Positions 1 to 64,000 of a stretch of 64,000 bases of DNA are shown here, one piece after another. How positions within the stretch are numbered: the stretch's first letter is position 1; every line of letters starts with the position of its first letter. The position numbers were made by a program, and so were the translations under genes. The stretch is from Crocinitomicaceae bacterium (GTDB taxonomy: Bacteria; Bacteroidota; Bacteroidia; Flavobacteriales_D; Crocinitomicaceae): positions 39 to 64,038 of the forward strand of contig JBIITO010000001.1 in the NCBI GenBank assembly GCA_044340465.1. The letters run 5' to 3'. The notes beneath the pieces are model-generated. The model did no database searches. It worked only from the letters and a program-made list of their open reading frames with translations, and was not told the DNA's origin.

Positions 1-1870
1 ATTCTTATCCATAACTGTCACATTATATTTTCCTGCTGTTAAATCTCTCGGACTTGCAACTGATTCCTGACCCACAGGAATAATTGCCGAAGGTGTAGTT
101 GGGTCTGTTGTCCAGCTATATACATAGTTTGGTGAACCTCCGTTGATCGTATAATTCAATACAGACCCATTGGCATCCCCATTACATTGAATATTATCCC
201 CACTAGGATAAAGGCGGGTTGTTCCCAATTGAACAAGTGGTGATGGTTGGGCTAAAGTAACGGTCATTGTTACCGTACAGCCGGTAGCTTCGGTAACGGT
301 AACTTGATAATTACCCGCGGTGATGTTGTTCAAGTCCTGCAAACTGCTCTGTCCCGCAGGCACTGTTGCGGTAGGTATGGAAGGATCTGCCATCCACGAG
401 TAAGAATATGGTAAATTACCTCCCGCCGGTATCAGATCAATTGATCCATCATTGAAACCAAAGCACGAAATGTTATGTCCTGAGGGATAGTTTTTCAAAA
501 TAGCAGAAAGGCTAAGGACATTTGCTTCTGCAATAAGTGTGGCGTTACCATTCACTTGACATCCATTCAGATCCTGCACACGAAGGCTTATATATCCTGC
601 TCCCAATTGAATTACCGGATTGGGATCATTCAAATCTCCGATACCATCATTACTCCAATCGTAGGCATACCCAGGCACACCTCCCGAAACCATCGCTTGA
701 GCGGATCCATCAGGCTGACAACCGGAAAGATTATACCCATTTGGATAAACAAACAATGCTAAATTATCCAAAGACAACTTTGTGGGTTCATTTAATGAGA
801 CCGAACTCGACACAGTACATCCATTAGCATCACGCACAGTTAATAAGTAATTTCCGGCAGTTAAACCTCTCGGACTTGCAACATGCTCTTGACCGGCTGG
901 AATACTTGCCGAAGGTGTCGATGGGTCTGTTGTCCAGATGTAGGTATAGGCAGGTGTGCCTCCTTGTGGAGCAGATGTCAAACCGCCATCTGAGAATCCA
1001 AAACATGAGATTCCAAAACCATTGAAGTTAGTGGTGGTCTGCGTATCAACTGTTAAAAGCGGTGGTTCGGATACAGTAACTGTCAATGAAGTACTACATG
1101 CTCCTCCTGAAGCATCTGAAACAACCAGATGGTAAGTTCCCGCAGATAAAGCACTCAAATCATCCGTTGTCGAAACAAATCCTCGCGCGCCATTCCAATT
1201 GTATGAATATGGTGAGACACCTCCCGAAGCCGTGATGAAAATCGATCCTTTTCTTTCTCCAAAACAGGCTTCATTCAGAAGTTTATCCAATACAATTGAA
1301 AGACCACTGCTCGGTTGAGAAAGGGTTACGGCTATATGATCGGTACATCCATTGGCATCGGATACTGTCAACAGATAATTTCCGGCGGTTAATCCAGCGG
1401 GGCTTGGCAAGCCATTCTGATTTGCGGGAATGTTAGCCGTTGGTGTAGATGGATCTGGACTCCAACTGTAAATATAAGGAGCGGTTCCTCCGGATACGGA
1501 TACGGATATACTTCCAGAAGCATTTCCAAAACACAAAATATCTTGCTTTGCCATTAGAGCGACATTCAAAGGCAATACGGGCTCTGTAATGTTCATGGGA
1601 TTGGATGAAATCTCACAAGTTCCTGCTTCTTTAACGGAAACGGTATAGGTAGAGAACCCTCCACTTGGAGGTCCATTTAATCCGGAAAAGTCAAAAACAC
1701 CTCCATCAAATACAACGTTTTGCGTTGCACCCGTTTCAATAAGTGTTACTAGGTAAGGCGCGGTTCCTCCAGTAACAACCCCTGATACATTGCCGTCGCC
1801 AGCCCCGTAACAAGATACACCATCTAACTGTGCCATTATGGCAAGAAGCGGTCGATCTAGAACGAATGGC
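1..1870 (-). repeat. Tandem SprB-type repeats (~85-90 aa units) in the C-terminal part of the giant ORF
   Basis: Hand translation gives recurring C.G..DG.....V.GGTAPY...W....L.AG.Y.VTV.D.NGC units, e.g. SCYGAGDGNVSGVVTGGTAPYLV and LCFGNASGSISVSVSGGTAPYIYSWSPD...LTAGNYLLTVSDANGC. DNA-level periodicity of ~270 nt is visible (compare 20-150 with 850-960 and 1380-1500). Confidence 0.7.
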
Positions 1871-4800
1871 CCTAAGGGATAAACAATTTCACAGTTATTG
1901 TCATCATTCACAGTTACAGAAGGATTATAAGTGCCTAATTCATCGTAAACATGGGTCAAGGAATTTCCTCCGGAAACACTTGTTCCGTCATCCAGGTTCC
2001 ATAGGATACCCGTTACATTTTGAGTAGGTCCCACATCAAGGTTTACGGTTAAGCCACATCCGTTAAGGGATTCTGTCCAAAAGGGATCTGCTGAAGGGCC
2101 ATAAATTGTAAGGAAATCAATCAAAGCCGTGTCGCTTGTACAACCATATTCATCGGTTATCCTCATGGTTGCTGAATAGGTTCCAGGAAATATGTATGTA
2201 TTACTCGGAGATTGCAATGTAGAAGCATTCCCGTCACCAAACGTCCAATCATAGGAAGTGACTACACCAAATGAACTGGAAGCATCGGTAAAATCCACAA
2301 ATACCGGCGGACAAACAAATTCTCCTGATGCATTCGTTTCGGCTCCATCCAACACATATGTAAGATCAGCGCGGGGAATAGATATGATTAAATTCTTTAT
2401 TATTGTGTCAGAACAACCATTTACATCAGTCGTTACCAACTTTATCTGATGATCTACATAGGACTGAGAAGCATTGTTTGGCTCATTGAAAACGGTTGAA
2501 TAATCGTGAGTTATCGCCACTGGAATACCATCCAGAAACCATTCATAAGCTAAAGGCTCGGCCCCAAAAGATCTATTAGCAGCCGTAATACTTTCACCAT
2601 TACAAATCACATTCTCCATATCAAAATCCGCCGTTGGAACTGTTACGGAAATATTGATCGTTGCGGGAGCAGACACACAACCAAATTCATCGGTAGCAGT
2701 TAAAGAAGTTGTATAGTTACCAACGACATTAAAGGTATGATCAACCGAAGTGTTTACACTAAGGGTAGGATGATTGGAACCGTCTTCTGAGATTTGAAAT
2801 AAAAAACGATCAAGATGTACACCATTACCCTGAATGATGGAATTGTTTCCAAAACTAACAGTCAGCGGGGTGCAACCAGCTAAATCGGAAGCAGTTATTC
2901 TTGCCAGGGGCGGCTCAAGTACTGTAACGTAAGAAAGATTCGCTGAGTTTGCACATCCAAGTATATTCGTTGCAGTAAGTGAAATCGTGTAGCTTCCTGA
3001 GGCACCATAAACATAGGGGACAATGATATCGTTACTTGTACTACCGTCGCCCAATTGCCAGTCGAAAGTGCCAAAGGCATGAGTGGAACTAGATGTTGAG
3101 GTGAATGTAAAAGGATCTCCCAAACAAACGGAATCTATACTCGTAATTATCGATGCAATTGTCTGTGAAATATTTATGATAGCGGTGGAACTGTCTTCAC
3201 AACCTGTTGTGTAATTATGAATGAGCTGTTCGATTGTATAGGTTCCAAATGCAGAATAATCATGAGCTATCGAACCCTGACCTGGATCATCCAAATCAGG
3301 ATCATCCAAAAACGTATTCGGGGTTCCATCTCCCCAGTCCCAGGTCATGTCTGCATCATCCGTCAAAAGGCCTATAATGGAATTGTCCGTAAAATTGACA
3401 GTTATTGGGAATTCAGTCGGATTACAAAATAAGGTTTGAGAGGGTTGAAAAATGGAAACGGGAGCAAAAATATTGACCGCATCCGTGTAAATCATAGTAT
3501 CTCTGCACCCTCTAAAGTCAACCACCAATTGAACATCAAAATAACCTGTATCATTGGAGTATTCATAGGCTGGGCTTGGAAGTTGGGACGTACCACCATC
3601 GCCAAATTCCCAAAAATATTCTACTTCCGAAGGAGTATGGGGAACACTGATCACACTGCGATCCGTGAACTGAATAGGTACATTGACACACGCTTGAAGA
3701 ATATCCCAACTAAAATCAACGAGATCTATTTGTCCAACTTGGATAAAATCCATTGAATCTATGGTATATACACACCCGCTTGATGTAGTGACAGTTAACG
3801 ATACATCATAATTTCCCGGGGAACTATAACTGTGTGCTGCAGGAAATTCAGAAGTTGAAGTTTGTCCATCACCAAAATCCCACAACCATGAAACAATAGG
3901 ATCTATAGGAGACGTTACTGATGAATTCAACTGCACTACTATTGGTGCACACCCGGATTGTATATCTGCAGAGATAAAACCTGATGGGGTTTGCATATGT
4001 ATATAGTCGGGAATAGAAAATACCCCTTTACAGCCGTTTATATCGGTGACGGACAGAGTTACAGTAAATAATCCATCTGTAACATAAGTATGAATTGGGT
4101 TTTCGAGAGATGAAGTTTGCCCGTCTCCGAAATCCCATAAAAACGATACGCCCGTGTTACCTGCACTTGTGAAAGAAACATCCTTAGGCACACATCCGAA
4201 CGTGACATCGCTGTAAAAATCAGGAATCGGTATGGGTAAAACATCGATAGATAACACTGTGTCGTCAACACACCCTAAATCTGTATTCTGAGAAGTTAGA
4301 GAAATGGGAAAGGTACCTGTTGTGCTATAAGTTACCATATTGTTTTGGGCGTTCGAGCTCGGTATACTTGAACCCGGAAAACTCCAAGACCACTGATTAG
4401 CTCCAACTGTCGATTGATCAAAGATGTTGATAGGACTGCCCACACATGCCGTTAATGGAGCACCTGCACTTGCTTGAAAGCTTGAAACAACAATGTTCTT
4501 AATGGTGGTATTCTGACAACCGAAGCTATTCGTCGTAATCAGTTTTACATTGTAAGTACCCGATGCAAGGTAGTTAATTGTTGGAGGATTTTGTAGCGTA
4601 GAAGTCTCACCATTACCAAAATCCCATAGATAAGAAACTGCAACACTACTCGAGTTGGTGAAAGTCGCGCCAACAGGCAAAGTGCATCCGTCGGTCACGC
4701 TGCTAAAATCGGATTTAGGCTGGGGATTGACAACGATATATAATAATTTAACTTCCGCATCAGCCTGTCCATTTGCAGCAGTAACAACGAGATTGACAGT

Positions 4801-5040
4801 ATACGTTCCCGGCAACGAATATGCATGTGTTGGATTCGGATTGTTGGAACGGTTTCCATCTCCAAAATTATACGTCCACATAACAATCGGTGAGCCATCA
4901 GGTAAAGATTTGTCTGTAAATTGGACAGTTTCCCCAACACATACCTCGGTCGAACTTTCATCGAAAGCAGCTGTTGGCACTTGAGATAACACCAAGCAGC
5001 TGGAAAAAGACAAAAGGGATGTGAGCAAATATTTAATCAT
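1..5040 (-). CDS. Giant secreted PKD-repeat / SprB-type-repeat adhesin-like protein; partial, 3' end lies beyond the left edge (>=1680 codons in window)
   Basis: Absent from the ORF track because it has no stop inside the window. ATG at 5040-5038 gives MIKYLLTSLLSFSSCLVLSQ (signal peptide), then VPTAAFDESSTEVCVGETVQFTDKS...WTYNFGDGNRSNNPNPTHAYSLPGTYTVNLVV (PKD signature). I checked plus-strand triplets starting at positions = 1 mod 3 in 1-300, 2401-2460, 3421-3480 and 4981-5040 and found no tta/cta/tca. The last codons in the window read ...LTAGKYNVTVMDKN (SprB-repeat motif). All small track ORFs in 537-4984 are in other frames. Confidence 0.8.
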   Translation of the reverse strand, partial: MIKYLLTSLLSFSSCLVLSQVPTAAFDESSTEVCVGETVQFTDKSLPDGSPIVMWTYNFGDGNRSNNPNPTHAYSLPGTYTVNLVVTAANGQADAEVKLLYIVVNPQPKSDFSSVTDGCTLPVGATFTNSSSVAVSYLWDFGNGETSTLQNPPTINYLASGTYNVKLITTNSFGCQNTTIKNIVVSSFQASAGAPLTACVGSPINIFDQSTVGANQWSWSFPGSSIPSSNAQNNMVTYSTTGTFPISLTSQNTDLGCVDDTVLSIDVLPIPIPDFYSDVTFGCVPKDVSFTSAGNTGVSFLWDFGDGQTSSLENPIHTYVTDGLFTVTLSVTDINGCKGVFSIPDYIHMQTPSGFISADIQSGCAPIVVQLNSSVTSPIDPIVSWLWDFGDGQTSTSEFPAAHSYSSPGNYDVSLTVTTSSGCVYTIDSMDFIQVGQIDLVDFSWDILQACVNVPIQFTDRSVISVPHTPSEVEYFWEFGDGGTSQLPSPAYEYSNDTGYFDVQLVVDFRGCRDTMIYTDAVNIFAPVSIFQPSQTLFCNPTEFPITVNFTDNSIIGLLTDDADMTWDWGDGTPNTFLDDPDLDDPGQGSIAHDYSAFGTYTIEQLIHNYTTGCEDSSTAIINISQTIASIITSIDSVCLGDPFTFTSTSSSTHAFGTFDWQLGDGSTSNDIIVPYVYGASGSYTISLTATNILGCANSANLSYVTVLEPPLARITASDLAGCTPLTVSFGNNSIIQGNGVHLDRFLFQISEDGSNHPTLSVNTSVDHTFNVVGNYTTSLTATDEFGCVSAPATINISVTVPTADFDMENVICNGESITAANRSFGAEPLAYEWFLDGIPVAITHDYSTVFNEPNNASQSYVDHQIKLVTTDVNGCSDTIIKNLIISIPRADLTYVLDGAETNASGEFVCPPVFVDFTDASSSFGVVTSYDWTFGDGNASTLQSPSNTYIFPGTYSATMRITDEYGCTSDTALIDFLTIYGPSADPFWTESLNGCGLTVNLDVGPTQNVTGILWNLDDGTSVSGGNSLTHVYDELGTYNPSVTVNDDNNCEIVYPLGPFVLDRPLLAIMAQLDGVSCYGAGDGNVSGVVTGGTAPYLVTLIETGATQNVVFDGGVFDFSGLNGPPSGGFSTYTVSVKEAGTCEISSNPMNITEPVLPLNVALMAKQDILCFGNASGSISVSVSGGTAPYIYSWSPDPSTPTANIPANQNGLPSPAGLTAGNYLLTVSDANGCTDHIAVTLSQPSSGLSIVLDKLLNEACFGERKGSIFITASGGVSPYSYNWNGARGFVSTTDDLSALSAGTYHLVVSDASGGACSTSLTVTVSEPPLLTVDTQTTTNFNGFGISCFGFSDGGLTSAPQGGTPAYTYIWTTDPSTPSASIPAGQEHVASPRGLTAGNYLLTVRDANGCTVSSSVSLNEPTKLSLDNLALFVYPNGYNLSGCQPDGSAQAMVSGGVPGYAYDWSNDGIGDLNDPNPVIQLGAGYISLRVQDLNGCQVNGNATLIAEANVLSLSAILKNYPSGHNISCFGFNDGSIDLIPAGGNLPYSYSWMADPSIPTATVPAGQSSLQDLNNITAGNYQVTVTEATGCTVTMTVTLAQPSPLVQLGTTRLYPSGDNIQCNGDANGSVLNYTINGGSPNYVYSWTTDPTTPSAIIPVGQESVASPRDLTAGKYNVTVMDKN
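1880..4975 (-). repeat. Tandem PKD domains (about a dozen) in the N-terminal part of the giant ORF
   Basis: Repeated W.FGDG......NP.H.Y...G.Y.V.L motifs in hand translation: WTYNFGDGNRS, YLWDFGNGETSTLQNPP...YLASGTYNVKL, ILWNLDDGTSVSGGNSLTHVYDELGTYNPSVTV. The domain count is an estimate from length. Confidence 0.65.
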
Positions 5041-5134
5041 GTGGTTAAAACAAGATAAGAAATTTTTATGAATTCCCTTACTTATCTGGATAACGAATCC
5101 AAGGGTTTTTAGTTGCCACAAGAACTAAATAGAG

Positions 5135-7699
5135 TTATAAGCCACCTCCCCTGAGCAAGGTTATATGACCGGTATATTCTAGTTGTTCACCATTAATAGA
5201 GCGACCTACAACTAATTTCCAGGTATATACACCATCCTGACAATTATGCTCTTTATATGTACCTTCCCAGCCCTCACCAATGGTATTGGATTCAAATATC
5301 AATTCACCCCAACGATTGAAAATTAGAAATTCATAGTCATTGGATTTATAACCAGCCGTTAATACAGGATAAAATGTACTATTATAGGTGTCCCAGTCAG
5401 GAGTAAAAGCGTTAGGGACGTAAAGAATAGGTTTAGGAGTTAATTTAATGTCCCTTGATGTAGAGTCAATACAACCGTATTCGGATACGGCATAAAGTAT
5501 TACCATATAATTAATTACATCAAAATCACTTCCATTTTGGAATTCATGATAGACATTATATGTAGTATCATAGTTACTTCCGTCGCTATAGTACCAAAAA
5601 TAGGACTCAGCCCCAACAGATGTATTCCAAAAATTAGCAGTTGTTTGAATATTGTCAATTTGATAATTATCCGCATAGAATGACGCTACCGGATTCGGTT
5701 CAACACACACAAAGTTCGGCGCTGATACGGTATTTGTGCAACCTTCCGGGCTAGCTACCGTTAACTTTACATTATAACAATCAACGGCATCAAAATTCAC
5801 ACTAAATGGCCCGCATTGGTTAAAAACCTGACCATCTGAGAAAGTCCATGTACATTTCTCGCCTGACTCCACATTCGCATTGATCAAGACCCCTGTCCCG
5901 ACACAACCGATAAGAGGTGGGGGGAGTTTAGCTTGGGGCAATGGATTAGATGTAAGCGTAACTGAACTCGTAGCCGTGCATCCGTTGAGGTCAGAGACAG
6001 TAACAGTATACGTTCCAGTTGGTAATCCTCCCACTGTTACATTATTTTGTGGCGGTGAAGTATTCCAGCTATAATTGTATTCCGGAGTACCGCCAGAACC
6101 TGAAGCATTGATAATACCATCCGATGCGCCTTCACAACTTACACCTTGTCCAAAATAAAAGGATAACACAGTAATTGATACTACTAACTGCGTTGGCGCC
6201 GTCAGTGTAACAGAGGCTGTCGCAGTACAACTATTCGCATCCGTTACCGTAACACTATAAATGCCCGATGCTACACCCGAAAGATCCTCCGCTGTCGATC
6301 CATTTGACCAAGCATATCCATACGTCGGCGTACCACCACTAACCGTCAGGTTCGCTCCGCCCGTTGTGTTGCCATAGCACAAGATGTTCGTCTGGCTCGT
6401 AAGTGCAACACTCAATGCAGCTGTCGGCTCTGTAAACGTCACTGCAAGTGTCGACCGACACGTACCTGTATTGCCATTCGCATCCGTTACCGTAAGGTTG
6501 TTGTCCCGGCAGCAAGGCCCGTAAGATCCTCTATGGTGTTCGTGTAGCTGTTCGGACCTGTCCAGGCATAGGTGTATGGTGCTGTGCCGCCACTGATACT
6601 CACGTTTGAGAGAAACTTTTGGTGTTGGTGAACGGCACACATTCACATCCGCTCCTGCATTGGCAGTGGGGACAAAAGAAAAGGTTGACACTACTACCTG
6701 ATCATTTGCTACGGGACAGCCGGTAGCATCACTTATGGTTAATGTATATGTTCCAGGCGTGGTGACCTGAAAATTATCAGTTGCTATTGCTCCTGGACTC
6801 GGCGGATTGACATTATTATGAGTGACTGACTGTGGTCCAGACCATTGAAAAGTATACGGGGCAGTTCCTCCAGGACCGGTTCCAGTTTGATTAACCGCAG
6901 ACCCTGTAAGTGTCACGCCAAGTGTGTTTCCCTGACAAATAGCCACATCTGGCCCCGCATTCGCAAAAAGGGTAGGATATGTCGTTACAGTAACCTGATC
7001 AGACCAATTTAAAGTTGAGCATGGAGAAGTTACGGTTCCCGAAACTTGAAAAATAATTGTATTTGGAGTACCAGCATTGGGCGTAAAAATTGATGTCGAA
7101 CAATTTGTGCAACTTAAATTGGCATTGTATGTTCTTGTCGGACCTGGAGAAATAGAGGTCCAAACAGGGTTTGTTAAACCTGAAACTGTTAGAGTTTGAT
7201 TACACCCTACCGCGGTAACAATGTCGGGTGAGGCTTGAGGGGCAAGTATTTGTGTAAACGTGAAGTCATAGTTTGGTCCTCCTGTTCTACACATTAAAAA
7301 ATGATGAGTATTGGTGTTTGGATCAAGGCAAACTTGATTGCTACATGTAACTGTTGCGCCACAATTTTCGTAATAGAAATTCACGTTCCCACATGGGCCA
7401 CTGGTTGTAAAAGTAACCCCCACGGCATTTGGATCTGTGATTATCTCGAACATGCTGCAACCAAAGTTGTTATTCAAATTACAACACTGATTGTCTGAAT
7501 TTTGCGTAGAAACACTTTGAAGAAGAGAATTATTAGAAGTAGAAGTGAAATCAAACTGGTAAAAATTTATTGCCCCCGAGCAGTTTGTAAATCCCTCATA
7601 ATTAGTCGTGGTGGTTTGAGCATAAATTACCCCGATATTTAGAAAAAATACAAATACTACAGCAAAAATGCCATACAATTTATGCTTGCGCTTGATCAT
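5135..7699 (-). CDS. Secreted Cys-rich / SprB-repeat surface protein with T9SS type B (gliding-motility-associated) C-terminal domain
   Basis: Signal peptide [28 protein letters not shown]. SprB-type units ([13 protein letters not shown]...[15 protein letters not shown]; [37 protein letters not shown]; [11 protein letters not shown]...[16 protein letters not shown]). The C-terminus [20 protein letters not shown]...[14 protein letters not shown]...WEGTY...DGVYTWKLV...GHITLLR matches the type B CTD pattern. Confidence 0.85.
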
Positions 7700-7773
7700 A
7701 TTTTGCGAGCAGTTTCATGGAGACTCAAAAATATGAACATTGACGCAATTATTTAAATTAAGCTGCCTAAAAC

Positions 7774-8090
7774 TCAATATAATTCAAGCATAGCATTGAT
7801 CAGCATTCCCTTTCCAATCCAATGGAAATGAAATAATACAGGATTCCATACAATATTAAGGACCCATTGAAGCATGAAAAGTACTGCTAACTATTTTCTT
7901 TGCTCTTTTCTATTTTGCCAGATAAGGCCTATACAAAAGAAATAGAAAATCATAATCGTTGTCAAGACAAATACAAAAAGTCAATCGGAGGGTCCAGAAT
8001 GCTTTATCAAGATCTTGATACCAAGCATTGATGTCGACTATCAATCAACTAAACCGTCTTTGTGCAGGACAAAAAGCAATAGCAAACGTA
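7774..8090 (-). pseudogene. TspO/MBR-family gene remnant (in-frame stops, frameshifts, 3' truncation)
   Basis: Minus-strand hand translation gives one frame reading ...GPSD*LFVFVLTTIMIFYFFCIGLIWQNRKEQRK*LAVLFMLQWVLNIVWNPVLFHFHWIGKGMLINAMLELY*. An adjacent frame gives SVDINAWYQDLDKAFWT. These resemble the TspO motifs WY..L.KP.W.PP.W.F..W..LY and Q..LN..W.P.FF. There is no ORF >=60 aa here, and only ~75 nt remain before the next gene start, so TM4-5 are missing. Confidence 0.4.
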
Positions 8091-8101
8091 TGAAAGAAGG
8101 A

Positions 8102-8755
8102 TCAAAGATGAATAGAAACTCCGACGGATGGATTCAGGAATACGTTCATACTTTTTCCTTTTCTCGAATCGATTAATTTATCATAAACACCATCTGCTAC
8201 TGGAAGAAAGACTAAGGAAAGATCTGCCTCCAGATAGATTGACTCCGACAGTTTGTATTGAGGCGTAAAACCACACATGAAACTAAGCATATCATCGTTA
8301 CCCTTGATTAGCGGATCGTTAAGTTTGACGCCAGCTGCAGTAAGCGAATCCTTGTATGCGCTATGGAACTGACTCGCCAACCCAATACCGACATGGAACA
8401 GATAGTTCATTTTTCTGTCCATTATTCCTCTGTCGGCGGAAATATTAGCAACGGCTTCAAGATTAGCCCGGAATGAAAATGAATTATCATCGATTGACTT
8501 ACCGTTAAGATCACCTGAAGCATTTAGCTGGTCGTATCCAAGACTTCCTTTAAGTCCCCATATCGGAGAAAGCATATAACCCAAGCCCGCATCCACATGC
8601 AAACCAGGCAAGCCCTCACTTAGTTCGGAATGTACACCGAAAATCCTGCCTCCGGCATGAAGGTCAAGAAATAATTTTTTATTTGCGTCTACTTCTTGGG
8701 AGAAACTTACAAAAGTAAGGGTAACAGAAAGAAATATAATGGTTTTTCTAATCAT
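8102..8755 (-). CDS. Outer-membrane beta-barrel (porin-family/OmpA-N-like) protein
   Basis: Start reset to the internal ATG giving signal peptide MIRKTIIFLSVTLTFVSFSQ. About 200 aa with alternating-hydrophobic strands rich in G/Y/L, including DAGLGYML. Confidence 0.55.
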   Translation of the reverse strand: MIRKTIIFLSVTLTFVSFSQEVDANKKLFLDLHAGGRIFGVHSELSEGLPGLHVDAGLGYMLSPIWGLKGSLGYDQLNASGDLNGKSIDDNSFSFRANLEAVANISADRGIMDRKMNYLFHVGIGLASQFHSAYKDSLTAAGVKLNDPLIKGNDDMLSFMCGFTPQYKLSESIYLEADLSLVFLPVADGVYDKLIDSRKGKSMNVFLNPSVGVSIHL

Positions 8756-9055
8756 ATCACCGGAATTAAAGTTGAGGGACAAATATATACCTATTTTGTT
8801 AAAAAACATGTTTTTATGGCATTAATTTACTTCGTGAAAGTATACTAACCCATATTAAAATGTCTTTCAAACTAAATTGCAATTGTGGTAGCTTATATGA
8901 AAGTTAACTTCCGCCCACTTTTAACAAATGAACTACTTAAAATCTTCACGGTTTGTTAATCTTACTGCGTTGAAAATATCATCTTATCACCCAACTAATT
9001 CACGATCATTTAATATGCGAAACAGACATTTGCCTGAAATGTTACAACAAAAACT

Positions 9056-9922
9056 ATGACCAAAAAAACAGCTCGAGAGGTGGAACTTGTTGTCATTTCT
9101 GATGTCCATCTTGGCACCTATGGTAGTCGGGCGGAAGAATTGAATGCCTATTTAAAAACGATAAAACCAAAAACACTCCTATTGAATGGCGACATAATTG
9201 ATATCTGGCAATTCAGTAAAAGGTATTTTCCACATTCACATCTTAAAGTCATCAAACGCATCACCTCACTGGTTTCGGAAGGAGTGGAAGTATATTACAT
9301 TACTGGAAATCATGATGAAATGCTTCGAAAATTCAAAGGATTCAAAGTCGGGTCTTTTGAAATCGTGAACAAAGTTATTCTCGAACTCGATGGGAAAAAG
9401 ACCTGGTTTTTTCATGGAGATGTGTTTGATGTGACCATGAAACATTCCAAGTGGCTGGCAAAACTTGGAGGTAAGGGATATGACGTACTTATTTTGATCA
9501 ATACCATGGTTAACTGGATCAGTGCACGCTTTGGAGGCGAAAAACTATCCTTTTCCAAAAAGATTAAAGACAATGTAAAGAGTGCCGTGAAATACATTAA
9601 CAACTTTGAGGATGTTGTTGCTGAAATTGCTGCAGCTCAGGGATTCCAAACTGCTGTTTGTGGTCATATCCATCAACCGACAAAAAAATTGTTGACCTCT
9701 AAAGAAAAACAGGTATTGTATCTGAATTCAGGGGATTGGGTTGAAAACTGTACTGCATTGGAATACCATAATGGATCTTGGAGTCTCTACCGATTTTCGG
9801 AAGACCACGAGGCTAATTTCGCTCTCAAAAACGATCTGGATACGGAACATGCGATCCCGAATAACAAAGAACTCTTTGGTGAATTATTAAAGGAATTCAG
9901 CCTAAATCAACTCTATATTTGA
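9056..9922 (+). CDS. LpxH-like calcineurin-type metallophosphoesterase (UDP-2,3-diacylglucosamine diphosphatase family)
   Basis: Metallophosphoesterase motifs VVISDVHLG, LNGDIID.W, ITGNHDE, FFHGD and CGHIH, in LpxH-like order and spacing. Confidence 0.6.
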   Translation: MTKKTAREVELVVISDVHLGTYGSRAEELNAYLKTIKPKTLLLNGDIIDIWQFSKRYFPHSHLKVIKRITSLVSEGVEVYYITGNHDEMLRKFKGFKVGSFEIVNKVILELDGKKTWFFHGDVFDVTMKHSKWLAKLGGKGYDVLILINTMVNWISARFGGEKLSFSKKIKDNVKSAVKYINNFEDVVAEIAAAQGFQTAVCGHIHQPTKKLLTSKEKQVLYLNSGDWVENCTALEYHNGSWSLYRFSEDHEANFALKNDLDTEHAIPNNKELFGELLKEFSLNQLYI

Positions 9923-10965
9923 TGCGCGTTCTGTATGCTTTTCCAGGAACTGGCTTTGGTCATATATCCAGGGCACGTGAATTTGTTCCGATACTCAATG
10001 AATATTGCGATCTTGACGTACTGATCAGTGGTCCGAACCGCCACCTTGCACAACCCTTTGAGGTGCGTTATCGCATGGAGGGTCTTACTTTTTTTTCGGG
10101 AGAGAAAGGTGGCATCAACTTCTGGAAAACATTCAAGGACAACAGTATTGTGCGTCTTTCGAAGGAGATAAAAGGTTTAGATCTAAATGCCTATGATCTA
10201 ATAATAAGTGATTTTGAGCCCATATCGGCCTTCGCGGCGAAATGTCAACAACATCCTAATAGTATTGAATTAAGCCATCAGTCCGCTGTAATGCATCCGT
10301 CAGCACCAAAACCAGAAAAAGGAGGTTTTATCGGAAAATATATCATTCGTCATTTATGTCCATTGGAGAGCAAACTTGGATTTCATTTCTGGTCATATGA
10401 CAAAGATATTTACACCCCTGTCATCCGAAAAGAGATTAGGAATTTAACACCAGAGAACAGAGGACATTATTGCGTTTATCTTCCCGCCTATAGTCCGGCA
10501 TATCTTCAAAAGATCCTCTCTGCTATTCCCGAAGTAAAGTGGCATATCTTTTCACAAAAAGTAGAACGCTACAAGCAAATGGGGAATTGCAATTTTTATC
10601 CTGCAGATAACTTAGTGTTTCAGGAAAGTTTTGCCTCCTGTGAAGGCATTTTATGTGGGGCAGGTTTTGAAACTCCCGCCGAAGCGCTTTTTATGGGAAA
10701 GAAACTTTTAGTCATCCCCATGAAAAATCAGTTTGAACAGCAGTGTAATGGAGAAGCATTGAGACAACTAGGCGTTGATATTTTGCCTCATTTGACAGCC
10801 AAAGAACTTTTATTTTTGCGAAAATGGCTGACTATTAAAACGTCCATTAGGATTGATTATCCTGATCGTTCCAATCAAATAATCTGTTCGTTGGTTCAAC
10901 AAAAAGAAATACTGAAATCATCCGAGGAAATATTCATCCCCTCTCATATCAACTTGGGAATATAA
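9922..10965 (+). CDS. Glycosyltransferase family protein (MJ1255/GT28-C-like)
   Basis: N-terminus MRVLYAFPGTGFGHISRAREF and C-terminal GILCGAGFETPAEALFMGKKLLVIPMKNQFEQQCN, a GT-B nucleotide-sugar-binding-like pattern. The ATG at 9922 overlaps the upstream TGA (TGATG). Confidence 0.55.
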   Translation: MRVLYAFPGTGFGHISRAREFVPILNEYCDLDVLISGPNRHLAQPFEVRYRMEGLTFFSGEKGGINFWKTFKDNSIVRLSKEIKGLDLNAYDLIISDFEPISAFAAKCQQHPNSIELSHQSAVMHPSAPKPEKGGFIGKYIIRHLCPLESKLGFHFWSYDKDIYTPVIRKEIRNLTPENRGHYCVYLPAYSPAYLQKILSAIPEVKWHIFSQKVERYKQMGNCNFYPADNLVFQESFASCEGILCGAGFETPAEALFMGKKLLVIPMKNQFEQQCNGEALRQLGVDILPHLTAKELLFLRKWLTIKTSIRIDYPDRSNQIICSLVQQKEILKSSEEIFIPSHINLGI

Positions 10966-10969
10966 TCAA

Positions 10970-11980
10970 CTAGTTTATCACACGCGGCACAAAAGTCTTT
11001 TTACCATTTATATAAGAAAGGGAAAATTCTACTGCACGATTTTTAAAGGTCGATAGATATCCCGTTCCGACACAATAACTCAATCGAAATGTAACACCAG
11101 AAACACTTAATCCCGTTTGAAGGATAACCGCATTATTCTTTCTCCAATTGGCGCCAAGAATCACCTTACTTTGTTCATTCATATGGTAGTAAATAAGGGT
11201 TCCTATATTTAATTCGTGTGCGCCGGTCTGATACATATACAATGTCTGTGGCGCAAGGGTAAACCTTTCATCGAGCCTGTACAAAGCGGAAAAATGACCA
11301 TTATAACGTAAAGGAGCGGGTAAATAAACTCCATTAAATCGTTCCGTGCTTTTCGTAATATTATAAATGGAAGCCCCTGCATTTATAATCAATTTATTTT
11401 CATACAAATTGGCCTTATAGTTGATTCCACTATTACCAGAAAATTGAACTTTCACTGAACTCTGAAAATTTTCTCCGCTAGGTAGAGTCTGATCGAATCC
11501 ATCTGGCGCATTGGATGAATATTGCAGATCGTAGGTAAAATTGCCCGTGGAAAAACTATTATTCAATAACCCTAATTGCATCCCTATTGCTAGTTCATGT
11601 TTTTCTTGACTTCGAGCGTTGGAACCTATCATTTTATATGAAACGCCATAATTAAAGTTAGAAACATTAAACACATTATTCGGACTCTTGGTATTACTGA
11701 AAAAGGCCCCCGTAGAGAATCTTTCTCCCACAGAAAAATCTAACCCAACAAGAAAGGATTTATACGAATCGGCACTGGATGTATAATTAGAACGCTGATC
11801 TCGATATCCGGAAGTTAATCGAACTCCCAGATATTTTTCATCTGTTCTATCCCCTATTAATGCTGGATTCAAATTTAGTGGCAAGGCGTCAAATTGAGAT
11901 TGTTGGTAATCTTGAGCCCTTAATTGACCAACAAATTGAAAAAAAGAGATCAAAAACGCAAATTTTGAAAGCGTACTCAT
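10970..11980 (-). CDS. PorP/SprF-family type IX secretion system membrane protein
   Basis: Signal peptide, then AQDYQQSQFDALPLNLNPALIG (family-typical N-terminus). ~330-aa beta-barrel-like composition. Lies 1 nt downstream of a type B CTD gene, the sprB-sprF type arrangement. Confidence 0.85.
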   Translation of the reverse strand: MSTLSKFAFLISFFQFVGQLRAQDYQQSQFDALPLNLNPALIGDRTDEKYLGVRLTSGYRDQRSNYTSSADSYKSFLVGLDFSVGERFSTGAFFSNTKSPNNVFNVSNFNYGVSYKMIGSNARSQEKHELAIGMQLGLLNNSFSTGNFTYDLQYSSNAPDGFDQTLPSGENFQSSVKVQFSGNSGINYKANLYENKLIINAGASIYNITKSTERFNGVYLPAPLRYNGHFSALYRLDERFTLAPQTLYMYQTGAHELNIGTLIYYHMNEQSKVILGANWRKNNAVILQTGLSVSGVTFRLSYCVGTGYLSTFKNRAVEFSLSYINGKKTFVPRVIN

Positions 11981-11981
11981 T

Positions 11982-14963
11982 TTAATATCGTTTAAGATTA
12001 ATTACTCCATACTCATTTAAAGCGGCGCCATTGAGTTCTTCTCCAACTATCACATACTCAAATGCTCCAGAAGGTTGAAGTTTTCCACTATAAGTACCGT
12101 CCCAACCCAAAAGTGGATCATTGGAACTGAATACAAGATTTCCCCATTCATTAAATACTTTCATTTGAAATGATCGAAAGGGACCGCCCCGAACAAGGAA
12201 TACGTCATTTTTGCCATCACCATTAGGGGTAAAAGCGCTGGGCACCGCCACACTTGAGCTTTCTATGATAACGATGGTATCACAACGTTTAGACTCACAG
12301 CCGAATAGGCTTTTAGAAGTCAAACAAATTTCAAATTCGCCAGTAGCTTCATAATAGTGCGCTGGCTCCAACAAATTGGATGTATAACCATCACCAAATG
12401 ACCATAAATAGGTGCTTGCATCTAACGAATGGTTTTTAACAAATGATTGTGATTCCGGATAAAACAATGTGTCTTCGACAAGAGTAAAATCAGCTATTGA
12501 AGGGTTTTGTAATTGAACGAAATTGTTTTGTACCAATGAATCCTTACATCCATTGGGCTTTGTAACGATTAATTTAACATCATAATTGGCTGTTGAATTA
12601 TAGATATTTGTTGGGTTTTCAAGTGTTGATATTGAACCATTGCCAAAATCCCACAGGTAACCGGAACCATCATCATGAGTTGAGTTATTAGAAAATTTAA
12701 CCGTGTAAGGAGCACAGCCAAAAGCCGATGGTGCGGTGAAGCTAACTATTGGCTTCAAGTCCATACCAATAGGTAGGCTAATGGTGTCTGAACAGCCCTG
12801 ATCCGTTACTACTGCCAACTGAGCAGTATATGTACCAGGTTGGTTGTAAACTACTTGAGGGTTTTGTACATCAGCAGTAAATCCATTGCCAAAACTCCAA
12901 TTCCATTTTTGAACATTACCCGAAGTTGAAACAGAAAGATCTTCAAATTTCGTTATGCCCCCAGCACAATTCTGGTTAACTTGAAAATTAGCAACAACCC
13001 CACTCAAGACTTGAATAAGATCTTTTTTAGTTATGGTATCTGCACAGCCACCTGGAGCGGTGGAAATTAATCTAACGGAAAACAAACCGCTTTCCCCAAA
13101 AATTTTTTTTGGATTCACAACGGTGCTCTGAGCGCCATTGCCAAAATCCCATGTATAGGATGAGCCAGCAGAGGTGTTTGAGGTGTTTGTAAATGAAACA
13201 CTTAACGGAACACAACCCAAATTGTCGATAGATATAAAATTAGCTTTAGGTTTATTTCTTACGAAAAGTGTCTTGGTAACTTCATCGGAGCATCCAAAAG
13301 AATTAGTTACATCCAGGGTAACCGAAAAATTACCTTCAGAAGGATAACTACATAAAGGATTTTGAAGATTGCTTGTTGCTCCATTACCAAAATTCCAACT
13401 CCAGGATGAATTGGTATTCCCAGATTGAACCACTTCATTAAATTGAATGGGGGTGTTTATACATGCAGGTTCATGCTCGAATTCGGCTATCGGTGACTCC
13501 AAAACAGTTACGTAATTCAATTTTATGAGTGAGTCTATGCATCCGTTAGGTGAACTCACTGTTAACTTTACTGTGTATTGGCCTGCATTTGAATATATTT
13601 TAGCTGGATTTTTTAGTAACGAAAATGTATTGTCTCCAAAATTCCAATAGTAAATCGAAGCCGGATCAGTAACTGATTTATCTACGAATGAAGTAGACAG
13701 TGGTGAACACCCTGATTCCGAAGTATTAGAAAACATGACTATCGGCTTATTATCGATTGTGATGTCTTCTTTATAAATGCTTTGTAAACCATTGCTACCA
13801 GTAACAGTTAAGGTAACCGTGTATACACCTGCCACACCATATATATTTACAGGATTCTTAGAGGAACTTTTGTTAACGTCTCCAAAATCCCATTGGTAAG
13901 AAGCGATTGTTCCATTAGCATAAGAAGATTGATTAGTAAAATTTATCTCACTACGCGCACACTTGCCATTATATATAAACTTCGCTGTAGGTCGATCTAC
14001 TAAAACAGTATCAAAATACGTTGAAGAGCATTCCTTATTTGTTGCCGTCAAACTAACTGGAAAAAAACCACCACCCATGTAGGTGCGAATTGGGTCTGAA
14101 GCGGTACTTTGCATACCATCACCGAAATCCCAAAGGTAAGTTGCTAAATCAGATGTATTTGTAAAAAAAACGCTGTCTTGATCAGGGCTTACAGAGAAGC
14201 TAAAAGAAGCGACAGGTATCGCTCCAACGTTGAGCGTTTGATTGGCTGAATATACACAGCCCTCATTGGTTGTTACGTTCAATATAACAGAATAAACACC
14301 GGAATCGTATATGGCCGAACCTAGTTGTGTGTTCGCTGATACTCCGTTTCCAAAATCCCAAGACCAACTTGATACAGATTTACCATTTACGTTGATAGGA
14401 CCAGAAAAATATGCTGTGTCCCCCTCACACAAAGAAGTAGTAGATATCCCTAAAAAAGAGGAGCCACTTCCTAAGTTGATAAATTTATGTTTACACTCAC
14501 TTCCGTTTAGGAGAGTAGTGATCGAATTAAAATCGTCAGAATCTATCAGGGTACAAGCGCTAGCCAATTTAAATCTTAAGTAGATTAATGTTGTATTCTT
14601 CGGTATGTTGTAAGATGCTATTGGACCTGATGTTGTATTACTCAGAAATTGATTAAACGGATTATAATACGTGTATGGATCCAAAGCTGAAACCATGTTG
14701 ATGGTAGAGTCATAGGTCATTTCTGATTGGTTATATTTGAACCAGAAATCGAAATTACTTATCGGACCATTCGATTTAACAATGACCGGAATATCATAAT
14801 AATAAGGTCCATTTCCAGAAAACAATGCTTTACTGAGGTCAAAAAACATTGTGTCATTGGCAACATCATAAGCTGGAACTGGATATTTTAGTGTTCCTGC
14901 ATGCACGGTAGCAGAGAGAGTCATCGACAAAAAAATAGTAACCCCTAAAACAATGTACTTCAT
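11982..14963 (-). CDS. Surface protein: N-terminal cohesin-like module, nine PKD domains, T9SS type B C-terminal domain
   Basis: Signal peptide MKYIVLGVTIFLSMTLSATVHA. Nine W.(F)G(D/N)G PKD cores (WSWDFGNG, YLWDFGDG, YQWDFGDV, YYWNFGDN, WSWNFGNG, YTWDFGNG, WNWSFGNG, YLWDFGNG, YLWSFGDG). C-terminus VPSAFTPNGDGKNDVFLVRG...MKVFNEWGNLVF...WDGTY...GAFEYVI...GVINLKR. Confidence 0.9.
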   Translation of the reverse strand: MKYIVLGVTIFLSMTLSATVHAGTLKYPVPAYDVANDTMFFDLSKALFSGNGPYYYDIPVIVKSNGPISNFDFWFKYNQSEMTYDSTINMVSALDPYTYYNPFNQFLSNTTSGPIASYNIPKNTTLIYLRFKLASACTLIDSDDFNSITTLLNGSECKHKFINLGSGSSFLGISTTSLCEGDTAYFSGPINVNGKSVSSWSWDFGNGVSANTQLGSAIYDSGVYSVILNVTTNEGCVYSANQTLNVGAIPVASFSFSVSPDQDSVFFTNTSDLATYLWDFGDGMQSTASDPIRTYMGGGFFPVSLTATNKECSSTYFDTVLVDRPTAKFIYNGKCARSEINFTNQSSYANGTIASYQWDFGDVNKSSSKNPVNIYGVAGVYTVTLTVTGSNGLQSIYKEDITIDNKPIVMFSNTSESGCSPLSTSFVDKSVTDPASIYYWNFGDNTFSLLKNPAKIYSNAGQYTVKLTVSSPNGCIDSLIKLNYVTVLESPIAEFEHEPACINTPIQFNEVVQSGNTNSSWSWNFGNGATSNLQNPLCSYPSEGNFSVTLDVTNSFGCSDEVTKTLFVRNKPKANFISIDNLGCVPLSVSFTNTSNTSAGSSYTWDFGNGAQSTVVNPKKIFGESGLFSVRLISTAPGGCADTITKKDLIQVLSGVVANFQVNQNCAGGITKFEDLSVSTSGNVQKWNWSFGNGFTADVQNPQVVYNQPGTYTAQLAVVTDQGCSDTISLPIGMDLKPIVSFTAPSAFGCAPYTVKFSNNSTHDDGSGYLWDFGNGSISTLENPTNIYNSTANYDVKLIVTKPNGCKDSLVQNNFVQLQNPSIADFTLVEDTLFYPESQSFVKNHSLDASTYLWSFGDGYTSNLLEPAHYYEATGEFEICLTSKSLFGCESKRCDTIVIIESSSVAVPSAFTPNGDGKNDVFLVRGGPFRSFQMKVFNEWGNLVFSSNDPLLGWDGTYSGKLQPSGAFEYVIVGEELNGAALNEYGVINLKRY
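12290..14440 (-). repeat. Array of nine tandem PKD domains (coding repeat)
   Basis: The nine PKD core motifs listed for the 11982-14963 CDS are spaced ~80-90 aa apart. Boundaries are approximate. Confidence 0.8.
14454..14897 (-). other. Cohesin-like module (N-terminus of PKD protein)
   Basis: YYYDIPVIVKSNGPISNFDFWFKYNQSEMTYDST...TLIYLRFKLAS parallels the type I cohesin pattern (V.IPV......I...DF...YD...L......G.FA.I.F.V). Clear paralogy to 15277-15663 (shared FDLS, ISNFDF.FK.N.S..TYD, NTTSGP, YNI, LNGS/MNGS). Confidence 0.45.
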
Positions 14964-14997
14964 ATCTTATCGCTTTAAATTCGCTTGATTGGTCATT

Positions 14998-15726
14998 TCA
15001 GTTAGAAATGATGATCTTTTTAAAACAGCTTTTTTGATGTGTGTTAACTGTAATTAAATAGTATCCAGGATTCAATTGTTCGAATGGCAAACAAATTGTT
15101 CCGCCTTGGGCTTTGATTTGGCTCACAATCTGACCATTAGTTGCACTGATGAGCGCATCTTTAAACATTGGGTCTGTGATCGTAATATCGTTTTTTACCG
15201 GGTTTTGAATGCTGTACTCACATGGTATTGGATTTGATATAATTGACAGGCCAACTCCGGGATTCCATGATGATTTTGGAGTCCAATAGAAATTGCCCGG
15301 ACTTCCATTCATTAAAGCTGAGCATTCAAAAAAATCTGTAGGCTTAATAATTACATCTGAATTAGCAAGAATGAATCTAACTTTAACTAAGGTATTCTTA
15401 CTTTCAATATTGTAGTTTAAATTGGGACCTGACGTTGTATTTCTCAAATAACGATCAGAAGAATTAAAAAATGAACTAGTCTCCAAATTAATATCCACAG
15501 CTGTTGTGGCATCATAGGTTAATTTGCTTTCATTGAACTTAAATGAAAAGTCAAAATTACTTATGCCGCCAGTAGTGATCACATAAATCGGAAATTCGAA
15601 ATAAACACCTCCAGCACTATTATATGTTGTTGCACTAGAAAGGTCAAACACCAACGTGTCCTTATCCGATTGAGCAAAAAATAATGAATTACGAATTAAC
15701 AAAATAAGTAACAATAATCTTTTCAT
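14998..15726 (-). CDS. Small secreted protein: cohesin-like module plus T9SS type A-like C-terminal domain
   Basis: Start reset to the ATG giving MKRLLLLILLIRNSLFFAQ. Cohesin-like segment VYFEFPIYVITTGGISNFDFSFKFNESKLTYDAT...TLVKVRFILAN. C-terminus IQNPVKNDITIT...GQIV......LNPGYYLITVNT....KKIIIS resembles a Por secretion tail. Confidence 0.65.
   Translation of the reverse strand: MKRLLLLILLIRNSLFFAQSDKDTLVFDLSSATTYNSAGGVYFEFPIYVITTGGISNFDFSFKFNESKLTYDATTAVDINLETSSFFNSSDRYLRNTTSGPNLNYNIESKNTLVKVRFILANSDVIIKPTDFFECSALMNGSPGNFYWTPKSSWNPGVGLSIISNPIPCEYSIQNPVKNDITITDPMFKDALISATNGQIVSQIKAQGGTICLPFEQLNPGYYLITVNTHQKSCFKKIIISN
15277..15663 (-). other. Cohesin-like module
   Basis: See the 14998-15726 CDS. 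Paralogous to the module at 14454-14897. Confidence 0.45.
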
Positions 15727-15807
15727 AGCTCGATTGATTAGTCTTTGTACAAATAAGGAAGTCGCCACTCTAAAGAATGGCAACTTCCATTGAAATAAAT
15801 ATTGCGG

Positions 15808-18800
15808 TTATTTATTCACGACCACACGCTCCGTTTTACTGTATTGACCAGTAGCTATTTTAATGAAGTAGACTCCATTAGCATACAAACTCATGTCAAG
15901 TTCCACTTTTTCGTTCGCGTTAATATTGAATTGCTCCTTTACTTCCTGACCAGTAACTGTCATGATAGTCACTTGCGCATTCTGAGAAGAAACAATATTT
16001 AAAGCGCGCTGTGTTGGATTCGGGAATACATTAACAAAGTTTTCATTGATCACATTTACACCCAATGGGGTATTACTGAACACCAATTCTACAGGCTGAC
16101 CGTTTAACAATGCAAGCGTATTAGAGAAATCCATCTCTTTGATTTTGTTAACACTGGCATCGAATTTAACTTTAGCGAATGTTTCATTTGTGTTGAAGAA
16201 TTCCATATCGAGCGCTGTGTAACGAAGTGTCCGGTCATCCTCATTGAAATGAGCAAACCCTTCTGTTGTAGTACCGACAGAAACCATATCATTGAATGAA
16301 AATTTGTTTTCATCGAATTGGAATGCCAAGTCGATTGCATTTACGGGCTCCGATGCTTCGAAAGTTACAGGAACTTCAAAACTATTACCGTTAAAAACAG
16401 CCTTTTCAAGATCAACAATCACTTTTCCGAAAGTAGACTTCAACACACCATCCGCAGTGTATGCGTCATAGTTACCATCTACATCACCCAGCATAATACC
16501 CTTATAAGTCTCCTCAATAAGGTTCGGACAATTGGTGGTGTCTGATGCGCGTGCCGAAAGAACAGATGGTACGACTGGCACTTTATATTTGGAGTAACCA
16601 ACCAAGTCATTATTAGGGAACGTTGCAGAAATCTGATAAGCTGGTTTGGTCAGACGCATGGAATCCACAAAGATCCAGTCTTTTGATGGCTGTCCATTTG
16701 AAACTCCTTCAGCATTGTAGTTCCATGCCTGACGGAATTCACCAATGTTCAGTGTTGCTCTTTGCTTCAACTGAGAAATATCACCTGCACTCACAACACC
16801 GTCAAGGTTTACATCAAGAGCAAGAATCTGATAGATTGAAGGCGTAAAGGTTAAAGCATCATTCAAAAGAAGAGTCTTGCCAAGCACTGCATCATTAGCA
16901 TTGATAATTAATTGCACTGTTGATGTGTTGCTTACTTCTCTTTCAATACTAAGACCCAATCCATTTTTGAGATTATGTTCAAACTGACCGGTTGTATTAG
17001 GAGTAATAGAAACAGATTGATTAACTAAAAGAGAAGTTGTGTCAGCTCCTTTCACTCGCGTGATCAAGTAGCTGTTCGGCAATGAGGCGTCATAGCGGAT
17101 AGGCTGGTGGTTCTTCCAATGTCTTAATTTACCTTTGTAAGAAAGATTCTTAAATGATCTCCACTTACCTGCTGAGGCTGCTCTAGACTGAACCCCAGTA
17201 ATGTAACTTTCCTGAAGGAATGATGTTGAGAACGCTGCCGAATCTACAGCTGCGAAACCACCTGTTTTCTGAAATTCAACACAAAATACTTTTCCTGTAC
17301 CATTGAATTCTGAATTTGCAGGAGCACTACCCTTAAAGTTGATCTGGACAGTAAATTTACCATTCGCCGGATCATCCACATGAGATTCCTCCAATAATCC
17401 ACTACTCACCAAGTCCGAAAACAGAGTTACATTTCCTGTTGGGGTTACTTTCGTTTTGTCGTAATTCAAAACAACATCATAGCCGATGACATTATCAACG
17501 GGTGAAGTTATTGAAGCTGATAATGTCATGCACAAAGTATTGATATCACACGCCTGATCAACCACATCTAACGCATAAGGCAGTGCGTTTGGATCTGCAA
17601 TGTTCAAGGTTACACCTGCAGTTGTTGTTGTAGCATTTTTGTTATCCGTAGCACGAACTGTAAACACTTTAGAACCTGGAGTAGATGTCCAACTAAAGGC
17701 ATATGGAGCGCTGGCGTCTGAACCTACAACTGTACCATTCACCAAAAATTCAACTAATGTAACTGTACCGTCTGCATCAGATGCATTTGCTGTAATGTTT
17801 ACTGCTGTAGGAGCAATAACAGACTCAGAACCTGTAGGAGCAGTAATAGATACAGTTGGAGGAGTATTCAATGCTACTGTGATGTTTGCAACCGACGAAG
17901 TCGTTGTCAAACCTTGATCATCCGTAGCGATTGCTTTGATCTGGTGCGCACCGGCAACTGCGGTCCAATTAATAGAATAAGGCGAAGTGTTATCTGTTCC
18001 TATTGAAACATTATCCACAAGGAACTCAACTGAAGCCACAGATCCCGGAGCTGCATCACTCGCAGTTGCTGTTATAGAAACATTATCTTGCTCAATGGCT
18101 GTCGTAGGAGCAGAAACACTTACAGAAGGTGCTGTATTAGTAACAGCCGTTACCGAAATAGCGGTAGAGGTAGTTGAAGCACACTCGTTATCTAATGCAA
18201 CAGCAGTGAAAGAACGAGCACCTGCCACTGCCGTGTAAGAAATAGAATAAGGTGCCGTGTTATCTACTCCTAAAGAAGTAGCACCATCAAAGAACTCCAC
18301 CTGTGTTATTGTTCCACCGTTGACGTCCCCAGCAGTGGCCGTGATTGTCTGAGATGAACCCGTATACCAGGTTGCACCGGATGTAGGTGAGGTAATAGAA
18401 ACAGTTGGAGGTGTATTCGGTACATACGTTAGTGATGCATTTGTTAGCTCAGATCCCGTTGGGTTTGAAGCAACATAGTTCTCTGCAATACCTGTTGCAA
18501 TATTCTGGATCTGCACATTCAATTCGAAACTTAACTGACCATTTGTGGTGAACTGAGCAACCAGTACCCTGTTCTCCGCTGTTGGACCCACAATGCCACC
18601 CAATGCGGCTATTGAACCTGCGTCAATTAATACTGAGCCTCCATTGGTTTGATCTAAAACATCAAGAGCAGATCCTAACCCAAGTCCGTTAGGTACTACA
18701 TAATAAGTTGATCCAACAGGAGGAGTGTTTGGAACGAAACCGTCTTTTGCACCAGAGCCTGTAATCGGATCACCAAAACATCCACCAGGATTATTTGCAA

Positions 18801-19254
18801 GTATAGATTGAGCATTCCCTATCGAACCATCTGAATCCAATGATTTTTGAACCCCGATGTAACCACCTCCTGCACCTCCGGTAGCAAACCAAGAGTCGAT
18901 CATGGCTGTGTTTTTGCGAATGTTGGAAGCACTAATTGTATTTGGATTAAGTGATACCCCATAAGTTGGATCATTGTAAAAGGCTGTGGTAGTATTTACT
19001 TTGAGTGCATGTGCAGAATTTCCGAACAGTAGGTTAAACTTATACCCAGCAGCCATGTCAACATACACACGATAGGTCACCGAATTAGTCGTAAGAGGTG
19101 TTACGGCTCCATTTGCAGATGCATTGGAGACGTCAGCAGCATTTGCTTGGTAGTATTTCTCTACAATGATCCCTTCCAAACCTTGCGCATGCGTAAGATT
19201 TCCGATCATTGCAAGCCCAAATCCAAGCAATAATTTTTTTGTGTTCGTTTTCAT
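15808..19254 (-). CDS. 1148-aa multidomain T9SS cargo: unassigned LEGIxVEKYY head domain, 3 Ig-like repeats, cohesin-like module, dockerin-like Ca loops, second cohesin-like module, type A CTD
   Basis: Signal peptide MKTNTKKLLLGFGLAMIGNLTHAQ. Head domain residues ~25-278. Ig repeats ~280-555. Cohesin-like 1: VIGYDVVLNYDKTKVTPTG...GKVFCVEFQKT. Dockerin-like: ALDVNLDGVVSAGDISQLKQRA and LGDVDGNYDAY. Cohesin-like 2: FEVPVTFEASEPVNAIDLAFQFDENKFSF...ETFAKVKFDAS. CTD: VNVFPNPTQRALNI....VTIMTVTGQEV......LYANGVYFIKI......RVVVNK. Confidence 0.85.
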   Translation of the reverse strand: MKTNTKKLLLGFGLAMIGNLTHAQGLEGIIVEKYYQANAADVSNASANGAVTPLTTNSVTYRVYVDMAAGYKFNLLFGNSAHALKVNTTTAFYNDPTYGVSLNPNTISASNIRKNTAMIDSWFATGGAGGGYIGVQKSLDSDGSIGNAQSILANNPGGCFGDPITGSGAKDGFVPNTPPVGSTYYVVPNGLGLGSALDVLDQTNGGSVLIDAGSIAALGGIVGPTAENRVLVAQFTTNGQLSFELNVQIQNIATGIAENYVASNPTGSELTNASLTYVPNTPPTVSITSPTSGATWYTGSSQTITATAGDVNGGTITQVEFFDGATSLGVDNTAPYSISYTAVAGARSFTAVALDNECASTTSTAISVTAVTNTAPSVSVSAPTTAIEQDNVSITATASDAAPGSVASVEFLVDNVSIGTDNTSPYSINWTAVAGAHQIKAIATDDQGLTTTSSVANITVALNTPPTVSITAPTGSESVIAPTAVNITANASDADGTVTLVEFLVNGTVVGSDASAPYAFSWTSTPGSKVFTVRATDNKNATTTTAGVTLNIADPNALPYALDVVDQACDINTLCMTLSASITSPVDNVIGYDVVLNYDKTKVTPTGNVTLFSDLVSSGLLEESHVDDPANGKFTVQINFKGSAPANSEFNGTGKVFCVEFQKTGGFAAVDSAAFSTSFLQESYITGVQSRAASAGKWRSFKNLSYKGKLRHWKNHQPIRYDASLPNSYLITRVKGADTTSLLVNQSVSITPNTTGQFEHNLKNGLGLSIEREVSNTSTVQLIINANDAVLGKTLLLNDALTFTPSIYQILALDVNLDGVVSAGDISQLKQRATLNIGEFRQAWNYNAEGVSNGQPSKDWIFVDSMRLTKPAYQISATFPNNDLVGYSKYKVPVVPSVLSARASDTTNCPNLIEETYKGIMLGDVDGNYDAYTADGVLKSTFGKVIVDLEKAVFNGNSFEVPVTFEASEPVNAIDLAFQFDENKFSFNDMVSVGTTTEGFAHFNEDDRTLRYTALDMEFFNTNETFAKVKFDASVNKIKEMDFSNTLALLNGQPVELVFSNTPLGVNVINENFVNVFPNPTQRALNIVSSQNAQVTIMTVTGQEVKEQFNINANEKVELDMSLYANGVYFIKIATGQYSKTERVVVNK
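16069..16428 (-). other. Cohesin-like module 2 of the 1148-aa protein
   Basis: GKVIVDLEKAVFNGNSFEVPVTFEASEPVNAIDLAFQFDENKFSFNDMVS...ETFAKVKFDASVNK...LNGQPVE. Confidence 0.45.
16750..16821 (-). other. Dockerin-like / EF-hand-type Ca-binding loop plus helix
   Basis: I verified the hand translation of 16750-16821 as ALDVNLDGVVSAGDISQLKQRA (compare the dockerin F-hand D.N.DG.....D...L). A weaker second loop, GDVDGNYDAY, lies at ~16459-16494. Confidence 0.45.
17185..17589 (-). other. Cohesin-like module 1 of the 1148-aa protein
   Basis: LCMTLSASITSPVDNVIGYDVVLNYDKTKVTPTGNV...FTVQINFKG...GTGKVFCVEFQKTG. Confidence 0.45.
17590..18417 (-). repeat. Three tandem ~92-aa Ig-like (Big-type) coding repeats
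   Basis: NTPPTVSITSPTSG...ITATAGDVNGGTITQVEFFDGATSLGVDNTAPYSISYTAVAGARSFTAVALDN; NTAPSVSVSAPT...ITATASDAAPGSVASVEFLVDNVSIGTDNTSPYSINWTAVAGAHQIKAIATDD; NTPPTVSITAPT...ITANASDADGTVTLVEFLVNGTVVGSDASAPYAFSWTSTPGSKVFTVRATDN. Confidence 0.8.
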
Positions 19255-19278
19255 TTTTATTTTTGTTTTTTCGTGTTG

Positions 19279-19367
19279 TTTAATAGCACCTCGTAACGCA
19301 TTTAAAAAGCGATAAAAAGTACCTGTTTCACGGACAGGGAACTATGATTGTTACGAGGGCTATTAAA
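19279..19367 (-). ncRNA. Structured intergenic element: 18-bp interrupted stem enclosing a small hairpin (candidate processing site, attenuator or MITE-like unit)
   Basis: tttaatagc(a)cctcgtaac at 19279-19297 is the reverse complement of gttacgagg-gctattaaa at 19350-19367 (9+9 bp, one bulged base). Inner hairpin cctgt(19322-26)/acagg(19334-38). On the mRNA strand the inner hairpin is followed by UACUUUUUAU. Confidence 0.4.
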
Positions 19368-19376
19368 CGATTTTTC

Positions 19377-21536
19377 TTAGTTACAAGTCGTATTAAAACC
19401 AGGAGCGAAGATTAAGAAGTCATTCACGTCTGTGTCACCGTCTTTGTCCAAGTCGGTTGGACAAGCTTTTACACCCAAGGTTTGACCAAGCACTTGAGAA
19501 TAAGACCAGTCGGACAACCAGTTCTGACCAGGCGTAGAAGAGAACGCACCTCTATAAGGAGCAGGCTCAAAGAAACCATCAGATGGAGGTGTTGGGCATC
19601 CCGTGATAGATAGTGGCGTGGTTGGTACCGGATCATTTTTGGTGATGATCGCATTGGTGTTACCATTTATGGCAAATGCTGAACTGAAACCTGTAAGCGA
19701 AGCTAGTACATCGTTTTTGTCTGTTGTAGTGAATTGTGTTGTTTCGGTAGTGTTAGCAGCTGTACCATTGGCAGCCAAAGTGCTACCATTAATTACCAAA
19801 GAGTTTGTGTTTCCTATCAAGGTATTACACTTAATTTTCAAACTTTCAGTATTTGCATCAGGATCTTGCTGAGCCACTTCAGTAGTCCAGTTTTGGTATG
19901 AATTAAAGGTACGTCCATTCGTAATTCCTTTTTCAATATTGATACCGTTTTTAAATCCAGCAATAATTGAATTGTAAAGCTCACCTTCAGCACCATCTTT
20001 AAAGTTGGCTCCTGACAAAGATCGGTTGTCCGCTGAACCAGTAGTTTTACTGTTACCCATTAAAGTAAAGTTGTACAATATAGGATGTGATCTTGGTGTA
20101 GCGTTATTTGAATTGTCATCAGAATCTGCTTCAATACCATTATCATTGTCAGCACTAACATTGCCAGTACCACCCTGGTCAGCCTTCATTCCGTAAAAGA
20201 ATTGCGCTTTACCTGTCCAACCTAAATCGTAATCGAACATGTCATCGTTACCAAAAAGTGTAGTACAATATTTAAGATTCACTGTTCCACCGAAAACCTC
20301 GATATTATCATCTGCACACGAAACGATTTCAATGTGTTCAATTTTAGTACCACGACCAACCGAAGCAAGTGTTAAACCATTGATCTCAGAACCTACTAAA
20401 AGGTTCGCTCCTGAGTGACGGATGGATACATACGTCATTACACCTGAATTGTCATTGTCATCGAAAGAACCTGTATTTGTATAGTATGCACCAACATAAC
20501 TTGCTACGGTTCCACTAGTTCCAGAAGTTGGAGCAGTTCCAGAAGCAGGTGCGACATAAGTCATAGAACTAAAATAACCCGTTGCACCTGGATTTGGATA
20601 ATCTCCTCCAAAAGTGATTACATCACCTGCAGTAACAGCAGCAGTAAGGTTAGCTGAAAGGGTAAGAGTTGTCGTAAAAGGACCAGTACCTGTTTGGGCA
20701 ATACTTAAAATTGTCGAACCTGCCGCAATACCTGTTCCAGACACCGTTTGACCCTGAACGACGTAAGCAAGTGGTGAAGCCGAGCTAGAAAGTGTCAATT
20801 TGTTCTGTCCGGAAGCATTTGAGCCAGACACCGCATTTCCTGCCGTTAAATCAAACGTGTAGGACCCTGAAGGCGAAGTTGAAAGCACTGTACCATCTGG
20901 TATGCTCGTAGCCACCCCAAACTGATCTTGAGGATAAGAAGATGCAAAACCTTCAATTACTCCTAAACCATCTGCAACCGCCATTTTACCACCTTGCCCA
21001 GGAACGAACGGACCGTTGGTCGCCAACTTAAGGTTGTTGGATGCTTTGCCTAATACAAGCACCCCTCCCCACATACCTTTATTTGTAACTCCGTATGAGC
21101 CGTTAAGTGGGTCTGCGGCAGCCGTAAATACAATTGGACATGATTCTGTACCGGGAGCCATAATTTTACCTCCTCGTTCGATGATCAATGCCGTAGCAGC
21201 AGCAAGCGAGGGCGCAACGGTACCTTTTATTACTGTTCCTGGCTCGATGGTTAGCGTTGCACCAGGTGCCACATATATTTTTTGATCTAATGTCCAGATT
21301 TTGTCACACGTTAAAGTGACATTTCCCGTTATTTCACCTCCATAAGCAGAGGCGGCAAGGTTGGTCCACGCACCATTCGCCTGCGCCAAACTTTGAATCG
21401 TTTGCGTGGTTCGAGAGGTAGTGGAAGGACAGCCACAAGCTGCACCCAGGTTTTGTTGTGCAATTGACGCACTTGTTCCCAACACTGACATTGAGGCCAG
21501 CGTAAGTAGACTTTTCATCGTCTTTTTTGTTTTCAT
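19377..21536 (-). CDS. 719-aa secreted protein (possible parallel beta-helix-like repeats) ending in a dockerin-like Ca-binding motif; no T9SS CTD
   Basis: Signal peptide MKTKKTMKSLLTLASMSVLGTSASIAQ. G/T/S/N-rich with repeated short strands (IEHIEIVSCADDNIEVFGGTVNLKYCTTLFGNDDMFDYD). I hand-verified the last 29 aa as ACPTDLDKDGDTDVNDFLIFAPGFNTTCN. Confidence 0.7.
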   Translation of the reverse strand: MKTKKTMKSLLTLASMSVLGTSASIAQQNLGAACGCPSTTSRTTQTIQSLAQANGAWTNLAASAYGGEITGNVTLTCDKIWTLDQKIYVAPGATLTIEPGTVIKGTVAPSLAAATALIIERGGKIMAPGTESCPIVFTAAADPLNGSYGVTNKGMWGGVLVLGKASNNLKLATNGPFVPGQGGKMAVADGLGVIEGFASSYPQDQFGVATSIPDGTVLSTSPSGSYTFDLTAGNAVSGSNASGQNKLTLSSSASPLAYVVQGQTVSGTGIAAGSTILSIAQTGTGPFTTTLTLSANLTAAVTAGDVITFGGDYPNPGATGYFSSMTYVAPASGTAPTSGTSGTVASYVGAYYTNTGSFDDNDNSGVMTYVSIRHSGANLLVGSEINGLTLASVGRGTKIEHIEIVSCADDNIEVFGGTVNLKYCTTLFGNDDMFDYDLGWTGKAQFFYGMKADQGGTGNVSADNDNGIEADSDDNSNNATPRSHPILYNFTLMGNSKTTGSADNRSLSGANFKDGAEGELYNSIIAGFKNGINIEKGITNGRTFNSYQNWTTEVAQQDPDANTESLKIKCNTLIGNTNSLVINGSTLAANGTAANTTETTQFTTTDKNDVLASLTGFSSAFAINGNTNAIITKNDPVPTTPLSITGCPTPPSDGFFEPAPYRGAFSSTPGQNWLSDWSYSQVLGQTLGVKACPTDLDKDGDTDVNDFLIFAPGFNTTCN
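19380..19466 (-). other. C-terminal dockerin-like / EF-hand-type loop bracketed by two Cys
   Basis: C-PT-DLDKDGDTDVNDFLIF-APGFNTT-C-N. A D.D.DG.....D..L.F loop plus helix. Confidence 0.4.
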
Positions 21537-21686
21537 AAATAAATTATTTCTCGTTTACGAAGCAAAATTATGAGGCGGGTATGCCTTGAATATTAGCCCG
21601 AAATTATTTCTCTGCTAATCTTTTGCTCAAAAAGCGTACTAACGATATTAAGAATGCGTTAACTAGTTAACTATATTTAAAGAAGA

Positions 21687-22355
21687 CTAAAGACTTCTTA
21701 CCATTCCCATCTGGATACCACTGGAATATAAGCGACAAGGCAGCTCGCCTTTAGTCAATGGATTTATTTGAAATTGTCCGCAGAATTGCGTTCGAAAATT
21801 CCAGTTCTGATTCATACGAACACTTAGACCTATAGCCAACTGACCAAACACGGCAAAGGAAAAAGATCCCGGATAAACGGTAGTTCTTTGTAATGCATAG
21901 GCCTCATTGGTTCGATAAACAGCACGACTCTTTAATAAGACCGAAGAAACAAGCGCAGGTTGAAGAACCAACTGAAGTTTCTCATTTACTCTTTTGTAAA
22001 AATTACACCCTAGAGGAAACTGAAGGTAATGAAAGTTTAAGCGGTAGGATCGAAATCCATCCATGGTTTGGTCCTTATGTTGATACCCGTAATTACTATA
22101 TGCTATCCCCACGAAGAAAGATTTTCTCTCGGAAATTCCAAATTCATAGTTTATAAATGCACTACAACTAAGTTTTACCTCATGCGTACTGTCATGTTGC
22201 CGCTTGATCCAAGACAAATCTTCATTTTTTAATCCAAAAACACGATAGTTTACTGAGGGTGAAAAACCAAATGCCACAGCCTGCAATTTGTCTCGCTGAG
22301 CTAAACAACAGAGGGAAAGTGTAATAAATATTAAAAATAAAGTACTCGTTTTCAT
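21687..22355 (-). CDS. Outer-membrane beta-barrel protein (PorT/OmpW-size class)
   Basis: Signal peptide MKTSTLFLIFITLSLCCLAQ. 222 aa with alternating strands rich in aromatic residues and Gly. Confidence 0.5.
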   Translation of the reverse strand: MKTSTLFLIFITLSLCCLAQRDKLQAVAFGFSPSVNYRVFGLKNEDLSWIKRQHDSTHEVKLSCSAFINYEFGISERKSFFVGIAYSNYGYQHKDQTMDGFRSYRLNFHYLQFPLGCNFYKRVNEKLQLVLQPALVSSVLLKSRAVYRTNEAYALQRTTVYPGSFSFAVFGQLAIGLSVRMNQNWNFRTQFCGQFQINPLTKGELPCRLYSSGIQMGMVRSL

Positions 22356-22449
22356 ATGTAAATAATTTGTCTTTTAAAGGTCATATGGAATACGCCATGC
22401 TATTTTCATCGGTGCTTGCGCGAGGAGTTTGCATGGCTATTTCATAGAA

Positions 22450-23160
22450 TTAATCTTTTACGCAACGTACACTCATGCCATATTGGACATGAGCTAATTG
22501 CCTGAAAATGGTTTTTTTCTTCGCATCAAAATAACGATACCATGCTTCTGAACCATTGAGAGTTGAAGTCCAAAAGAAAGCCATATTCGCATTAACAGAG
22601 GCTATTCCATTGAATGTTTTGCACCCTGCCGGTAAAATTTTCATCTGATACTTATCGTTCCCGAAAGGCACACTATTCGTAGGCCAACCTTCCGAATAAT
22701 TGGGCAATAAGTCTTCCGCTTCATCAGTACCGCGCCATGCAAATGCGCCTACTTCATCATTCGACATGCCGATAAACCGTTCCAAGTCTTTCCAGTCTTC
22801 ATCTGTGGCAACATGCCAACCTGACGGTGCTAATTTCTTATCGCCTTGAATGGCTGACTGATTATATAAAAATCCATAAATCGAGTCGTTCAAAAAAGTG
22901 AAGCATGGGTCTGTACAGTTCGCCCACAAAGTATCTGAAGAAAAAATCGGAATATACTTGATTTCTGACCCATCGTTAAATTTGGTTACTTTCAGATTTT
23001 CTGCCATCCACCACTTTCCTCCAAGCAGAACTGTTTTGTAGACATTACCCTCAATATCCTTGACAGTTCCTGTTTGAATAGGCGCTTCTTGTGTTTCCTT
23101 TTTGCATGATGATACGGCTAAAGCGAATACCGTAATCATCCAAAAAAACTTAGTGTTCAT
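22450..23160 (-). CDS. FISUMP-domain (Fibrobacter succinogenes major paralogous domain) lipoprotein
   Basis: Start reset to MNTKFFWMITVFALAVSSC (lipobox-like Cys). GTVKDIEGNVYKTVLLGGKWWMAENLKVTKFNDGSEI is the characteristic D.(D/E)GN.Y.TV.IG.Q.WMAENL pattern. C-terminal WTST....AWYR......R.....G.SVRCVKD. Confidence 0.8.
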   Translation of the reverse strand: MNTKFFWMITVFALAVSSCKKETQEAPIQTGTVKDIEGNVYKTVLLGGKWWMAENLKVTKFNDGSEIKYIPIFSSDTLWANCTDPCFTFLNDSIYGFLYNQSAIQGDKKLAPSGWHVATDEDWKDLERFIGMSNDEVGAFAWRGTDEAEDLLPNYSEGWPTNSVPFGNDKYQMKILPAGCKTFNGIASVNANMAFFWTSTLNGSEAWYRYFDAKKKTIFRQLAHVQYGMSVRCVKD

Positions 23161-23161
23161 A

Positions 23162-24505
23162 TTAGTTGGATTTAACAAGGATGAGTGTTTTCACTTTTTC
23201 ACCAATTCGCACATTTAAATGATATAAACCATTTTCCAAATGAGAAACATCGAGGGATTCGCCAACGATTTTGTCCGAACCAGGAAGACTTTTTTGCAAT
23301 ACCTTCAACCCGTAGGCCGAGAATAACTCATAATCAATAGTCTCGTCTGTTATTCCCGAATATATATTCATTTTGAAATCTCCGTTGCTTGGGTTTGGAT
23401 AAACATCCAACTCAAATGATTCTCCCAAAAGCACAGGACACACTTGCGCGATATCTCTACCGTTGCAAAGCCCGGGATAGCAGCACAAGCCTTGCACATT
23501 GAAATTGGCAGTTGGATCAAAATTACATGCTATGGAATCCATACAACCGAGAATCAATGGCGTCAAACAGGTATTAGGTTGTAAACAAGCAACCCTCGGG
23601 TCGTATTCAAGGTAAGAGGGGTCATTGCAACCGCATTCCAGTGGATAGATCAAAAATGGATGGTATGTTTCCCCAGCTAATAACACACTATCTGAACCGA
23701 CAAAAACAAAGTTTTCCAGAGCACCATTTACCCATCCCTCTATTTCTAAATTCAGATGAAATGATAACTCCCCTTTGGTGGTGACCTGAGCAATGAGTAT
23801 CTGATTGCTATCAGGTATTACTCCAACCGTACCAGAGTTTCTTAATTCAAATTGGCGACTATTGAATTCCGTTCCGGGAACGACTGAGCCAAAAATGCTA
23901 CTATCAACTCCGGTTACAAAATCGGTAACTCCGTTAGCAAACCAGTTCGAGGGTTTTTTAACCAATGTATCCATACCATCTGCCACAGTTAATGGTCGCC
24001 CACAAGAAGGATCAATATTGGTAAGCAAACCAGAAGGTTTCATGGCGCTTCCGCCATCATTATTTATTCCCCCAATAAAAGAACCATCCAAATCAGAATC
24101 TTTTGGCAAGCCGAAATACGTTTTACTTCCCTGTGTTTTAGTTGTCTGACCAATTGTGAGCCAGCTATCCAAAGCAACGGTATTCTCTGAATAACGCGCT
24201 TTTACAAAATCTTTAGCAAAGGTTTGGCCATCAGACGAGTGATTATAAAAAGGTTCCGTACTCTGAATAATAAAGGGGTGGTTTTTATCGCCGTATAACT
24301 TTTTAAGAACATAACCGGGAGCTAGATCCACATAGATTCGATAGGTTGTGCTTCCAACCGGCAGTACTCCTCCAATGGTATTTGTAGCATCGTTAGCATC
24401 ACTCACATAATATTTTTCGACGAAGACTCTCTCCAGCTGAGCAAATCCCGATAAACCTAACAAAAGGAATATCAATAAAAGGCAATATTCAGTACTCTTT
24501 TTCAT
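23162..24505 (-). CDS. Secreted protein: unassigned LE..FVEKYY head domain, Cys-rich GC.D..ACNFDP-type modules, T9SS type A CTD
   Basis: Start reset to MKKSTEYCLLLIFLLLGLSGFAQ, 4 nt after the receptor stop. Head LERVFVEKYYVSDANDA...STTYRIYVDLAPGY...ILIAQVTTKGELSFHLNLEI. Cys-rich ECGCNDPSYLEYDP...GCMDSIACNFDPTANF. CTD VYPNPSNGDFKMNI...LENGLYHLNVRIGEKVKTLILVK. Confidence 0.8.
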   Translation of the reverse strand: MKKSTEYCLLLIFLLLGLSGFAQLERVFVEKYYVSDANDATNTIGGVLPVGSTTYRIYVDLAPGYVLKKLYGDKNHPFIIQSTEPFYNHSSDGQTFAKDFVKARYSENTVALDSWLTIGQTTKTQGSKTYFGLPKDSDLDGSFIGGINNDGGSAMKPSGLLTNIDPSCGRPLTVADGMDTLVKKPSNWFANGVTDFVTGVDSSIFGSVVPGTEFNSRQFELRNSGTVGVIPDSNQILIAQVTTKGELSFHLNLEIEGWVNGALENFVFVGSDSVLLAGETYHPFLIYPLECGCNDPSYLEYDPRVACLQPNTCLTPLILGCMDSIACNFDPTANFNVQGLCCYPGLCNGRDIAQVCPVLLGESFELDVYPNPSNGDFKMNIYSGITDETIDYELFSAYGLKVLQKSLPGSDKIVGESLDVSHLENGLYHLNVRIGEKVKTLILVKSN

Positions 24506-24509
24506 TTCG

Positions 24510-27500
24510 CTATAATTTGTAGGCAAGGCCAAGTGTAAATACTGTTCCGTATCTGAAACGGTCAAAATCAGCGTACCCATCGTTCAATTTATAGGCTCTT
24601 AGAACAGGTGCATTAAGAATGTCTCTGACCGTTAAGCTAGAAGAAAAATGTTTTCCTAAGGTTTTGGTGACCTTAAAGTCAAGAGAATGTCTCGGCATTT
24701 CATAAATATCTGGCCTTCCTTTTAAAATCCCTGTGATCACAAGCCTCGGTCCTTGCACGTTGTAGCTCACTGTTGCTGTCAATCCTAGGGAATCCGATTT
24801 ATAGGATAAAATACCGTTAATTATGTATGGCGCCTGACCAAACATTGTTCGTTGAACGGTATCAATTGGTATATATTCGATTTGATTTCCTGTCAAGATG
24901 ATAAAATCCTTTCGGACATATTGAGAATACGACTTGACAAAAGTTAAATTGGTTCTAAATTCCAAAAATTTACCAATTTGCTTTTTTCCTTCCAGTTCGA
25001 TTCCTGCGACATAAGAATTCTCATTATTATCCCAGGTGATTCCAGAACTACCAAAACCCATTTCAATATGGTTTGTAAAGTCTTTATAAAATAAACTGAA
25101 TGAAACATTATCGTTATTCCTAAAATAGGACTCAAATCTAAAGTCGAAATTATTGACCTCGGTAACCTTAAGGTTCGGATTTCCATAAATTAAGGTTCTG
25201 AACTCGTTATCATAAACGGCAGATGCACTCATCTCACGTATATTTGGACGAGCTACGGTCTGACTGAAATTGAATCGTAGATTCGTAGTTACTTTCTCTT
25301 CATTTCCTAACTTGAGTATCAGACTTCCCGATGGTAATAAATCAACTTGATCAATAATTCCCGGATTAATCAATGGATATCCAGGAATATTTACCCTTCT
25401 TCCGTCATTGATACCATAACCCAAAAGATCATATATGTATATATCAGACAACAACCCTGCTTTCTCGACGCGCAAACCACCATTGAATCGGAGCCTTTTG
25501 AAGACCTCGTAATCGACTAATCCATATCCGGATAGAATTGTACTATTTCCTATCGTTCGATTCCAATCCCAAATTTGATCCTGATAATAGAAATCAATTT
25601 GACCATTGGAAATCATGAACTTATCAGGAATTAAGTACATGTCAATATCATCGTTTTGCAACCCTTCGAATGCAACTTTATTCCCCTGAGCAAGAAAATA
25701 TTCATCCTGTTTAGAATTTCTATGCATCGCTTGATAAGCTGATCCAAACTTAAGTTTTCTTACAAGCTTCTTTTCCGGTTTAATCAAAGGAACCTCAATG
25801 GATAATCGGGTATCGAGAAGGTTCTCACTAAGGTACCTGTAGTAGCGACGAATACCATCGCCTGCATTTGGTGAAAACTGATACCCCTCAATAGAGTCAC
25901 CTATTCTAGTTGCGTCGTACTGTGTTAATTTAAAATCGGGGGCCACGCTGCTTCCCCGAGTGTAGGATACATTAGATTCGATTTTAATGTTGCTTTTTGG
26001 AAGAAGATGCTGTGATGATAATTGATAAATAAGTTGTTTGCGTTGTTCGTAGAAAATGTTTTTTCGAACACGATATTCTTGAAAATCATTCGTGTCCCAT
26101 TGGGTGGAAAAATTGGCCACGTCATTCGTTCCAATATAATTTGGCATAAACAAAACGGATACCTTATTATAGTCGTTTATCTTATACGCCAAATTGCTCA
26201 GCATGCTCCATGAATTTGTTTCACGACTGATGCGCGCATCATCAATAAATTCAATTGGATAATTAACTTCCTCTGCACCTATTCTTTGTGACACGCCGTT
26301 CGCATCGTAACGGATGGTATTTCCGTAACGAAATCCAAAAATATAGCCCAGGGGCCTGCCGAACAATTTAACCTGATCACCGATACTGAAATTTTGAGTG
26401 AAATTCAATGGTGCTTTGCGATACTTTACATTCCAATTATTGGCAAAGCCATTATTAAAATCAGTGCCTTCAGGGTTAATTAGAGCATATGCTTTTTGTG
26501 CATATTGAGAGTTATACTTTTTGAGCGCCGTTTGATAGGCAGACTGATCATTCATTTGAGAAGGGTTCAACAACCCTAACTGTATCAAACCTAATCTTAA
26601 ATAAGTTTCTTCCTCTGGACTTCCATCTGACCATCCCCTGACACCCAATTGGTCAAAATAACTTCCTAAGCCAAGCGCCACCATTTCCTGATAATTCGTT
26701 GGCTGAAGGATGGGAGCAGAAATTGTCGACTGAGAATCATCTCGTGAACGCAGACCACTATCAAAACCTAACCAATCCGTAGAACTTCGGTCTGAGGTAA
26801 CAAAATCACGAAATGTACTTTGGGCATTGTAGCCAATTTGTGACTCTACATTTACCATTAACTTATCTGGGTAATCTTTGGTTTCTACAGAAAGGTAGGC
26901 TCCTGTCCAATCACCCGGCAGATCCGGACTCGCCGTTTTCGTAATCACTATGTTGTCCACAAGGCTTGTAGGAATGATGTCAAGTTTGATATTGTTGGTT
27001 AAGGGGTCTAGAGTTGGTATTCTTGAACCGTTGAGGGTGGTTTTTACATATCTATCACCTATGCCCCTTACTGTTATTAATCCACCACTTGTAGAAACGC
27101 CCGAAACACGTGCGACAGCCGCTGTAACATTGGCATCACCGGTTTTTTTCATCGTTTCGGAGGAAATATAATCCAAGGTAGTAGCCGAATTGATTTTCAT
27201 TTTTTCCATGTAATAATCACTCGCCCTTACCTGTTTGGCAACCACTTTAACCTCCTTAATATCCCTAAGTTTATATGCTGTCATGGAGAAGTCTTTCACC
27301 AAAACCTGTTCATCTCTTAGTTTAATTCGCTGCGTGATGGTATCCATTCCCACAAAGGTTACCGAAAGCGTTTTTTCGTCGGATGTTTTGATCTGAAACG
27401 TGTAGTTACCATCCAAATCCGTTTTGGTGCCTACAGATGGCTCTTCTTTCAATGAAAGTCGTGCACCAATAATGGCTTCTCCATTTTCATCAGTCACCTT

Positions 27501-27572
27501 TCCAGTCAACGTTCCCTGTGAATAAGCTAGGTGAATAGAAAAAATGACAAAAAGGCACAAAAACGTTTTCAT
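24510..27572 (-). CDS. TonB-dependent outer-membrane receptor with N-terminal carboxypeptidase-regulatory-like domain
   Basis: Start reset to the ATG giving MKTFLCLFVIFSIHLAYSQ. GTLTGKVTDENGEAIIGARLSL...TDLDGNYTF (CarbopepD_reg-like). Plug-like VARVSGVSTSGGLITVRGIGDRYVKTTLNGSRIP. ~800-aa barrel-length remainder. Confidence 0.9.
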   Translation of the reverse strand: MKTFLCLFVIFSIHLAYSQGTLTGKVTDENGEAIIGARLSLKEEPSVGTKTDLDGNYTFQIKTSDEKTLSVTFVGMDTITQRIKLRDEQVLVKDFSMTAYKLRDIKEVKVVAKQVRASDYYMEKMKINSATTLDYISSETMKKTGDANVTAAVARVSGVSTSGGLITVRGIGDRYVKTTLNGSRIPTLDPLTNNIKLDIIPTSLVDNIVITKTASPDLPGDWTGAYLSVETKDYPDKLMVNVESQIGYNAQSTFRDFVTSDRSSTDWLGFDSGLRSRDDSQSTISAPILQPTNYQEMVALGLGSYFDQLGVRGWSDGSPEEETYLRLGLIQLGLLNPSQMNDQSAYQTALKKYNSQYAQKAYALINPEGTDFNNGFANNWNVKYRKAPLNFTQNFSIGDQVKLFGRPLGYIFGFRYGNTIRYDANGVSQRIGAEEVNYPIEFIDDARISRETNSWSMLSNLAYKINDYNKVSVLFMPNYIGTNDVANFSTQWDTNDFQEYRVRKNIFYEQRKQLIYQLSSQHLLPKSNIKIESNVSYTRGSSVAPDFKLTQYDATRIGDSIEGYQFSPNAGDGIRRYYRYLSENLLDTRLSIEVPLIKPEKKLVRKLKFGSAYQAMHRNSKQDEYFLAQGNKVAFEGLQNDDIDMYLIPDKFMISNGQIDFYYQDQIWDWNRTIGNSTILSGYGLVDYEVFKRLRFNGGLRVEKAGLLSDIYIYDLLGYGINDGRRVNIPGYPLINPGIIDQVDLLPSGSLILKLGNEEKVTTNLRFNFSQTVARPNIREMSASAVYDNEFRTLIYGNPNLKVTEVNNFDFRFESYFRNNDNVSFSLFYKDFTNHIEMGFGSSGITWDNNENSYVAGIELEGKKQIGKFLEFRTNLTFVKSYSQYVRKDFIILTGNQIEYIPIDTVQRTMFGQAPYIINGILSYKSDSLGLTATVSYNVQGPRLVITGILKGRPDIYEMPRHSLDFKVTKTLGKHFSSSLTVRDILNAPVLRAYKLNDGYADFDRFRYGTVFTLGLAYKL

Positions 27573-27592
27573 CGGAATCAAATTTTCTGTGC

Positions 27593-28690
27593 TTAGTTTT
27601 TAATCAGTTGGCGAACCCATTGTTGATCACCAACGGTCAATTTCAAAAGGTAAACGCCCTTTTCCATCTCATTAAGGTCAACCGATGAAACCAGTTTTCC
27701 ATTGGTTGAACTAACTTTTTGTTCTTGCAAGACCTGTCCGTTAAGATTCATTAACATCCAATTATCTGAAGGTTTCGTTACCTGATAATTCGATGCGAAT
27801 ATGGTGGCTTTGTCTAGTGTTGGGTTGGGATACAGAATTACCTCTATTGATTGATTTGAGAAGTCGTTCAGACCAACATTGTCCTGAGGAGATGAATTAT
27901 AAATCAACGTTTTTTCAAGTCGTTCGTTACCAACGGGATTCGAAGCAACATATATTTCACTTTCTCCAGGAATTGGTGTGCCAAGTTGAATGTTTAATTG
28001 AAAACTGAAATCTCCATCTGTCGTAAACTGTCCAAGTAGTACATTATTACTTGATGTCACACCTTGCACCCCACCCAATGCAGCAATCGCAGCCCCTTTG
28101 GTTAGGAATGAACCTCCTACCGTTTGGTCAAAAATATTCAGTTCATTTGTAAAACCAAGCGTATTCAATGCAGTTGGAGAACCAGGCAGCAGACCGTCTT
28201 GCGAACCAGGACCAGTAATAGGAAGACCTGCACTTGCATCGCTATTAGCAAGAATACCTTGATTATTTCCGATAGACCCATCCGAATCTTCTGTTTTGGG
28301 CACCCCCATCAAACCATTTGCAACTCCTCCGATTGTGAAATATGAATCGATCAACTGGGTGTTTTTTTTGGTATTATTCAAACTAGTGCCGCTGTAAAAA
28401 GGCACACCAAAATTGGGATCATTGTAAAATGAAGTGGTGGTTTCAACACGGAAATCGTGGTTGGCATCACCATACATCTGAATAACTCTATAACCAGGCA
28501 AAAGATTTGCATAAATCCTATAGGTTACTGAACCAACATGAAGAGGATACGGCGCATCATTATTTTTTGCATCTATTGAATCTTCTTTGTTAGAAACATA
28601 ATATTTCTCGACGAAAATCCCTTCTAAGCCATTTTGAGCGTTAAGTCCAAATGCCGAAAATATTCCAAGGGTAAGTAATGTTTTTTTCAT
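27593..28690 (-). CDS. Secreted protein: unassigned LEGIFVEKYY head domain plus T9SS type A CTD
   Basis: Signal peptide MKKTLLTLGIFSAFGLNAQ. Head NGLEGIFVEKYYVSNKED...SVTYRIYANLLPGY...NVLLGQFTTDGDFSFQLNIQL...IYVASNP. CTD ILYPNPTLDKATIF...MEKGVYLLKLTVGDQQWVRQLIKN. Confidence 0.8.
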   Translation of the reverse strand: MKKTLLTLGIFSAFGLNAQNGLEGIFVEKYYVSNKEDSIDAKNNDAPYPLHVGSVTYRIYANLLPGYRVIQMYGDANHDFRVETTTSFYNDPNFGVPFYSGTSLNNTKKNTQLIDSYFTIGGVANGLMGVPKTEDSDGSIGNNQGILANSDASAGLPITGPGSQDGLLPGSPTALNTLGFTNELNIFDQTVGGSFLTKGAAIAALGGVQGVTSSNNVLLGQFTTDGDFSFQLNIQLGTPIPGESEIYVASNPVGNERLEKTLIYNSSPQDNVGLNDFSNQSIEVILYPNPTLDKATIFASNYQVTKPSDNWMLMNLNGQVLQEQKVSSTNGKLVSSVDLNEMEKGVYLLKLTVGDQQWVRQLIKN

Positions 28691-28692
28691 TT

Positions 28693-29526
28693 TTATTTTG
28701 ATTTATTTCTTCTAGATTTTTGATTAATTAAAACGAGTGATTCTATCGTAAACTCATTTTCCAAAGGGTTTCTTGCTACAAAGCGTTGCGCCTTTCCATC
28801 AGGAGTACCTATTTGAATATTCAATTCATACTCAAGCCTTCCGTCGGTGGTAAGTTGGGCAATCAAAACCTTATTATGATGTAAAGAATCAGCGCCAAGA
28901 CTTCCTTTACCCATACAGGCCCATGCACCATTGTTAACATAAAATTCACCACCCTGTTTTGCTCCGAAAACTTGTATGGCAGAATCGATTCCAAAAAAAG
29001 TATGAAGAGGCATGCCTACAGTGTACTTCAAACCGTCTTTTTCGCTAGGCAGAACAGAAACCTCATTTGTGCGATTGATAAGGAAGCCCTCTTCAAATTC
29101 AATAAATCCCGAGGTATCATCATCCTCTTTTGGTATTCCAAGACAAAGCTCGCCGGCCGTACCGACAGAAAGCCATGAATCGAGCATAACCGTATTTTTA
29201 CCCAAACTCCTTCTCGGAATTACACTAGCCACTGCGCCTCCTTTATCGGTATTATTAAAAAAATAAGTGTTAGTTCTGAAAAAAAGAGGATGTTCCTTTG
29301 ATCCATAAGCCGCTTGAAAACTATAGCCTGGTAAAAGATCAACGTATATTCGATATGTTGTGGCGTTCCTCTTAAGTTCTCCAGCATAGGAGTTAGCCTT
29401 TAAATCAGCTTTTCCCGAAACATAATATTTTTCAACAATGATGCCTTCTAGCCCCTGCTTTGTGCTTTGACAAAAGACGTTTCCAATAAAGAAGAATAGA
29501 ATAAATAATGTGTAAGCTAATCTCAT
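28693..29526 (-). CDS. Secreted (possibly lipidated) protein consisting only of the unassigned LEGIIVEKYY domain
   Basis: Start reset to the ATG giving MRLAYTLFILFFFIGNVFCQ. QGLEGIIVEKYYVSGKAD...ATTYRIYVDLLPGY...KVLIAQLTTDGRLEYELNIQI...RFVARNP. No CTD; ends in the basic tail KSRRNKSK. Confidence 0.75.
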   Translation of the reverse strand: MRLAYTLFILFFFIGNVFCQSTKQGLEGIIVEKYYVSGKADLKANSYAGELKRNATTYRIYVDLLPGYSFQAAYGSKEHPLFFRTNTYFFNNTDKGGAVASVIPRRSLGKNTVMLDSWLSVGTAGELCLGIPKEDDDTSGFIEFEEGFLINRTNEVSVLPSEKDGLKYTVGMPLHTFFGIDSAIQVFGAKQGGEFYVNNGAWACMGKGSLGADSLHHNKVLIAQLTTDGRLEYELNIQIGTPDGKAQRFVARNPLENEFTIESLVLINQKSRRNKSK

Positions 29527-29676
29527 AGTAAGCAACGCAAACTGCGCGATGCAAGATTAGACAGAGCAGATAACTTTCAAATTAAATGTAAATTATTGTT
29601 AAGTTATGAAAGCAGCCTTTGGGTTATCAGAATTTTAAGCCTGTGTTTTGGAAATGTAAAAAGCAAACAAGATTTA

Positions 29677-31071
29677 CTACTTTCCGATACAAAATTTTGA
29701 GAAAATGGACCCGAGTATATCTGTATCCACATCTATTTGACCAGTGATATTACCCAAGTGACGAATGGCAGCGCGGATATCCATGGCTACAAAATCAGCG
29801 GATACGCCCGTTTCAAGTCCTTGGAGTGCTTTATGAAGGTCGATGCGCGTTTTTACCAAGGACTCGTGATGCCGGGCATTGGAAACAATGGTTTCATCTG
29901 CTATACTGAAATCTCCCATCACTTCTGAAACCAATCGATCCGAGAGCGTTTGGATTCCTTCTCCGATCTTTGCGCTGATGTAGAGGTCGGCCAATGCTTT
30001 TTCTCCTTGATCTTTCATTTCATCCGTCTTATTGGCCACCACTAATACACATTTATCAGGATGCTCGTCACGAATGCTCTCCGCCCATTCACCTACCTTT
30101 TTTAAAGCCGGCACATTGCCGGCTTCCTCCAAACATAGAACGATCTTCGCCTGGCGGATTTTCTCTCTTGAGCGTTCAATACCCAGAGCCTCTATTTCTT
30201 CAGCACCCTCCCTGATGCCTGCGGTGTCGATTAAGCGAAAAAGGATGCCGTCAAGATTCAGGGTCTCCTCTATCACATCGCGCGTAGTGCCGGCGATATT
30301 ACTTACGATGGCGCGGTCTTCACCGAGCAAACGGTTGAGCAGCGTACTCTTTCCTGTATTCGGTGCGCCTACGATGGCTACAGGAACACCTTTCTTAATG
30401 GCGTTACCCAATTCAAAAGACGAGGCCAAACGAGTTATGTGACTCATTACCTCTTGAACCAATGCTTTAAGTTCCGTTCGATCGGCAAACTCCACATCTT
30501 CTTCCGCAAAGTCCAGCTCCAGTTCAACCAGAGAGGCGAAATGAATCAATTTCTCTCGAAGGTCTTTAAGGTCTGATGAAAATCCTCCGCGAAGCTGTTT
30601 CAATGCCACATCATGAGCGTTACGTGTTTGAGCTGCAATGAGATCTGCCACTGCTTCTGCCTGAGAGAGATCCATTTTTCCATTCATGAAGGCCCGCATT
30701 GTAAATTCCCCGGGATCAGCCATCCGGCAACCTGATGCACACAAACATTGTAATATCTGCTGCTGAATATAGGGCGAAGCATGACAGGAAATCTCCAGGC
30801 TCTCTTCTCCTGTAAAACTTTTTCCGGATTGAAACACCGACACCAAAACCTCATCAATTACAGCACCGTCGCCAGTCTTCACTACTCCAAAATGAATGGT
30901 GTGCGATGCTGCTTGTGTCAGATCTTTGGAAAAAACAGGTCCAAAGCATTTCAATGCCTCTGGGCCCGAAACGCGAATAAGCGCTATTGCACCTACGCCA
31001 TTGGGCGAAGCCAAAGCACAAATGGTATCATTTTTCAAATTCTGTGAACGCACGAAACAAAGGTAGGTCAT
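29677..31071 (-). CDS. mnmE: tRNA modification GTPase MnmE (TrmE)
   Basis: N-terminus DTICALASPNGVGAIALIRVSG. G domain GAPNTGKSTLLN / DTAGIR / NKTD. C-terminal FCIGK motif. Confidence 0.95.
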   Translation of the reverse strand: MTYLCFVRSQNLKNDTICALASPNGVGAIALIRVSGPEALKCFGPVFSKDLTQAASHTIHFGVVKTGDGAVIDEVLVSVFQSGKSFTGEESLEISCHASPYIQQQILQCLCASGCRMADPGEFTMRAFMNGKMDLSQAEAVADLIAAQTRNAHDVALKQLRGGFSSDLKDLREKLIHFASLVELELDFAEEDVEFADRTELKALVQEVMSHITRLASSFELGNAIKKGVPVAIVGAPNTGKSTLLNRLLGEDRAIVSNIAGTTRDVIEETLNLDGILFRLIDTAGIREGAEEIEALGIERSREKIRQAKIVLCLEEAGNVPALKKVGEWAESIRDEHPDKCVLVVANKTDEMKDQGEKALADLYISAKIGEGIQTLSDRLVSEVMGDFSIADETIVSNARHHESLVKTRIDLHKALQGLETGVSADFVAMDIRAAIRHLGNITGQIDVDTDILGSIFSKFCIGK

Positions 31072-31194
31072 TCGAGTTGCAGGTTGCGAATGTTAAGAAA
31101 ATAAATCCCTCATGTTTTCCCGATTTTATAATTGCGTTATGCTTTTGTAAACCGAAGTCAGGGTTCAGAGAAGTATCGTAACCTTGAGAAAAAA

Positions 31195-31839
31195 ATGGCA
31201 AATTCCGTATTACAACATCTCTTTCCGAACGGAAATTTCATCCTTGGTCACTTACATCATTCTGCTGACAGAGTTCACTCCTTGGGGCTCATCCTTTACA
31301 ACGTGGTTCATGAAAAAAGTACCGACAAACGAAAAGAATTGTTGGATCATTCAGCACGTTTACACAAAGAAACCCTTGCTGAATCCAGGCTACTTTTCGA
31401 AACGCTTTCCAAAAACCTCATCACTCCTTTTGACCGTGAAGACATCTTCGCTATAGGTAGTGGACTCAAAAGTATTTCATCCAAAACAGATTCCCTGATC
31501 CGTTTCATTGAGCAAAATAAGTGTAATTCAGAAAATACAGGCCTGAAGGAATTGACTTTGAGTTTCACTCAAGCTTCGGCAGCCATGACGCAAGTCGTTC
31601 AAGGACTCGAACATGTTCAACAGTATAAAAAAACATATGGGTCTATTCTTGATATGAAGGAGCAAATCGTCCATATCAATGAGATCTGTGAAAGATCTAT
31701 GATCCACTGTTTCGATGAGATCGAATCCATCAAGTTGATACTTATCAATATTGACCTCTACATTTACTTTGATACGCTATCTGAAAAACTTAAGGAACTT
31801 GCTCAGGTCGCGGAGGGATTCATTGTCAAATATGCCTGA
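31195..31839 (+). CDS. DUF47 (PhoU-like, YkaA-type) family protein, divergent paralog
   Basis: Start reset from TTG 31132 to ATG 31195 (MANSVLQHLFP...), parallel to the paralog's MASGILKFFLP. Shared core LITPFDREDIFAIG versus FITPFDREDIHSLA and C-terminus (F/S)IVKYA. Confidence 0.75.
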   Translation: MANSVLQHLFPNGNFILGHLHHSADRVHSLGLILYNVVHEKSTDKRKELLDHSARLHKETLAESRLLFETLSKNLITPFDREDIFAIGSGLKSISSKTDSLIRFIEQNKCNSENTGLKELTLSFTQASAAMTQVVQGLEHVQQYKKTYGSILDMKEQIVHINEICERSMIHCFDEIESIKLILINIDLYIYFDTLSEKLKELAQVAEGFIVKYA

Positions 31840-31930
31840 GTTAATCGCGAGATTCATAATTATTTAATATCTGCTTAATATTTAGGTAACATTTAAGTAG
31901 GTCATGAAACCTACATTTAGAGAAAAAAGT

Positions 31931-32242
31931 ATGCGCCAATTTTATTTGTTTCTTTCGTTGCTGCTGATCACGTCTTGTTCGGTGACACGCAACATTTCCA
32001 CTGAAGGGTTTTCCATCGAAGGGAACCTTGTTTCTTATAAAGGCGCTGCTATGGCGGAACTTGTTGGTGTAGAATTTGCGCTCGACGACGGAAAATTCGT
32101 GCGGGAATTAACCTTCAAATTGAAAGAAGGTTCGGACAACAGCGTGATCAATAACCTGATTGTTTTTCTACACCAAAAACACCCCGACTATGAGATCGAG
32201 GTGGAAATTGATGTTGAACATTACGAAAATTTAAAGCCCTAA
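31931..32242 (+). CDS. Small hypothetical lipoprotein
   Basis: MRQFYLFLSLLLITSC lipobox-like signal. An alternative ATG at 31904 cannot be excluded. Confidence 0.45.
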   Translation: MRQFYLFLSLLLITSCSVTRNISTEGFSIEGNLVSYKGAAMAELVGVEFALDDGKFVRELTFKLKEGSDNSVINNLIVFLHQKHPDYEIEVEIDVEHYENLKP

Positions 32243-32243
32243 C

Positions 32244-33461
32244 CTAGAAATTTATTTGAGCTTGTAACCTGAGTAATCTTCCCGATTGAAAATTGTCTTG
32301 GTTGGCGTAATCCTCAAATCGTCTGTGGGAAATGGTATACATTGCCAACAATTCAAAGGTTTTGTGGGGCTGCCATTCAAATCCGATTTCGTATTCGTTA
32401 ACCTTATAGCTTCTGGCGTCTAATTCGTGCTTCTTGCCTCCTTCATAATATTGACCTCGAGCGAAAGGAATAAGAACCTGCTTTCCGAGCTTCAGCATGT
32501 ACGAAAGAGTTATATATCCTCCTTGAAGATTTTGCACTTCAATCGAGTCTGACATTTTGTTGAATTCAGGTCCTTTACCCACATTATACTCGGCTTGAAT
32601 ACCGAAAGGTTTCGGATATAAAACGAAGGTTCCTGCAACACGCTCATCCAAATATGTTGACTCTTCATTTTTCTTTACGCCGTTTGAAGTACTAAGAAGA
32701 GTAAATTGCCCACTATACGCCTGAATTCCAGGTTCTATTATTTGATTTTTGATTTTAATTGGACAACTCAATCGCGACACAAAATGAAGATTATTATTTC
32801 TTTCGGTTTGGTTCGCAGTTTGACCATTGTACGCTCCAAAGGCAAAAACACCATAATCACCGGATCCTTTAAGACCATCGCGAACCAATGAAGAAAGTAA
32901 TGTTCGAGTGCCTTTGGGTGCCCAATAGAAAAATGCACCTAAATCACGTTCATTTGTAACCGCACTATTCAATGCATCATTACGGTCCAGTGGAATACGG
33001 TTTTGGCTGGACTGCATGTTTTCAAAACCATAGGGCACCTTACTCTGTCCGACTCTGATTCTAAACTCATTGTTTTTATCTAATCCAAGGTCAAAATAAG
33101 CATCCCTAATTTGGGCAACATGACCGGTAGTTCCTGCCGATGATGCCAAATCCGGTTGAATGTAAAAGTATACCCTCGGAGAAATTTGTCCGAAAAAGAT
33201 AATTCTGGCACGTCGTATGAAAAATGCACCGTTGTCGCCCCAGGACCGGTCACACTGTTCACATTTTAAATCAGGATTAGTTTCAAAGAGGCGATTATAC
33301 CTTGTTTGAACATAACCACGGATCTGTACATTTTCGTACCACGCTTTCGTTTTGCCTTGATCTTGTAATGAAACAACTGGTTTTTCAACTATACTGTCTT
33401 TTTGTGCGTTGATCAAGCCTGTAACAAGCACCAACGTTAATGTTAGGATTTTGCTTTTCAT
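32244..33461 (-). CDS. Outer-membrane porin, phosphate-selective porin O/P-like
   Basis: Signal peptide MKSKILTLTLVLVTGLINAQ. ~385-aa beta-rich protein ending LRLQAQINF. IRGYVQTRYN...FFIRRARIIFFGQISPRVYFYIQPD resembles the Porin_O_P pattern. Lies in a phosphate gene context. Confidence 0.55.
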   Translation of the reverse strand: MKSKILTLTLVLVTGLINAQKDSIVEKPVVSLQDQGKTKAWYENVQIRGYVQTRYNRLFETNPDLKCEQCDRSWGDNGAFFIRRARIIFFGQISPRVYFYIQPDLASSAGTTGHVAQIRDAYFDLGLDKNNEFRIRVGQSKVPYGFENMQSSQNRIPLDRNDALNSAVTNERDLGAFFYWAPKGTRTLLSSLVRDGLKGSGDYGVFAFGAYNGQTANQTERNNNLHFVSRLSCPIKIKNQIIEPGIQAYSGQFTLLSTSNGVKKNEESTYLDERVAGTFVLYPKPFGIQAEYNVGKGPEFNKMSDSIEVQNLQGGYITLSYMLKLGKQVLIPFARGQYYEGGKKHELDARSYKVNEYEIGFEWQPHKTFELLAMYTISHRRFEDYANQDNFQSGRLLRLQAQINF

Positions 33462-33484
33462 TTGAGTATTCGTTTTTCGATGTG

Positions 33485-33492
33485 CAAAGCTA
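33485..33492 (-). promoter_or_regulatory. Candidate Bacteroidota -7 promoter element (TAnnTTTG) for the porin gene
   Basis: The minus strand reads TAGCTTTG, 24 nt upstream of the ATG at 33461. Confidence 0.3.
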
Positions 33493-33550
33493 TATCCTTA
33501 ATACCTGGGCAATATACTGTTAATGCTTATTTAAGATTTTAATAATTTTC

Positions 33551-33566
33551 TTAACGGTATGTTAAC
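33551..33566 (-). promoter_or_regulatory. Pho-box-like direct repeat GTTAA-N6-GTTAA (11-bp phasing), oriented toward the porin gene
   Basis: Plus strand has TTAAC at 33551-55 and 33562-66. The minus strand reads GTTAAcataccGTTAAg. Confidence 0.35.
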
Positions 33567-33749
33567 ATTATTGAAAGGTGTAATTCCAAGACACTTGCTC
33601 CGTCAGAAAATTAGTTTGTTTGTTTGTTTTTAGTTCTATTACAATTATTTATATCACTTATATTTTACAGTGTTCATGCCTATTTCTTTGTTGATCTCTC
33701 TTTTTGAGTGAGTACTTGAAATACAATTATTGATATCTCAAAATCCCAA

Positions 33750-33767
33750 CGTTATCTTTACGTTAAC
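33750..33767 (+). promoter_or_regulatory. Pho-box-like direct repeat CGTTA-N6-CGTTAA (11-bp phasing), oriented toward the DUF47-PiT operon
   Basis: CGTTAtctttaCGTTAAc; half-sites start at 33750 and 33761. The site ends 64 nt upstream of the ATG at 33830. Confidence 0.35.
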
Positions 33768-33804
33768 ATTTGGATGAGCAATCTACCGACGTGAAGTAAT
33801 CCTC

Positions 33805-33812
33805 TACTTTTG
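33805..33812 (+). promoter_or_regulatory. Candidate Bacteroidota -7 promoter element (TAnnTTTG) for the DUF47-PiT operon
   Basis: TACTTTTG, 18 nt upstream of the ATG at 33830. Confidence 0.3.
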
Positions 33813-33829
33813 GCAACAAATCGATAATT

Positions 33830-34477
33830 ATGGCATCAGGTATACTTAAATTCTTTTTACCGAAAGACAGAGTGTTTTACACTCTATTTGAAAACGCAAG
33901 TGCAAACCTGGAAACACTTGGAGCAAAGCTAGTTCAGTTAGTGAATGAAGCAGACTATAATAAGCGCGCAACTTTGATCAAGGAAATGGAAGATCTGGAA
34001 CACCAGAATGACCTACTTACGCACAATATCTTCATCGAACTTGGTAAAAACTTTATCACACCTTTTGACCGTGAAGACATTCACAGTCTGGCATCGGCAC
34101 TGGATGATATTGCTGACTACATTTACGCGTCTGGTAAAAAGATCAACTTCTACAAGATCGATCCAACGACTGACTCAGGCATTCAAAAGACGGCTGACTC
34201 GATTCAACAAGCGGTTCTTGCCGTAAAAAGTGCAGTACTCGAATTGCGCAATCTCAAGAACACGCAAAAGATTGTTGAGTGCGTTATAAAGATCAACAGC
34301 ATCGAAAATACAGCAGACGAGATCTTCGACTTAAGTATCGAGAAACTATTTGATTCGAATGTGGATGCCAAAGAATTGATCAAAAAACGCGAGATCTATC
34401 AAACAATGGAAACGGTAACAGACAAATGCGAAGACGCAGGAAACGTGATCGAGTCCATCGTAGTTAAATATGCTTAA
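33830..34477 (+). CDS. DUF47 (PhoU-like) family protein, partner of the PiT transporter
   Basis: FITPFDREDIHSLASALDDIADYI; ~215 aa helical protein. 24 nt upstream of a PiT-family gene, the conserved pairing. Confidence 0.85.
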   Translation: MASGILKFFLPKDRVFYTLFENASANLETLGAKLVQLVNEADYNKRATLIKEMEDLEHQNDLLTHNIFIELGKNFITPFDREDIHSLASALDDIADYIYASGKKINFYKIDPTTDSGIQKTADSIQQAVLAVKSAVLELRNLKNTQKIVECVIKINSIENTADEIFDLSIEKLFDSNVDAKELIKKREIYQTMETVTDKCEDAGNVIESIVVKYA

Positions 34478-34501
34478 TTTCTATATTTTTAAAGAACACG
34501 T

Positions 34502-36124
34502 ATGTTATCGTTATTAATAGTCATCATTGTCATTGCCTTGTTATTCGACTTGGTAAATGGCTTTCACGATGCCGCCAACTCGATTGCAACGGTAGTTTCT
34601 ACAAAAGTGCTTACTCCCTTCCAGGCTGTAGTCTGGGCGGCAGTATTCAACTTTGCGGCTTTCTGGGTCTTCGACATGAGTGTCGGAAACACCGTCGCCA
34701 AAACAGTAGATAATTCCGTGATCGATCTATGGGTTATCCTTGCCGGACTTCTTGCCGCAACCGCATGGAACCTGCTTACTTGGTGGCTTGGACTTCCTTC
34801 CTCCTCCTCACACACGTTGATCGGTGGGTTTGCCGGTGCCGCCATTGCTCATGCTGGATTCGATGTGTTGAAATGGGAAGAGATTATCAAGCCCATTCTA
34901 TTCATTTTTCTTGCCCCTGTTATTGGTGGTATTATTGCCTTTCTCATTGCGCTCGTTACCATACAGCGTTCGTTCATCAAAAAGATTGGCTTTTCTATCT
35001 TGCTTTCATTCATTACCGTTTACGCTTCGTGGTATTACAAAGATTTCATTGATCTGAAACCTATCATGATCTGGATCATTGGTATTACTCTTGGTATCTT
35101 CCTTGTGGTATATATAGGTTATCAACTCATCCACGGAAGAAAACAAACAGCCGTGAAAGAATCCACGATGTACAAGCGCCTTCAATTGCTTTCTTCTGCG
35201 GCCTTCTCTTTAGGTCATGGTGGTGCGGATTCACAAAAAGTAATGGGAATCATTTGTGCTGCACTGATCGTTTTTGCCAATGGTGTTCGTGATGGCAGCG
35301 CTGATGTAAAACAGGTTCCGAATGCATTGAAATGTGCGGAGATCGTTCAGATCAAATTTCATGATGACGAAGGTAAAGTGAAGAAGTTCAAACCAAGCGT
35401 TGTTGTTGCGGAAGGTCATGTTTACTATACAGATGGCAAACACATCATGGATGGGGAAACAAACGACAGGATCTATGAGGATAAAAAGTTGGTATCAGGA
35501 ACTGATCTAAACGCCCCTTTCTTTTCAATGTTAAAGAAAGAAAAAATAAAGGCTGAAGACTTTGACAAGGCAGTAAAAACATTGAAACCTCTGTTGGTCT
35601 ATACGAGGAAGAAAGAAATTCATGATCTGGAAACAGATGCGAGAATCTTTGATGGTAAAACGCTGGATACCACTTATCGTTATGCCGGTTTCTTCAGCAA
35701 ATTTGTGGATGAAAAATCATTTGAGCTGCTGGAAGATCATAAGATCGAAACCAAAGTAAACAATGATTCCATGCCGTGGTGGATTGCTTTCGCCTGTTAC
35801 CTGATGATCGGACTAGGAACCCTCATGGGTGGCTGGAAGATCGTTAAAACCATGGGAACCAAGATCACGAAAGTAACCCCGCTGGAGGGTGTATGTGCAG
35901 AAACAGCAGGTGCTCTTACTCTTTTCACGGTATCCCAGTTTGGAATACCGGTTTCTACCACTCATACGATCACCGGATCGATTATTGGTGTGGGGGCAAC
36001 GAAACGACTCAGTGCGGTGCGTTGGGGAGTTACGGTTAATCTACTATGGGCATGGATACTTACCATCCCGGTGAGTGCCGTTCTTGCAGCAATCTTCTAT
36101 TTTGTGATCAAAATGTTCAACTGA
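34502..36124 (+). CDS. pitA: Inorganic phosphate transporter, PiT (PHO4) family
   Basis: Duplicated PiT signatures NGFHDAANSIATVVST (N-terminal half) and GIPVSTTHTITGSIIGVG (C-terminal half), with GHGGADSQKVMG. Multiple TM segments and a ~170-aa hydrophilic central loop. Confidence 0.9.
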   Translation: MLSLLIVIIVIALLFDLVNGFHDAANSIATVVSTKVLTPFQAVVWAAVFNFAAFWVFDMSVGNTVAKTVDNSVIDLWVILAGLLAATAWNLLTWWLGLPSSSSHTLIGGFAGAAIAHAGFDVLKWEEIIKPILFIFLAPVIGGIIAFLIALVTIQRSFIKKIGFSILLSFITVYASWYYKDFIDLKPIMIWIIGITLGIFLVVYIGYQLIHGRKQTAVKESTMYKRLQLLSSAAFSLGHGGADSQKVMGIICAALIVFANGVRDGSADVKQVPNALKCAEIVQIKFHDDEGKVKKFKPSVVVAEGHVYYTDGKHIMDGETNDRIYEDKKLVSGTDLNAPFFSMLKKEKIKAEDFDKAVKTLKPLLVYTRKKEIHDLETDARIFDGKTLDTTYRYAGFFSKFVDEKSFELLEDHKIETKVNNDSMPWWIAFACYLMIGLGTLMGGWKIVKTMGTKITKVTPLEGVCAETAGALTLFTVSQFGIPVSTTHTITGSIIGVGATKRLSAVRWGVTVNLLWAWILTIPVSAVLAAIFYFVIKMFN

Positions 36125-36145
36125 TTCGAATAATCAATCTATTTG

Positions 36146-36169
36146 AAGGGCCTTTCAGGGCCCTTTTTT
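36146..36169 (+). terminator. Rho-independent terminator after the PiT gene
   Basis: Stem aagggcc(36146-52)/ggccctt(36159-65), 6-nt loop, followed by a T run to 36169. Confidence 0.6.
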
Positions 36170-36238
36170 CATTCTTAACCTTAGTCAACTTTTATATGGG
36201 ATCCTTGTTTTACTTTTGAACCAGTAAAAACAAAGCAT

Positions 36239-37348
36239 ATGTCGCTTAGAAGGACATTTTTAAAAAGGATCGGACTTGGCTTTTTATCGATGCCAATGAT
36301 TAGCTGGAATTCAAACGAAAAAGAACAACAAATGGCTTCAAAAATACTTCAGATCAAACCTCTGGGATTTCAATGGGAAACACAAGATCCCTTTCTGTTT
36401 TGTGTACATCACGAAGACCAGTATCCCAAAGGCAACGAGCAGATGGGTCCAGACACATCGCTTTCCGGTAGATATTTAGGACAGGATTTCATCGTAAAAG
36501 ACGGATTCCGCATGTATCATGGAACCGAGGTTCCTGGTTTCCCTGGACACCCGCATCGTGGTTTTGAAACCATCACCGTGGTGCGCGAAGGTCTGGTAGA
36601 TCATGCGGATTCAACAGGTGCGTGTGGTCGCTATGGAAATGGCGACGTGCAATGGATGACAGCAGGAAAAGGCGTACAGCATTCTGAGATGTTCCCTTGT
36701 CTTCATGTCGATAGAGAAAATCCGCTTGAGCTATTTCAGATCTGGCTTAATCTCCCGGCAAAAAGTAAAATGGTTGAACCGCATTTCAAAATGCTGTGGA
36801 GTGAGAATGTGCCTAAAAGATCTTATTCTGACCAAAACGGGAATACCGCTCACATTGAAGTACTTGTGGGAGCTTTTCAAGAATTGAAAGCGGCTTCGGC
36901 ACCACCTAACTCATGGGCGGCAACAGATGCCAATGAAGTAGCGGTTTGGAATATTCAACTTGAACCAAATACGCAATTTGTGCTTCCGGCAGCAGGAAAA
37001 GGCATTAACCGTACCGTTTACTATTACGCTGGAAACGGTATGGAAATCGAAGACCAAGTCATCCCGAATTATCATGCGGTGATCGTGGATGCGTCGCAGG
37101 AGCTACTATTGCAGAATTCCGCTGAGCCAGCGAAGATTCTTGTGCTACAGGGAAAACCGATCAATGAACCGGTGGTTCAGCACGGACCCTTCGTGATGAA
37201 TTCCAAAGAAGAGATCTACCAGGCATTTTCAGATTACCAACAAACCCTCTTCGGAGGATGGCCCTGGCCGAAAAACGATCAGGTACATGCCCGCGAGTTG
37301 GGAAGATTTGCGAAACATTCGGATGGAACTGAAGAGGTGAAGGGATGA
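36239..37348 (+). CDS. Pirin-family protein with twin-arginine (Tat) signal peptide
   Basis: MSLRRTFLKRIGLGFLSMP matches S-R-R-x-F-L-K. Pirin cupin motifs GFPGHPHRGFETITVVREG and GDVQWMTAGKGVQHSE. Confidence 0.9.
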   Translation: MSLRRTFLKRIGLGFLSMPMISWNSNEKEQQMASKILQIKPLGFQWETQDPFLFCVHHEDQYPKGNEQMGPDTSLSGRYLGQDFIVKDGFRMYHGTEVPGFPGHPHRGFETITVVREGLVDHADSTGACGRYGNGDVQWMTAGKGVQHSEMFPCLHVDRENPLELFQIWLNLPAKSKMVEPHFKMLWSENVPKRSYSDQNGNTAHIEVLVGAFQELKAASAPPNSWAATDANEVAVWNIQLEPNTQFVLPAAGKGINRTVYYYAGNGMEIEDQVIPNYHAVIVDASQELLLQNSAEPAKILVLQGKPINEPVVQHGPFVMNSKEEIYQAFSDYQQTLFGGWPWPKNDQVHARELGRFAKHSDGTEEVKG

Positions 37349-37499
37349 ATTTGAACAAGGAGCATCCTTTGACGGGCTCAGGAGCCGGAGCAAGGATTAG
37401 TTTTGTTGATCATTCTATTATTTTGATTTCGAAATAGCTACTCAATGAGATGAGTTGTTTTATTTAGAACAACACCTTTCCTTATTCCTTGTTCTAAAA

Positions 37500-37946
37500 C
37501 TACTTCCGTTTCTTCTGAAAAAAGGAAAGCATCAACTCTGAACATTCCTTTTCCAGAGCACCATTCGTCACAAGCGTTTTTGGATGGTAAAGCTGGTTTT
37601 GAAAACGACTCGCACCACGTTTTTCGTCCCGTGCCCCGAAAACGATCTTATCAATCTGCGACCAATACAAGGCTCCGGCACACATCACGCAGGGCTCAAT
37701 GGTTACGTATAGAGTGCATCCCGATAAATATTTTCCGCCGAGGTATTCCGAAGCTGCCGTAATCGCTTGTATTTCTGCGTGCGCCGTTACATCGTGAAGG
37801 TGTTCTGTAAAATTATGTGCACGGGCGATCACCTGATTGTTGGCAACTACGACCGCACCCACGGGCACCTCATCCACATCAAATGCCTTTTGTGCTTCCA
37901 TAAGTGCCTGGCGCATGAAATAGTCATCATTATAAGGAGAGATCAT
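37500..37946 (-). CDS. tadA: tRNA adenosine(34) deaminase TadA
   Basis: 148 aa; CDA zinc motifs HAEIQAI and EPCVMCAGAL. N-terminal FMRQALMEAQKAFDVDEVPVGAVVV. Confidence 0.9.
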   Translation of the reverse strand: MISPYNDDYFMRQALMEAQKAFDVDEVPVGAVVVANNQVIARAHNFTEHLHDVTAHAEIQAITAASEYLGGKYLSGCTLYVTIEPCVMCAGALYWSQIDKIVFGARDEKRGASRFQNQLYHPKTLVTNGALEKECSELMLSFFQKKRK

Positions 37947-38023
37947 ATCCGTCTTTTTTTCAAAATTAATCGTTTGAACGAAACACTAAAACTTTGGCTA
38001 CCTTTGGGTCACAGAGCAAACGC

Positions 38024-38926
38024 ATGACAACAATACAACCTTCCCCGCTGCAAAAAGGTGATCTGATTTACATTACCGCGCCTGCCAAGGCGATAGAAAA
38101 AGAACATTTAGCCTTTGCTATTCAATTGCTCGAAAAAGAGGGTTTCAGGGTGTTACTTTCAGAACATTGTGGAGGTCAATACCATTATTTTTCAGGCACT
38201 GATGCCGAACGCATGGCCGATCTGCAATTTGGTCTCGATCATCCAGAAGTAAAAGCCATTCTGTGCGCCCGCGGTGGATACGGATGTGTGCGTATCGTCG
38301 ATGACCTTCAATGGGCAGGGATACTACGAGAACCGAAATGGCTCATCGGGTTCAGCGACATCACCGTGTTTCATCAGCGGCTGCAACGTTTTGGTTTGCA
38401 GAGCATTCATGGAACGATGGTGCTGAATTTTAGAGAAAACTCTGAAGAAGCAATGATCTCCATGTTACGTGCTTTGAGAGGAGAGGCCTATACCATTTCT
38501 GGTCCAAGAACAAATTACAATAGAACAGGGCTGTCCGATGGAGAATTAGTGGGCGGTAACCTAAGCATTCTTTACAGTCTGATCGGCACCAATGACCGGA
38601 TCGATTATTCAGGAAAGATATTATTCTTTGAAGATCTTGCCGAACACATCTATCATATAGACCGGATGTTATACACCTTCAAAAAGGCTGGTATCTGGGA
38701 AAAGATAAACGGTTTAATCGTAGGAGGAATGACAGACCTCGAAGACACTGCCATTCCGTTTGGCAAACAGATAGAAGAGCTCATTCTGGAACAATTAGCA
38801 TATAGAAACATCCCCGTTGCATTTGATTTTCCAGCCGGACATATCAACGACAACAGAGCGCTCATCCTGGGCAGGAACAGTCAGCTGAACGTTTCCGAAT
38901 CGGGCTCGGAACTGTGCTGGCTATAA
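38024..38926 (+). CDS. ldcA: LD-carboxypeptidase (peptidase S66, muramoyltetrapeptide carboxypeptidase-like)
   Basis: Start reset from TTG 37994 to ATG 38024. GDLIYITAPA, nucleophile elbow GFSDITVFH, C-terminal FDFPAGH. Confidence 0.8.
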   Translation: MTTIQPSPLQKGDLIYITAPAKAIEKEHLAFAIQLLEKEGFRVLLSEHCGGQYHYFSGTDAERMADLQFGLDHPEVKAILCARGGYGCVRIVDDLQWAGILREPKWLIGFSDITVFHQRLQRFGLQSIHGTMVLNFRENSEEAMISMLRALRGEAYTISGPRTNYNRTGLSDGELVGGNLSILYSLIGTNDRIDYSGKILFFEDLAEHIYHIDRMLYTFKKAGIWEKINGLIVGGMTDLEDTAIPFGKQIEELILEQLAYRNIPVAFDFPAGHINDNRALILGRNSQLNVSESGSELCWL

Positions 38927-39283
38927 AACCACAAACCGTTTCATACATCGTGAGCCATCTCGTTCCACAGAACAGATGTAAGATCCTGTAGTTATATCTT
39001 CCAGTGAAACCCTTCCTTCAGCACCAATGATCCAGGTGCCTACGTAAATACCAGAGGTACTGTAAACGGTTACGATTGAACCTTCCTTTCCTTCGATTGT
39101 GAGATTACCTTCTGAAGGATTTGGAAAAACAGAAACCTCAAGTGCGGATGCTTGAACAGCATTGGAAATCTGTAGGATATCATTGTCATGCCCTTCTATT
39201 GTGGAACCTTGTAAGTGGGATTGCTCTTGCGAATAAACGCAGATGAAACTTAAAATTGCTACAAATAGAGAAATCGTTTTCAT
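38921..39283 (-). CDS. Small secreted protein consisting mainly of a T9SS type A CTD
   Basis: Start reset to MKTISLFVAILSFICVYSQ. VFPNPSEGNLTIEGKEGSIVTVYSTSGIYV.......LEDITTGSYICSVERDGSRCMKRFVV. The 80-codon upstream extension in the track overlaps the sdhC promoter region and is basic and low-complexity. Confidence 0.6.
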   Translation of the reverse strand: MKTISLFVAILSFICVYSQEQSHLQGSTIEGHDNDILQISNAVQASALEVSVFPNPSEGNLTIEGKEGSIVTVYSTSGIYVGTWIIGAEGRVSLEDITTGSYICSVERDGSRCMKRFVVL

Positions 39284-39416
39284 GGGTGTTTTTTCCAAAG
39301 AACGCAGGCTTTGAGACATTGTAACAATTGAACTATCTATAATGAGTCTAAATAAGAACCTTCGTCGCCTGAAATTGTTGTATCTATTAAATTTGTCCTG
39401 TTTAATTAAACGCATT

Positions 39417-40289
39417 ATGAGTAAATCTGCAATATTATCATCATCCATCGCTAAGAAATACTGGATGGCGGTCACCGGCCTCTTTTTGTGCCTGTTTCTC
39501 GTTGGCCACTTACTTGGCAACCTTCAATTGATCTTGAAGACAGGTGAAGAGGGCCGAAGAGCATTCAATGAATATGCCTATTTCATGGGACATAATATTT
39601 TCATTAAAGTTCTATCCTATGCTACCTACGTCTCTATCCTTTTCCATGCAGTGGACGGGTTGATGCTCGCTATACAAAATCGAAAAGCACGTCCTGTGAA
39701 GTATGCCTACAACAATCCATCTGCAAACTCTTCAGGCGCAGCAAGACAGATGGCGGTTCTGGGTACGGCCATTCTGGTGTTTATCGTAATCCACATGGCT
39801 AATTTCTGGTGGAAAGTGAAAGTTTCTTCTGAACCATTCCCGGTACACACCTACGTGATTAGCTCAACCGATCAGATGGGAATGGCTAAAACAGACACAC
39901 TTTATTACACGCACACCCCAAGTTTGCAACCGGTTCCGGTCAATCCGATGATTGTTGTGAAGAACGGTACTGAACTTTACTTTAAGGAAGTAAACGTTAA
40001 AGTAGGAGATACTTACAAAGACTTGCACAAGATCGTCATGGCCTTCTTCGGGAAAAGTGTAAATGGTGCACCGGTGAACGAATACGCCCTATTCGCTGTT
40101 GTTCTTTACGTGTTGGCAATGGCTGTTCTATCTTTTCACCTCATGCATGGTTTTTCATCAGCATTCCAGTCACTTGGATTAAACCACAAAAAGTACATGC
40201 CGGGAATAAAACTTTTCGGAAAAATCTTCGCTATTGTAGTTCCTGCTGCATTTGCGATCATTCCGGTACTCATTTTCCTTAGTAAATAG
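39417..40289 (+). CDS. sdhC: Succinate dehydrogenase / fumarate reductase cytochrome b subunit, b558 family
   Basis: Start reset to ATG 39417 (MSKSAILSSSIAKKYWMAVTGLFLCLFLVGHLLGNLQL). Multiple TM helices with conserved His (FHAVDG, IVIHMANF, SFHLMHG). Immediately upstream of sdhA. Confidence 0.85.
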   Translation: MSKSAILSSSIAKKYWMAVTGLFLCLFLVGHLLGNLQLILKTGEEGRRAFNEYAYFMGHNIFIKVLSYATYVSILFHAVDGLMLAIQNRKARPVKYAYNNPSANSSGAARQMAVLGTAILVFIVIHMANFWWKVKVSSEPFPVHTYVISSTDQMGMAKTDTLYYTHTPSLQPVPVNPMIVVKNGTELYFKEVNVKVGDTYKDLHKIVMAFFGKSVNGAPVNEYALFAVVLYVLAMAVLSFHLMHGFSSAFQSLGLNHKKYMPGIKLFGKIFAIVVPAAFAIIPVLIFLSK

Positions 40290-40307
40290 AATTAATCTTC
40301 TTCAACT

Positions 40308-42320
40308 ATGTCAAAGTTAGATTCGAAAATACCTGAGGGTCACATTTCACAGAAATGGACCGATCATAAGAACCACCTTAAACTGGTTGCGCCGAATAAC
40401 CGTCCCAAGATCGACATTATTGTGGTGGGAACAGGTCTTGCTGGAGCTTCTGCAGCTGCTTCACTAGGGGAAATGGGTTACAACGTGAAAGCATTCTGTT
40501 TTCAGGATTCACCACGTCGTGCGCATTCTATTGCCGCTCAAGGAGGTATCAATGCTGCGAAAAATTACCAGAATGATGGTGACTCTGTCTATCGCTTGTT
40601 CTATGATACGATCAAAGGAGGTGATTACCGTGCGCGCGAGGCAAACGTGCATCGATTAGCAGAAGTTTCCGGAAACATTATTGATCAATGTGTGGCTCAA
40701 GGCGTTCCTTTTGCTCGTGAATACGGCGGTTTATTAGACAACCGTTCTTTCGGTGGAACACAGGTTCAACGTACATTCTATGCTGCTGGTCAGACAGGAC
40801 AACAGTTATTGCTCGGTGCATATTCTGCACTTTCACGTCAAATTGGTTTAGGTCGTGTGCAAATGTACAATCGCCACGAAATGCTTGACATTGTGAAAGT
40901 AGACGGAAAAGCACGTGGTATCATTGCAAGAAACCTAGTATCAGGTGAATTGGAAAGACATTCTGCACACGCCGTAATCATCGCTTCAGGCGGTTACGGA
41001 AACGTATATTTCCTTTCAACCAACGCCATGGGAAGCAACGTCACGGCTGCGTGGAAGATCCACAAACAAGGAGCATATTTTGCCAACCCTTGTTTCGTTC
41101 AGATCCACCCGACGTGCATTCCAGTTCATGGAACGAATCAATCCAAACTGACTTTGATGTCAGAATCACTGCGTAACTCAGGAAGAATCTGGGTTCCGAA
41201 GAAAAAAGAAGATGCAGAAGCGATTCGTGAAGGTCGTTTAAAGCCAACACAGATCGCCGAAGAGGATCGTGATTACTTCCTTGAAAGAAGATACCCGGCA
41301 TTCGGTAACCTTGTTCCACGTGACGTAGCATCCAGAGCAGCCAAAGAGCGTTGTGATGCCGGTTTCGGAATCGAAGCAAATGATACGAATGAAGGCGTTT
41401 ACCTGGACTTCTCATCAGAAATCCGCTCTAAAGGGAAACAAGCCGCCTATGCACAAGGAGACCAAAATCCATCAGACGAAAAAATCCTCGAACTCGGAAA
41501 GAAATGGGTAGAGGAAAAATACGGTAACCTTTTCCAGATGTATGAAAAGATCACAGATGAGAACCCATATGAAACACCGATGAAGATCTATCCTGCGGTT
41601 CACTATACCATGGGTGGTGTTTGGGTGGATTACAACCTTCAATCCACTATTCCAGGATGTTTCGTAGCTGGTGAAGCGAACTTCTCAGACCACGGAGCGA
41701 ATCGCTTAGGAGCTTCTGCTCTTATGCAAGGTTTAGCAGATGGATATTTCGTGCTTCCATACACTGTTTCAGATTACCTCGCTGATGAGATCCGTACTGG
41801 AAAAATCCCAACGAATACGGCAGAGTTTGATGAGGCTGAAAACAGAGTAAAGGAAACCATCAGCAGGTTCCTCAACAATAACGGAACGAAATCCGTGGAT
41901 CACTTCCACAAACGATTGGGATTGATCATGTGGAACAAAGTTGGAATGGGACGGAACGAAAAGGGTTTAAAAGAAGCCATCGAGGATATTGCATCCCTGA
42001 AGGCAGAATTTCACAAAGAAGTTTACGTTCCAGGTTCCGCTGACGAGTTAAATCCAGAATTGGAGAAAGCACTTCGCGTAGCCGACCTTATTGAACTGGG
42101 TCAACTGATGGCGATGGATGCCTTGCAACGAAACGAATCATGTGGAGGACACTTCCGTGAAGAATATCAGGATTCTGAAGGAGAAACACTTCGTGACGAT
42201 GAGAACTTCAAATTTGTAGGTGCCTGGGAATATCAGGGAGACGATATCAGCAAAGAAACACTTCACAAAGAAGAGTTGAAGTACGAGTTCATTAAAATTG
42301 CAGCGAGAAACTATAAGTAA
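40308..42320 (+). CDS. sdhA: Succinate dehydrogenase / fumarate reductase flavoprotein subunit
   Basis: FAD fold [17 protein letters not shown]; covalent-FAD His context [15 protein letters not shown]. 670 aa, the Bacteroidota/B. subtilis-type length. Confidence 0.95.
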
Positions 42321-42332
42321 TCAGGCATTAGG

Positions 42333-42710
42333 ATGACGGTTCTTTCTTATAAAGATTTACTGATTTGGCAAAAAGGGGTAGACCTTGCAGTAGATGTATA
42401 TCAACTCACTAAGGATTTTCCTGAGGGAGAAAAATATGCTCTTTCAAGTCAAATTAGACGTTTTGCATGTTCTATTTCAGCGAATATTGCCGAGGGCTAT
42501 GGAAGAAATTCAACTAAGAGTTATAGCCAATTCATAAAAATTTCTCGTGGATCACTTTATGAATTAGAAACACATATTATCCTCGCGGAAAGATTGTGCT
42601 ATTTATGTGCTGAAGAATTACTAATTAAAATTAAAGCTCAAATCCAGGAAGAAAGCAAAATGCTAACTGCCTTTATAAAGAAATTAGAAAAAAAAGAACT
42701 AACGGTGTAA
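42333..42710 (+). CDS. Four-helix-bundle protein (23S rRNA intervening-sequence protein family)
   Basis: YKDLLIWQKGVDLAVDVYQLTKDFP..EKYALSSQIRR...SISANIAEGYGR.....Y.QF..ISRGSLYELETH is the family pattern. 125 aa. Confidence 0.85.
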   Translation: MTVLSYKDLLIWQKGVDLAVDVYQLTKDFPEGEKYALSSQIRRFACSISANIAEGYGRNSTKSYSQFIKISRGSLYELETHIILAERLCYLCAEELLIKIKAQIQEESKMLTAFIKKLEKKELTV

Positions 42711-42770
42711 TAGGTTATTGGCTTGTAGTTTATACTATTGGCTAATGCCTACAAACTAAAAACTAAAAAT

Positions 42771-43535
42771 ATGGCATCAAAATTCATAAACATCACCCTG
42801 AAAGTATGGCGTCAGAAAAACGCGAACTCCAAAGGAGCGATTGAAACGTATAAACTTGATAACGTATCCACGGACAGTTCCTTTCTGGAGATGATGGATC
42901 AATTGAACGAACAATTGATCAACGAGCGCAAAGAACCAATTGCATTCGACCATGATTGTCGTGAAGGAATTTGCGGAAGCTGTTCCATGTATATCAATGG
43001 GCGTGCTCACGGACCTGACACAGGAATCACGACCTGTCAGTTACACATGCGCACCTTCAAAGATGGCGAAACCATCTATGTAGAGCCATGGAGAGCGAAG
43101 GCTTTTCCGATCATCAAAGACCTTGTGGTTGACAGAAGCGCATTTGACCGTATTCAACAAGCGGGAGGTTTTGTATCCGTTAACACCTCAGGACGAACAA
43201 TGGATGCCAATGCCATCCCTGTTCCAAAAGACGATGCGGACAAAGCATTCGAAGCAGCAGCATGTATCGGTTGTGGAGCATGTGTGGCGACATGTAAGAA
43301 CAGTTCTGCAATGTTGTTCGTTGGGGCAAAAGTTTCTCAGTACGCCTTATTGCCTCAAGGACAAGTAGAAGCGAAACAGCGCGTGTTGAACATGGTTCGA
43401 CAAATGGACGAAGAAGGATTCGGCAACTGCACCAATACAGGTGCCTGCGAAGTGGAATGTCCTAAGGGCATCTCCCTTGAGAACATCGCCCGAATGAACC
43501 GTGAGTTCCTGAAAGCAGCATTAAGTTCGGAATAA
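42771..43535 (+). CDS. sdhB: Succinate dehydrogenase / fumarate reductase iron-sulfur subunit
   Basis: Start reset from TTG 42738 to ATG 42771. Cluster ligands [39 protein letters not shown]. Confidence 0.95.
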
Positions 43536-43841
43536 ACTCACTTTGATATTGTTGTAATTTATCGATGTGAATAAGTTCATTTCGCGGACTTAAATTCAAA
43601 ACAACAATATAAATTTGCCTAATTGTGACAGATTAAAAATAGTGTTGTTTGCTGAAATCAATCGGCTGATGCATTTTTTTGATTAAATGGCAATGAATTT
43701 TACAGTTTGTCCCCTTAACCTAAAAGTTTCTTAATATCCGTAAATAGTGCATGTAGTCAATTTCCTTGTCTATCTGATTCAAAAAACACTTTAGACTCCC
43801 AAATTATCCATTAAAAGATTAGAATGTTCTTTCGAATTCTC

Positions 43842-43849
43842 TAAATTTG
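43842..43849 (+). promoter_or_regulatory. Candidate Bacteroidota -7 promoter element (TAnnTTTG) for sucAB
   Basis: TAAATTTG, 26 nt upstream of the ATG at 43875. A second identical 8-mer lies at 43610-43617. The motif is AT-rich, so chance matches are plausible. Confidence 0.25.
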
Positions 43850-43874
43850 CTTTTCCATCATTGAGCTCAAAAAA

Positions 43875-46601
43875 ATGGATAAAGTTTCTTACGTTGGCAA
43901 TGCAGACGTTAATGCTATTGACCACCTGTACAACCAATACCTTCACGACCCAGAAAGTGTAGATATTGGTTGGAAAAAATTCTTCGAAGGCTTTGATTTT
44001 GCGCGTACCAGTTTTGAAGAGGGCGGTACTATTCCTGAAAATTTCCAAAAGGAATTCAAAGTATTGAACCTCATCAATGGATATCGTACTAGAGGTCATT
44101 TATTTACGAAAACAAATCCTGTACGAGATCGGAGAAAATACTCTCCTACACTTGATTTAGAGAATTTTGGCTTGACTGAAGCAGATATGGATTTGGTCTA
44201 TCAAGCAGGTGATGAAATTGGAATAGGCGCTTCCACGTTGAGAGCCATCATAGAACATTTGGAACAGACCTATTGTCAATCCATTGGGATCGAGTATGTG
44301 TACATGCGCGATCCCAAGCGTATTGAATGGCTTAAAAGCAAGATAGAACTCAAGAACAGACCCGTTTTTTTAAAAGAACGCAAAATTCAAATCTTTAAAA
44401 AACTCAATCAAGCCACGAATTTTGAGTCGTTCCTAGGCAAGAAGTTTGTTGGTCAAAAGCGTTTCTCTATCGAGGGCGGAGAAGCTCTGATTCCAGCCTT
44501 AGATACGTTGGTCAACAAAGGTTCGTCATTAGGGGTGGAGTATTTCGTGATGGGCATGGCTCACCGCGGACGTTTAAATACGCTAACAAATATTTTTGAG
44601 AAGCGTCCAAAAGACATCTTCTCCGAATTCGAAGGAAAAGAATTCGATACCGTTGATTACTTTGACGGGGATGTAAAATATCATCAGGGATTTACTTCAC
44701 AAGTTACATTAGATTCAGGGAAACAGATTGGTGTAACGCTAGCTCCCAACCCCTCTCATCTCGAAGCTGTTAATACAGTTGTTGAAGGTATTGCACGTGC
44801 AAAAGTAGATCATCTGCTAAAAGATGAAAAGAAGATCTGTCCAGTACTTATTCATGGGGATGCTGCAGTCGCTGGTCAGGGTATTGTTTACGAAACGATA
44901 CAAATGGCACAACTAGATGGCTACCGGGCAGGAGGAACAATACACATAGTGGTGAATAATCAGGTAGGGTTTACCACGAACTACCTGGATGCCCGATCAT
45001 CCACCTACTGTACCGACGTAGCCAAAACAACACTTTGTCCGGTATTCCATGTAAATGGAGATGACATAGAGGCGGTTATTCAGGCAGTAGAAATCGCCAT
45101 GGAATATCGACAAGAATTCAATCGTGACATTTTTATTGATCTACTGTGCTACCGTAAATACGGGCATAACGAGGGTGATGAGCCTAAATTCACGCAACCA
45201 AGCCTATATAATATCATCGCCAAACATCCGAATCCGAAGGATATTTACTTTGCCCAATTAGAGAATGAAGGCGTGCTGTCCAAAGAAGAAGCGAAGAAAT
45301 TCGAAGATGCCTACAATGAATACCTAGAAAATGAATTCGATATTTCACGTCAGAATGATAAGGCGTTGGTTTACGACTTTTTAAGTCAAACGTGGGAAGG
45401 CTATCGTCATGGAAAGTCAAGTGATTTCGAAAAATCACCTGAAACGGGAGTGGATAAAAATAAGTTACTCGAGTTGGGAACGAAACTAGCTACACTTCCT
45501 GAAGGAAAGAAATACTTCCGTAAAATCGCTAAAATCTTTGAAGATCGTCTCAATGCAGTTAAAGAAGATCGATTAGATTGGGGCACTGCAGAAATGCTAG
45601 CTTATGCCACATTGTTGGAAGAAGGTCATCCAGTCCGAATTTCGGGTCAGGATGTAGAACGCGGAACCTTTTCTCACCGTCATGCCGTTGTGAAAACTGA
45701 GGACACAGAGGAAGAGATCGAAACATTGAATATGCTATCAGATAAACAAGCGAAATTCTATGTTTACAATTCCTTGCTTTCTGAATACGGTGTTCTGGGT
45801 TTTGAATATGGCTACTCGCTTGCCACACCAAACGCACTTACAGTCTGGGAAGCACAGTTTGGAGATTTCTTCAACGGTGCACAGATCATGGTCGATCAGT
45901 TCATCTCTGCAGGAGAGGATAAATGGGCTACGCAGACAGGATTGGTTATGCTTCTTCCACACGGGTATGAAGGTCAGGGAGCAGAACATTCTAGTGGACG
46001 TATGGAGCGTTTTCTTCAGCAATGTGCCGACAATAATATGCAAGTCGTGAACACTTCCACGCCTGCGAATCACTTCCACTTGTTGAGAAGACAACTGAAG
46101 CGTGAATTCCGCAAACCATTGGTCGTTTTCTCACCAAAAATGCTATTGCGCCATCCAGCCGCAACTTCATCGCTTGATGAAATGGCTAAAGGGTCTTTCC
46201 AGGAAGTGATCGATGATCCAACAGCAAAAGCAGGGAACGTGGATACTGTCGTATTCTGTTCAGGAAAATTCTATTACGAAATGATGGAAAAGGCCAACGA
46301 ATATGGGGTAGATAATATGGCCTTCGTTCGTGTAGAACAATTGTACCCTTTGCCGAAAAAGCAAATCGATTCCATTATCGCTAAATATAAGGGCGCTAAG
46401 AATATCCTATGGGCGCAGGAAGAACCTTCCAACATGGGTGCGTGGACTTACATTGCAATGTCAATGCGAGACATTCCATTTATCGGAATTTGCAGAAATG
46501 CAACTGCTGCTGCTGCAGAGGGTTCGAAAAAATTACATGAAAAACGGTTGAAACAACTCTTTGAAGATTTGTTCAAGTTCGCTAAAGTCAACGCTAAATA
46601 A
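43875..46601 (+). CDS. sucA: 2-oxoglutarate dehydrogenase E1 component
   Basis: 908 aa; N-terminal [60 protein letters not shown]. Confidence 0.95.
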
Positions 46602-46612
46602 AACGCAAAGAA

Positions 46613-47878
46613 ATGTCAGTTCTTGAAATGAAAGTACCAAGTCCGGGTGAATCGATCTCTGAAGTAGAAATCGCCCAGTGGCTTGTGTCAGATGGTGATT
46701 ATGTAACGAAAGATCAGCCGATTGCCGAGGTTGATTCTGATAAAGCAACATTGGAACTCCCAGCTGAAGAGAGTGGGATCGTTACACTGAAAGCTGCTGA
46801 AGGAGATGTGGTAAAAGTTGGTCAAGTGGTTTGTCTGATTGATACAGCTGCTGCTGCACCTATAGGTCAAACGGCTAAAGCTGTAAAAACAGAGGCGCCA
46901 AAACCAGAAGTTGCAACTCCGTCCGCGAAAGAAGAAAAAGTTGCTACACCAAATCCTGATCCGGTGAAAAAGGAATCTTATGCGAATGGAACCCCTTCCG
47001 TTGCCGCTGCGAAAATCCTTGCTGAGAATGGTATTGCTGCTTCAAAAGTAAATGGAACGGGTAAAGATGGTCGCATCACTAAACAAGATGTGGTTGCTGC
47101 CATGTCCGCTGGATTTGACACTAGTGCTGCCGCTACATGGGGAGGAAGTCGTGAACAAACAAGAGAGAAAATGTCCATGCTGCGTCGTAAGATCGCAGAA
47201 AGACTTGTTTCCGTGAAGAACGAAACAGCCATGCTAACCACATTTAATGAGGTAGACATGAAGCCGATCATGGATCTTCGCGCCAAATACAAAGATGCGT
47301 TTGCGAAATATCATGAGGTGAATCTTGGCTTCATGTCTTTCTTTACAAAGGCTGTAACCGAAGCATTGAACCTTTTCCCTGCGGTGAATGCACAAATCGA
47401 TGGGAATGAAATGGTTTTCCATCAATATGCGGACATTGGGATTGCTGTTTCCTCACCAAAAGGACTCATGGTTCCGGTGGTGCGTAATGCTGAGCAAATG
47501 TCACTTGCTGACATAGAGCGTGAAATTAAGCGTCTCGCGATCAAAGCTCGTGATGGAAAGATCACTCCTGATGACATGACTGGCGGAACATTTACCATCA
47601 CGAATGGTGGTGTTTTCGGCTCCATGCTTTCCACACCGATTATCAATCCACCGCAATCCGCCATTCTTGGGATGCATAACATCGTTGAACGACCTGTAGC
47701 AATAAACGGACAAGTTGAGATTCGTCCAATTATGTATGTTGCGCTGTCATATGATCACCGTATCATTGACGGAAAAGAATCCGTTGGATTCCTGGTTAAT
47801 GTCAAAGAAATGCTTGAAAATCCGGAACGTATGTTGTTCGGATCGAAAGACCCACATGCTGTATTATTAGGTTTGTAA
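46613..47878 (+). CDS. sucB: Dihydrolipoyllysine-residue succinyltransferase (OGDH E2)
   Basis: Lipoyl domain with [13 protein letters not shown]; Ala/Pro linker; E3-binding [13 protein letters not shown]; catalytic [10 protein letters not shown]. Confidence 0.95.
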
Positions 47879-47915
47879 AAATATACTCGTTCGACATAGG
47901 CTTAATCAATTGGTA

Positions 47916-48266
47916 TTAATTCCAATTGATTAGGCAACCTCCTTCTAAGGATTCTTCGAAAATTTCCCGCAAGGTTCTCAACTTTGCCTCGGAAACCTTG
48001 TCTCCTTTTTTCGCTTTGATTTTTAATTTGTAATAAGTGTCCAGCGAATGACCAAAAAGATCCTGTTCTAATTTACCTTTGATGACAGAAATCTTTGCAT
48101 TTACCTCGATTAAAAAGTGTTCTATTTCACCTAATTCCTTTAATTCCTTACTAGTGATTTTGGATTTACGCAATAAATGCGCATATCTAGGTAACATTTC
48201 CTCCAAAAGGGAGATAAAATGTTCCAACTCTTTGTTTAATGCATCTTTGTTAGCCTGAAAATCCAT
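47916..48266 (-). CDS. Hypothetical helical protein
   Basis: 116-aa ORF, charged and helical in composition, with no overlap with neighbours. No family recognised. Confidence 0.45.
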   Translation of the reverse strand: MDFQANKDALNKELEHFISLLEEMLPRYAHLLRKSKITSKELKELGEIEHFLIEVNAKISVIKGKLEQDLFGHSLDTYYKLKIKAKKGDKVSEAKLRTLREIFEESLEGGCLINWN

Positions 48267-48379
48267 GTTTGAACAACTTTTCGAAAAGTAAGGAAATATT
48301 TGTCTCTAATGTACAGTTTTCGATCACTGACCGAATTCTATCGATTTTTAGCCCCTTATTAATCGTTAATTTTGTTCAG

Positions 48380-49492
48380 ATGTCTGGAATCTACATACAT
48401 ATTCCCTTTTGCAAACAAAAGTGCAGCTACTGTGATTTTCATTTTTCCACCTCCTTTGAAACATATCGCAAACAAATGATCGATGCGCTATGCAAGGAGA
48501 TCAGAGAACGTGTCGATTCAATAAAGGAAACAGTGGAAACCATCTATTTTGGTGGAGGCACACCCAGTATACTTTCATCAGAGGAATTGGAACAACTATT
48601 ATCAACTATTGCCTCGACTACAGATATTTCTAAACTGCGGGAGGTCACACTAGAGGCAAATCCGGACGATATTCAGGAGAAAAACCTGTCAAACTGGAAA
48701 AAAGCAGGCATCACTCGGTTGTCGATCGGGCTGCAGTCTTTCAAGGAAAGTGATCTTCAATGGATGAACCGAGCACATTCAGTACAAGAGGCCTTCACAT
48801 GTGTTCCACTAGCACAATCACATGGATTTGAAAATATTTCTGTTGACCTGATCTACGGCTTGCCCAATCTCACGATTGAAGAATGGCAAGCTCATACTAA
48901 TCAAGTGATTGCTTTGAATGTGACTCATGTTTCGGCGTATTGTCTGACCGTTGAAGAAAAAACGGTATTACATCATTTGGTAAAACAAGGAAAATTGTCG
49001 CCTGCAGGTGAAGATCAGCAAGCCGAACAATTCGAAATTCTTTCTAAAACACTTGTTGAGGCGGGATATGAGCATTATGAAATTTCTAATTTCGCTAAAC
49101 CGGAAAAACATGCTATACACAATAGCAATTACTGGAGAGGTAAACCGTATATTGGGATCGGTCCTTCGGCACACTCGTTTGATGGATTGGAAAGAAGATG
49201 GAATGTTTCGAATAATTATACTTACATGAAAATGAACGCGTCTGAATGGTTTGAAACAGAAGAATTAACAGATAAAGATCGCTGGAATGAATTATTGCTT
49301 ACCGGCTTAAGGACTTCCTGGGGTATTGATCAAGAAAAATTGTTTAATATCTTAACGCCGGATAAAGGATTCAAATCCAAGATTGATGAATTTGTAAATT
49401 CGGGATGGATGACCATCAAAAATGATCATATAATTTTATTACCAGAAGGCCGACTTAAAGCTGACCACATCGCATCTGAACTCTTTCAATGA
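48380..49492 (+). CDS. hemW: Radical SAM heme chaperone HemW (HemN-like)
   Basis: Start reset to ATG 48380 (MSGIYIHIPFCKQKCSYCDF = CxxxCxxC). ~370 aa with GGGTPS and a HemN_C-like tail. Confidence 0.85.
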   Translation: MSGIYIHIPFCKQKCSYCDFHFSTSFETYRKQMIDALCKEIRERVDSIKETVETIYFGGGTPSILSSEELEQLLSTIASTTDISKLREVTLEANPDDIQEKNLSNWKKAGITRLSIGLQSFKESDLQWMNRAHSVQEAFTCVPLAQSHGFENISVDLIYGLPNLTIEEWQAHTNQVIALNVTHVSAYCLTVEEKTVLHHLVKQGKLSPAGEDQQAEQFEILSKTLVEAGYEHYEISNFAKPEKHAIHNSNYWRGKPYIGIGPSAHSFDGLERRWNVSNNYTYMKMNASEWFETEELTDKDRWNELLLTGLRTSWGIDQEKLFNILTPDKGFKSKIDEFVNSGWMTIKNDHIILLPEGRLKADHIASELFQ

Positions 49493-49854
49493 AATTGTTA
49501 CTGCTAAAATATCTACCCGTCCTTTCGCTAGTGCTAGTGTTGATTACGATCGCTATTCTAAGTTTATTACCTCCTGAGAGCGGTTTAGAACTTAAAAAAG
49601 ATAAGATGGGTCATTTGATCGCATATCTGACACTTTCAGCAAACGCGCAATTCTTCTCTCGAAACAAAGCGGATATGGTTATAATTCTTTTGTTCGTTTG
49701 TGCTTACGGTGGCCTACTGGAAATTCTTCAGGGACTTGTTCCTGGCCGTCAGCCCTCTAATTGGGATATGCTTGCCAATTGCTCCGGAGCTATGTTAGGA
49801 TTGATCTTACATCTCATCATTAGTAAAAAGCTCAAAAAGTTATTTCTACCCTAA
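49489..49854 (+). CDS. VanZ-like family membrane protein
   Basis: 121 aa, 3-4 TM; DKMGHLIAYL and ...LLEILQGLVPGRQPS..D.LAN..GA. ATGA overlap with the hemW stop. Confidence 0.55.
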   Translation: MKLLLLKYLPVLSLVLVLITIAILSLLPPESGLELKKDKMGHLIAYLTLSANAQFFSRNKADMVIILLFVCAYGGLLEILQGLVPGRQPSNWDMLANCSGAMLGLILHLIISKKLKKLFLP

Positions 49855-49928
49855 CCAATGTGTGTAATATCTTACGAAACCTTTTATATCCGTTGATTTC
49901 CTCTTAATTTCGTGGCGACACGAATGCT

Positions 49929-51371
49929 ATGGAAAAACTCAGCAACTTTATCAAAGGCAACTATTGCCCACCGGCCAGCGGTGCATACCTCGATAATTAC
50001 GATCCCTCAACAGGAAAGGTATACTGCCTTATCCCAGATTCAGATGAACAAGATGTGGAATTAGCCGTAATATCAGCTGAAGAGGCTTTTCCCTTGTGGT
50101 CGGAAATGTCGGCAGAAAAAAGAGGTGAAATCCTCTTAAAGTTGTCTGAAGGCATTCGCTCCCGCATGGACGAATTTGTGGCAGCAGAGTCACGCGATAA
50201 TGGAAAACCATTGAGCCTTGCTGCCAGTGTTGATATTCCAAGGGCTATTTCAAACTTTCATTTCTTCGCAACAGCTATTGAACACTTCTCCTCCGAATCA
50301 CATTACATGGAAGGAATGGGTGTAAATTACACTCTTCGAAAGCCAATAGGCATTGTAGGTTGCATTTCTCCGTGGAACCTCCCTTTATACTTGTTTTCTT
50401 GGAAAATTGCGCCCGCACTTGCCGCCGGAAACTGTGTAATCGCCAAACCTTCCGAAATCACACCATATACTGCATATTTACTCGGAAAAGTAGCACAAGA
50501 GGCTGGACTGCCTGCAGGTGTATTAAACATACTTCACGGATTAGGAGGAAAAGTTGGTGACGCCATTATAAAACATCCGAAAATAAAGGCAATTTCCTTC
50601 ACAGGGGGGACCAAAACAGGTGAATATATCGCTAGAACGGCTGCGCCGATGTTTAAAAAGTTGTCGCTGGAATTGGGTGGTAAGAATCCAAACATCATTT
50701 TCGCTGATTGTGATTTTGATGAAATGATTAAAACCACAATTCGTTCATCATTTGCCAATCAAGGTCAAATCTGTCTATGCGGTTCTCGAATTTTCGTTGA
50801 ACGCTCTATTTACGAGAAATTCAAAAATACTTTTGTGGCGAAAATTTCTGGGTTAAACGTTTCTAATCCGGAAGATCCTGAAGCCACTATGGGCGCCGTT
50901 GTTTCCAAACCACATATGGAAAAAGTCCTTTCCTACATTGAGCTGGCAAAAGCAGAAGGCGGCACCATTCTCACTGGAGGCGAACGTGTTGTCCTTGAAG
51001 GTGAATATTCAGAGGGTTATTATATTCGTCCTACAGTTATCGAAGGATTAAGTTATGACTGCAGAACCAATCAGGAAGAAATTTTTGGTCCAGTAGTGAC
51101 TATAACGCCTTTTGATACGGAAGATGAAGTACTCGTGATGTCCAATTCGACCATGTATGGTCTTGCAGCTACCATTTGGACAAGCGATCTGCAACGCGCT
51201 CATCGCATGGCGGACAAAATCCAATCAGGAATCGTTTGGATCAATTCATGGCTAGTTCGAGACTTACGCACCCCATTTGGAGGCGTGAAAGCATCTGGAG
51301 TCGGAAGAGAAGGGGGATGGGAGGCTCTACGTTTCTTTACGGAAGCCAAGAATGTATTCGTCAAATACTGA
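49929..51371 (+). CDS. NAD(P)-dependent aldehyde dehydrogenase (hydroxy/aminomuconic-semialdehyde dehydrogenase-like)
   Basis: ALDH motifs: SPWNLPL, KPSE.TP, catalytic Glu LELGGKNP, catalytic Cys FANQGQICLCGSR, EEIFGPV. Confidence 0.9.
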   Translation: MEKLSNFIKGNYCPPASGAYLDNYDPSTGKVYCLIPDSDEQDVELAVISAEEAFPLWSEMSAEKRGEILLKLSEGIRSRMDEFVAAESRDNGKPLSLAASVDIPRAISNFHFFATAIEHFSSESHYMEGMGVNYTLRKPIGIVGCISPWNLPLYLFSWKIAPALAAGNCVIAKPSEITPYTAYLLGKVAQEAGLPAGVLNILHGLGGKVGDAIIKHPKIKAISFTGGTKTGEYIARTAAPMFKKLSLELGGKNPNIIFADCDFDEMIKTTIRSSFANQGQICLCGSRIFVERSIYEKFKNTFVAKISGLNVSNPEDPEATMGAVVSKPHMEKVLSYIELAKAEGGTILTGGERVVLEGEYSEGYYIRPTVIEGLSYDCRTNQEEIFGPVVTITPFDTEDEVLVMSNSTMYGLAATIWTSDLQRAHRMADKIQSGIVWINSWLVRDLRTPFGGVKASGVGREGGWEALRFFTEAKNVFVKY

Positions 51372-53642
51372 TTATTTTACAATTATTTGTTTAAATACGT
51401 TTCCATTGGTAGTCTCTACTTTAAGGGTGTAAAAACCTGACGAGACCCCTGCCAAATCGATTTCAAGGGTTTCTGACTTTACACCAAACCTAGTGGCACA
51501 CACTTTGCCAGACAAATCCATTAACGTAACCGCCGCTATATTTAGCGAGACCGGGACTTTTATTATTAAATATTTATCCGCTGGATTGGGGTAAACAGTT
51601 ATTTGATTTTCAGCCAAATCATCCAGCCCGTTCAGTGAAATACAAAACGTTTGCTTGTATTGTTTTCCAAAATCGGCTTCTGTCTCAAGTAATTCTGACA
51701 AGATTATTCCATTCCACATAATTTGATAACTCCCATTACCGCCATTTCCAGCTGTGCATCCCGACATTCCATCATTCCATGCATCTTTAATTGTAAACAC
51801 ATAGCACCCTTCGTTTAGACAAAAATCTTGCGTTATTACCCCTGGGGAATTATCCGGATATCCATTTCCCGTAAACAAGGTGAGGCCTGAAAGACTATCT
51901 GACAGAAGCCATGATGTCTCACTACCATAGCAATCAAGATCCAAAATAAGTGTCGCTTTCTCTCCATCTACCACAGCTGTAAAGGGAGATGTGGTTACAT
52001 TATTGAGATTATTTTGGTCTACACCGGAATTCGGAGATGAAATCGTTGCAGAAAAAATATATGAGCCGGCAACGAGATTTACCATCGGTAAAGTAACAAT
52101 AGCTGTTTGCCATTGGTTCAAACTTCCCGTCCAGGAGTAAACTTGATCTTCCACGCCATTAAAACCATAAGAAATTATTGCAGACGTAAGTGTTTGGGAT
52201 CCAGAATTTATGATCGTAACTTGTGGTGCAACTGTTCCATTGCATAAAGTTCCTGTAACTCCTTTCGGCGACGTTAAGCCTGCATCCAATAATGCTGCAG
52301 AAGCGCCTGTGGGGTCATACCCATCGATAAACTTTGCTCCGCTTGAATTGGGATCAAGCCAATACTTCAGCTGATTCGTACTACCACCAAGAGGATCCCA
52401 CGAATAGGAAAATTTTCCAAATTCATCTGATAATTGAGAAGATCCACATGAAGAAGTGCCACCATGTAACTGACCTATTAAGCGGTGATTTTGATCTAGT
52501 AAAGGTGAGCCAGAAGATCCTGATTCAGTAACTCCTGAATCCCAACCAGTAACACCCCAGTGACTATTTGCTGATGAACCACCAAAACTTGTAGAAATTA
52601 ATGGATCGTTTTCGATAGATATTTTCTTGATATCCCCTGCGGGATGATGAATACATGTGCCACTTAAAGGGGGGGTTCCGGAATTATCCCAACCCAAAAA
52701 ATAGGGTGAAAAGGACGCCGGTACGGTGTTGCTCTCAAGCCCACCGGTAATTTCCACCAAACAAAAATCAGAGGCGGATGCTCTTGCCCTCAATACAGCT
52801 CCTGAAAGAGACTGAAAAGTAGGGGCTACGGTAGGATTCGAACAATCTACTGATTGCCAATTAAATCTGAAGACCCATGAAACAGGGTTGCTGTAACAAT
52901 GATCCGCCGTAAGAACATAAGGTTTTCCATCGAATAACACATTATTTACCAATGCGCCCGAACAAAAACCATTGGAGCCAGAGACAATCATTACTACGGC
53001 ATTACGTTCATTTTGCCATAGTTCTCCCTCGGGACAATTGACATTTTTATTGCAATTGCCAGAGCTTCCGAAAGCCTTCTGCTGAAACTCCAAAGCCGTT
53101 CGGTAACCATGAGTTACCGTTGAGATAGTTAGATCCGCTGTTTTATCTTTGTTTGTAGAAGGGATATAATATTCTACAATCGCTGTTGGCCCTGGCACGA
53201 GTTCTGTTCCAAGATTACCTTGGTATAAATGATTTTCTCTGTACGCTCCTAAAACAAATGATTTATCCGGGTTGTATATGTATAACTCATTTCCCTTCGG
53301 GAGTTTAACATTTTCCATAGTAAGGTTCACTGTTAACGCATCCTTGCACGTTATAACAAGAGACCAAATCCTTGATCCATCAGGCAAATCATACCAACTG
53401 CCCGAATTCTCCATGTTTAATGAGGTATAATTGTTATATCCAAAACGCCATGGAGCCGAGCCGGTATTATCATTTATCTCGTCTTCGACCCTAAGTCTTT
53501 CCAGATCAGGGGTTTTAAATTTAACTTCGGCAATTTCAAGCTGCGGTGCAAGTTGGTATCCCCTAGTCCCATTTCCAACCGCCTGTTGCGACCAAAGGAA
53601 ATAACAGGTAGTTGAAAATATTGTTAAAAGGGCGAATTTCAT
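51372..53642 (-). CDS. Secreted S1-family (trypsin / lysyl-endopeptidase-like) serine protease with T9SS type A CTD
   Basis: Start reset to MKFALLTIFSTTCYFLWSQ. Triad contexts LTADHC, SDFCLVE, ESGSSGSPLLD. CTD VYPNPADKYLIIKV...GFYTLKVETTNGNVFKQIIVK. Confidence 0.85.
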   Translation of the reverse strand: MKFALLTIFSTTCYFLWSQQAVGNGTRGYQLAPQLEIAEVKFKTPDLERLRVEDEINDNTGSAPWRFGYNNYTSLNMENSGSWYDLPDGSRIWSLVITCKDALTVNLTMENVKLPKGNELYIYNPDKSFVLGAYRENHLYQGNLGTELVPGPTAIVEYYIPSTNKDKTADLTISTVTHGYRTALEFQQKAFGSSGNCNKNVNCPEGELWQNERNAVVMIVSGSNGFCSGALVNNVLFDGKPYVLTADHCYSNPVSWVFRFNWQSVDCSNPTVAPTFQSLSGAVLRARASASDFCLVEITGGLESNTVPASFSPYFLGWDNSGTPPLSGTCIHHPAGDIKKISIENDPLISTSFGGSSANSHWGVTGWDSGVTESGSSGSPLLDQNHRLIGQLHGGTSSCGSSQLSDEFGKFSYSWDPLGGSTNQLKYWLDPNSSGAKFIDGYDPTGASAALLDAGLTSPKGVTGTLCNGTVAPQVTIINSGSQTLTSAIISYGFNGVEDQVYSWTGSLNQWQTAIVTLPMVNLVAGSYIFSATISSPNSGVDQNNLNNVTTSPFTAVVDGEKATLILDLDCYGSETSWLLSDSLSGLTLFTGNGYPDNSPGVITQDFCLNEGCYVFTIKDAWNDGMSGCTAGNGGNGSYQIMWNGIILSELLETEADFGKQYKQTFCISLNGLDDLAENQITVYPNPADKYLIIKVPVSLNIAAVTLMDLSGKVCATRFGVKSETLEIDLAGVSSGFYTLKVETTNGNVFKQIIVK

Positions 53643-53821
53643 GAATGGCTTTAATCTTAAAACGAATAAATACGGGCAATTGTTGGGTTCGTACAATGTG
53701 AAATTAGGTAATCTAACTTAATAATCTTGTCGAATACCTAATTTTCGATTCTACAGCAAAAGATGCGGAGTGAATTGTTTTAACTTTGGATGAGTATGCC
53801 ATACGGCAAAAAGCATTTCGA

Positions 53822-54439
53822 ATGATCATAGGAATCTGTGGAGGAAGCGGATCAGGGAAAACCACTCTGCTTAAGCGACTGTGTAAAGCGTTGAAAGAAC
53901 ATCAACCTTCTGTCTTCTCCATGGACAATTATTATTTACCAATTGAACAGCAACAGCTAGACACAAAAGGAGAAGTGAATTTCGATCTTCCTACCGCCTT
54001 GGACCGACAGAGTCTTTTTCGTGATCTAAAACAGCTAATTGACGGTCAATCGATAGAAGTGAAAGAGTACCACTTCAATACAGCTTTGGACCGAATCACT
54101 TTACTCACCATTAAACCATCGGATATTATCATCGTTGAAGGACTTTTCCTGTTCTATTACTCGGAAATCAGGGAATTGATCGATTTTTCCATTTTCATGG
54201 AGGTAGATCCGGAAATTCAACTGGATAGAAGGCTTTATCGAGACCAGGATACAAGAGGCTATTCGCGGGAGGCTATTCTGTATCAATGGAATGAACATGT
54301 TTTACCCTGTTACAAAAAATACCTTCAACCATACGAATCATTGGCAGATTTTCGTTTTCATAATGACTCACGCGCAGATCAAGAGTTTGAGCGGTTGCTC
54401 TATGATATTCACATCCGTATAGCTCAAAAGATACATTGA
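53822..54439 (+). CDS. udk: Uridine kinase
   Basis: Start reset from TTG 53786 to ATG 53822 (MIIGICGGSGSGKTTL P-loop). ~205 aa, typical Udk length; IIIVEGLF, RD...RG. Confidence 0.9.
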   Translation: MIIGICGGSGSGKTTLLKRLCKALKEHQPSVFSMDNYYLPIEQQQLDTKGEVNFDLPTALDRQSLFRDLKQLIDGQSIEVKEYHFNTALDRITLLTIKPSDIIIVEGLFLFYYSEIRELIDFSIFMEVDPEIQLDRRLYRDQDTRGYSREAILYQWNEHVLPCYKKYLQPYESLADFRFHNDSRADQEFERLLYDIHIRIAQKIH

Positions 54440-57400
54440 GGTGGTATAGAAATAAATGGATCTTATTAGTTAGTCTTGCCATTGCAGGAACAATTACTTC
54501 TTTCTTCATAAATAACTACGATAATTTTCCGAAAGAGGTGAATCGCTTTCAGAAAGAATTCCTAGAGAAAGAGCGTAATCTGAGTTTGTTTCTCAAGGAA
54601 TGCAGATCACATTCAAATCATATGGCTCGTGGGAAAAGATCGGATTCGTTCTATTATAATTGTTACAAAAACGACTCCTTGATCTTTTGGAATTCCAATG
54701 ATCTTCCCGTGGGGCGTTTTGCGGATCTTCATTATCCCGCCAACGGGATCATACATCTTCAGAATGGATGGTATTACAGTTTGAGCCGGAGGGAGGGAAA
54801 TTATACCCATTCTGTTTCCTTTCTTATCAAGCATGATTATCCATATGAAAATGGAGAACTAGAAAATGCCTTTCATCCAGATTTTCAACTAGATAAATAC
54901 ACCCATATCCTACTGAATGTAGATGAGGGGATAAAGATCTCAGACATGAAGGGGAATTATCTCTTTTCACTGATCGCTACAGGTTCCAGAGAAGAAAGCA
55001 CATCGTTCTCACAGCTTATGCTTATCATTTACACTGCTTTGGCTGCCATATGGTTGTTTCTTCTTTTAAACCTCTTTATAAATTGGCATTCACCATGGCG
55101 CTGGGCTATTCCCTTTTTTATTGTGGGGTGTAAAGTCATTATTCTCGAATTCGGTCCGATTCCATTGAAAGTCGGTTCTGGCGCACTCGATCCTGCCATT
55201 TATGGTACCAATAAATGGTTTCCTAATTTTTTCGAATACCTTACGAATATTTTGTCGATATGCACAGTCGTGCTCATTTTTGAATTCACGTTGCGCAAGT
55301 CGAACATGTCTAAATTCGCTGCAGTATTATCGCTTATTTTCTCTGCTCTCATGTGGGTCGTAATACGAGACCTTTGCGAAGGATTAGTGGAAAATTCATC
55401 CATTCCCCTTTCAATAGACCGACTCTTCTCCCTTAACGGATATACCATTCTTGCGGTTTTCAGCATTGGAGCGCTGTTGTATGTCCAATTCAGATTGCTT
55501 TTGGCGGCTATCTCGAGTGGATTAAAGGCACAGCTGACCATTCAAAGCATCTTCCTTTTGTCGTTTGCAGTTTTACTTATTTTAACCGGCTGGATCGGTT
55601 GGGCAGAAAACGAAAGCATAGTACCTGAACTCGGATTCAGCCTTTACCTTTTGACAATTGTTTATAGTGCAACTTATAAAACCCGAAAAACACCTCTGGG
55701 TCTATCTGTTTTGATCTTGGTAGCAGGCACGTGTTGTGCTAACATACTTTTTCTTCTTTTCAACAGGCAAAGAGAACGAACAGTCCAGGAGCTATATGCC
55801 CAGAAATTAGCCACTGAACAAAATATAGTTACGGAACTTGAATATCCAAAGATTGCCTCTAAGATCGTAACGGATCCCGTACTCACGCGGATTAAAAAAG
55901 GAGATGATCTCGGTCTTACTTCATCCGAATTCGAGGATGGACTTGAAAGACGCATTTTCAATGGTTTTTGGGAGCGGTATGAACTCAACTTTTTCCTTTT
56001 CGACAGTACAGGGACTGCTTTAATGTCGGAAGGCGAAGACCTCGAAGAAGATCAATTCCAGAAATTAAATGACATCATTGAGAAACATGGTCAACTTTCA
56101 GCAATTGATAGTCATGTTTATTTCATAAGCGACCATACAGAACAGTATGCTTATATCATACGACAGGAACTCAAATCGAACACAAATGATAAGCGCCTTC
56201 TAATCGCGACACTCCGTTCTAAAAAAATACCTGAAGAAATAGGATTCCCGAGACTCTTGCTTTCAGGGAATGCAGAAGCTCTTCAATACCTTGAAAATTA
56301 TTCGATCGCTAAATACCACAAAGGCCGACTGGTCATCAATTATGGGTTTTATGCCTTCCCTTTTCGATTAAATACTATACAATCCTGGAAAGAGATAGAA
56401 AAAAATCGAAGAATGAAGAACGGATATCTTCATTATATTCTTAGAACCGAAACTGAGGATGTATTTATCCTGTCCATTGAGAATCCTTCTCTATTGACTT
56501 TCATCAGCTCTTTTTCCTATTTGTTTCTGTTTTTTGGCTGTTTCTTCATACACAGATTCTTTCGTTTTAAGCAGCTTCCTTCATTGAAAAGAACCCTGTC
56601 TCTTGCAGTGCGTATTCAAGTGATCGTTATAGGAATCGTTCTGGTCTCTTTGATCGCTTTCGGTTGGGGAAGCGCTTCATTTATGCAGAGACAATACGTA
56701 ACTTTTTCAACAGACATGATCGTTGACAAACTCAGATCCATGAACTTTGAAGTGAGCAAGAAGGTACGATACAGCAACGGATTAACGTTAGAAAAGAACG
56801 GAAATTTTCTTGAGGCTACGCTGGAGAAAATTTCGAGGGTCTATCGTGCCGATGCTAATCTTTATGATATACATGGGTTCATGATCGCTTCCTCCAGGCC
56901 CAAAATCTACAAACTCGGGCTGGTTGGCGATCACATGAACAGAAGTGCTTTGTTCGCTTTACAAAATGAAAATAGAAGTCGTTTCATTCAGCAAGAGCAA
57001 ATAGGTGCTTTGGAATATGCCTCCGCATATATGCCATGTTTCAATAAACGAGGAAAATTGTTGGGCTTTCTCAACTTACAGTATTTTGGTCAGCAACGTG
57101 AACTGGAAGAACAGATCGAGCATTTTCTCGTGGCCATTATAAATATCTTCATGCTTTTACTGGCATTGTCACTCTTATCAGCACTTTTCATTTCGAGTTG
57201 GCTTACTGCACCTTTGCGTTTATTAAAAGAGAATGTTTCACGCTTGCGTCTTGGCGCGCTTAACGAGCCCATTTACTATAGCAAGGATGATGAGATCGGT
57301 GCATTGGTAACAGCTTACAATGCCAAACTGGAAGAGCTAGAATTTACCGCGTCACAACTGGCTAAAAGCGAAAGAGAAAGCGCATGGCGGGAAATGGCCA

Positions 57401-58038
57401 AACAAGTTGCGCATGAAATAAAAAATCCGCTTACCCCCATGAAGTTGAGCATTCAGCAACTGCAACGCAGCTACGACCCATCGGACCCGAAAAATGCTAC
57501 TTACTTAAGAAAGGTCACCTCTTCTCTGATCGAACAGATCGAGGCTCTTACAAGAATCGCAAATGAATTTTCGCAATTCGCACAAATGCCGATTCCCAAT
57601 GAAACTGAGGTTGAACTGATCGAACTGATCGAAAATGTTCGATCAGTTTTTGAAGAAACGGCCGAAGGTAAAATCATCTTTGAACATCCGGCAAATGCGG
57701 TAACTATTCAAGCGGATAAGGACCAATTAATTCGTGTCTTTAATAATCTGATCAAAAACGCCCTTCAGTCCAAAACAGATTTACGTCCACTAAGTATCCA
57801 TATTACTCTCACCAAGAACGATGCCGGTGTAGAAGTAAATATTACAGATACAGGAAGCGGGATTGCTGCGGAAGAACAGAAGATGCTTTTTGTGCCGCAT
57901 TTTACCACAAAATCGAGTGGATCTGGACTAGGTTTAGCGATGGTTAAACAAATTATTGAAAACCACAAAGGACAAATTTCTTTCGAATCTGATCCACGAA
58001 AAGGAACAACCTTCAGAATCGTATTACCAAAAAAATAA
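54436..58038 (+). CDS. Large multi-pass membrane sensor histidine kinase (HAMP-HisKA-HATPase), no adjacent response regulator
   Basis: H-box WREMAKQVAHEIKNPLTPM; N box FNNLIKNALQ; G boxes TDTGSGI and GSGLGLAMVK. A HAMP-like segment precedes these, and there are more than 8 hydrophobic helices in the N-terminal 930 aa. The TTG start (overlapping the udk stop) is uncertain. Confidence 0.85.
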   Translation: MRWYRNKWILLVSLAIAGTITSFFINNYDNFPKEVNRFQKEFLEKERNLSLFLKECRSHSNHMARGKRSDSFYYNCYKNDSLIFWNSNDLPVGRFADLHYPANGIIHLQNGWYYSLSRREGNYTHSVSFLIKHDYPYENGELENAFHPDFQLDKYTHILLNVDEGIKISDMKGNYLFSLIATGSREESTSFSQLMLIIYTALAAIWLFLLLNLFINWHSPWRWAIPFFIVGCKVIILEFGPIPLKVGSGALDPAIYGTNKWFPNFFEYLTNILSICTVVLIFEFTLRKSNMSKFAAVLSLIFSALMWVVIRDLCEGLVENSSIPLSIDRLFSLNGYTILAVFSIGALLYVQFRLLLAAISSGLKAQLTIQSIFLLSFAVLLILTGWIGWAENESIVPELGFSLYLLTIVYSATYKTRKTPLGLSVLILVAGTCCANILFLLFNRQRERTVQELYAQKLATEQNIVTELEYPKIASKIVTDPVLTRIKKGDDLGLTSSEFEDGLERRIFNGFWERYELNFFLFDSTGTALMSEGEDLEEDQFQKLNDIIEKHGQLSAIDSHVYFISDHTEQYAYIIRQELKSNTNDKRLLIATLRSKKIPEEIGFPRLLLSGNAEALQYLENYSIAKYHKGRLVINYGFYAFPFRLNTIQSWKEIEKNRRMKNGYLHYILRTETEDVFILSIENPSLLTFISSFSYLFLFFGCFFIHRFFRFKQLPSLKRTLSLAVRIQVIVIGIVLVSLIAFGWGSASFMQRQYVTFSTDMIVDKLRSMNFEVSKKVRYSNGLTLEKNGNFLEATLEKISRVYRADANLYDIHGFMIASSRPKIYKLGLVGDHMNRSALFALQNENRSRFIQQEQIGALEYASAYMPCFNKRGKLLGFLNLQYFGQQRELEEQIEHFLVAIINIFMLLLALSLLSALFISSWLTAPLRLLKENVSRLRLGALNEPIYYSKDDEIGALVTAYNAKLEELEFTASQLAKSERESAWREMAKQVAHEIKNPLTPMKLSIQQLQRSYDPSDPKNATYLRKVTSSLIEQIEALTRIANEFSQFAQMPIPNETEVELIELIENVRSVFEETAEGKIIFEHPANAVTIQADKDQLIRVFNNLIKNALQSKTDLRPLSIHITLTKNDAGVEVNITDTGSGIAAEEQKMLFVPHFTTKSSGSGLGLAMVKQIIENHKGQISFESDPRKGTTFRIVLPKK

Positions 58039-58061
58039 AAGGCCCTTTTTCACGGGCCTTT
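58038..58061. terminator. Hairpin terminator between convergent genes (better T tail on the minus strand)
   Basis: Stem aaaggccc(58038-45)/gggccttt(58054-61), 8-nt loop. The minus-strand reading is followed by TATTTTTTT. Confidence 0.6.
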
Positions 58062-58080
58062 CATCACTTAGGCGCGTTGT

Positions 58081-58371
58081 TTAATTGAAAAGATAAAATA
58101 CAATAAGCAGAATATCTATCAACACGGTGATTGATGCCGATATAAAAATCTGTTTCATAGGGGCCACTGCAAGGAGAAGACTAAGCGTTGCCATTGTCGC
58201 TATGATTACCGCCATCAAGGCCAAGGTGCTTTTAATGGCCCCCATACCTACAGCTATTCCACCAAGACATCCCACCACTGTAATGATGATGCATATAAGT
58301 CCGAAACGGTTAAACTCCATCTCGGAGTAAAACTTTCCTTTAGACTGGTCTGAATTTGAAATTGTTATCAT
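58081..58371 (-). CDS. Small hypothetical membrane protein
   Basis: 96 aa with 2-3 predicted TM helices (LICIIITVVGCLGGIAVGMGAI, LALMAVIIATMATLSLLLAVA, ITVLIDILLIVFYLF). Confidence 0.5.
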   Translation of the reverse strand: MITISNSDQSKGKFYSEMEFNRFGLICIIITVVGCLGGIAVGMGAIKSTLALMAVIIATMATLSLLLAVAPMKQIFISASITVLIDILLIVFYLFN

Positions 58372-58553
58372 GACTACTTGTTTTTTAGCAAAGGTCTTGT
58401 AATTGAAGCGTTTAAATAATGATGGTTTTCACCTAAAATGATGATTGATATCATCAAAAAAGCTGATGAACATCAAGTCCGAAATGCCAATACAGAATCG
58501 ACATGATGGTTATTGCGCAACAAGACATCAAAAAATTGATACTTTTGTCACTC

Positions 58554-59558
58554 ATGGTCGATGATTTAACTCCTAAAATCGCCGTAATTGGTGGCGGAAG
58601 CTGGGCAACTGCACTAGTCAAGATCTTGTGCAATAATTTACCCTCTGTCAATTGGTGGATGAGAAATGAAGGAGCTGTAGCACATATTCTGAAATACAGA
58701 CATAATCCGAATTACTTGCAGTCAGTAGAGTTTGATCTGAACAAGATCAACGTAAGTACTGATCTAGAGGAAATTATTCTTCCAGCCACAATCGTAATTA
58801 TTGCTGCACCTTCGGCCTTTCTCACAAGTATCTTTGAACATTTTCCTAAAGAACTTTTAAAGGATAAGATTATTTTCTCCGCGGTCAAAGGTATCGTTCC
58901 AGAATATAATGCCATTCCCGCTCGATTCATTCACAAAACGTTTGGTACGCCTTACGACAATATAGGTATAATCTGCGGGCCGTGCCATGCCGAAGAAGTT
59001 GCACTCGAGCGGCTATCCTATCTGACTATTGCAGGTCAGAACGAAGTTCGTGCGGAAGCAATGGCTAAACTACTCACATGCAGATATATTAAAACCACCG
59101 TGTCAGATGACCTGTTCGGAACAGAACTTTCAGCTGTATTAAAGAATGTCTATGCGCTCGCATCAGGCATCTGTGCTGGCTTAGGTTACGGTGATAATTT
59201 TCAATCTGTATTGATCGCCAATGCCATACAGGAGATTGAAAATTTCATTGATGAGGTAAGTCCTATTCACCGCGACGTAAAGTCCAGTGCCTATTTGGGA
59301 GATCTATTGGTAACAGCTTATTCCAAGTTTTCCAGAAACCGCACTTTCGGGTTTATGATCGGAAAAGGATATTCGGTAAAAACAGCACAATTGGAAATGG
59401 ATATGATCGCTGAAGGTTATTATGCCACCAAATGTGTGATGGAGATCAATAAGAAGTTTCAGGTCGAGATGCCTATCGTGGAAGCGGTTTTCAATATTCT
59501 GTACGAACGTATTTCACCCGTGATAGAAATGCGGATACTTACGGATAAGCTAAATTAA
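58554..59558 (+). CDS. gpsA: NAD(P)H-dependent glycerol-3-phosphate dehydrogenase
   Basis: Start reset to ATG 58554. Rossmann fold KIAVIGGGSWATALVKIL; KGI, GPCHAEEV, NRTFG. ~335 aa. Confidence 0.9.
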   Translation: MVDDLTPKIAVIGGGSWATALVKILCNNLPSVNWWMRNEGAVAHILKYRHNPNYLQSVEFDLNKINVSTDLEEIILPATIVIIAAPSAFLTSIFEHFPKELLKDKIIFSAVKGIVPEYNAIPARFIHKTFGTPYDNIGIICGPCHAEEVALERLSYLTIAGQNEVRAEAMAKLLTCRYIKTTVSDDLFGTELSAVLKNVYALASGICAGLGYGDNFQSVLIANAIQEIENFIDEVSPIHRDVKSSAYLGDLLVTAYSKFSRNRTFGFMIGKGYSVKTAQLEMDMIAEGYYATKCVMEINKKFQVEMPIVEAVFNILYERISPVIEMRILTDKLN

Positions 59559-59615
59559 ATTTCGTTTAATTTTTTGTAACTCTAAACAGGGATTGATTTC
59601 ATTTGTTCCTTGAAT

Positions 59616-60518
59616 ATGAAGATCTCGGAACAAACCATTCTTATTGCGGGTGGTACAGGCTTGATAGGTCGTACGATGCAACGAACACTAGAACGGCAGC
59701 ATGCAAGTGTGCGTATCCTTACACGAAAACCCAAAGCAAAAAATGAATACTATTGGAATCCCTATAAAAAAGAATTAGATCCGAAGTCACTTGAACAAGT
59801 AACGGTACTGATCAATTTAAGTGGGGCTGGAATTGCCGATGGTCGATGGACAAAAAAGCGTAAAGAGGAATTAGAGCGTTCCCGAGTAGAATCCAATGCC
59901 TTTTTGTACGGATTTATTAACTCAATGCCAGAGCTCAAAAGATTCATCAGCGCTTCAGGTATCAACGCTTACGAACCAAATCAGCAGAGAATTGCAAATG
60001 AAGATGACCCGTTCGGCAAACCTTTTCTCTGTCAACTCACACGCAAATGGGAAGAAAGCGCATTGCCTTTTTCAACGGCTGTTCCTGTTTCGATCATTCG
60101 AACAGCAATCGTGTTGTCAGCAAATGGTGGAGCCTATCCTAAACTTGCAGGAATCACAAAATATTTCCTCGGATCGGGTTTGGGTTCAGGAAAACAACTC
60201 ATTCCCTGGATTCACATCGATGACCTCACCGCAATTTATATGCATACCATCGAAAAAGAGCTAAACGGGCCAATCAATGCAGTAGCAAGCTGTGACACCA
60301 ACAAAGAATTCATGCAAAAGATCGCAGAAAGCCTGAAAAAGCCGTTTTTCCTTCCCAATATTCCTGGATGGATGATGAAGCTTGTCCTTGGTGAAATGTC
60401 GACCATGCTACTTGACGGCGTCAACGCATCAAACCATAAACTGATTGACACCGGATTCAAATTTATCTATCCTGAACTTAGTAAGGCATTCAATCAGTTA
60501 GCCTCTGAATCAAAGTAA
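59616..60518 (+). CDS. TIGR01777-type (YfcH-like) NAD-dependent epimerase/dehydratase family protein
   Basis: Start reset from TTG 59610 to ATG 59616. ILIAGGTGLIGR Rossmann motif; ~300 aa with a DUF1731-like tail. Confidence 0.75.
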   Translation: MKISEQTILIAGGTGLIGRTMQRTLERQHASVRILTRKPKAKNEYYWNPYKKELDPKSLEQVTVLINLSGAGIADGRWTKKRKEELERSRVESNAFLYGFINSMPELKRFISASGINAYEPNQQRIANEDDPFGKPFLCQLTRKWEESALPFSTAVPVSIIRTAIVLSANGGAYPKLAGITKYFLGSGLGSGKQLIPWIHIDDLTAIYMHTIEKELNGPINAVASCDTNKEFMQKIAESLKKPFFLPNIPGWMMKLVLGEMSTMLLDGVNASNHKLIDTGFKFIYPELSKAFNQLASESK

Positions 60519-61835
60519 TTCATTAGCCAGATTCGCTAGTTCAGAACGCTCACCTTTTTCAAGTTTTACATGAGCAAAAAGATCCTGACCCTTCAAGCGA
60601 TCTATCAAATATGCTAGTCCATTACTATTTTCATCCAGATAAGGCGTATCTATCTGATGCACATCTCCTGTAAATACGATCTTGGTATTTTCACCTGCAC
60701 GCGTAATGATTGTTTTCACCTCATGTGGCGTTAGGTTTTGAGCTTCATCGATAATGAACATGATATTTGACAAACTCCGTCCACGAATAAATGCAAGCGG
60801 TGTAATGACGATCCTACCAGCCTGCTCCATTTCCAGAATGGCTTTGTGTTTCTTTTCGTTCTCTCCAAACTGCGATTTGATAAACTTCAGGTTATCCCAC
60901 AGTGGCTCCATGTAGGGGCCTATCTTATCATTGGCATCGCCTGGAAGGAAACCGATATCTTTGTTGGACAGCGGCACGATTGGCCGGGCAAGTATAAACT
61001 GATGGAAAGATTTGCTTTGTTCCAGTGCAGAAGCCAGTGCCAACAACGTTTTTCCCGTTCCAGCAACCCCCTGAAGTGCGACAAGTTTCACATGTGGATT
61101 CATCAGAGCGTGCAAAGCAAATGCTTGCTCGGCATTTTTCGGTTTGATCCCGTAGATGTATTCCTTTTCGATCCGCTCGAGCTGATCCGTTAGATGGTTG
61201 TATCCTGCAAGCGAAGAACTTTTCCCATTTTTCAAGATGTAATAGCCATTGGCGATCTTCTTATTTCCAAGAATACCATCTTCATCTACCTTACCACTAG
61301 TAAAAATATGGCGGATTACTTCTGAGTCTACTCCCTCGATCGTATAAGCAGAAGATTGCTCCAGATGATTATTGTCCACTTTGCCTGTTTCATAATCTTC
61401 AGCTGCAATACCAAGTGCTTTTGCTTTAATGCGAAGGTTAATGTCCTTGGTGACCAAAGTCACTTCCTTTTTGGTTTCATTCTCCTTTAAAAAAAGAGCG
61501 GCGTTAATGATCTTATGGTCATTCTTCCCCACAGAATAAATATATTCTGCATTAACTTCTTTCGGATTTGTTTCTAGAACCACTTTAAAGCTTCCCATTC
61601 CTTTACCGAGCGAGATCCACTCTTGTAAACTACCGCTTACCGAAAGCTTATCAATAAAGCGAATTACTTCTCTTGCCGAAAAGTTCTTGGTATCATTTCC
61701 AATCTTGAATTTATCCAACTCCTCCAAAACAGTAATTGGAATCGCTACATTGGCTGTTTTAAAATTGGTAATTGCCTGGTGATCGTGCAATAGCACTGAT
61801 GTGTCCAATACGAAGATCTTCTGCTTTTTCGCCAT
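60510..61835 (-). CDS. PIN-domain / PhoH-like ATPase (PhoH2, YlaK type)
   Basis: Start reset to MAKKQKIFVLDTSVLLHD (PIN). Walker A GVAGTGKTLLAL, Walker B IIDEAQN, GD..Q.D. Confidence 0.9.
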   Translation of the reverse strand: MAKKQKIFVLDTSVLLHDHQAITNFKTANVAIPITVLEELDKFKIGNDTKNFSAREVIRFIDKLSVSGSLQEWISLGKGMGSFKVVLETNPKEVNAEYIYSVGKNDHKIINAALFLKENETKKEVTLVTKDINLRIKAKALGIAAEDYETGKVDNNHLEQSSAYTIEGVDSEVIRHIFTSGKVDEDGILGNKKIANGYYILKNGKSSSLAGYNHLTDQLERIEKEYIYGIKPKNAEQAFALHALMNPHVKLVALQGVAGTGKTLLALASALEQSKSFHQFILARPIVPLSNKDIGFLPGDANDKIGPYMEPLWDNLKFIKSQFGENEKKHKAILEMEQAGRIVITPLAFIRGRSLSNIMFIIDEAQNLTPHEVKTIITRAGENTKIVFTGDVHQIDTPYLDENSNGLAYLIDRLKGQDLFAHVKLEKGERSELANLANELL

Positions 61836-61923
61836 GTGATTAAATTTGAATGAATGTAGTTTTAATTCATTCATCCAAGTTGAAAAAGCAGAGATAGTTA
61901 TCTACAAAAAGGTGTTAGTCGAA

Positions 61924-63252
61924 TCAGAAGAACTTGCTGCGTCGAATGATCCGGTTGACAGGAATATAGACTGAACCAAAAATTTCATTTATACTTACTG
62001 AATCTATACTAAACTGATAACTGGTTCCCTTGTGCAGCCATATTCCATTATTACAGAGGTATTCTTCTGTTTTGGGGATATAATCACCGCTATAGAAATA
62101 ATAGTACGATCCCTTTTTCTGCATTTTCAAAGGCGGAGAGAAAAGAAAACGTAGTTGATCATTCTCCTGAGTTAATATTCCTTTGGCAAACAATTTATTA
62201 AGTAGCCGACGATCTTTGCCATTGGTAGAGAGCATCAATGAAAAGCCAGGAACCTTGACTTCTTTTTCTTTTTGCACCTCTGTAACATTGAAGTCTTCAT
62301 CTAAAATAGATTCAACATAGGTTTCTTTGATCGTTTGAAATCCACCTTGGCGGAAAGACAAATCACCTTCCCACGCATCCAGGAACTCCTTTGTTGGGAA
62401 ACTCACCCTTTTTCCCAACTTTAACATCCATTGATAAAGTGGGTCATCAGGCGTAGTTCTCAGTTTAGAAATATCCAGATGAAGGTTAAGCATTTTGGAA
62501 ACATAATTTCCTGATCTGAAATTCAAACCCTTTGATTTCATTGAAATATTCAAACGCTTTTCACTTCGCACATATGTCTTCAGTCTAAAGCTGGTAGAAT
62601 CACTGTCATGGGCAAAAAGTGCAGTCTTGACACCATTTTCCTTGAATTTAGACCAATTGGAGAAAATAACAAGTTTCTCGTTTTTGAATTGTTTTTCTGT
62701 TAAGAATGCTTTCCAACTAGGAGTAAGATCACCCCTTTTTGCTTTTGTAACTCTATCGAAAATCTCTTTAAATCCATCTCCTTTGTACATGAGCAAGTAA
62801 TTGTTACTGTAGAAAAGGTGACCTTTTTCCTTCTCCAAATAATAGATCCTGTGATCCTCATGGATGGAATCACTTATGTCATCAAATTTTCTGAGCCGCT
62901 CAATACCCTCCAGGATCTTACTGCTATCACTAACATGTGCCAATGCGCCCCAGTTACCATTTTCATTAGCAAAAATGTAAACTGGATCCTGCAGATTCAA
63001 GCCATACTGCTTTCCTTGACTGAGAATAAATTCGTAGGAAAAAAGATCTCTGAATGGAATCTTATGGTAGTACAACATACCACTTGTTTCGCGAGCAACG
63101 TCCAAAATGTATGCTCGACCTATAAAATCACCATCTGGTAAGCGGTCTTCCAATCGTGGGATCTCCGCTTTACGAAACAGATAAGGCCTCAGGAACAGGA
63201 ACGCCCCCAAACCTGCTGCAAGAAAAAAGATCAAACTGAATTTCTTGAACAT
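61924..63252 (-). CDS. Hypothetical membrane-anchored protein
   Basis: 442-aa ORF with N-terminal TM/signal anchor MFKKFSLIFFLAAGLGAFLFL. No family recognised. Confidence 0.55.
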   Translation of the reverse strand: MFKKFSLIFFLAAGLGAFLFLRPYLFRKAEIPRLEDRLPDGDFIGRAYILDVARETSGMLYYHKIPFRDLFSYEFILSQGKQYGLNLQDPVYIFANENGNWGALAHVSDSSKILEGIERLRKFDDISDSIHEDHRIYYLEKEKGHLFYSNNYLLMYKGDGFKEIFDRVTKAKRGDLTPSWKAFLTEKQFKNEKLVIFSNWSKFKENGVKTALFAHDSDSTSFRLKTYVRSEKRLNISMKSKGLNFRSGNYVSKMLNLHLDISKLRTTPDDPLYQWMLKLGKRVSFPTKEFLDAWEGDLSFRQGGFQTIKETYVESILDEDFNVTEVQKEKEVKVPGFSLMLSTNGKDRRLLNKLFAKGILTQENDQLRFLFSPPLKMQKKGSYYYFYSGDYIPKTEEYLCNNGIWLHKGTSYQFSIDSVSINEIFGSVYIPVNRIIRRSKFF

Positions 63253-63261
63253 GTTCGGAAT

Positions 63262-64000
63262 CTATTTTGACATCACATAAATACTATTCAGAAGATCTAG
63301 CAGATAAGTGCCTGAATTTTCATAGCTTCCTTCGAAATGATAAACAAGATCAAAAATGGTTTTATCCCTAGTTGTTTCTGAAGTGGTAAGCTCCATTCTT
63401 CCTGTTTTTCCGCGCATCGCATCTATGATCTCATTCTGTCTTTCATCGAAGAAATCACGAGGAAACTTGTCGATCGTATGAGCTACATCTATATTTCCGT
63501 ACATGAATCCGCTTTTTCGGCTTTTCTTGCCTTCTCTTCTTCCCATGGCTTCATCACCGTAGCCATTGGTATGATTCCTGGCAAGATCCTCATCATTTGT
63601 AAATATGAACAGGCCGTTGCGATTGATCATGTAAACAGGGGCTGCCTCCAATATGGCATCCTCATAAACCCAATAATTGCCCTCCTTATGAAAACGCGAT
63701 GTAATTCTCGAAAGATGATTCAAGACCTTTTCCGGGATATCGCCTCTTGCTGTTGTGAAACCAAGAGTAAAAACTGGCATGTTCTCTTCCGCCTCCACCT
63801 CTTTCTCAATATATTCAAACGTTTCCTCGTCATAACTGTAAACAATCTTTGTAGTCTTAATCTTCTTAATACCGTTAAATACACCGAACATACTGCCCTT
63901 GTAGGTATTAAACAAGGCATCCTTATTGACGAATTCGTTGAGTAACTCTAGTGTGAGCACATTCGTGGAAACTTGCAGATTACGCTCATCGGAAAGTATG
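63262..64000 (-). CDS. Hypothetical protein, probably 5'-truncated by the right edge of the window
   Basis: The track starts it at GTG 63960, but the frame stays open to 63999 (hand translation ...ILSDERNLQVSTNVLTLELL...). It lies 9 nt upstream of the next gene on the same strand. Confidence 0.5.
   Translation of the reverse strand, partial: ILSDERNLQVSTNVLTLELLNEFVNKDALFNTYKGSMFGVFNGIKKIKTTKIVYSYDEETFEYIEKEVEAEENMPVFTLGFTTARGDIPEKVLNHLSRITSRFHKEGNYWVYEDAILEAAPVYMINRNGLFIFTNDEDLARNHTNGYGDEAMGRREGKKSRKSGFMYGNIDVAHTIDKFPRDFFDERQNEIIDAMRGKTGRMELTTSETTRDKTIFDLVYHFEGSYENSGTYLLDLLNSIYVMSK

Follow-up and report, generated by a model that had tools for sequence, protein, structure and literature searches.

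Cohesin–dockerin pairs are best known as the modular glue between the proteins of Gram-positive cellulosomes, and to our knowledge very few such pairs have a known role outside that setting. Scaffoldins in which a cohesin, an X module and a dockerin follow one another are known from clostridial cellulosomes, as in the Coh9-X-DocII part of C. thermocellum CipA (PDB 3kcp/4fl4) and in ScaA/ScaB of A. cellulolyticus, and they are anchored through SLH or sortase signals. Non-cellulosomal cohesin–dockerin pairs are known from C. perfringens (GH84C/NagJ cohesin, PDB 2jh2, 2ozn, 2w1n) and Archaeoglobus fulgidus (cohesin 2xdh). For the T9SS, cargo with a type B CTD and a cognate PorP/SprF protein is known from Flavobacterium johnsoniae (SprB/SprF and RemA), and we know of no SprB/RemA-type adhesin with a cohesin at its N-terminus. 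For 'Ca. Stygibacter' of the Cloacimonadota, dockerin-bearing enzymes have been inferred in silico alongside a scaffoldin-like protein that combines tandem cohesins with a CTD of T9SS type (PMC8542988). Our literature search returned no paper on a cohesin or dockerin in Crocinitomicaceae, Cryomorphaceae or Saprospiraceae.

The window, by which we mean the whole 64-kb stretch of DNA analysed, comes from a freshwater member of the Flavobacteriales (Crocinitomicaceae) and contains four adjacent minus-strand ORFs (11982-14963, 14998-15783, 15808-19254 and 19377-21536), here called p993, p261, p1148 and p719. All the peptides from which the initial annotation had read cohesin-like and dockerin-like modules lie in these ORFs at the residues expected. 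The region makes up the downstream half of a conserved cell-surface cluster of 11 genes (~10970-29535) that runs on the minus strand throughout, with the following features.

10970..11980, minus strand: PorP/SprF-like T9SS membrane protein (TIGR03519 87.1 bits, E 1.3e-24, just below the cut-off of 90.55)
11982..14963, minus strand: p993, an N-terminal cohesin, nine PKD repeats and a type B CTD (CHU_C)
14469..14858, minus strand: p993 cohesin module, aa 36-165 (sub-threshold Pfam Cohesin match; p261/p993 family profile)
14998..15726, minus strand: p261 counted from M20, an N-terminal cohesin and a type A CTD
15259..15663, minus strand: p261 cohesin module, aa 41-175 (CohB subfamily by hhalign; AF2 and Foldseek)
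15757..15788, minus strand: 14-bp hairpin and, behind it, a T-rich tail, downstream of the p1148 stop and upstream of the probable p261 start
15808..19254, minus strand: p1148, an N-domain, three Big_7 domains, cohesin A (CohA), X module, dockerin, extension, cohesin B (CohB) and a type A CTD
15814..16029, minus strand: type A T9SS CTD of p1148 (Por_Secre_tail 52 bits, TIGR04183 46.4 bits)
16069..16437, minus strand: cohesin module B, p1148 aa 940-1062 (Pfam Cohesin, Foldseek)
16450..16749, minus strand: conserved extension, p1148 aa 836-935, which includes GDVDGNYDAY and has no Dockerin_1 profile match
16750..16929, minus strand: internal dockerin, p1148 aa 776-835, with a degenerate loop 1, a canonical loop 2 (D814-D825) and three predicted helices
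16939..17061, minus strand: X module, p1148 aa 732-772, a small beta domain (AF2 strands) between CohA and the dockerin
17119..17577, minus strand: cohesin module A, p1148 aa 560-712 (AF2 beta-sandwich, Foldseek, Pfam matches of orthologues)
18409..19182, minus strand: N-domain, p1148 aa 25-282, without a Pfam family and with paralogues in p472, p365 and p280
19377..21536, minus strand: p719, a Sec-exported Beta_helix_4 (PF28492) protein without a T9SS CTD
19383..19463, minus strand: p719 tail, aa 692-718, CPTDLDKDGDTDVNDFLIFAPGFNTTC, a single dockerin-type Ca-loop and helix repeat between two Cys
21687..29535, minus strand: upstream part of the cluster, whose gene order matches loci L001 and L002

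The upstream part encodes, in this order, an OMP beta-barrel protein, a FISUMP lipoprotein, p472, a TonB-receptor-like protein with a Plug domain, p365 and p280; p472 and p365 consist of the N-domain and a CTD, p280 of the N-domain. A reading of the N-domain as a concealed cohesin was also tried and discarded, hhalign giving a probability of <1%. Although the p261 ORF is called at 14998-15783, its true start is probably M20. A scan for sigma-70 promoters was uninformative, with 60 sites against 53 expected. Neither Pfam nor NCBIfam detected a glycoside hydrolase, a polysaccharide lyase or a CBM among the genes of the cluster, and by these profiles it does not encode what would define a cellulosome, dockerin-bearing carbohydrate-active enzymes on a CBM-bearing cohesin scaffoldin.

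Four cohesin-like modules had been proposed, one each in p993 and p261 and two in p1148, and AF2 with Foldseek, hhalign and, for module B, Pfam bear the proposal out: all four are predicted to have the cohesin fold, of type I or type II. The AF2 models of p1148 aa 552-1071 (pLDDT 91.7, pTM 0.80) and p261 aa 36-190 (pLDDT 82.7) contain the nine-stranded beta-sandwich jelly roll that superposes on solved cohesins. In Foldseek searches of the PDB, cohesins of types I and II and non-cellulosomal cohesins dominated the lists for both models, with TM values up to 0.78 for p1148 and of 0.5-0.6 for p261. The p1148 matches include the cohesin dyad 3l8q and Coh9-X-Doc (4fl4_C/3kcp_A), from which the separate coverage of module A is deduced, and the best match of the p261 module is the cohesin 2jh2 (E 9e-6). 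The matches to the modules were almost exclusively cohesins, and placement in unrelated folds, which the initial annotation had named as one contrary outcome, is not what they indicate.

At the sequence level, p1148 aa 940-1070, scanned alone, clears the gathering score of Pfam Cohesin (PF00963), which is 24.1, with 26.0 bits; the p993 N-terminal module, at 15.3 bits, does not reach it. No direct Pfam match was obtained for the p261 module or the window's copy of module A; among module A orthologues, 8 of 17 match Pfam Cohesin. The p261/p993 family aligns with module B by hhalign (probability 99.5%, E 4e-23), the p993 and p261 modules are 39% identical, and module B, p261 and the p993 N-terminus constitute one cohesin subfamily, module A being a second, more divergent type. 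Against PDB sequences, the module B profile gave weak cohesin matches, the p261/p993 family profile gave none at all, and the module A profile found hemophilin only, a chance match; single-sequence phmmer with module B or the whole of p1148 found no cohesin there, so that profiles were needed. The C. perfringens and A. fulgidus cohesins, which provide the best structural match of the p261 module and the best sequence-profile matches of module B, resemble those described here in lying outside any cellulosome, but their host proteins come from Firmicutes or archaea, bear no T9SS signals and are not encoded in a gene cassette of this kind.

The dockerin of p1148 is likewise recognisable. Residues 776-850 score 24.9 bits with Dockerin_1 (PF00404), whose gathering score is 22.9, and longer stretches of p1148 score 19.3-20.8. 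Dockerin_1 also hits 21/21 p1148 orthologues, and a profile of the region matches dockerins in the PDB. A full dockerin has two tandem repeats of ~22 residues, each a DxNxDGxxxxxD loop and a helix; in p1148 only repeat 2 is canonical, the first Ca loop being degenerate and shortened. AF2 predicts the three-helix dockerin fold (model residues 235-245, 256-262 and 272-282, pLDDT >90), and in the canonical repeat the surface positions (S, G, D, Q, Q, R; helix 3) are invariant. Judged by its sequence, p1148 thus carries a genuine dockerin. The two Ca loops that had been noted in p1148 fare differently: the canonical loop at 812-833 belongs to the dockerin whose Dockerin_1 match is above threshold, whereas GDVDGNYDAY (923-932), considered as a second repeat, was rejected, as it lies ~90 aa past the dockerin, outside the Dockerin_1 match, and is not followed by the repeat's helix pattern. 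The extension in which it lies is the most conserved stretch of p1148, with invariant columns and a high-pLDDT AF2 model that is mostly coil; dockerin and extension together are fixed at 160-168 aa, and the X module is also kept in the orthologues.

This arrangement resembles the clostridial scaffoldins in its jelly-roll cohesins, in the X module directly before the dockerin and in the side-by-side encoding of cohesin-bearing proteins, and CipA-type structures are the top Foldseek matches. Unlike those scaffoldins, it belongs to a Gram-negative host, uses T9SS CTD anchoring, lacks glycoside hydrolases, and has as putative cargo a beta-helix protein with a single repeat. The dockerin also differs in having one intact Ca loop, in being followed by a conserved 100-aa extension, and in being internal, because the CTD must be C-terminal.

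That these modules sit on T9SS-associated genes was upheld. Using TIGR04183/PF18962 for type A and TIGR04131/PF13585 for type B CTDs, we found, besides the type A CTD of p1148, a type A CTD in p261 (29.7 bits in Pfam, above 27; 22.2 in NCBIfam, just below 23) and a type B CTD in p993 (CHU_C 52.2, TIGR04131 45.9). All three proteins are therefore predicted T9SS cargo. The PorP/SprF-like protein encoded next to p993 is its likely partner, so that p993, with its CHU_C/TIGR04131 CTD and following PorP/SprF-like gene, resembles SprB/SprF, although unlike for F. johnsoniae SprB/RemA there is no indication of a motility role. As in 'Ca. Stygibacter' (PMC8542988), the cohesin proteins are predicted, in silico in both cases, to be fixed to their own cell by a CTD, with C-terminal dockerins on partners. 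That system is in another phylum and centres on a single, very large scaffoldin that has CBMs and takes hydrolases or peptidases as cargo, whereas here three proteins share the cohesins, the putative cargo is non-enzymatic or of no assigned activity, and the dockerin repeat is Cys-bracketed. The initial annotation knew of no characterised T9SS-anchored assembly with this layout; a CTD-anchored cohesin scaffold had already been proposed in silico in Cloacimonadota, and the layout is therefore not wholly unprecedented.

The fourth protein, p719, has more than 5000 homologues (identity 56-91%). Its leader reads as a signal-peptidase-I type (...SIA|QQ), and neither Pfam nor NCBIfam detects a T9SS CTD on it, in agreement with the initial annotation; we know of no route by which it would cross the outer membrane. 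It was also considered as a lipoprotein (Cys at 34 and 36) and rejected, there being no lipobox and the A-Q cleavage site being invariant. A dockerin-type loop had been noted at its C-terminus: the conserved Cys-bracketed repeat is there, but it is one repeat only and falls short of a complete dockerin. The tail from C692 to C718 is kept in 119/120 of the p719 homologues listed, the exception (P0096) being a C-terminally truncated fragment. Counted as a pair, both Cys are present in 143 cases, both lost in 2, and one alone is left in 1. In L154 and L159, two probably related loci, both tail Cys are lost and a separate cohesin-only gene is also absent.

Against the PDB, p719 gave two weak matches, of which the best, and the sole one on the tail, is the dockerin 2y3n_B (E 0.041), both of whose repeats are aligned. 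Dockerin_1 does not match the tail alone, a Pfam FG-GAP-type Ca loop matches it weakly, and no NCBIfam model matches p719, its tail or the p1148 dockerin region. A C-terminal anchor in the style of a 'GC-type dockerin' was also looked for, and no such NCBIfam model matched. The Ca-loop motif occurs in only two ORFs of the window, p1148 and p719, and outside these two families in 7 of 8655 ORFs of related loci. In related loci, other CTD-less proteins with a signal peptide, small Ig-like and large Metallophos ones, end in a tandem two-repeat Cys-bracketed module next to the cassette, and one of them matches Dockerin_1 with 26.5 bits, above GA.

Another way to view the cluster is through its conservation. 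Its gene order is kept in more than 100 distinct loci, all of them in genomes of uncultured Bacteroidota from fresh water. Taking the Coh-X-Doc-Coh gene as the cassette, and counting synteny where its upstream flank is 3 kb or longer, we found the beta-helix gene with its tail directly upstream of it in 52/52 loci. The cassette is present in 50 of the 82 loci found with p719, and cohesin-only proteins accompany it in 65/79 cassette loci, against 0/33 loci without it. On these co-occurrence data, it is the cohesin-only proteins and p1148, through its internal dockerin, that look like a linked pair, rather than p719 and the cohesins.

We infer that the cluster likely encodes a non-cellulosomal, T9SS-anchored cohesin–dockerin assembly. 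Once exported by the T9SS, the products would be held together at the surface through their cohesins and the dockerin. The best-supported pair would be the internal X-dockerin of p1148 with the N-terminal cohesin of p261 or p993, and with p993 this would connect p1148 to a type B protein anchored in the outer membrane. That would leave cohesins A and B as open sockets for the C-terminal dockerin-type tails of CTD-less proteins, the candidates being p719 here and, at related loci, the small Ig-like or large Metallophos proteins. Tethering of p719 by the cassette cohesins is the weakest step and weakly supported: the tethering that the initial annotation put forward as attractive but unproven is consistent with the invariant synteny, but the tail is equally conserved at the 13/54 beta-helix loci where no cohesin lies within 10 kb. 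Counted against the assembly were the degenerate first Ca loop, the single repeat of the p719 tail and the lack of an enzyme domain typical of cellulosomes; counted in its favour was the presence of the CipA Coh9-X-DocII construct among the top structural matches. As an account of the whole, a T9SS-cargo cohesin–dockerin cassette forming a putative surface assembly is the best explanation we have, and we give it an even chance of being right.

The pTM of 0.80 for CohA-X-Doc-CohB (520 residues, pLDDT 91.7) suggests a rigid unit, and the dockerin may be engaged in cis. CohA-X-Doc-extension-CohB could then be one stalk of an adhesin-like surface protein, its dockerin packed on its own neighbours, with no intermolecular assembly and with the p261 and p993 modules binding a non-dockerin ligand. 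The fixed length and exceptional conservation of dockerin and extension, the short linker to CohB in the AF2 model and the degenerate first Ca loop all fit such a stalk. It would leave unexplained, however, why cohesin-only proteins co-occur strictly with the cassette, why portable C-terminal dockerin modules are found on unrelated proteins of the same loci, and why the helix-3 surface of the dockerin is invariant, and we consider it rather unlikely, if a serious contender. That the cohesin-fold modules are carbohydrate-binding modules instead of protein sockets seems to us very improbable: for the p261 module, CBM2 structures turn up lower in the Foldseek list, and there is a weak CBM39 match in Pfam (E 0.015), yet cohesins dominate both Foldseek lists, module B is above the Pfam Cohesin threshold, and p1148 itself encodes a dockerin.

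For the p719 tail the balance is closer. Its constant neighbour is an N-domain/CTD protein rather than a cohesin, since an N-domain protein lies directly downstream of p719 in 54/54 loci and a cohesin cassette within 10 kb in 41/54; in L074 and L029 the downstream protein combines the N-domain with other domains and a CTD, and has no cohesin. The tail may thus not dock on the cassette cohesins, but be a disulfide-locked, Ca-stabilised end cap or the ligand of an ever-present component, such as the N-domain common to p280, p365, p472 and p1148, or neighbouring outer-membrane proteins. Its conservation in cassette-less loci, its single repeat and its weak FG-GAP-type match agree with this. A cap specific to the beta-helix is argued against by the tail's homology to a portable module found in tandem on unrelated proteins; moreover, its only PDB match, a weak one, is a dockerin, and the absence of cohesins at the cassette-less loci refers to the 10-kb flanks. 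We regard a non-docking tail as a real possibility, slightly short of an even chance. We think it improbable, though conceivable, that the Cys-bracketed tail is a new address tag which binds the cohesin or N-domain of a CTD-bearing partner in the periplasm for 'piggy-back' display. The Sec-exported CTD-less protein (the beta-helix protein here or, at related loci, an Ig-like or Metallophos protein) and its partner would then cross the T9SS translocon as a folded complex and remain displayed on the surface; a literature search found no paper on T9SS piggy-backing.

Returning to the cohesin–dockerin cassette, its significance is that T9SS cargo carries, in a conserved order, a complete set of parts: cohesins of two subfamilies, an X-dockerin and a minimal dockerin repeat locked by a disulfide. 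If these parts bind as proposed, they would constitute the first T9SS-anchored cohesin–dockerin surface assembly in Bacteroidota, and would offer compact new orthogonal binding pairs for protein engineering. They would also make it a testable question how CTD-less proteins reach the surface, and would give the widespread Beta_helix_4 protein and the N-domain their first functional context.

Every peptide quoted in the initial annotation was found at the expected residues of four adjacent minus-strand ORFs, which we name by the length of their products in amino acids:

11982-14963, minus strand, p993 ORF
14998-15783, minus strand, p261 ORF
15808-19254, minus strand, p1148 ORF
19377-21536, minus strand, p719 ORF

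According to Pfam and NCBIfam, p993 contains nine PKD repeats and a type B T9SS C-terminal sorting domain (CTD; CHU_C/TIGR04131), p261 a type A CTD (29.7 bits in Pfam; 22.2 in NCBIfam, slightly below the NCBIfam cut-off), and p1148 three Big_7 domains, a type A CTD and a sub-threshold Dockerin_1 match. The gene after p993 (10970-11980) encodes a PorP/SprF-like protein (87.1 bits against a cut-off of 90.55), of the kind that normally accompanies type B CTD cargo in the T9SS. Right behind the p1148 stop lies a GC-containing hairpin of 14 bp, followed by a T-rich tail (15757-15788, minus strand), at which transcription may be attenuated. The p261 ORF begins at a TTG with an N-terminal extension that the hairpin overlaps, so the true p261 start is probably M20 (nt 15726). 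A plus-strand ORF of 105 aa (17600-17917), which lies antisense to the Big_7 part of p1148, is most likely spurious.

We conclude that the N-terminal modules of p993 and p261 and modules A and B of p1148 all have the cohesin fold, and that three of them form one subfamily, with module A in another. Scanned alone, module B (p1148 aa 940-1070) scored 26.0 bits against Pfam Cohesin, above the gathering score of 24.1, and the p993 module scored 15.3 bits; the isolated p261 module and module A gave no Pfam match. The p993 and p261 modules are 39% identical, and their family, which numbered 18 matches in a word-indexed search and 428 representatives in an exhaustive one, aligned to module B with an hhalign probability of 99.5% (E 4e-23). 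Module A aligned weakly to module B (hhalign, 15%), and 8 of 17 module A orthologues matched Pfam Cohesin (best E 7.5e-5). For the 520 residues of p1148 that span modules A and B, 78 homologues were found; 14 carry a precomputed match to PF00963 and one a match to PF00404. AF2, supplied with 43 of the 78, gave a model with a pLDDT of 91.7 and a pTM of 0.80. The Foldseek matches of this model in the PDB were almost all cohesins: 3l8q, a cohesin dyad from A. cellulolyticus, came first (E 5e-10), CipA Coh9-X-DocII (4fl4_C/3kcp_A, E ~1e-9) was also among the best, and single cohesins came after (TM at most 0.78). Since the Coh-X-Doc alignment is sequential over ~235 columns, it must start in module A, which supports a cohesin fold there. 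Foldseek with the AF2 model of p261 aa 36-190 (pLDDT 82.7) likewise put cohesins at the top of its list: 2jh2 of C. perfringens led with E 9e-6, ahead of cohesins from R. flavefaciens, A. cellulolyticus and C. thermocellum, and a few CBM2 domains were placed lower. The original likening of the four modules to type I cohesins thus holds for the fold, on Pfam, hhalign and AF2/Foldseek evidence, types I and II not being assignable.

The p1148 dockerin (aa 776-850), scanned alone, scored 24.9 bits against Dockerin_1 (gathering score 22.9), and all 21 orthologues tested also matched (best E 1.2e-8). Against the PDB its profile found 4fl4_A (E 7.8e-4), then the CelD, OlpC-type, ScaB and Xyn10B dockerins. 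The Dockerin_1 match begins at profile position 10, and the domain's first Ca loop is degenerate and shorter than usual. A canonical second loop (D814-x-N-x-D-G-x-V-x-x-x-D825) leads into a helix in which residues S, G, D, Q, Q and R do not vary, and AF2 predicts three helices in the domain. Behind it follows an extension of ~100 aa (aa 836-935; window 16450-16749, minus strand), the most conserved stretch of the protein (EF.QAWNYN...SNGQ.SKDW.FVDS...GILLGDV.GNY), predicted to be well ordered with mostly non-regular structure. The peptide GDVDGNYDAY, previously read as a dockerin-type Ca loop of p1148, belongs to this extension, outside the Dockerin_1 match, and was rejected as a dockerin repeat; the D814-D825 loop is retained. 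This internal dockerin may be engaged in cis, as the pTM of 0.80 for the 520-residue model would allow.

The family of p719 is highly conserved (>5000 matches, 56-91% identity) and corresponds to Beta_helix_4 (PF28492) in the newer Pfam release; p719 had no match in our older local copy. As first described, p719 has a signal peptide and lacks a CTD by Pfam and NCBIfam; the leader is of the signal-peptidase-I type, and its A-Q site is invariant. Its final 28 residues follow C-x-T-D-x-[DN]-x-D-G-x-T-[DN]-x-x-D-F-L-I-F-A-P-A-F-G-x-x-C-N, a tail kept in 119 of 120 listed homologues, the exception (P0096) being a truncated fragment. Of two weak PDB matches to the family profile, the better, and the only one on the tail, was the dockerin 2y3n_B (E 0.041), to both of whose repeats the tail aligns in turn. 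Both tail cysteines were kept in 143 tails and both lost in 2, as would be expected of a disulfide. Judged by its sequence, the tail is a single disulfide-bracketed dockerin-type repeat, so that the Ca loop proposed for this C-terminus is dockerin-type and short of a full dockerin. Members of the family are either long (~710 aa) or short (~575 aa), and the window copy has an extra Thr/Ser/Gly/Ala-rich insert (aa ~205-350; window ~20490-20920) with weak likeness to the phage decoration protein 8eci (E 0.3). At just two loci, possibly related (L154:5025-6923 and L159:6530-8356), both beta-helix tail cysteines are replaced together (N...DN, N...NN) and the cassette has no separate cohesin-only gene behind it within a flank of 5-10 kb.

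The window cluster runs from ~29535 to ~10970 through p280, p365 (CTD), a TonB-receptor-like protein with Plug, p472 (CTD), a FISUMP lipoprotein, an OMP beta-barrel, p719, p1148, p261, p993 and PorP/SprF, and the gene order is identical on two other contigs (2.87 Mb and 305 kb). The TonB-receptor-like protein (24510-27581, minus strand; 1023 aa) has CarboxypepD_reg and Plug, with no Pfam match for its barrel, and holds the equivalent position in L001 and L002. Among 185,579 species genomes, the profile of p719 picked out 219 loci, of which the top 80 lie in freshwater Flavobacteriales MAGs (Crocinitomicaceae, Cryomorphaceae). A protein with the CohA-X-Doc-CohB cassette of p1148 was present in 50 of 82 p719-found loci, nearly always directly downstream; several of the cassette-less loci are cut by contig ends, the cassette starting another contig of the same MAG. 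Scanned in turn with the cassette, the genomes yielded 185 loci, and wherever at least 3 kb of upstream sequence was available (52/52) a Beta_helix_4 gene with the tail lay immediately upstream on the same strand. Of 79 distinct loci with the cassette, 65 have cohesin-only proteins behind it; none of 33 cassette-less loci has any. The loop motif is confined to p1148 and p719 within the window, and outside their families just 7 of 8655 ORFs of related loci have it.

In some loci, other, unrelated proteins with a signal peptide and no CTD terminate in a tandem, two-repeat form of the Cys-bracketed module seen in p719 (...C-x-x-C...C), and one such protein matched Dockerin_1 at 26.5 bits. The carriers include small Ig-like proteins, whose genes separate the cassette from the cohesin-only gene, and a protein of 2210 aa with Metallophos, PKD_6 and Calx-beta domains. 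Tandem Cys-bracketed repeats adjoining a cohesin cassette were found at:

L064:3542-10171
L104:3-4076
L142:11913-12752
L152:5795-6382
L155:5249-5827
L157:3184-4074

Another way to view the surroundings of p719 is through the N-terminal domain of p1148 (N-domain, ~260 aa; motifs GLEGIIVEKYY and YRVYVD.A.GY), which matches no Pfam family and recurs in the window:

18409-19182, minus strand, N-domain copy in p1148
23162-24580, minus strand, N-domain copy in p472
27593-28690, minus strand, N-domain copy in p365
28693-29535, minus strand, N-domain copy in p280

The domain was considered as a hidden cohesin and rejected, being unrelated to cohesins. Where p719 is followed by 4.5 kb or more of sequence, in an unbiased set of 54 loci, an N-domain/CTD protein lay directly downstream in every case, whereas that protein carried the cassette in only 36; the cassette lay elsewhere in the locus in 5 and was absent within 10 kb in 13. 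In L074 and L029 the downstream protein combines the N-domain and a CTD with other middle domains. This argues that the constant partner of p719 is the N-domain protein, and that the cassette is an optional insertion. These counts weaken the suggestion that p719 is tethered by a cohesin-like partner; its tail is equally conserved in the cassette-less loci, and we consider it rather unlikely that the tail docks on cohesins A or B.

Among the closest known systems are the Coh-X-Doc scaffoldins of cellulosomes, the cohesins that C. perfringens and A. fulgidus have outside any cellulosome, and the CTD-anchored scaffoldin predicted in silico for 'Ca. Stygibacter' (Cloacimonadota; PMC8542988). Few dockerins have been reported in Bacteroidetes, and T9SS cellulase systems are stated to lack both cohesins and dockerins (PMC6487960, PMC5831590); our literature search found no paper connecting cohesins with these bacterial families, and the proteins discussed here go by the name 'hypothetical' in their source records. 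Lacking a known route across the outer membrane, p719 would, if surface-displayed, need piggy-back export with a CTD-bearing partner, of which the same search found no description for the T9SS. Module identities, T9SS signals and synteny together point to a surface assembly that would be held by cohesin–dockerin contacts, in which cohesins A and B would be candidate sockets for C-terminal dockerin-type tails and, on account of strict co-occurrence, the best-supported pair would be the p1148 X-dockerin with the N-terminal cohesin of p261 or p993.

Follow-up and report, generated by a model that had tools for sequence, protein, structure and literature searches.

A secreted head domain outside known families, encoded four times around a TonB-dependent receptor gene in Crocinitomicaceae

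Why does a single operon of a Crocinitomicaceae bacterium encode the same secreted head domain of ~245 aa in four genes (A, B, C and D), each time on a different C-terminus, and what might such a domain do next to a TonB-dependent receptor? The question was addressed for a 64-kb stretch of DNA, here called the window, and for related loci and homologues of the domain in other genomes.

Four copies of one head domain

The window contains exactly four genes with the head domain. The open reading frames are found where the original prediction had placed them, all on the minus strand, and have the following parts:

28693..29526, minus strand: gene A (277 aa), signal peptide, head and short Lys/Arg-rich tail
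about 28729-29454, minus strand: head of A
27593..28690, minus strand: gene B (365 aa), signal peptide, head, short linker and type A T9SS CTD
about 27905-28630, minus strand: head of B
about 27596-27835, minus strand: type A T9SS CTD of B (PF18962, 1e-10)
23162..24505, minus strand: gene C (447 aa), signal peptide, head, Cys-rich module and type A T9SS CTD
about 23645-24439, minus strand: head of C
about 23411-23638, minus strand: Cys-rich module of C
about 23165-23404, minus strand: type A T9SS CTD of C
15808..19254, minus strand: gene D (1148 aa), signal peptide, head, Big_7 repeats, cohesin/dockerin-like modules and CTD
about 18424-19182, minus strand: head of D
about 17650-18402, minus strand: three Big_7 repeats of D
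about 16087-17637, minus strand: cohesin-dockerin-cohesin-like region of D
about 15811-16029, minus strand: type A T9SS CTD of D

The N-terminal ~250 aa of the four proteins were expected to align, and they do so with pairwise identities of 34-49% and 52-58 invariant columns in the alignment of the four copies. Pairwise BLASTP comparisons with composition-based statistics and SEG give E-values of 2e-38 (A-B), 2e-28 (A-C), 2e-32 (A-D), 2e-33 (B-C), 6e-66 (B-D) and 1e-21 (C-D). The similarity thus withstands correction for composition, which had been named as a possible source of a spurious alignment. Scanned over all six reading frames of the window, an HMM of 188 heads matches only heads A to D (E 1e-87 to 1e-101) and detects no fifth head. 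Together, the two analyses rule out a chance or compositional resemblance. The motifs LEG..VEKYY, TYR[IV]Y, H, KNT...DS, Q.TT.G and LN[IVL][QE]I listed for the domain are all present, with small deviations in two copies: A has FFN for FYN and DDDTSG for D.DGS, and C has ENT for KNT and lacks the terminal ..NP.

The C-termini differ as described before, with nothing but a short Lys-rich tail after the head in A, a CTD in B, a Cys-rich module and a CTD in C, and Ig repeats, cohesin/dockerin-like modules and a CTD in D. Taking a sorting domain of ~75 aa at the C-terminus, with a score above the curated cut-off, together with an N-terminal Sec signal as the mark of T9SS type A cargo, B, C and D all belong to this class (42, 34.3 and 52 bits for PF18962, cut-off 27); TIGR04183 matches as well. 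In D, the cohesin scores 24.7 bits against a cut-off of 24.1, and the dockerin 21.4 against 22.9. Searches of Pfam and NCBIfam found no T9SS CTD in A. Anchoring of A as a lipoprotein, in the manner of SusD/E/F, can be dismissed, since 23 homologues of the A type have N-termini ending in ...SQ or ...AQ, with no conserved lipobox Cys. As it has no CTD and no lipobox, and only a signal-peptidase-I signal, A would be periplasmic by default. The mature N-terminus of the head protein is Gln. An alternative TTG start of gene A lies at 29535.

A large family without recognised relatives

The original prediction could not place the domain in any family, and database searches fare no better. At E<=10, Pfam gives no match for three of the four heads and only a spurious one to Bactofilin (0.15) for head C, and NCBIfam, including its choice-of-anchor models, gives none. 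The precomputed column of a newer Pfam reads '-' for homologues that consist of the head alone, and sequence-profile searches of the PDB return no match. The AlphaFold model of the A head (pLDDT 89.3) has a beta-sandwich core. For assignment to a fold, a Foldseek E-value of at most 0.001 and a meaningful TM-score were required, and with this model neither the PDB (solved structures) nor BFVD (predicted viral structures) yields a match at that level; the best E-values are 0.04 (query-normalised TM <=0.27) and 0.06, respectively. Type II cohesins share the beta-sandwich core and are among the least bad Foldseek matches (target-normalised TM 0.32-0.37), but the probability is at most 0.25, the rmsd is 9-12 A, and the ordered loops of the head at residues 85-165 (~80 residues) have no counterpart. 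A divergent cohesin is ruled out by these Foldseek probabilities, the lack of a Pfam match, and hhalign against the cohesin-like modules of the locus (probability 0.1%). DUF4465/BtuJ, HmuY, choice-of-anchor and CBM families were rejected because none of their profiles, including the Pfam CBM models, matches the head at E<=10 in Pfam or NCBIfam. A literature search found no description of the domain or the operon. The head is thus a real, previously unannotated family with no match among Pfam, NCBIfam, PDB and BFVD.

The family comprises at least 1408 clusters at 50% identity. In a set of 148 representatives, 136 of 147 begin with the first head right at the mature N-terminus, and at least 109 of the 148 have a T9SS CTD at their end. 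Apart from the CTD, the head is fused solely to Ig-like or PKD spacers and to TSP3/EF-hand, MAM and cohesin/dockerin modules. None of these partners is catalytic, so that the idea of a portable head on interchangeable anchors extends to the family at large. Some members carry two to four heads in tandem, and some are very long, up to 2182 aa, with SprB, MAM or TSP3 repeats.

Related loci were compared in ~75 Flavobacteriales from different species-level genomes, mostly Crocinitomicaceae or Cryomorphaceae MAGs, among them MAGs from Lake Mendota, Lake Erken and rivers. Head identities are 0.53-0.64 within and 0.29-0.47 between classes, and the nearest neighbour is of the same class for 188 of 188 heads. 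The four genes thus represent ancient orthologous groups that are separate across the ~75 genomes. This rules out recent local duplication and implies that selection maintains the fourfold set. At a level of at least 95% identity, 28 columns are conserved across all 188 heads, among them those of 14 polar residues (E27, E32, D41, Y58, R59, N91, D116, D136, D164, N218, Q224, T226, T227 and N236), an indication of a single common site or ligand. Cysteine is not conserved at any position, and the one His (H79) is conserved at 85-95%.

The operon around the receptor

The remaining members of the operon, and the hairpin that follows it, are:

24510..27581, minus strand: TonB-dependent receptor (1023 aa), CarboxypepD_reg-like N-terminal extension, Plug and large barrel
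22450..23178, minus strand: FISUMP (Fib_succ_major) lipoprotein (242 aa), lipobox ...AVSSC, then KKE
21687..22355, minus strand: small outer-membrane beta-barrel protein (OMP_b-brl_2, 222 aa)
19377..21536, minus strand: beta-helix protein (719 aa), signal peptide, no CTD
15757..15788, minus strand: hairpin with a 14-bp stem, then a T-rich tail

The conserved order is A, B, TonB-dependent receptor, C, FISUMP lipoprotein, small outer-membrane barrel (in many, not all, related loci), beta-helix protein and D. A precedes B in 62/62 loci, C follows the receptor in 56/56, and the FISUMP lipoprotein follows C in 55/56. Adjacency to TonB-dependent receptors, to which the original prediction had drawn attention, holds for class B without exception, with the receptor directly after B in 65/65. 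In the window, the gaps around A, B, the receptor and C are only 2-11 nt, and gene C starts 4 nt past the receptor stop codon. The hairpin, 20 nt past the stop codon of D, is the probable end of the operon. Further downstream, two T9SS proteins (261 aa and 993 aa) have a cohesin-like module in common with D. In at least one genome (locus L078), a beta-helix/D/cohesin-like module occurs without a receptor nearby. Six of the eight operon proteins are annotated as 'hypothetical'.

Metagenomes from lakes and rivers repeatedly contain Crocinitomicaceae, Cryomorphaceae and related Flavobacteriales, and the operon is nearly unchanged across loci. A possible shared regulatory motif, a TAAnnTTGCA-like box, is visible by eye upstream of A in several loci; among the 61 loci compared for such a motif, the automated start-codon calls are unreliable. 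Rfam at gathering thresholds detects no riboswitch, for cobalamin or otherwise, in the 64 kb, and riboswitch control of the operon was discarded on this basis. A link to the upstream phosphate genes (porin O/P, PhoU_div, PHO4) was also discarded, as the upstream genes differ in other loci.

The receptor has its best family match to TIGR01782 (3e-44), a partial match that at 151.5 bits lies below the cut-off of 310. Characterised TIGR01782 members import carbohydrates. The receptor does not match the SusC/RagA model, and no protein of the locus has a SusD-family match in Pfam or NCBIfam. The adjacent TIGR04056-type susC and susD pair that defines a canonical SusC/SusD polysaccharide utilisation locus is thus absent, and this SusD-less order is repeated in 56-65 related loci. 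Nor does the conserved block contain a regulator, an inner-membrane transporter or a catabolic enzyme, which makes it unlike a full polysaccharide utilisation locus. The FISUMP lipoprotein contributes a lectin fold to the neighbourhood. Homologues of the beta-helix protein match Pfam Beta_helix_4, and the protein contains acidic clusters that are invariant and ends in a dockerin/FG-GAP-like loop bracketed by Cys. Its best fold matches are polysaccharide lyases, GH110/glycosidases and phage depolymerases (E 3e-4); with TM-scores of at most 0.21 on a model of mediocre quality (pLDDT 71), they indicate generic beta-helix resemblance only. PDB sequence searches were of no help with the receptor, the FISUMP protein or the beta-helix protein.

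Proposed ligand capture and its alternatives

Most likely, the head is a new kind of nutrient-capture module. In its fuller form, in which a ligand-capture domain, probably for a glycan, serves a SusD-less TonB-dependent transporter, with B, C and D displayed on the surface and A in the periplasm, the proposal stands at about an even chance. Capture is suggested by the strict linkage to the receptor across ~75 loci, by the fusion of the head to spacers and anchors only, in an N-terminal position distal from the anchor, and by the tandems of two to four heads, as seen in carbohydrate-binding modules when avidity matters. The lack of SusD in the operon and a receptor outside the SusC/RagA model speak for a SusD-less mode. 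A glycan would fit the large receptor (1023 aa) with its match to a carbohydrate-importing family, the lectin-fold lipoprotein, and the lyase-, glycosidase- or depolymerase-like fold of the beta-helix protein. The head model itself matches no known CBM, lectin or other binding fold (Pfam at E<=10; Foldseek against PDB and BFVD). Against capture, the L078 module has no receptor nearby, and so many invariant polar residues could also belong to an enzyme or a metal site.

The four proteins would be exported by Sec and cleaved by signal peptidase I, and B, C and D would then cross the outer membrane by type IX secretion and be attached via their CTDs. The same head would thereby be held at three distances from the surface, by a short linker (B), a Cys-rich module (C) and a long Ig/cohesin stalk (D). 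The heads may bind rather than cleave a common ligand, concentrate it at the receptor and stand in for the missing SusD-type partner; A possibly accepts it on the periplasmic side. Among possible ligands, an oligo- or polysaccharide is the most likely, perhaps an acidic exopolymer of algae or cyanobacteria that the beta-helix protein would cut. The bolder claim that one structurally new head replaces SusD-type partners, with three surface heights and periplasmic A relaying a single ligand, is tentative and less probable than capture as such. In a more radical variant, CTD-less A and the beta-helix protein could get to the surface along a pathway not yet recognised, for instance by riding piggy-back on T9SS cargo or by an Oar-like passage through the receptor.

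Known systems offer partial parallels. Like the operon described here, SusC/SusD loci with SusE/F or SGBP-B in Bacteroidota combine a TonB-dependent transporter carrying a CarboxypepD_reg-type extension with co-transcribed surface proteins, distal binding modules on Ig-like spacers and paralogous binders in one operon. However, they have a SusD homologue and lipoprotein binders, whereas the binders here are T9SS-anchored, the head belongs to no known family, the receptor falls outside the SusC/RagA model, and the conserved block is without a regulator or recognised glycoside hydrolases. A closer precedent for the missing SusD is an outer-membrane protein cluster of Cytophaga hutchinsonii, also in the Bacteroidota, which lacks an SGBP-A/SusD homologue and in which a CBM-like surface binder is essential for substrate use (PMC12016534). 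This protein, CHU_1279, binds cellulose and has two CBM-like domains recognisable by structure prediction (PMC12016534). Compared by description only, it differs from the present set of four paralogues, three with T9SS CTDs, with an unmatched fold.

The cohesin-like modules raise the alternative that the heads form the tips, adhesive or structural, of a cohesin/dockerin-held surface assembly (D, the 261-aa and 993-aa proteins, and the beta-helix protein) for attachment to particles, algae or prey, with the receptor merely a neighbour or anchor. This would account for the cohesin and dockerin-like modules of D, the module shared with the two downstream proteins, the invariant dockerin-like loop that ends the beta-helix protein, the receptor-free L078 module, and the very long family members with SprB, MAM or TSP3 repeats. 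However, A, B and C flank the receptor invariably and, in the window, at gaps of a few nucleotides, an arrangement that speaks for joint function with the transporter. A is devoid of any anchor or scaffold module, and the modules taken for cohesin and dockerin score at the Pfam thresholds or below them. We consider an adhesive function unlikely.

Linkage to the receptor is equally compatible with capture of a small, scarce, non-glycan nutrient (a metal chelate, haem, a cofactor or a peptide), in analogy to a hemophore or BtuJ/DUF4465. BtuG/BtuJ (DUF4465) and HmuY are likewise small secreted or surface beta-rich proteins beside a TonB receptor, for which they capture a scarce ligand, and beta-sandwich surface binders beside TonB receptors are known for B12 (bioRxiv 10.1101/2025.08.21.671476). 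The many invariant Asp, Glu, His, Asn and Gln residues of the head and the lack of glycan catabolic genes in the operon fit such a ligand, and YcnI, a copper-binding beta-sandwich, is among the weak Foldseek matches, but its probability is at most 0.28. Moreover, the head matches no DUF4465, BtuG, HmuY or metal-binding model (Pfam, E<=10), and the window holds no cobalamin-linked or other riboswitch. The absence of a conserved Cys, the incomplete conservation of H79, and Gln in place of the N-terminal His needed for a His-brace also speak against such a ligand. The receptor is SusC-sized, much larger than those for siderophores or B12. Tandem multi-head proteins and long stalks suit polymeric ligands, and multi-head architectures and T9SS anchoring set the system apart. 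A small-nutrient ligand is still less likely than adhesion.

Least probable is that the head is an enzyme, such as a novel glycan-cleaving or -modifying beta-sandwich on the surface whose products the receptor imports: its 14 polar residues (including Glu, Asp, Tyr, Arg and Gln) and nearly invariant His are more uniform across the four classes and the family than expected for binding modules of diverged specificities, and it is never fused to another catalytic domain, but it resembles no beta-sandwich hydrolase or lyase family in fold or sequence, binding modules more typically show tandems of two to four heads and a copy that lacks a CTD and is probably periplasmic, and the beta-helix protein is already a separate candidate enzyme.

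With at least 1408 clusters and a confident model without structural relatives, the head would merit a new Pfam entry and an experimental structure, and protein A, with ~250 aa and no anchor, would be an easy first construct. If the head is indeed a capture module, it would represent a new class of partner for TonB-dependent transporters, delivered by type IX secretion instead of lipoprotein export, and would broaden the picture of nutrient acquisition in Bacteroidota beyond the SusC/SusD model.

A shared N-terminal domain outside known families

The stretch 15808-29535 holds eight co-directional genes, all on the minus strand. Four of them, A to D, encode a signal peptide directly followed by a homologous block of about 245 residues, referred to here as the head.

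Genes encoding head proteins
28693-29526, minus strand: A, 277 aa
27593-28690, minus strand: B, 365 aa
23162-24505, minus strand: C, 447 aa
15808-19254, minus strand: D, 1148 aa

In a MAFFT alignment of A to D, the heads are 34-49% identical in pairs and have more than 50 invariant columns. The similarity is far beyond chance. BLASTP with composition-based statistics and SEG aligned about 250-275 residues with E-values from 1e-21 (C-D) to 6e-66 (B-D), and an HMM built from 188 heads picked out exactly A to D in the six-frame translation of the window (E 1e-87 to 1e-101), with no fifth copy in any reading frame. The original prediction that the four copies align is thus borne out; the motifs that it listed recur, with small departures in A and C.

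The prediction had also failed to place the head in any family, and the searches agree. At E<=10, Pfam-A yielded no family for the heads (the sole line was a spurious Bactofilin match at 0.15), and NCBIfam release 20 yielded no match. Homologues consisting only of a head carry no domain in the precomputed Pfam column, which is recent enough to include PF28492, and profile searches against PDB sequences returned nothing. The AlphaFold2 model of A (mean pLDDT 89.3, pTM 0.86, 53-sequence alignment) predicts a beta-sandwich that includes three short helices; about 80 residues (85-165) form well-ordered loops. Foldseek found no match to this model at E<=0.001 in PDB or BFVD, a comparison that supports the absence of a solved relative rather than a new fold; the top PDB matches (bunyavirus Gc, flocculins, type II cohesins, YcnI) had query-normalised TM-scores of at most 0.27. 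The head is without a relative among solved structures (PDB) and curated families.

The head defines a domain family that is fairly large and unannotated, and its model is confident. Searching 1.84 billion 50%-identity representatives exhaustively with HMMER gave at least 1408 clusters at E<=1e-3, of which 616 reached E<=1e-30, and a word-indexed search gave at least 1892 head-bearing proteins, whose names are without exception 'hypothetical' or 'T9SS type A sorting domain-containing'. Among the 148 best family representatives, the first head lies at the mature N-terminus in 136/147, at least 109/148 end in a T9SS sorting domain, and 16 have two to four tandem heads. Besides the head, 45 long members contain Big_7, PKD and further Ig-like domains, TSP3/EF-hand, MAM, dockerin and SprB repeats, with no catalytic fusion partner among them. 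This fits the earlier description of a portable head on interchangeable anchors, as do the four tails in the window, which differ as had been described.

In A, only about 12 residues follow the head. A-type proteins (28693-28730, minus strand; L002-L037 among related loci) usually have a Lys-rich tail, e.g. ...NSENKKNKSKKK, which could mediate electrostatic attachment to an anionic surface; no lipobox Cys is conserved across A-type homologues. In B, a short linker leads to a type A T9SS sorting domain, and in C a Cys-rich stretch precedes a sorting domain of the same type. The Cys-rich module of C (residues ~290-365, nt ~23411-23638, minus strand) carries a GC.D..ACNFDP.A-type motif and matched no Pfam family. 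In D, three Big_7 Ig domains are followed by a region scoring as cohesin (two stretches, 24.7 bits, cut-off 24.1) and dockerin (21.4 bits, cut-off 22.9), and by a type A T9SS sorting domain. The mature N-termini of the head proteins are Gln (cleavage A/Q or S/Q), which agrees with the 'Q-rule' described for Bacteroidota signal-peptidase-I substrates.

The two C-terminal modules of D (residues ~540-690 and 930-1056, nt ~16087-17637) align with a cohesin-like N-terminal module of about 130 aa common to a 261-aa T9SS protein (14998-15783, minus strand) and a 993-aa PKD protein (11982-14963, minus strand). Pfam Cohesin is borderline on these modules, with 24.7 bits on D and 15.2 bits on the 993-aa protein. 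The head itself is not a cohesin by profile-profile comparison with the same-locus modules (probability 0.1%). In one related locus (L078), D is likewise followed by a homologue of the 261-aa protein. The 993-aa protein combines nine PKD repeats with a type B T9SS sorting domain (CHU_C/TIGR04131), and 1 nt after its gene lies one for a PorP/SprF-like membrane protein (TIGR03519, 87.1 bits, cut-off 90.55; the pair spans 10970-14963, minus strand). Type B cargo is usually paired with its own PorP/SprF, a pattern that the two genes fit.

A conserved operon around a TonB-dependent receptor

Scanning one genome per species identified 310 head-encoding stretches. The best 80 come almost all from MAGs of freshwater Flavobacteriales, labelled Crocinitomicaceae, Cryomorphaceae or 'Flavobacteriia', along with a few bins whose labels are obviously wrong. 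Gene order was tested by tblastn of the window proteins against 75 loci. Wherever the contig extends, the order is A, B, TonB-dependent receptor, C, FISUMP lipoprotein, (small outer membrane barrel), beta-helix protein, D. For class B, the suggested check for heads beside such receptors gave a uniform answer.

Gene order across related loci
A directly before B: 62/62 loci
Receptor directly after B: 65/65 loci
C after receptor: 56/56 loci
FISUMP after C: 55/56 loci

The head genes belong to a TonB-receptor/T9SS operon that is highly conserved in freshwater Flavobacteriales. In the window, the gaps are 2 nt (A-B), 11 nt (B-receptor) and 4 nt (receptor-C), and a 14-bp hairpin lies 3' of D. Genes for a regulator, an inner-membrane transporter or a cytoplasmic enzyme are missing from the conserved block. 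Head identity is 0.53-0.64 within and 0.29-0.47 between the four orthologous classes, and the nearest neighbour belongs to the own class for 188/188 heads; the four paralogues are therefore older than the divergence of the genomes, each being maintained. Two loci encode B as one polypeptide that carries two or three heads in tandem. B-class genes of some genomes have two to four (L044 3650-6208; L057 413-3733; proteins P0121-P0137; P0121 has four in 1036 aa). The beta-helix/D/cohesin-like sub-module also occurs alone (L078), and in L077 a beta-helix gene precedes three proteins with five heads.

A candidate promoter box of the form TAAnnTTGCA, recognised by eye, precedes the A start by about 20-35 nt in several loci (window 29536-29676; L001, L002, L003, L009, L016, L022) and is similar to the -7 element of Bacteroidota promoters, and the closest relatives have further upstream blocks in common, CATAACTTAA..ATAATTTACA.TTAA.

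The genes flanking the conserved block vary between genomes. A phosphate-related cluster (31132-36124, upstream of mnmE) is not found beside the operon in other genomes.

Phosphate-related genes
32244-33461, minus strand: phosphate-selective porin O/P
33830-34477, plus strand: PhoU_div/DUF47
34502-36124, plus strand: PHO4/Pit transporter

At the other end, an ORF exceeding 1700 aa is cut off by the window start (1-5124, minus strand) and adjoins a gene (5135-7699, minus strand) whose 854-aa product carries SprB repeats and a type B T9SS domain. Both products are probably large surface proteins for gliding or adhesion.

The 1023-aa receptor consists of a CarboxypepD_reg-type N-terminal extension, a Plug and a barrel of large size. 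The sole family match for it, TIGR01782, is under the cut-off; SusC/RagA models do not match it, and the locus has no SusD homologue. The FISUMP family has a C-type-lectin-like fold, a variable ligand-binding scaffold in DGR systems. The beta-helix protein, with a Sec signal and, like A, no T9SS domain, belongs to a family with more than 5000 matches (Pfam Beta_helix_4, all 'hypothetical'). The protein's Asp/Glu clusters are invariant, as is a dockerin/FG-GAP-like loop at the C-terminus. This Cys-bracketed loop, CPTDLDKDGDTDVNDFLIFAPGFNTTC (19377-19460, minus strand), is invariant in 42 homologues and looks like one dockerin or FG-GAP calcium-binding repeat. The predicted structure (pLDDT 71) indicates no more than a generic right-handed beta-helix, a form that glycan-cleaving enzymes use; its top matches are Klebsiella K1 capsule lyase, GH110 galactosidases, phage depolymerases and GH87 (E-values to 3e-4, TM-scores at most 0.21).

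A possible role in ligand capture

From the genomic context, we infer with about an even chance that the head is a ligand-capture module serving the TonB-dependent receptor. Several features together favour this role: linkage to the receptor is strict, SusD is missing, the head sits distally on spacers and T9SS anchors, none of its fusion partners is catalytic, and some variants carry several heads in tandem. It is unlikely that the head is instead part of an adhesin or scaffold, a reading tied to the cohesin/dockerin-like modules. The best guess for the ligand is a glycan, in view of the size and type of the receptor, the lectin-fold lipoprotein and the beta-helix protein; a non-glycan small molecule is a somewhat less probable choice than even the adhesin role. 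Least probable is that the head is itself catalytic.

All four head classes have 14 invariant polar residues in common, which suggests that the classes may all bind the same thing, or have a common Ca2+ or cofactor site, rather than diverged specificities. A common ligand would be compatible with the same binder being displayed at different distances from the membrane, long in D, intermediate in C and short in B, and with A acting as the same binder inside the periplasm.

Functionally, the operon is like SusC/SusD loci with extra surface glycan-binding proteins, although it lacks a susC/susD pair. Nearer still is the SusD-less chu_1276-1280 cluster of Cytophaga hutchinsonii, in which a CBM-like surface protein is essential (PMC12016534). 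BtuG, BtuJ and HmuY are likewise surface binders that supply TonB transporters. The head matches no domain family of these systems, and anchoring is through T9SS instead of lipidation. The operon thus belongs to none of them. A to D nevertheless resemble transporter-associated surface capture proteins, and we class them with that type of system.

Follow-up and report, generated by a model that had tools for sequence, protein, structure and literature searches.

A conserved TonB-dependent transporter operon with a Pho-box-like promoter in freshwater Flavobacteriales

Five closely packed minus-strand genes in the window, a 64,000-nucleotide stretch of a Crocinitomicaceae genome, are read here, with middling confidence, as a conserved outer-membrane nutrient-acquisition operon which most likely belongs to the PhoBR (phosphate-starvation) regulon. 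Dozens of freshwater Flavobacteriales (Crocinitomicaceae and relatives) have retained the operon, its promoter suggests that it is switched on by phosphate starvation, and its ligand is probably a phosphorus compound.

Layout and conservation of the operon

All features given here with coordinates lie on the minus strand. The first gene, headA (28693..29526; 277 aa), encodes a signal peptide and a head domain only, with neither a C-terminal sorting domain (CTD) nor a lipobox, and is followed by headB (27593..28690; 365 aa), which joins a head domain to a T9SS type-A CTD. The TonB-dependent transporter (TBDT) gene (24510..27572; 1020 aa) specifies a CarboxypepD_reg-like N-terminal extension, a TonB-box-like IKEVKVVAK motif, a plug and a 22-strand-type barrel; headC (23162..24505; 447 aa) carries a head domain, a conserved linker with 10-12 Cys and a T9SS type-A CTD; and the last gene (22450..23160; 236 aa) encodes a FISUMP (Fib_succ_major) lipoprotein, predicted to be surface-exposed, with a lipobox ..VSSC followed by KKETQE. 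Each gene was taken to begin at the first ATG in frame downstream of its extended TTG/ATG start, and the ORF listing then gave intergenic gaps of 2, 20, 4 and 1 nt, reproducing exactly the five genes, reset starts and gaps of an earlier note on this DNA. Its statement that a SusD gene is missing was borne out, as the domain search found no SusD-like protein anywhere in the operon.

The same note had described an operon built around a TonB-dependent transporter and proposed a comparison of gene order; this was carried out, and about 50 species-level genomes retain the order. Among 80 loci taken from GTDB species genomes, and with A, B, T, C and F standing for headA, headB, TBDT, headC and FISUMP, we observed ABTCF in 46, ATCF in 3, AABTCF in 2 and ABTCCF in 1, the remaining loci being cut by contig ends. 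ABTCF or a minor variant was thus present in 52/52 loci long enough to show the order, and no conflicting order was seen among the 80. Median gaps across orthologous loci were 7/20/12/2 nt, and protein identity between syntenic loci went down to 42-47%. The arrangement is far beyond chance. An independent JGI contig has the identical five-gene order, followed by OMP_b-brl_2, Beta_helix_4 and Big_7+CTD genes.

Downstream of FISUMP lies a gene for a small outer-membrane beta-barrel protein (OMP_b-brl_2; 21687..22355), which often follows FISUMP in orthologous loci, and then a gene for a 719-aa secreted beta-helix protein (19377..21536), whose orthologues are assigned to Pfam Beta_helix_4. The latter is a conserved follower of the operon, its homologues partner phoBR-adjacent TBDTs, and a phased half-site pair, TTAACGCATTCTTAAT (21647..21662), is located 126 nt upstream of it. 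A fourth head-domain paralogue (15808..19254; 1148 aa; head-domain match E 3.5e-70) lies 3 kb downstream of the operon and consists of a head domain, 3x Big_7, a dockerin-like segment and a T9SS CTD. The conserved cluster has no phosphatase, phosphodiesterase or inner-membrane transporter, which counts against phosphate control, and no glycoside hydrolase, lyase or peptidase either.

The transporter, the head proteins and the FISUMP lipoprotein

The transporter is a true member of the TonB-dependent class, bears an N-terminal extension of the Bacteroidota type and is not of the SusC type. Domain search detected CarbopepD_reg_2 at 3e-13 and Plug at 7e-10, Foldseek matched classical TBDTs at E ~1e-17, and the plug residues and an IxEVxVxAK motif were invariant or conserved. 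In a profile search the N-terminal 170 residues of the SusC and RagA structures were matched; there was no SusC model match, and the barrel fits classical TBDTs best. Its closest NCBIfam model is TIGR01782, a Xanthomonas/Caulobacter-type subfamily, at 151 bits and thus below the cut-off of 310; characterised members of TIGR01782 import carbohydrates. No Oar-type Pfam barrel model was matched. The predicted model of the transporter was poor (pLDDT 62.6) and uninformative on the substrate.

HeadA, headB and headC share 36-37% identity over an alignment of ~250 aa, in which 64 columns are invariant, and are, as judged from their sequences, true paralogues; a neighbour-joining tree resolved three position-specific clades. 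The paralogues are ancient and position-specific, and they share an undescribed beta-rich domain of ~250 aa. This domain had no Pfam, NCBIfam or PDB match, and its confident AlphaFold model matched nothing in PDB or BFVD, the best Foldseek matches being Ca-dependent PA14 lectins that were not significant (E 0.08, TM ~0.2). Por_Secre_tail/TIGR04183 was detected in headB and headC at 1e-10 and 3e-8, so that alignment and domain search agree with the earlier description of three paralogs of an unassigned domain, two of them with type A T9SS sorting domains. HeadA has a signal-peptidase-I signal, and a CTD or lipobox was found in none of its orthologues; it is not T9SS cargo and, from these missing signals, may be periplasmic, and we predict it to be either periplasmic or exported by an unknown route. 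The proposal that the T9SS delivers the head paralogues is accordingly supported for headB and headC, which carry the type-A CTD, but not for headA.

Beyond the operon, we found 1348 head-domain family clusters. In the long members scanned, Por_Secre_tail was C-terminal in 7/7, the head domain N-terminal in 5/7, and Ig-like stalk domains (PKD_6, Big_2, Big_7, Ig_7) lay between the two in 4/7. Head domains are also borne by giant adhesin-like T9SS proteins that contain Ig, TSP3/EF-hand and MAM domains as well, and giant multi-head T9SS proteins adjoin a Beta_helix_4 protein, the surrounding 10 kb being free of TBDT genes. A TBDT is therefore no obligate companion of the head domain, and the family members with none nearby count against the phosphate-uptake reading of the operon.

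The FISUMP gene product matched Fib_succ_major at 7e-38, and in its orthologues K-K-E-E-E comes after the lipobox Cys, a pattern similar to the surface-export signal of Bacteroidota. The locus therefore probably has a surface lipoprotein, and the T9SS proteins need not replace a lipoprotein partner, as had been suggested from the missing SusD; the missing SusD itself is not in dispute. The FISUMP domain, a lectin-like binding fold, appears in surveys of diversity-generating retroelements.

Promoter, phosphate-gene neighbourhoods and proposed function

A Bacteroidota-type -7 promoter box, TAATCTTGC (29551..29559), lies 33 nt upstream of the headA ATG, and orthologous loci keep TAnnnTTGC at the same place. 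The promoter lacks a normal -33 box and has three TTAAT/ATAAC units there instead; in the window these form a Pho-box-like operator (29580..29610) of three TAAT/TAAC-core units (cATAAC, aATAAT, tTTAAT) with 11-bp phasing. From 38 non-redundant orthologous promoters we obtained the consensus tTTAAT..ATAAt..TTAAT, with half-sites at -48/-37/-26 from the -7 box, and the operator is the sole match in the window to score above shuffles with the resulting PWM (24.0 vs a shuffle maximum of 20.3). In sequence, this layout is the one published for PhoB/SphR boxes, in which 8-bp units stand in tandem, separated by a 3-bp linker (Synechocystis consensus CTTAACCT), and is a Pho-box architecture. As in Pho boxes, tandem direct repeats with an 11-bp period take the place of the upstream promoter element, immediately before the downstream one, and the TTAA[C/T] core resembles that of Synechocystis. 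The searchable literature yielded no definition of a Bacteroidota Pho box, and PhoB binding here is what we infer. A strict pattern, [TA]TAA[CT]N6[TA]TAA[CT] within 150 nt upstream of a gene, was present for 71% of headA, 33% of Porin_O_P and 23% of PhoU_div genes vs 7% of the remaining genes (Fisher test: Porin_O_P, p = 5e-6; PhoU_div, p = 0.009). Against phosphate control, porin promoters do not show the constant spacing between repeats and -7 box that the operon has, and the window's own porin has no strict sense-strand pattern.

Porin_O_P, PhoU_div and PHO4/PiT transporter genes are located 3-7 kb upstream of headA in the window. An OmpR-family two-component system stands divergently beside the cluster in 4/80 loci, and its best NCBIfam matches are PhoB and PhoR/PnpS; JGI names the family of the adjoining 361-aa kinase PhoR. 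The response regulator scored 210 vs the PhoB cut-off of 296 bits and the kinase 230 vs the PhoR cut-off of 334 bits (NCBIfam equivalog), and other OmpR-family models score nearly as high, which counts against phosphate control, as does the absence of phoBR beside the operon in the window and in most loci. In loci L166 and L167, phoBR is divergent from a paralogous TBDT and Beta_helix_4 gene; in L167 this context is followed at once by headA, then a head+Big_7+CTD gene and the orthologue of the TBDT, and the promoter carries ATTAACGGACAGTTAACATTTGCTTAAC, that is 3 x TTAAC at 11 bp. The earlier note gave the substrate as unknown; the promoter, the adjacency of phoBR in some lineages and the neighbouring genes point to phosphate-starvation control.

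We propose that under phosphate limitation a PhoB-type response regulator would bind the repeats and activate transcription. The T9SS would export headB and headC, anchored or released, as putative surface ligand-capture modules, since in other family members the same domain forms the N-terminal tip of long Ig-like stalks. The FISUMP lipoprotein, flipped to the surface, may be a second binding partner of the transporter, which would import the captured compound, most likely a phosphorus-containing organic or polymeric one, with TonB energy; headA, with no export signal beyond Sec, would stay in the periplasm and receive it.

An appreciably less probable reading is TonB-dependent uptake of a non-phosphorus nutrient (algal glycan, peptide, metal chelate or vitamin), with the T9SS head proteins and FISUMP as binders and the AT-rich repeats bound by another OmpR-family or an unrelated regulator. 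TIGR01782 as the closest barrel model would suit it, but at a score below cut-off; so would the lectin matches of the head model, which are not significant, the retroelement surveys and lectin-like fold of FISUMP, the missing phosphatase and the regulator and kinase scores under the PhoB/PhoR cut-offs. Against it, the conserved cluster lacks a glycoside hydrolase, lyase or peptidase, and the repeats are common to the promoters of phosphate porin, PhoU-PiT and phoBR-like-adjacent genes.

It is improbable that the operon encodes a surface/adhesion assembly or secretion module in which the TBDT-like barrel is an anchor or exporter for head proteins, in particular for headA with its missing CTD, in the way that Oar of Myxococcus exports PopC. 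Oar, which likewise combines CarboxypepD_reg, Plug and barrel, is reported to be required for the secretion of protein (PMC6434023), headA has no recognisable export signal, and head domains occur on the giant adhesin-like proteins; but strong conservation of the plug and of the TonB-box-like motif is what importers show, family relatives beside phoBR and phosphate porins fit nutrient uptake, no Oar-type barrel model was matched, and no precedent is known from Bacteroidota. Adjacency by chance, or mere neighbouring T9SS cargo with no functional tie to the transporter, might be entertained in a window generally rich in T9SS cargo genes, but is extremely unlikely; the synteny data effectively refute it, since order and short gaps recur in every informative locus among the 80 species-level genomes at identities as low as 42-47%, with three position-specific paralogue clades retained.

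Comparison with known systems

The closest precedent for the operon, read as a phosphate-starvation system, is found in Flavobacterium johnsoniae, whose low-phosphate-induced TBDT/T9SS/beta-helix clusters include the 'phosphate utilisation system' clusters PUSIII and PUSIV (Lidbury et al. 2021, PMC8115612). PUSIII has a TBDT and two T9SS-domain proteins, phoBR adjoins a TBDT and a beta-helix lipoprotein, OprP is not Pi-induced, which counts against phosphate control, and a substrate has been demonstrated for none of the PUSIII/PUSIV clusters (PMC8115612). The likeness lies in TBDTs outside the SusC type that share one Pfam signature (Plug + CarbopepD_reg_2), a pair of co-induced 'T9SS-secretion domain' proteins that lack any Pfam domain, abundant beta-helix-like exoproteins (FI/FII), and phoBR (PhoR with HisKA + HATPase_c only) and the OprP porin adjoining a TBDT and beta-helix protein, a layout which mirrors the TBDT, T9SS head, Beta_helix_4 and Porin_O_P genes of the window, and loci L017, L166 and L167. 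Gene order and content differ, however: an ECF sigma/FecR pair, an S41 peptidase and a PPK/PLD-like gene belong to PUSIII, the description of PUSIII/PUSIV mentions no FISUMP gene, and FI/FII are given there as lipoproteins, in contrast to the type-I signal on the beta-helix protein of the window. Fjoh_3854, Fjoh_3855 and Fjoh_3857 were compared with the head domain and TBDT by description only.

With SusCD-like/TBDT-lipoprotein complexes (PULs, PusCD, RagAB, utilisomes) the operon shares a TBDT with the Bacteroidota N-terminal extension, encoded together with predicted surface binding proteins. Unlike them, it has no SusD-like protein and no SusC model match, two of its accessory proteins are T9SS cargo and not lipoproteins, and one paralogue has neither lipid anchor nor CTD. 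As in hemophore-TBDT systems (HasA-HasR, HmuY-type), a secreted or surface binder would hand a scarce ligand to a dedicated TBDT; but no similarity links the head domain with HmuY or HasA (Pfam, PDB, Foldseek), three paralogues and a FISUMP lipoprotein are present, and regulation looks, from the promoter, Pho-type and not iron- or heme-type. F. columnare HmuY carries Por_Secre_tail and is reported to be T9SS-secreted, and by analogy is a precedent for T9SS-delivered capture proteins. T9SS-delivered capture thus has partial precedents in this HmuY and in F. johnsoniae PUSIII. New here is the promoter of Pho-box architecture, with three TTAAT/ATAAC units at 11-bp spacing replacing the -33 box.

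A conserved five-gene cluster around a TonB-dependent transporter

The ORF listing of the window placed five ORFs on the minus strand at 22450-29535, and each gene start was reset to the first in-frame ATG within the extended ORF. This gave headA (28693-29526), headB (27593-28690), a TonB-dependent transporter (TBDT, 24510-27572; CarbopepD_reg_2, CarboxypepD_reg and Plug), headC (23162-24505) and a FISUMP protein (22450-23160; Fib_succ_major), headA, headB and headC being paralogues which share an undescribed "head" domain. The intergenic gaps of 2, 20, 4 and 1 nt reported in an earlier note on this DNA came out identical when recomputed from the reset starts, Pfam and NCBIfam agreed with the domain content claimed there for the transporter, headB, headC and FISUMP, and the claimed absence of a SusD-like gene was borne out, as no operon protein or neighbour matched a SusD family. 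Conservation of the gene order was examined with a head-domain profile search of GTDB species genomes, which found relatives at no fewer than 484 places; the best 80 loci, mostly from freshwater Flavobacteriales and Crocinitomicaceae MAGs, were compared by tblastn and ORF-level blastp. One architecture was observed among these 80 loci: the full order headA-headB-TBDT-headC-FISUMP in 46, the same order lacking headB in three, with headA doubled in two and with headC doubled in one, the remaining loci being prefixes ended by the contig end and none showing a conflicting order. Median gaps across loci were 7, 20, 12 and 2 nt, against 2, 20, 4 and 1 nt in the window. The orthologues were also of regular size, namely ~270-295 aa for the head protein without sorting domain, ~361-372 aa for the first head protein with a T9SS type-A C-terminal sorting domain (CTD), sometimes 718-869 aa with added Ig-like domains, 1014-1027 aa for the TBDT, ~440-455 aa for the second head+CTD protein and ~236-246 aa for the FISUMP lipoprotein.

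The five genes stand in this order on an independent JGI contig too, where an OMP_b-brl_2 barrel, a Beta_helix_4 protein and a Big_7+CTD protein come next, and all three have minus-strand counterparts in the window at 21687-22355, 19377-21536 and 15808-19254, the last encoding p1148, a fourth head-domain paralogue of 1148 aa (E 3.5e-70). The operon is often trailed by beta-barrel, Beta_helix_4 and head+Big_7+CTD genes. The genes divergent from headA vary between loci, with no one conserved divergent partner. The beta-helix and head-Ig-CTD pair is a module of its own, seen in the window (19377-21536 and 15808-19254) and in locus L084 (1-17821, in a 5.6-Mb contig), where next to a Beta_helix_4 protein come a 2481-aa protein containing three head domains in tandem and then two further head+CTD proteins, a TBDT being absent within 10 kb. 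Further along the window, the minus strand at 10970-14963 encodes a 993-aa protein that has PKD repeats and the type-B T9SS signal CHU_C, and then a 336-aa protein which had no Pfam match and whose position suggests a predicted PorP/SprF-like partner. An Rfam gathering scan of the whole window returned no riboswitch or other RNA; a sigma-70 promoter and terminator scan found terminators at chance level only, its promoter model being wrong for Bacteroidota. We did not find a description of this cluster in the literature.

The transporter matched Plug (PF07715) at E 7e-10, a domain present in 18 of 18 orthologues scanned, and the barrel domain PF00593 was found in 4/18 orthologues at 1e-31, plus many precomputed matches. 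Its AlphaFold2 model (pLDDT 62.6) matched PhuR, OprC, FoxA and HasR in Foldseek at E ~1e-17, generic fold matches from a model of poor to modest quality, and the fold search ranked classical TBDTs first. Among NCBIfam models the nearest was TIGR01782, under its cut-off, while the SusC/RagA model gave no match; against the PDB, matches of the TBDT profile were confined to SusC and RagA structures, in their N-terminal extension and plug region. Taken together, the domain, profile and fold matches therefore identify a real TBDT with a Bacteroidota N-terminal extension, and not a SusC. Orthologues that are 47-89% identical share an invariant plug and many invariant barrel residues, and a conserved IxEVxVxAK motif between the N-terminal extension and the plug lies where a TonB box would be expected. 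Clusters of the transporter at 90% identity hold up to 198 metagenomic sequences. In the model, a predicted three-helix insertion at residues ~293-365 (pLDDT ~80-87), unusual for a TBDT, separates the plug region from the main barrel strands, and the plug is modelled very poorly (pLDDT <50 for residues 101-289).

The head-domain family and a probable lipoprotein partner

headA, headB and headC are 36-37% identical to each other over ~250 residues, with 64 invariant columns, and a neighbour-joining tree of 177 head domains resolved three clades matching gene position; the triplication is therefore old, and every copy has been retained. The domain belongs to no Pfam or NCBIfam family and has no sequence relative in the PDB, profile search included, and its named homologues are all "hypothetical protein", in a family of at least 1348 clusters at 50% identity. 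An AlphaFold2 model built from a 35-sequence alignment is mostly beta (pLDDT 89.6, pTM 0.86) and gave no Foldseek match below E 0.001 in PDB or BFVD. Likenesses to PA14/Flo, cohesin and YcnI seen in Foldseek were too weak to use. Invariant residues of the head domain include E27, E32, Y35, D41, R59, H79, D116, D136, D164, Q224, N236 and E258, which may together form a site.

In all three clades, each orthologue begins with a signal peptide whose end, A/S-Q, leads directly into GLEGIIVEKYY. By the Bacteroidota "Q-rule", such ends indicate signal-peptidase-I cleavage before Gln. Por_Secre_tail and TIGR04183 scored 42 and 46.9 bits in headB and 34.2 and 26.6 bits in headC, all above cut-offs, and the sorting domain of p1148 scored 52 bits, likewise above cut-off; the CTDs of headB and headC are kept in orthologues. 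By these sorting domains headB, headC and p1148 are predicted T9SS type-A cargo. headA has a lipobox or CTD in no orthologue and is thus not T9SS cargo, and we infer that it is periplasmic. Among seven long family members scanned, all have a C-terminal Por_Secre_tail, five carry the head at the N-terminus and four contain Ig-like stalk domains (PKD_6, Big_2, Big_7, Ig_7), with TSP3/EF-hand or MAM segments also present in long members; this predicted domain order is that of a binding tip displayed at the surface. A differing context was noticed on a marine (TARA) contig, where a 2182-aa two-head+MAM+CTD protein (L082, 7245-10859) adjoins a choice-of-anchor-I protein (E 8e-112) with TSP3 repeats. 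The headC clade alone has a Cys-rich linker between head and CTD (residues ~290-365, 10-12 Cys), present in 52/52 headC orthologues with the pattern CGC.D..YLE...C.....C.TP...GC.D..ACN[FY]D...N....LCCYPG.C..RDI..VCPSL and absent from headA and headB.

The earlier note had read the cluster as an uptake locus in which T9SS-delivered proteins could take the substrate-capture role. A conserved TBDT-centred cluster with predicted T9SS cargo supports that reading in part, but T9SS proteins need not replace a surface lipoprotein. FISUMP scored 131 bits with PF09603 (cut-off 33.9) and 88.7 bits with TIGR02145 (cut-off 41.65), and its orthologues carry a lipobox Cys followed by K-K-E-E-E, a run which resembles the Bacteroidota lipoprotein surface-export signal. 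The operon therefore probably includes a surface lipoprotein partner of its own, which qualifies the idea that T9SS proteins must fill this role. A function of FISUMP proteins with TBDTs was not found described in the literature.

A candidate Pho operator and its phosphate neighbourhood

Upstream regions of headA from 65 loci were aligned, and 38 non-redundant promoters were used for the repeat consensus. A Bacteroidota -7 box, TAnnnTTGC, is present (29551-29559 in the window), while the -33 TTTG element is absent from the 65 aligned loci and in its place stand three TTAAT/ATAAY units starting at -48, -37 and -26 (29580-29610), an 11-bp phasing in the 38 promoters. The published Pho-box layout of PhoB/SphR has tandem 8-bp units with a 3-bp linker, with the Synechocystis consensus CTTAACCT (PMC1906773), and the operon repeats are alike in 11-bp period and position. 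By this likeness the repeats are a Pho-box-type candidate operator, and a candidate Pho box for Flavobacteriales, a Bacteroidota Pho box not having been found described in the literature. Additional inverted copies of an operator-like motif occur ~150-280 nt upstream of headA in L030, L032, L038, L004, L080 and other loci (PWM 16-21), which suggests multiple regulator-binding sites in some lineages.

Run over the window, a PWM of the complete 31-nt operator gave no further significant match beyond the operator itself. A few kb upstream of headA lie a Porin_O_P gene (32244-33461, minus strand), a PhoU_div gene divergent from it (33830-34477) and, beside the latter, a PHO4/PiT transporter gene (34502-36124), and weaker PWM matches near the porin were followed by a simpler phased-half-site test. 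For this test 80 metagenomic loci around porin orthologues were collected, and we counted genes whose 150 nt of upstream sequence contain the exact pattern [TA]TAA[CT]N6[TA]TAA[CT] in sense orientation. It preceded headA in 54/76 cases (71%; Fisher p 2e-26), Porin_O_P in 17/52 (33%; p 5e-6), PhoU_div in 7/30 (23%; p 0.009), Beta_helix_4 in 4/11 (36%; p 0.008) and other TBDT-like genes in 4/10 (40%; p 0.005), each compared with all other genes, where it stood in 13/192 (7%); shuffled versions of the same upstream regions gave ~4-5%. The operon promoters share the pattern with those of phosphate porin, PhoU_div and phoBR-adjacent TBDT genes. Some porin promoters reproduce the -48/-37/-26 or a -37/-26/-15 register, but as a set they do not share that of the operon. 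The beta-helix gene of the window has its own phased half-site pair at 21647-21662, and in 9/80 porin loci a paralogous CarboxypepD_reg-type TBDT lies directly beside the porin. The upstream porin of L080 was set aside as a relative of the window porin, the similarity being weak.

Several further features were noted in this region. The phosphate-uptake locus (32244-36124) has an intergenic region at 33462-33829; the orthologous loci from metagenomes have a strongly conserved element, TTGTTAACGTAAACATAAC, at 175-310 nt upstream of the porin and near the PhoU_div promoter, and its window version is GTTAACGTAAAGATAAC at ~33750-33766. On the plus strand, 31132-31839 encodes a 235-aa protein with the DUF47-like motif TPFDREDI and no significant Pfam match, with a homologue in 30/80 porin loci, and 31904-32242 encodes a 112-aa predicted lipoprotein with TTAATATCTGCTTAAT at -40 from its start; these two entries are the second- and third-best operator PWM matches in the window.

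An OmpR-family two-component system stands divergently beside the cluster in 4/80 loci, L009 (locus coordinates 5799-7623), L017 (1038-2820), L078 (6941-7615) and L064 (7385-7678), only the winged-helix ORF being recovered in L064. In L166 (9220-10990) and L167 (9304-11086) phoB-phoR is divergent from a paralogous TBDT (27-31% identity to that of the window) and a Beta_helix_4 protein, and L167, whose promoter reads ATTAACGGACAGTTAACATTTGCTTAAC, continues directly into headA, a head+Big_7+CTD gene and the TBDT orthologue. Across these six loci the phoBR-like system, with a response regulator of 231-250 aa (OmpR-family) and a kinase of 329-362 aa, is always divergent from a CarboxypepD_reg-type TBDT and a Beta_helix_4 gene. 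Its best NCBIfam models are PhoB and PnpS/PhoR, below cut-offs, the JGI name for the 361-aa kinase family is "phosphate regulon sensor histidine kinase PhoR", and the kinase has two transmembrane helices and no periplasmic loop. phoBR is not adjacent to the operon in the window. The putative assignment of the regulator draws on how the motif is built, on synteny seen in a minority of lineages and on the names given in annotations.

No phosphatase or phosphodiesterase was found among the eight conserved genes, nor an inner-membrane transporter in the conserved cluster; a Metallophos gene lies 12 kb away in the window, outside the cluster. The overlapping plus-strand genes at 9056-9922 and 9919-10965 encode a calcineurin-like phosphoesterase (Metallophos/Metallophos_2) and a family-1 glycosyltransferase, a pair which we take to resemble the PlcP/Agt phosphorus-sparing lipid-remodelling pair, and no phased repeat was found upstream of it.

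A proposed relay and its precedents

In the mechanism we propose, phosphate limitation would activate PhoB, which would bind the three repeats and drive one transcript from ~29545 to 22450. headB and headC would leave via the T9SS and capture the ligand at or near the surface, with FISUMP as surface lipoprotein partner, the TBDT would import the ligand and headA would bind it in the periplasm. It is possible, though we hold it only tentatively and think it rather doubtful, that the head domain is a family new at the level of the fold, whose modules capture ligands on either side of the outer membrane, and in which headB and headC capture a scarce phosphorus compound outside and the CTD-less headA receives it after import, a T9SS-dependent "xenophore relay" which, in abundant freshwater Flavobacteriales, would take the place of SusD-type lids. 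In most lakes phosphorus is the limit on production, and Flavobacteriales are major consumers there of bloom-derived organic matter. If true, this reading would give a large family of "hypothetical" proteins a named regulon and an operator open to testing, widen the Bacteroidota principle of a TBDT plus accessory protein from lipoproteins to T9SS cargo, and offer a tractable way into uncharacterised low-Pi clusters already present in F. johnsoniae omics.

The nearest precedent is the low-phosphate response of Flavobacterium johnsoniae, in which Fjoh_3854/3855 are candidate carriers of the head domain. Of its low-phosphate-induced clusters, PUSIII encodes a TBDT with Plug and CarbopepD_reg_2, a hugely induced FI exoprotein of polygalacturonase-like fold and two proteins which have a "T9SS-secretion domain" but lack any Pfam domain, and PUSIV encodes phoBR, an OprP porin, a TBDT and an FII protein related to FI, with a PhoR consisting of HisKA and HATPase_c only; these clusters have no known substrate (PMC8115612). 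The window TBDT shares the Plug and CarbopepD_reg_2 signature of PUSIII, the kinases at the loci described here have HisKA and HATPase_c only, as in PUSIV PhoR, and phoBR of F. johnsoniae is reported to have the same divergent arrangement with a TBDT and a Beta_helix_4 gene as in our six loci. A second precedent for T9SS-delivered capture proteins is HmuY of F. columnare, which carries Por_Secre_tail and is reported to be T9SS-secreted; for the head domain as a heme-binding hemophore, we found no HmuY_like or other Pfam match and no PDB or Foldseek match. With SusCD-type systems this TBDT has no more than its N-terminal extension and the general principle in common. The architecture is conserved, the fold is apparently new and the Pho link can be tested, while the concept has partial precedents. 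We class the cluster as PUS-like, an acquisition cluster centred on a TBDT and based on a domain family that has not been described.
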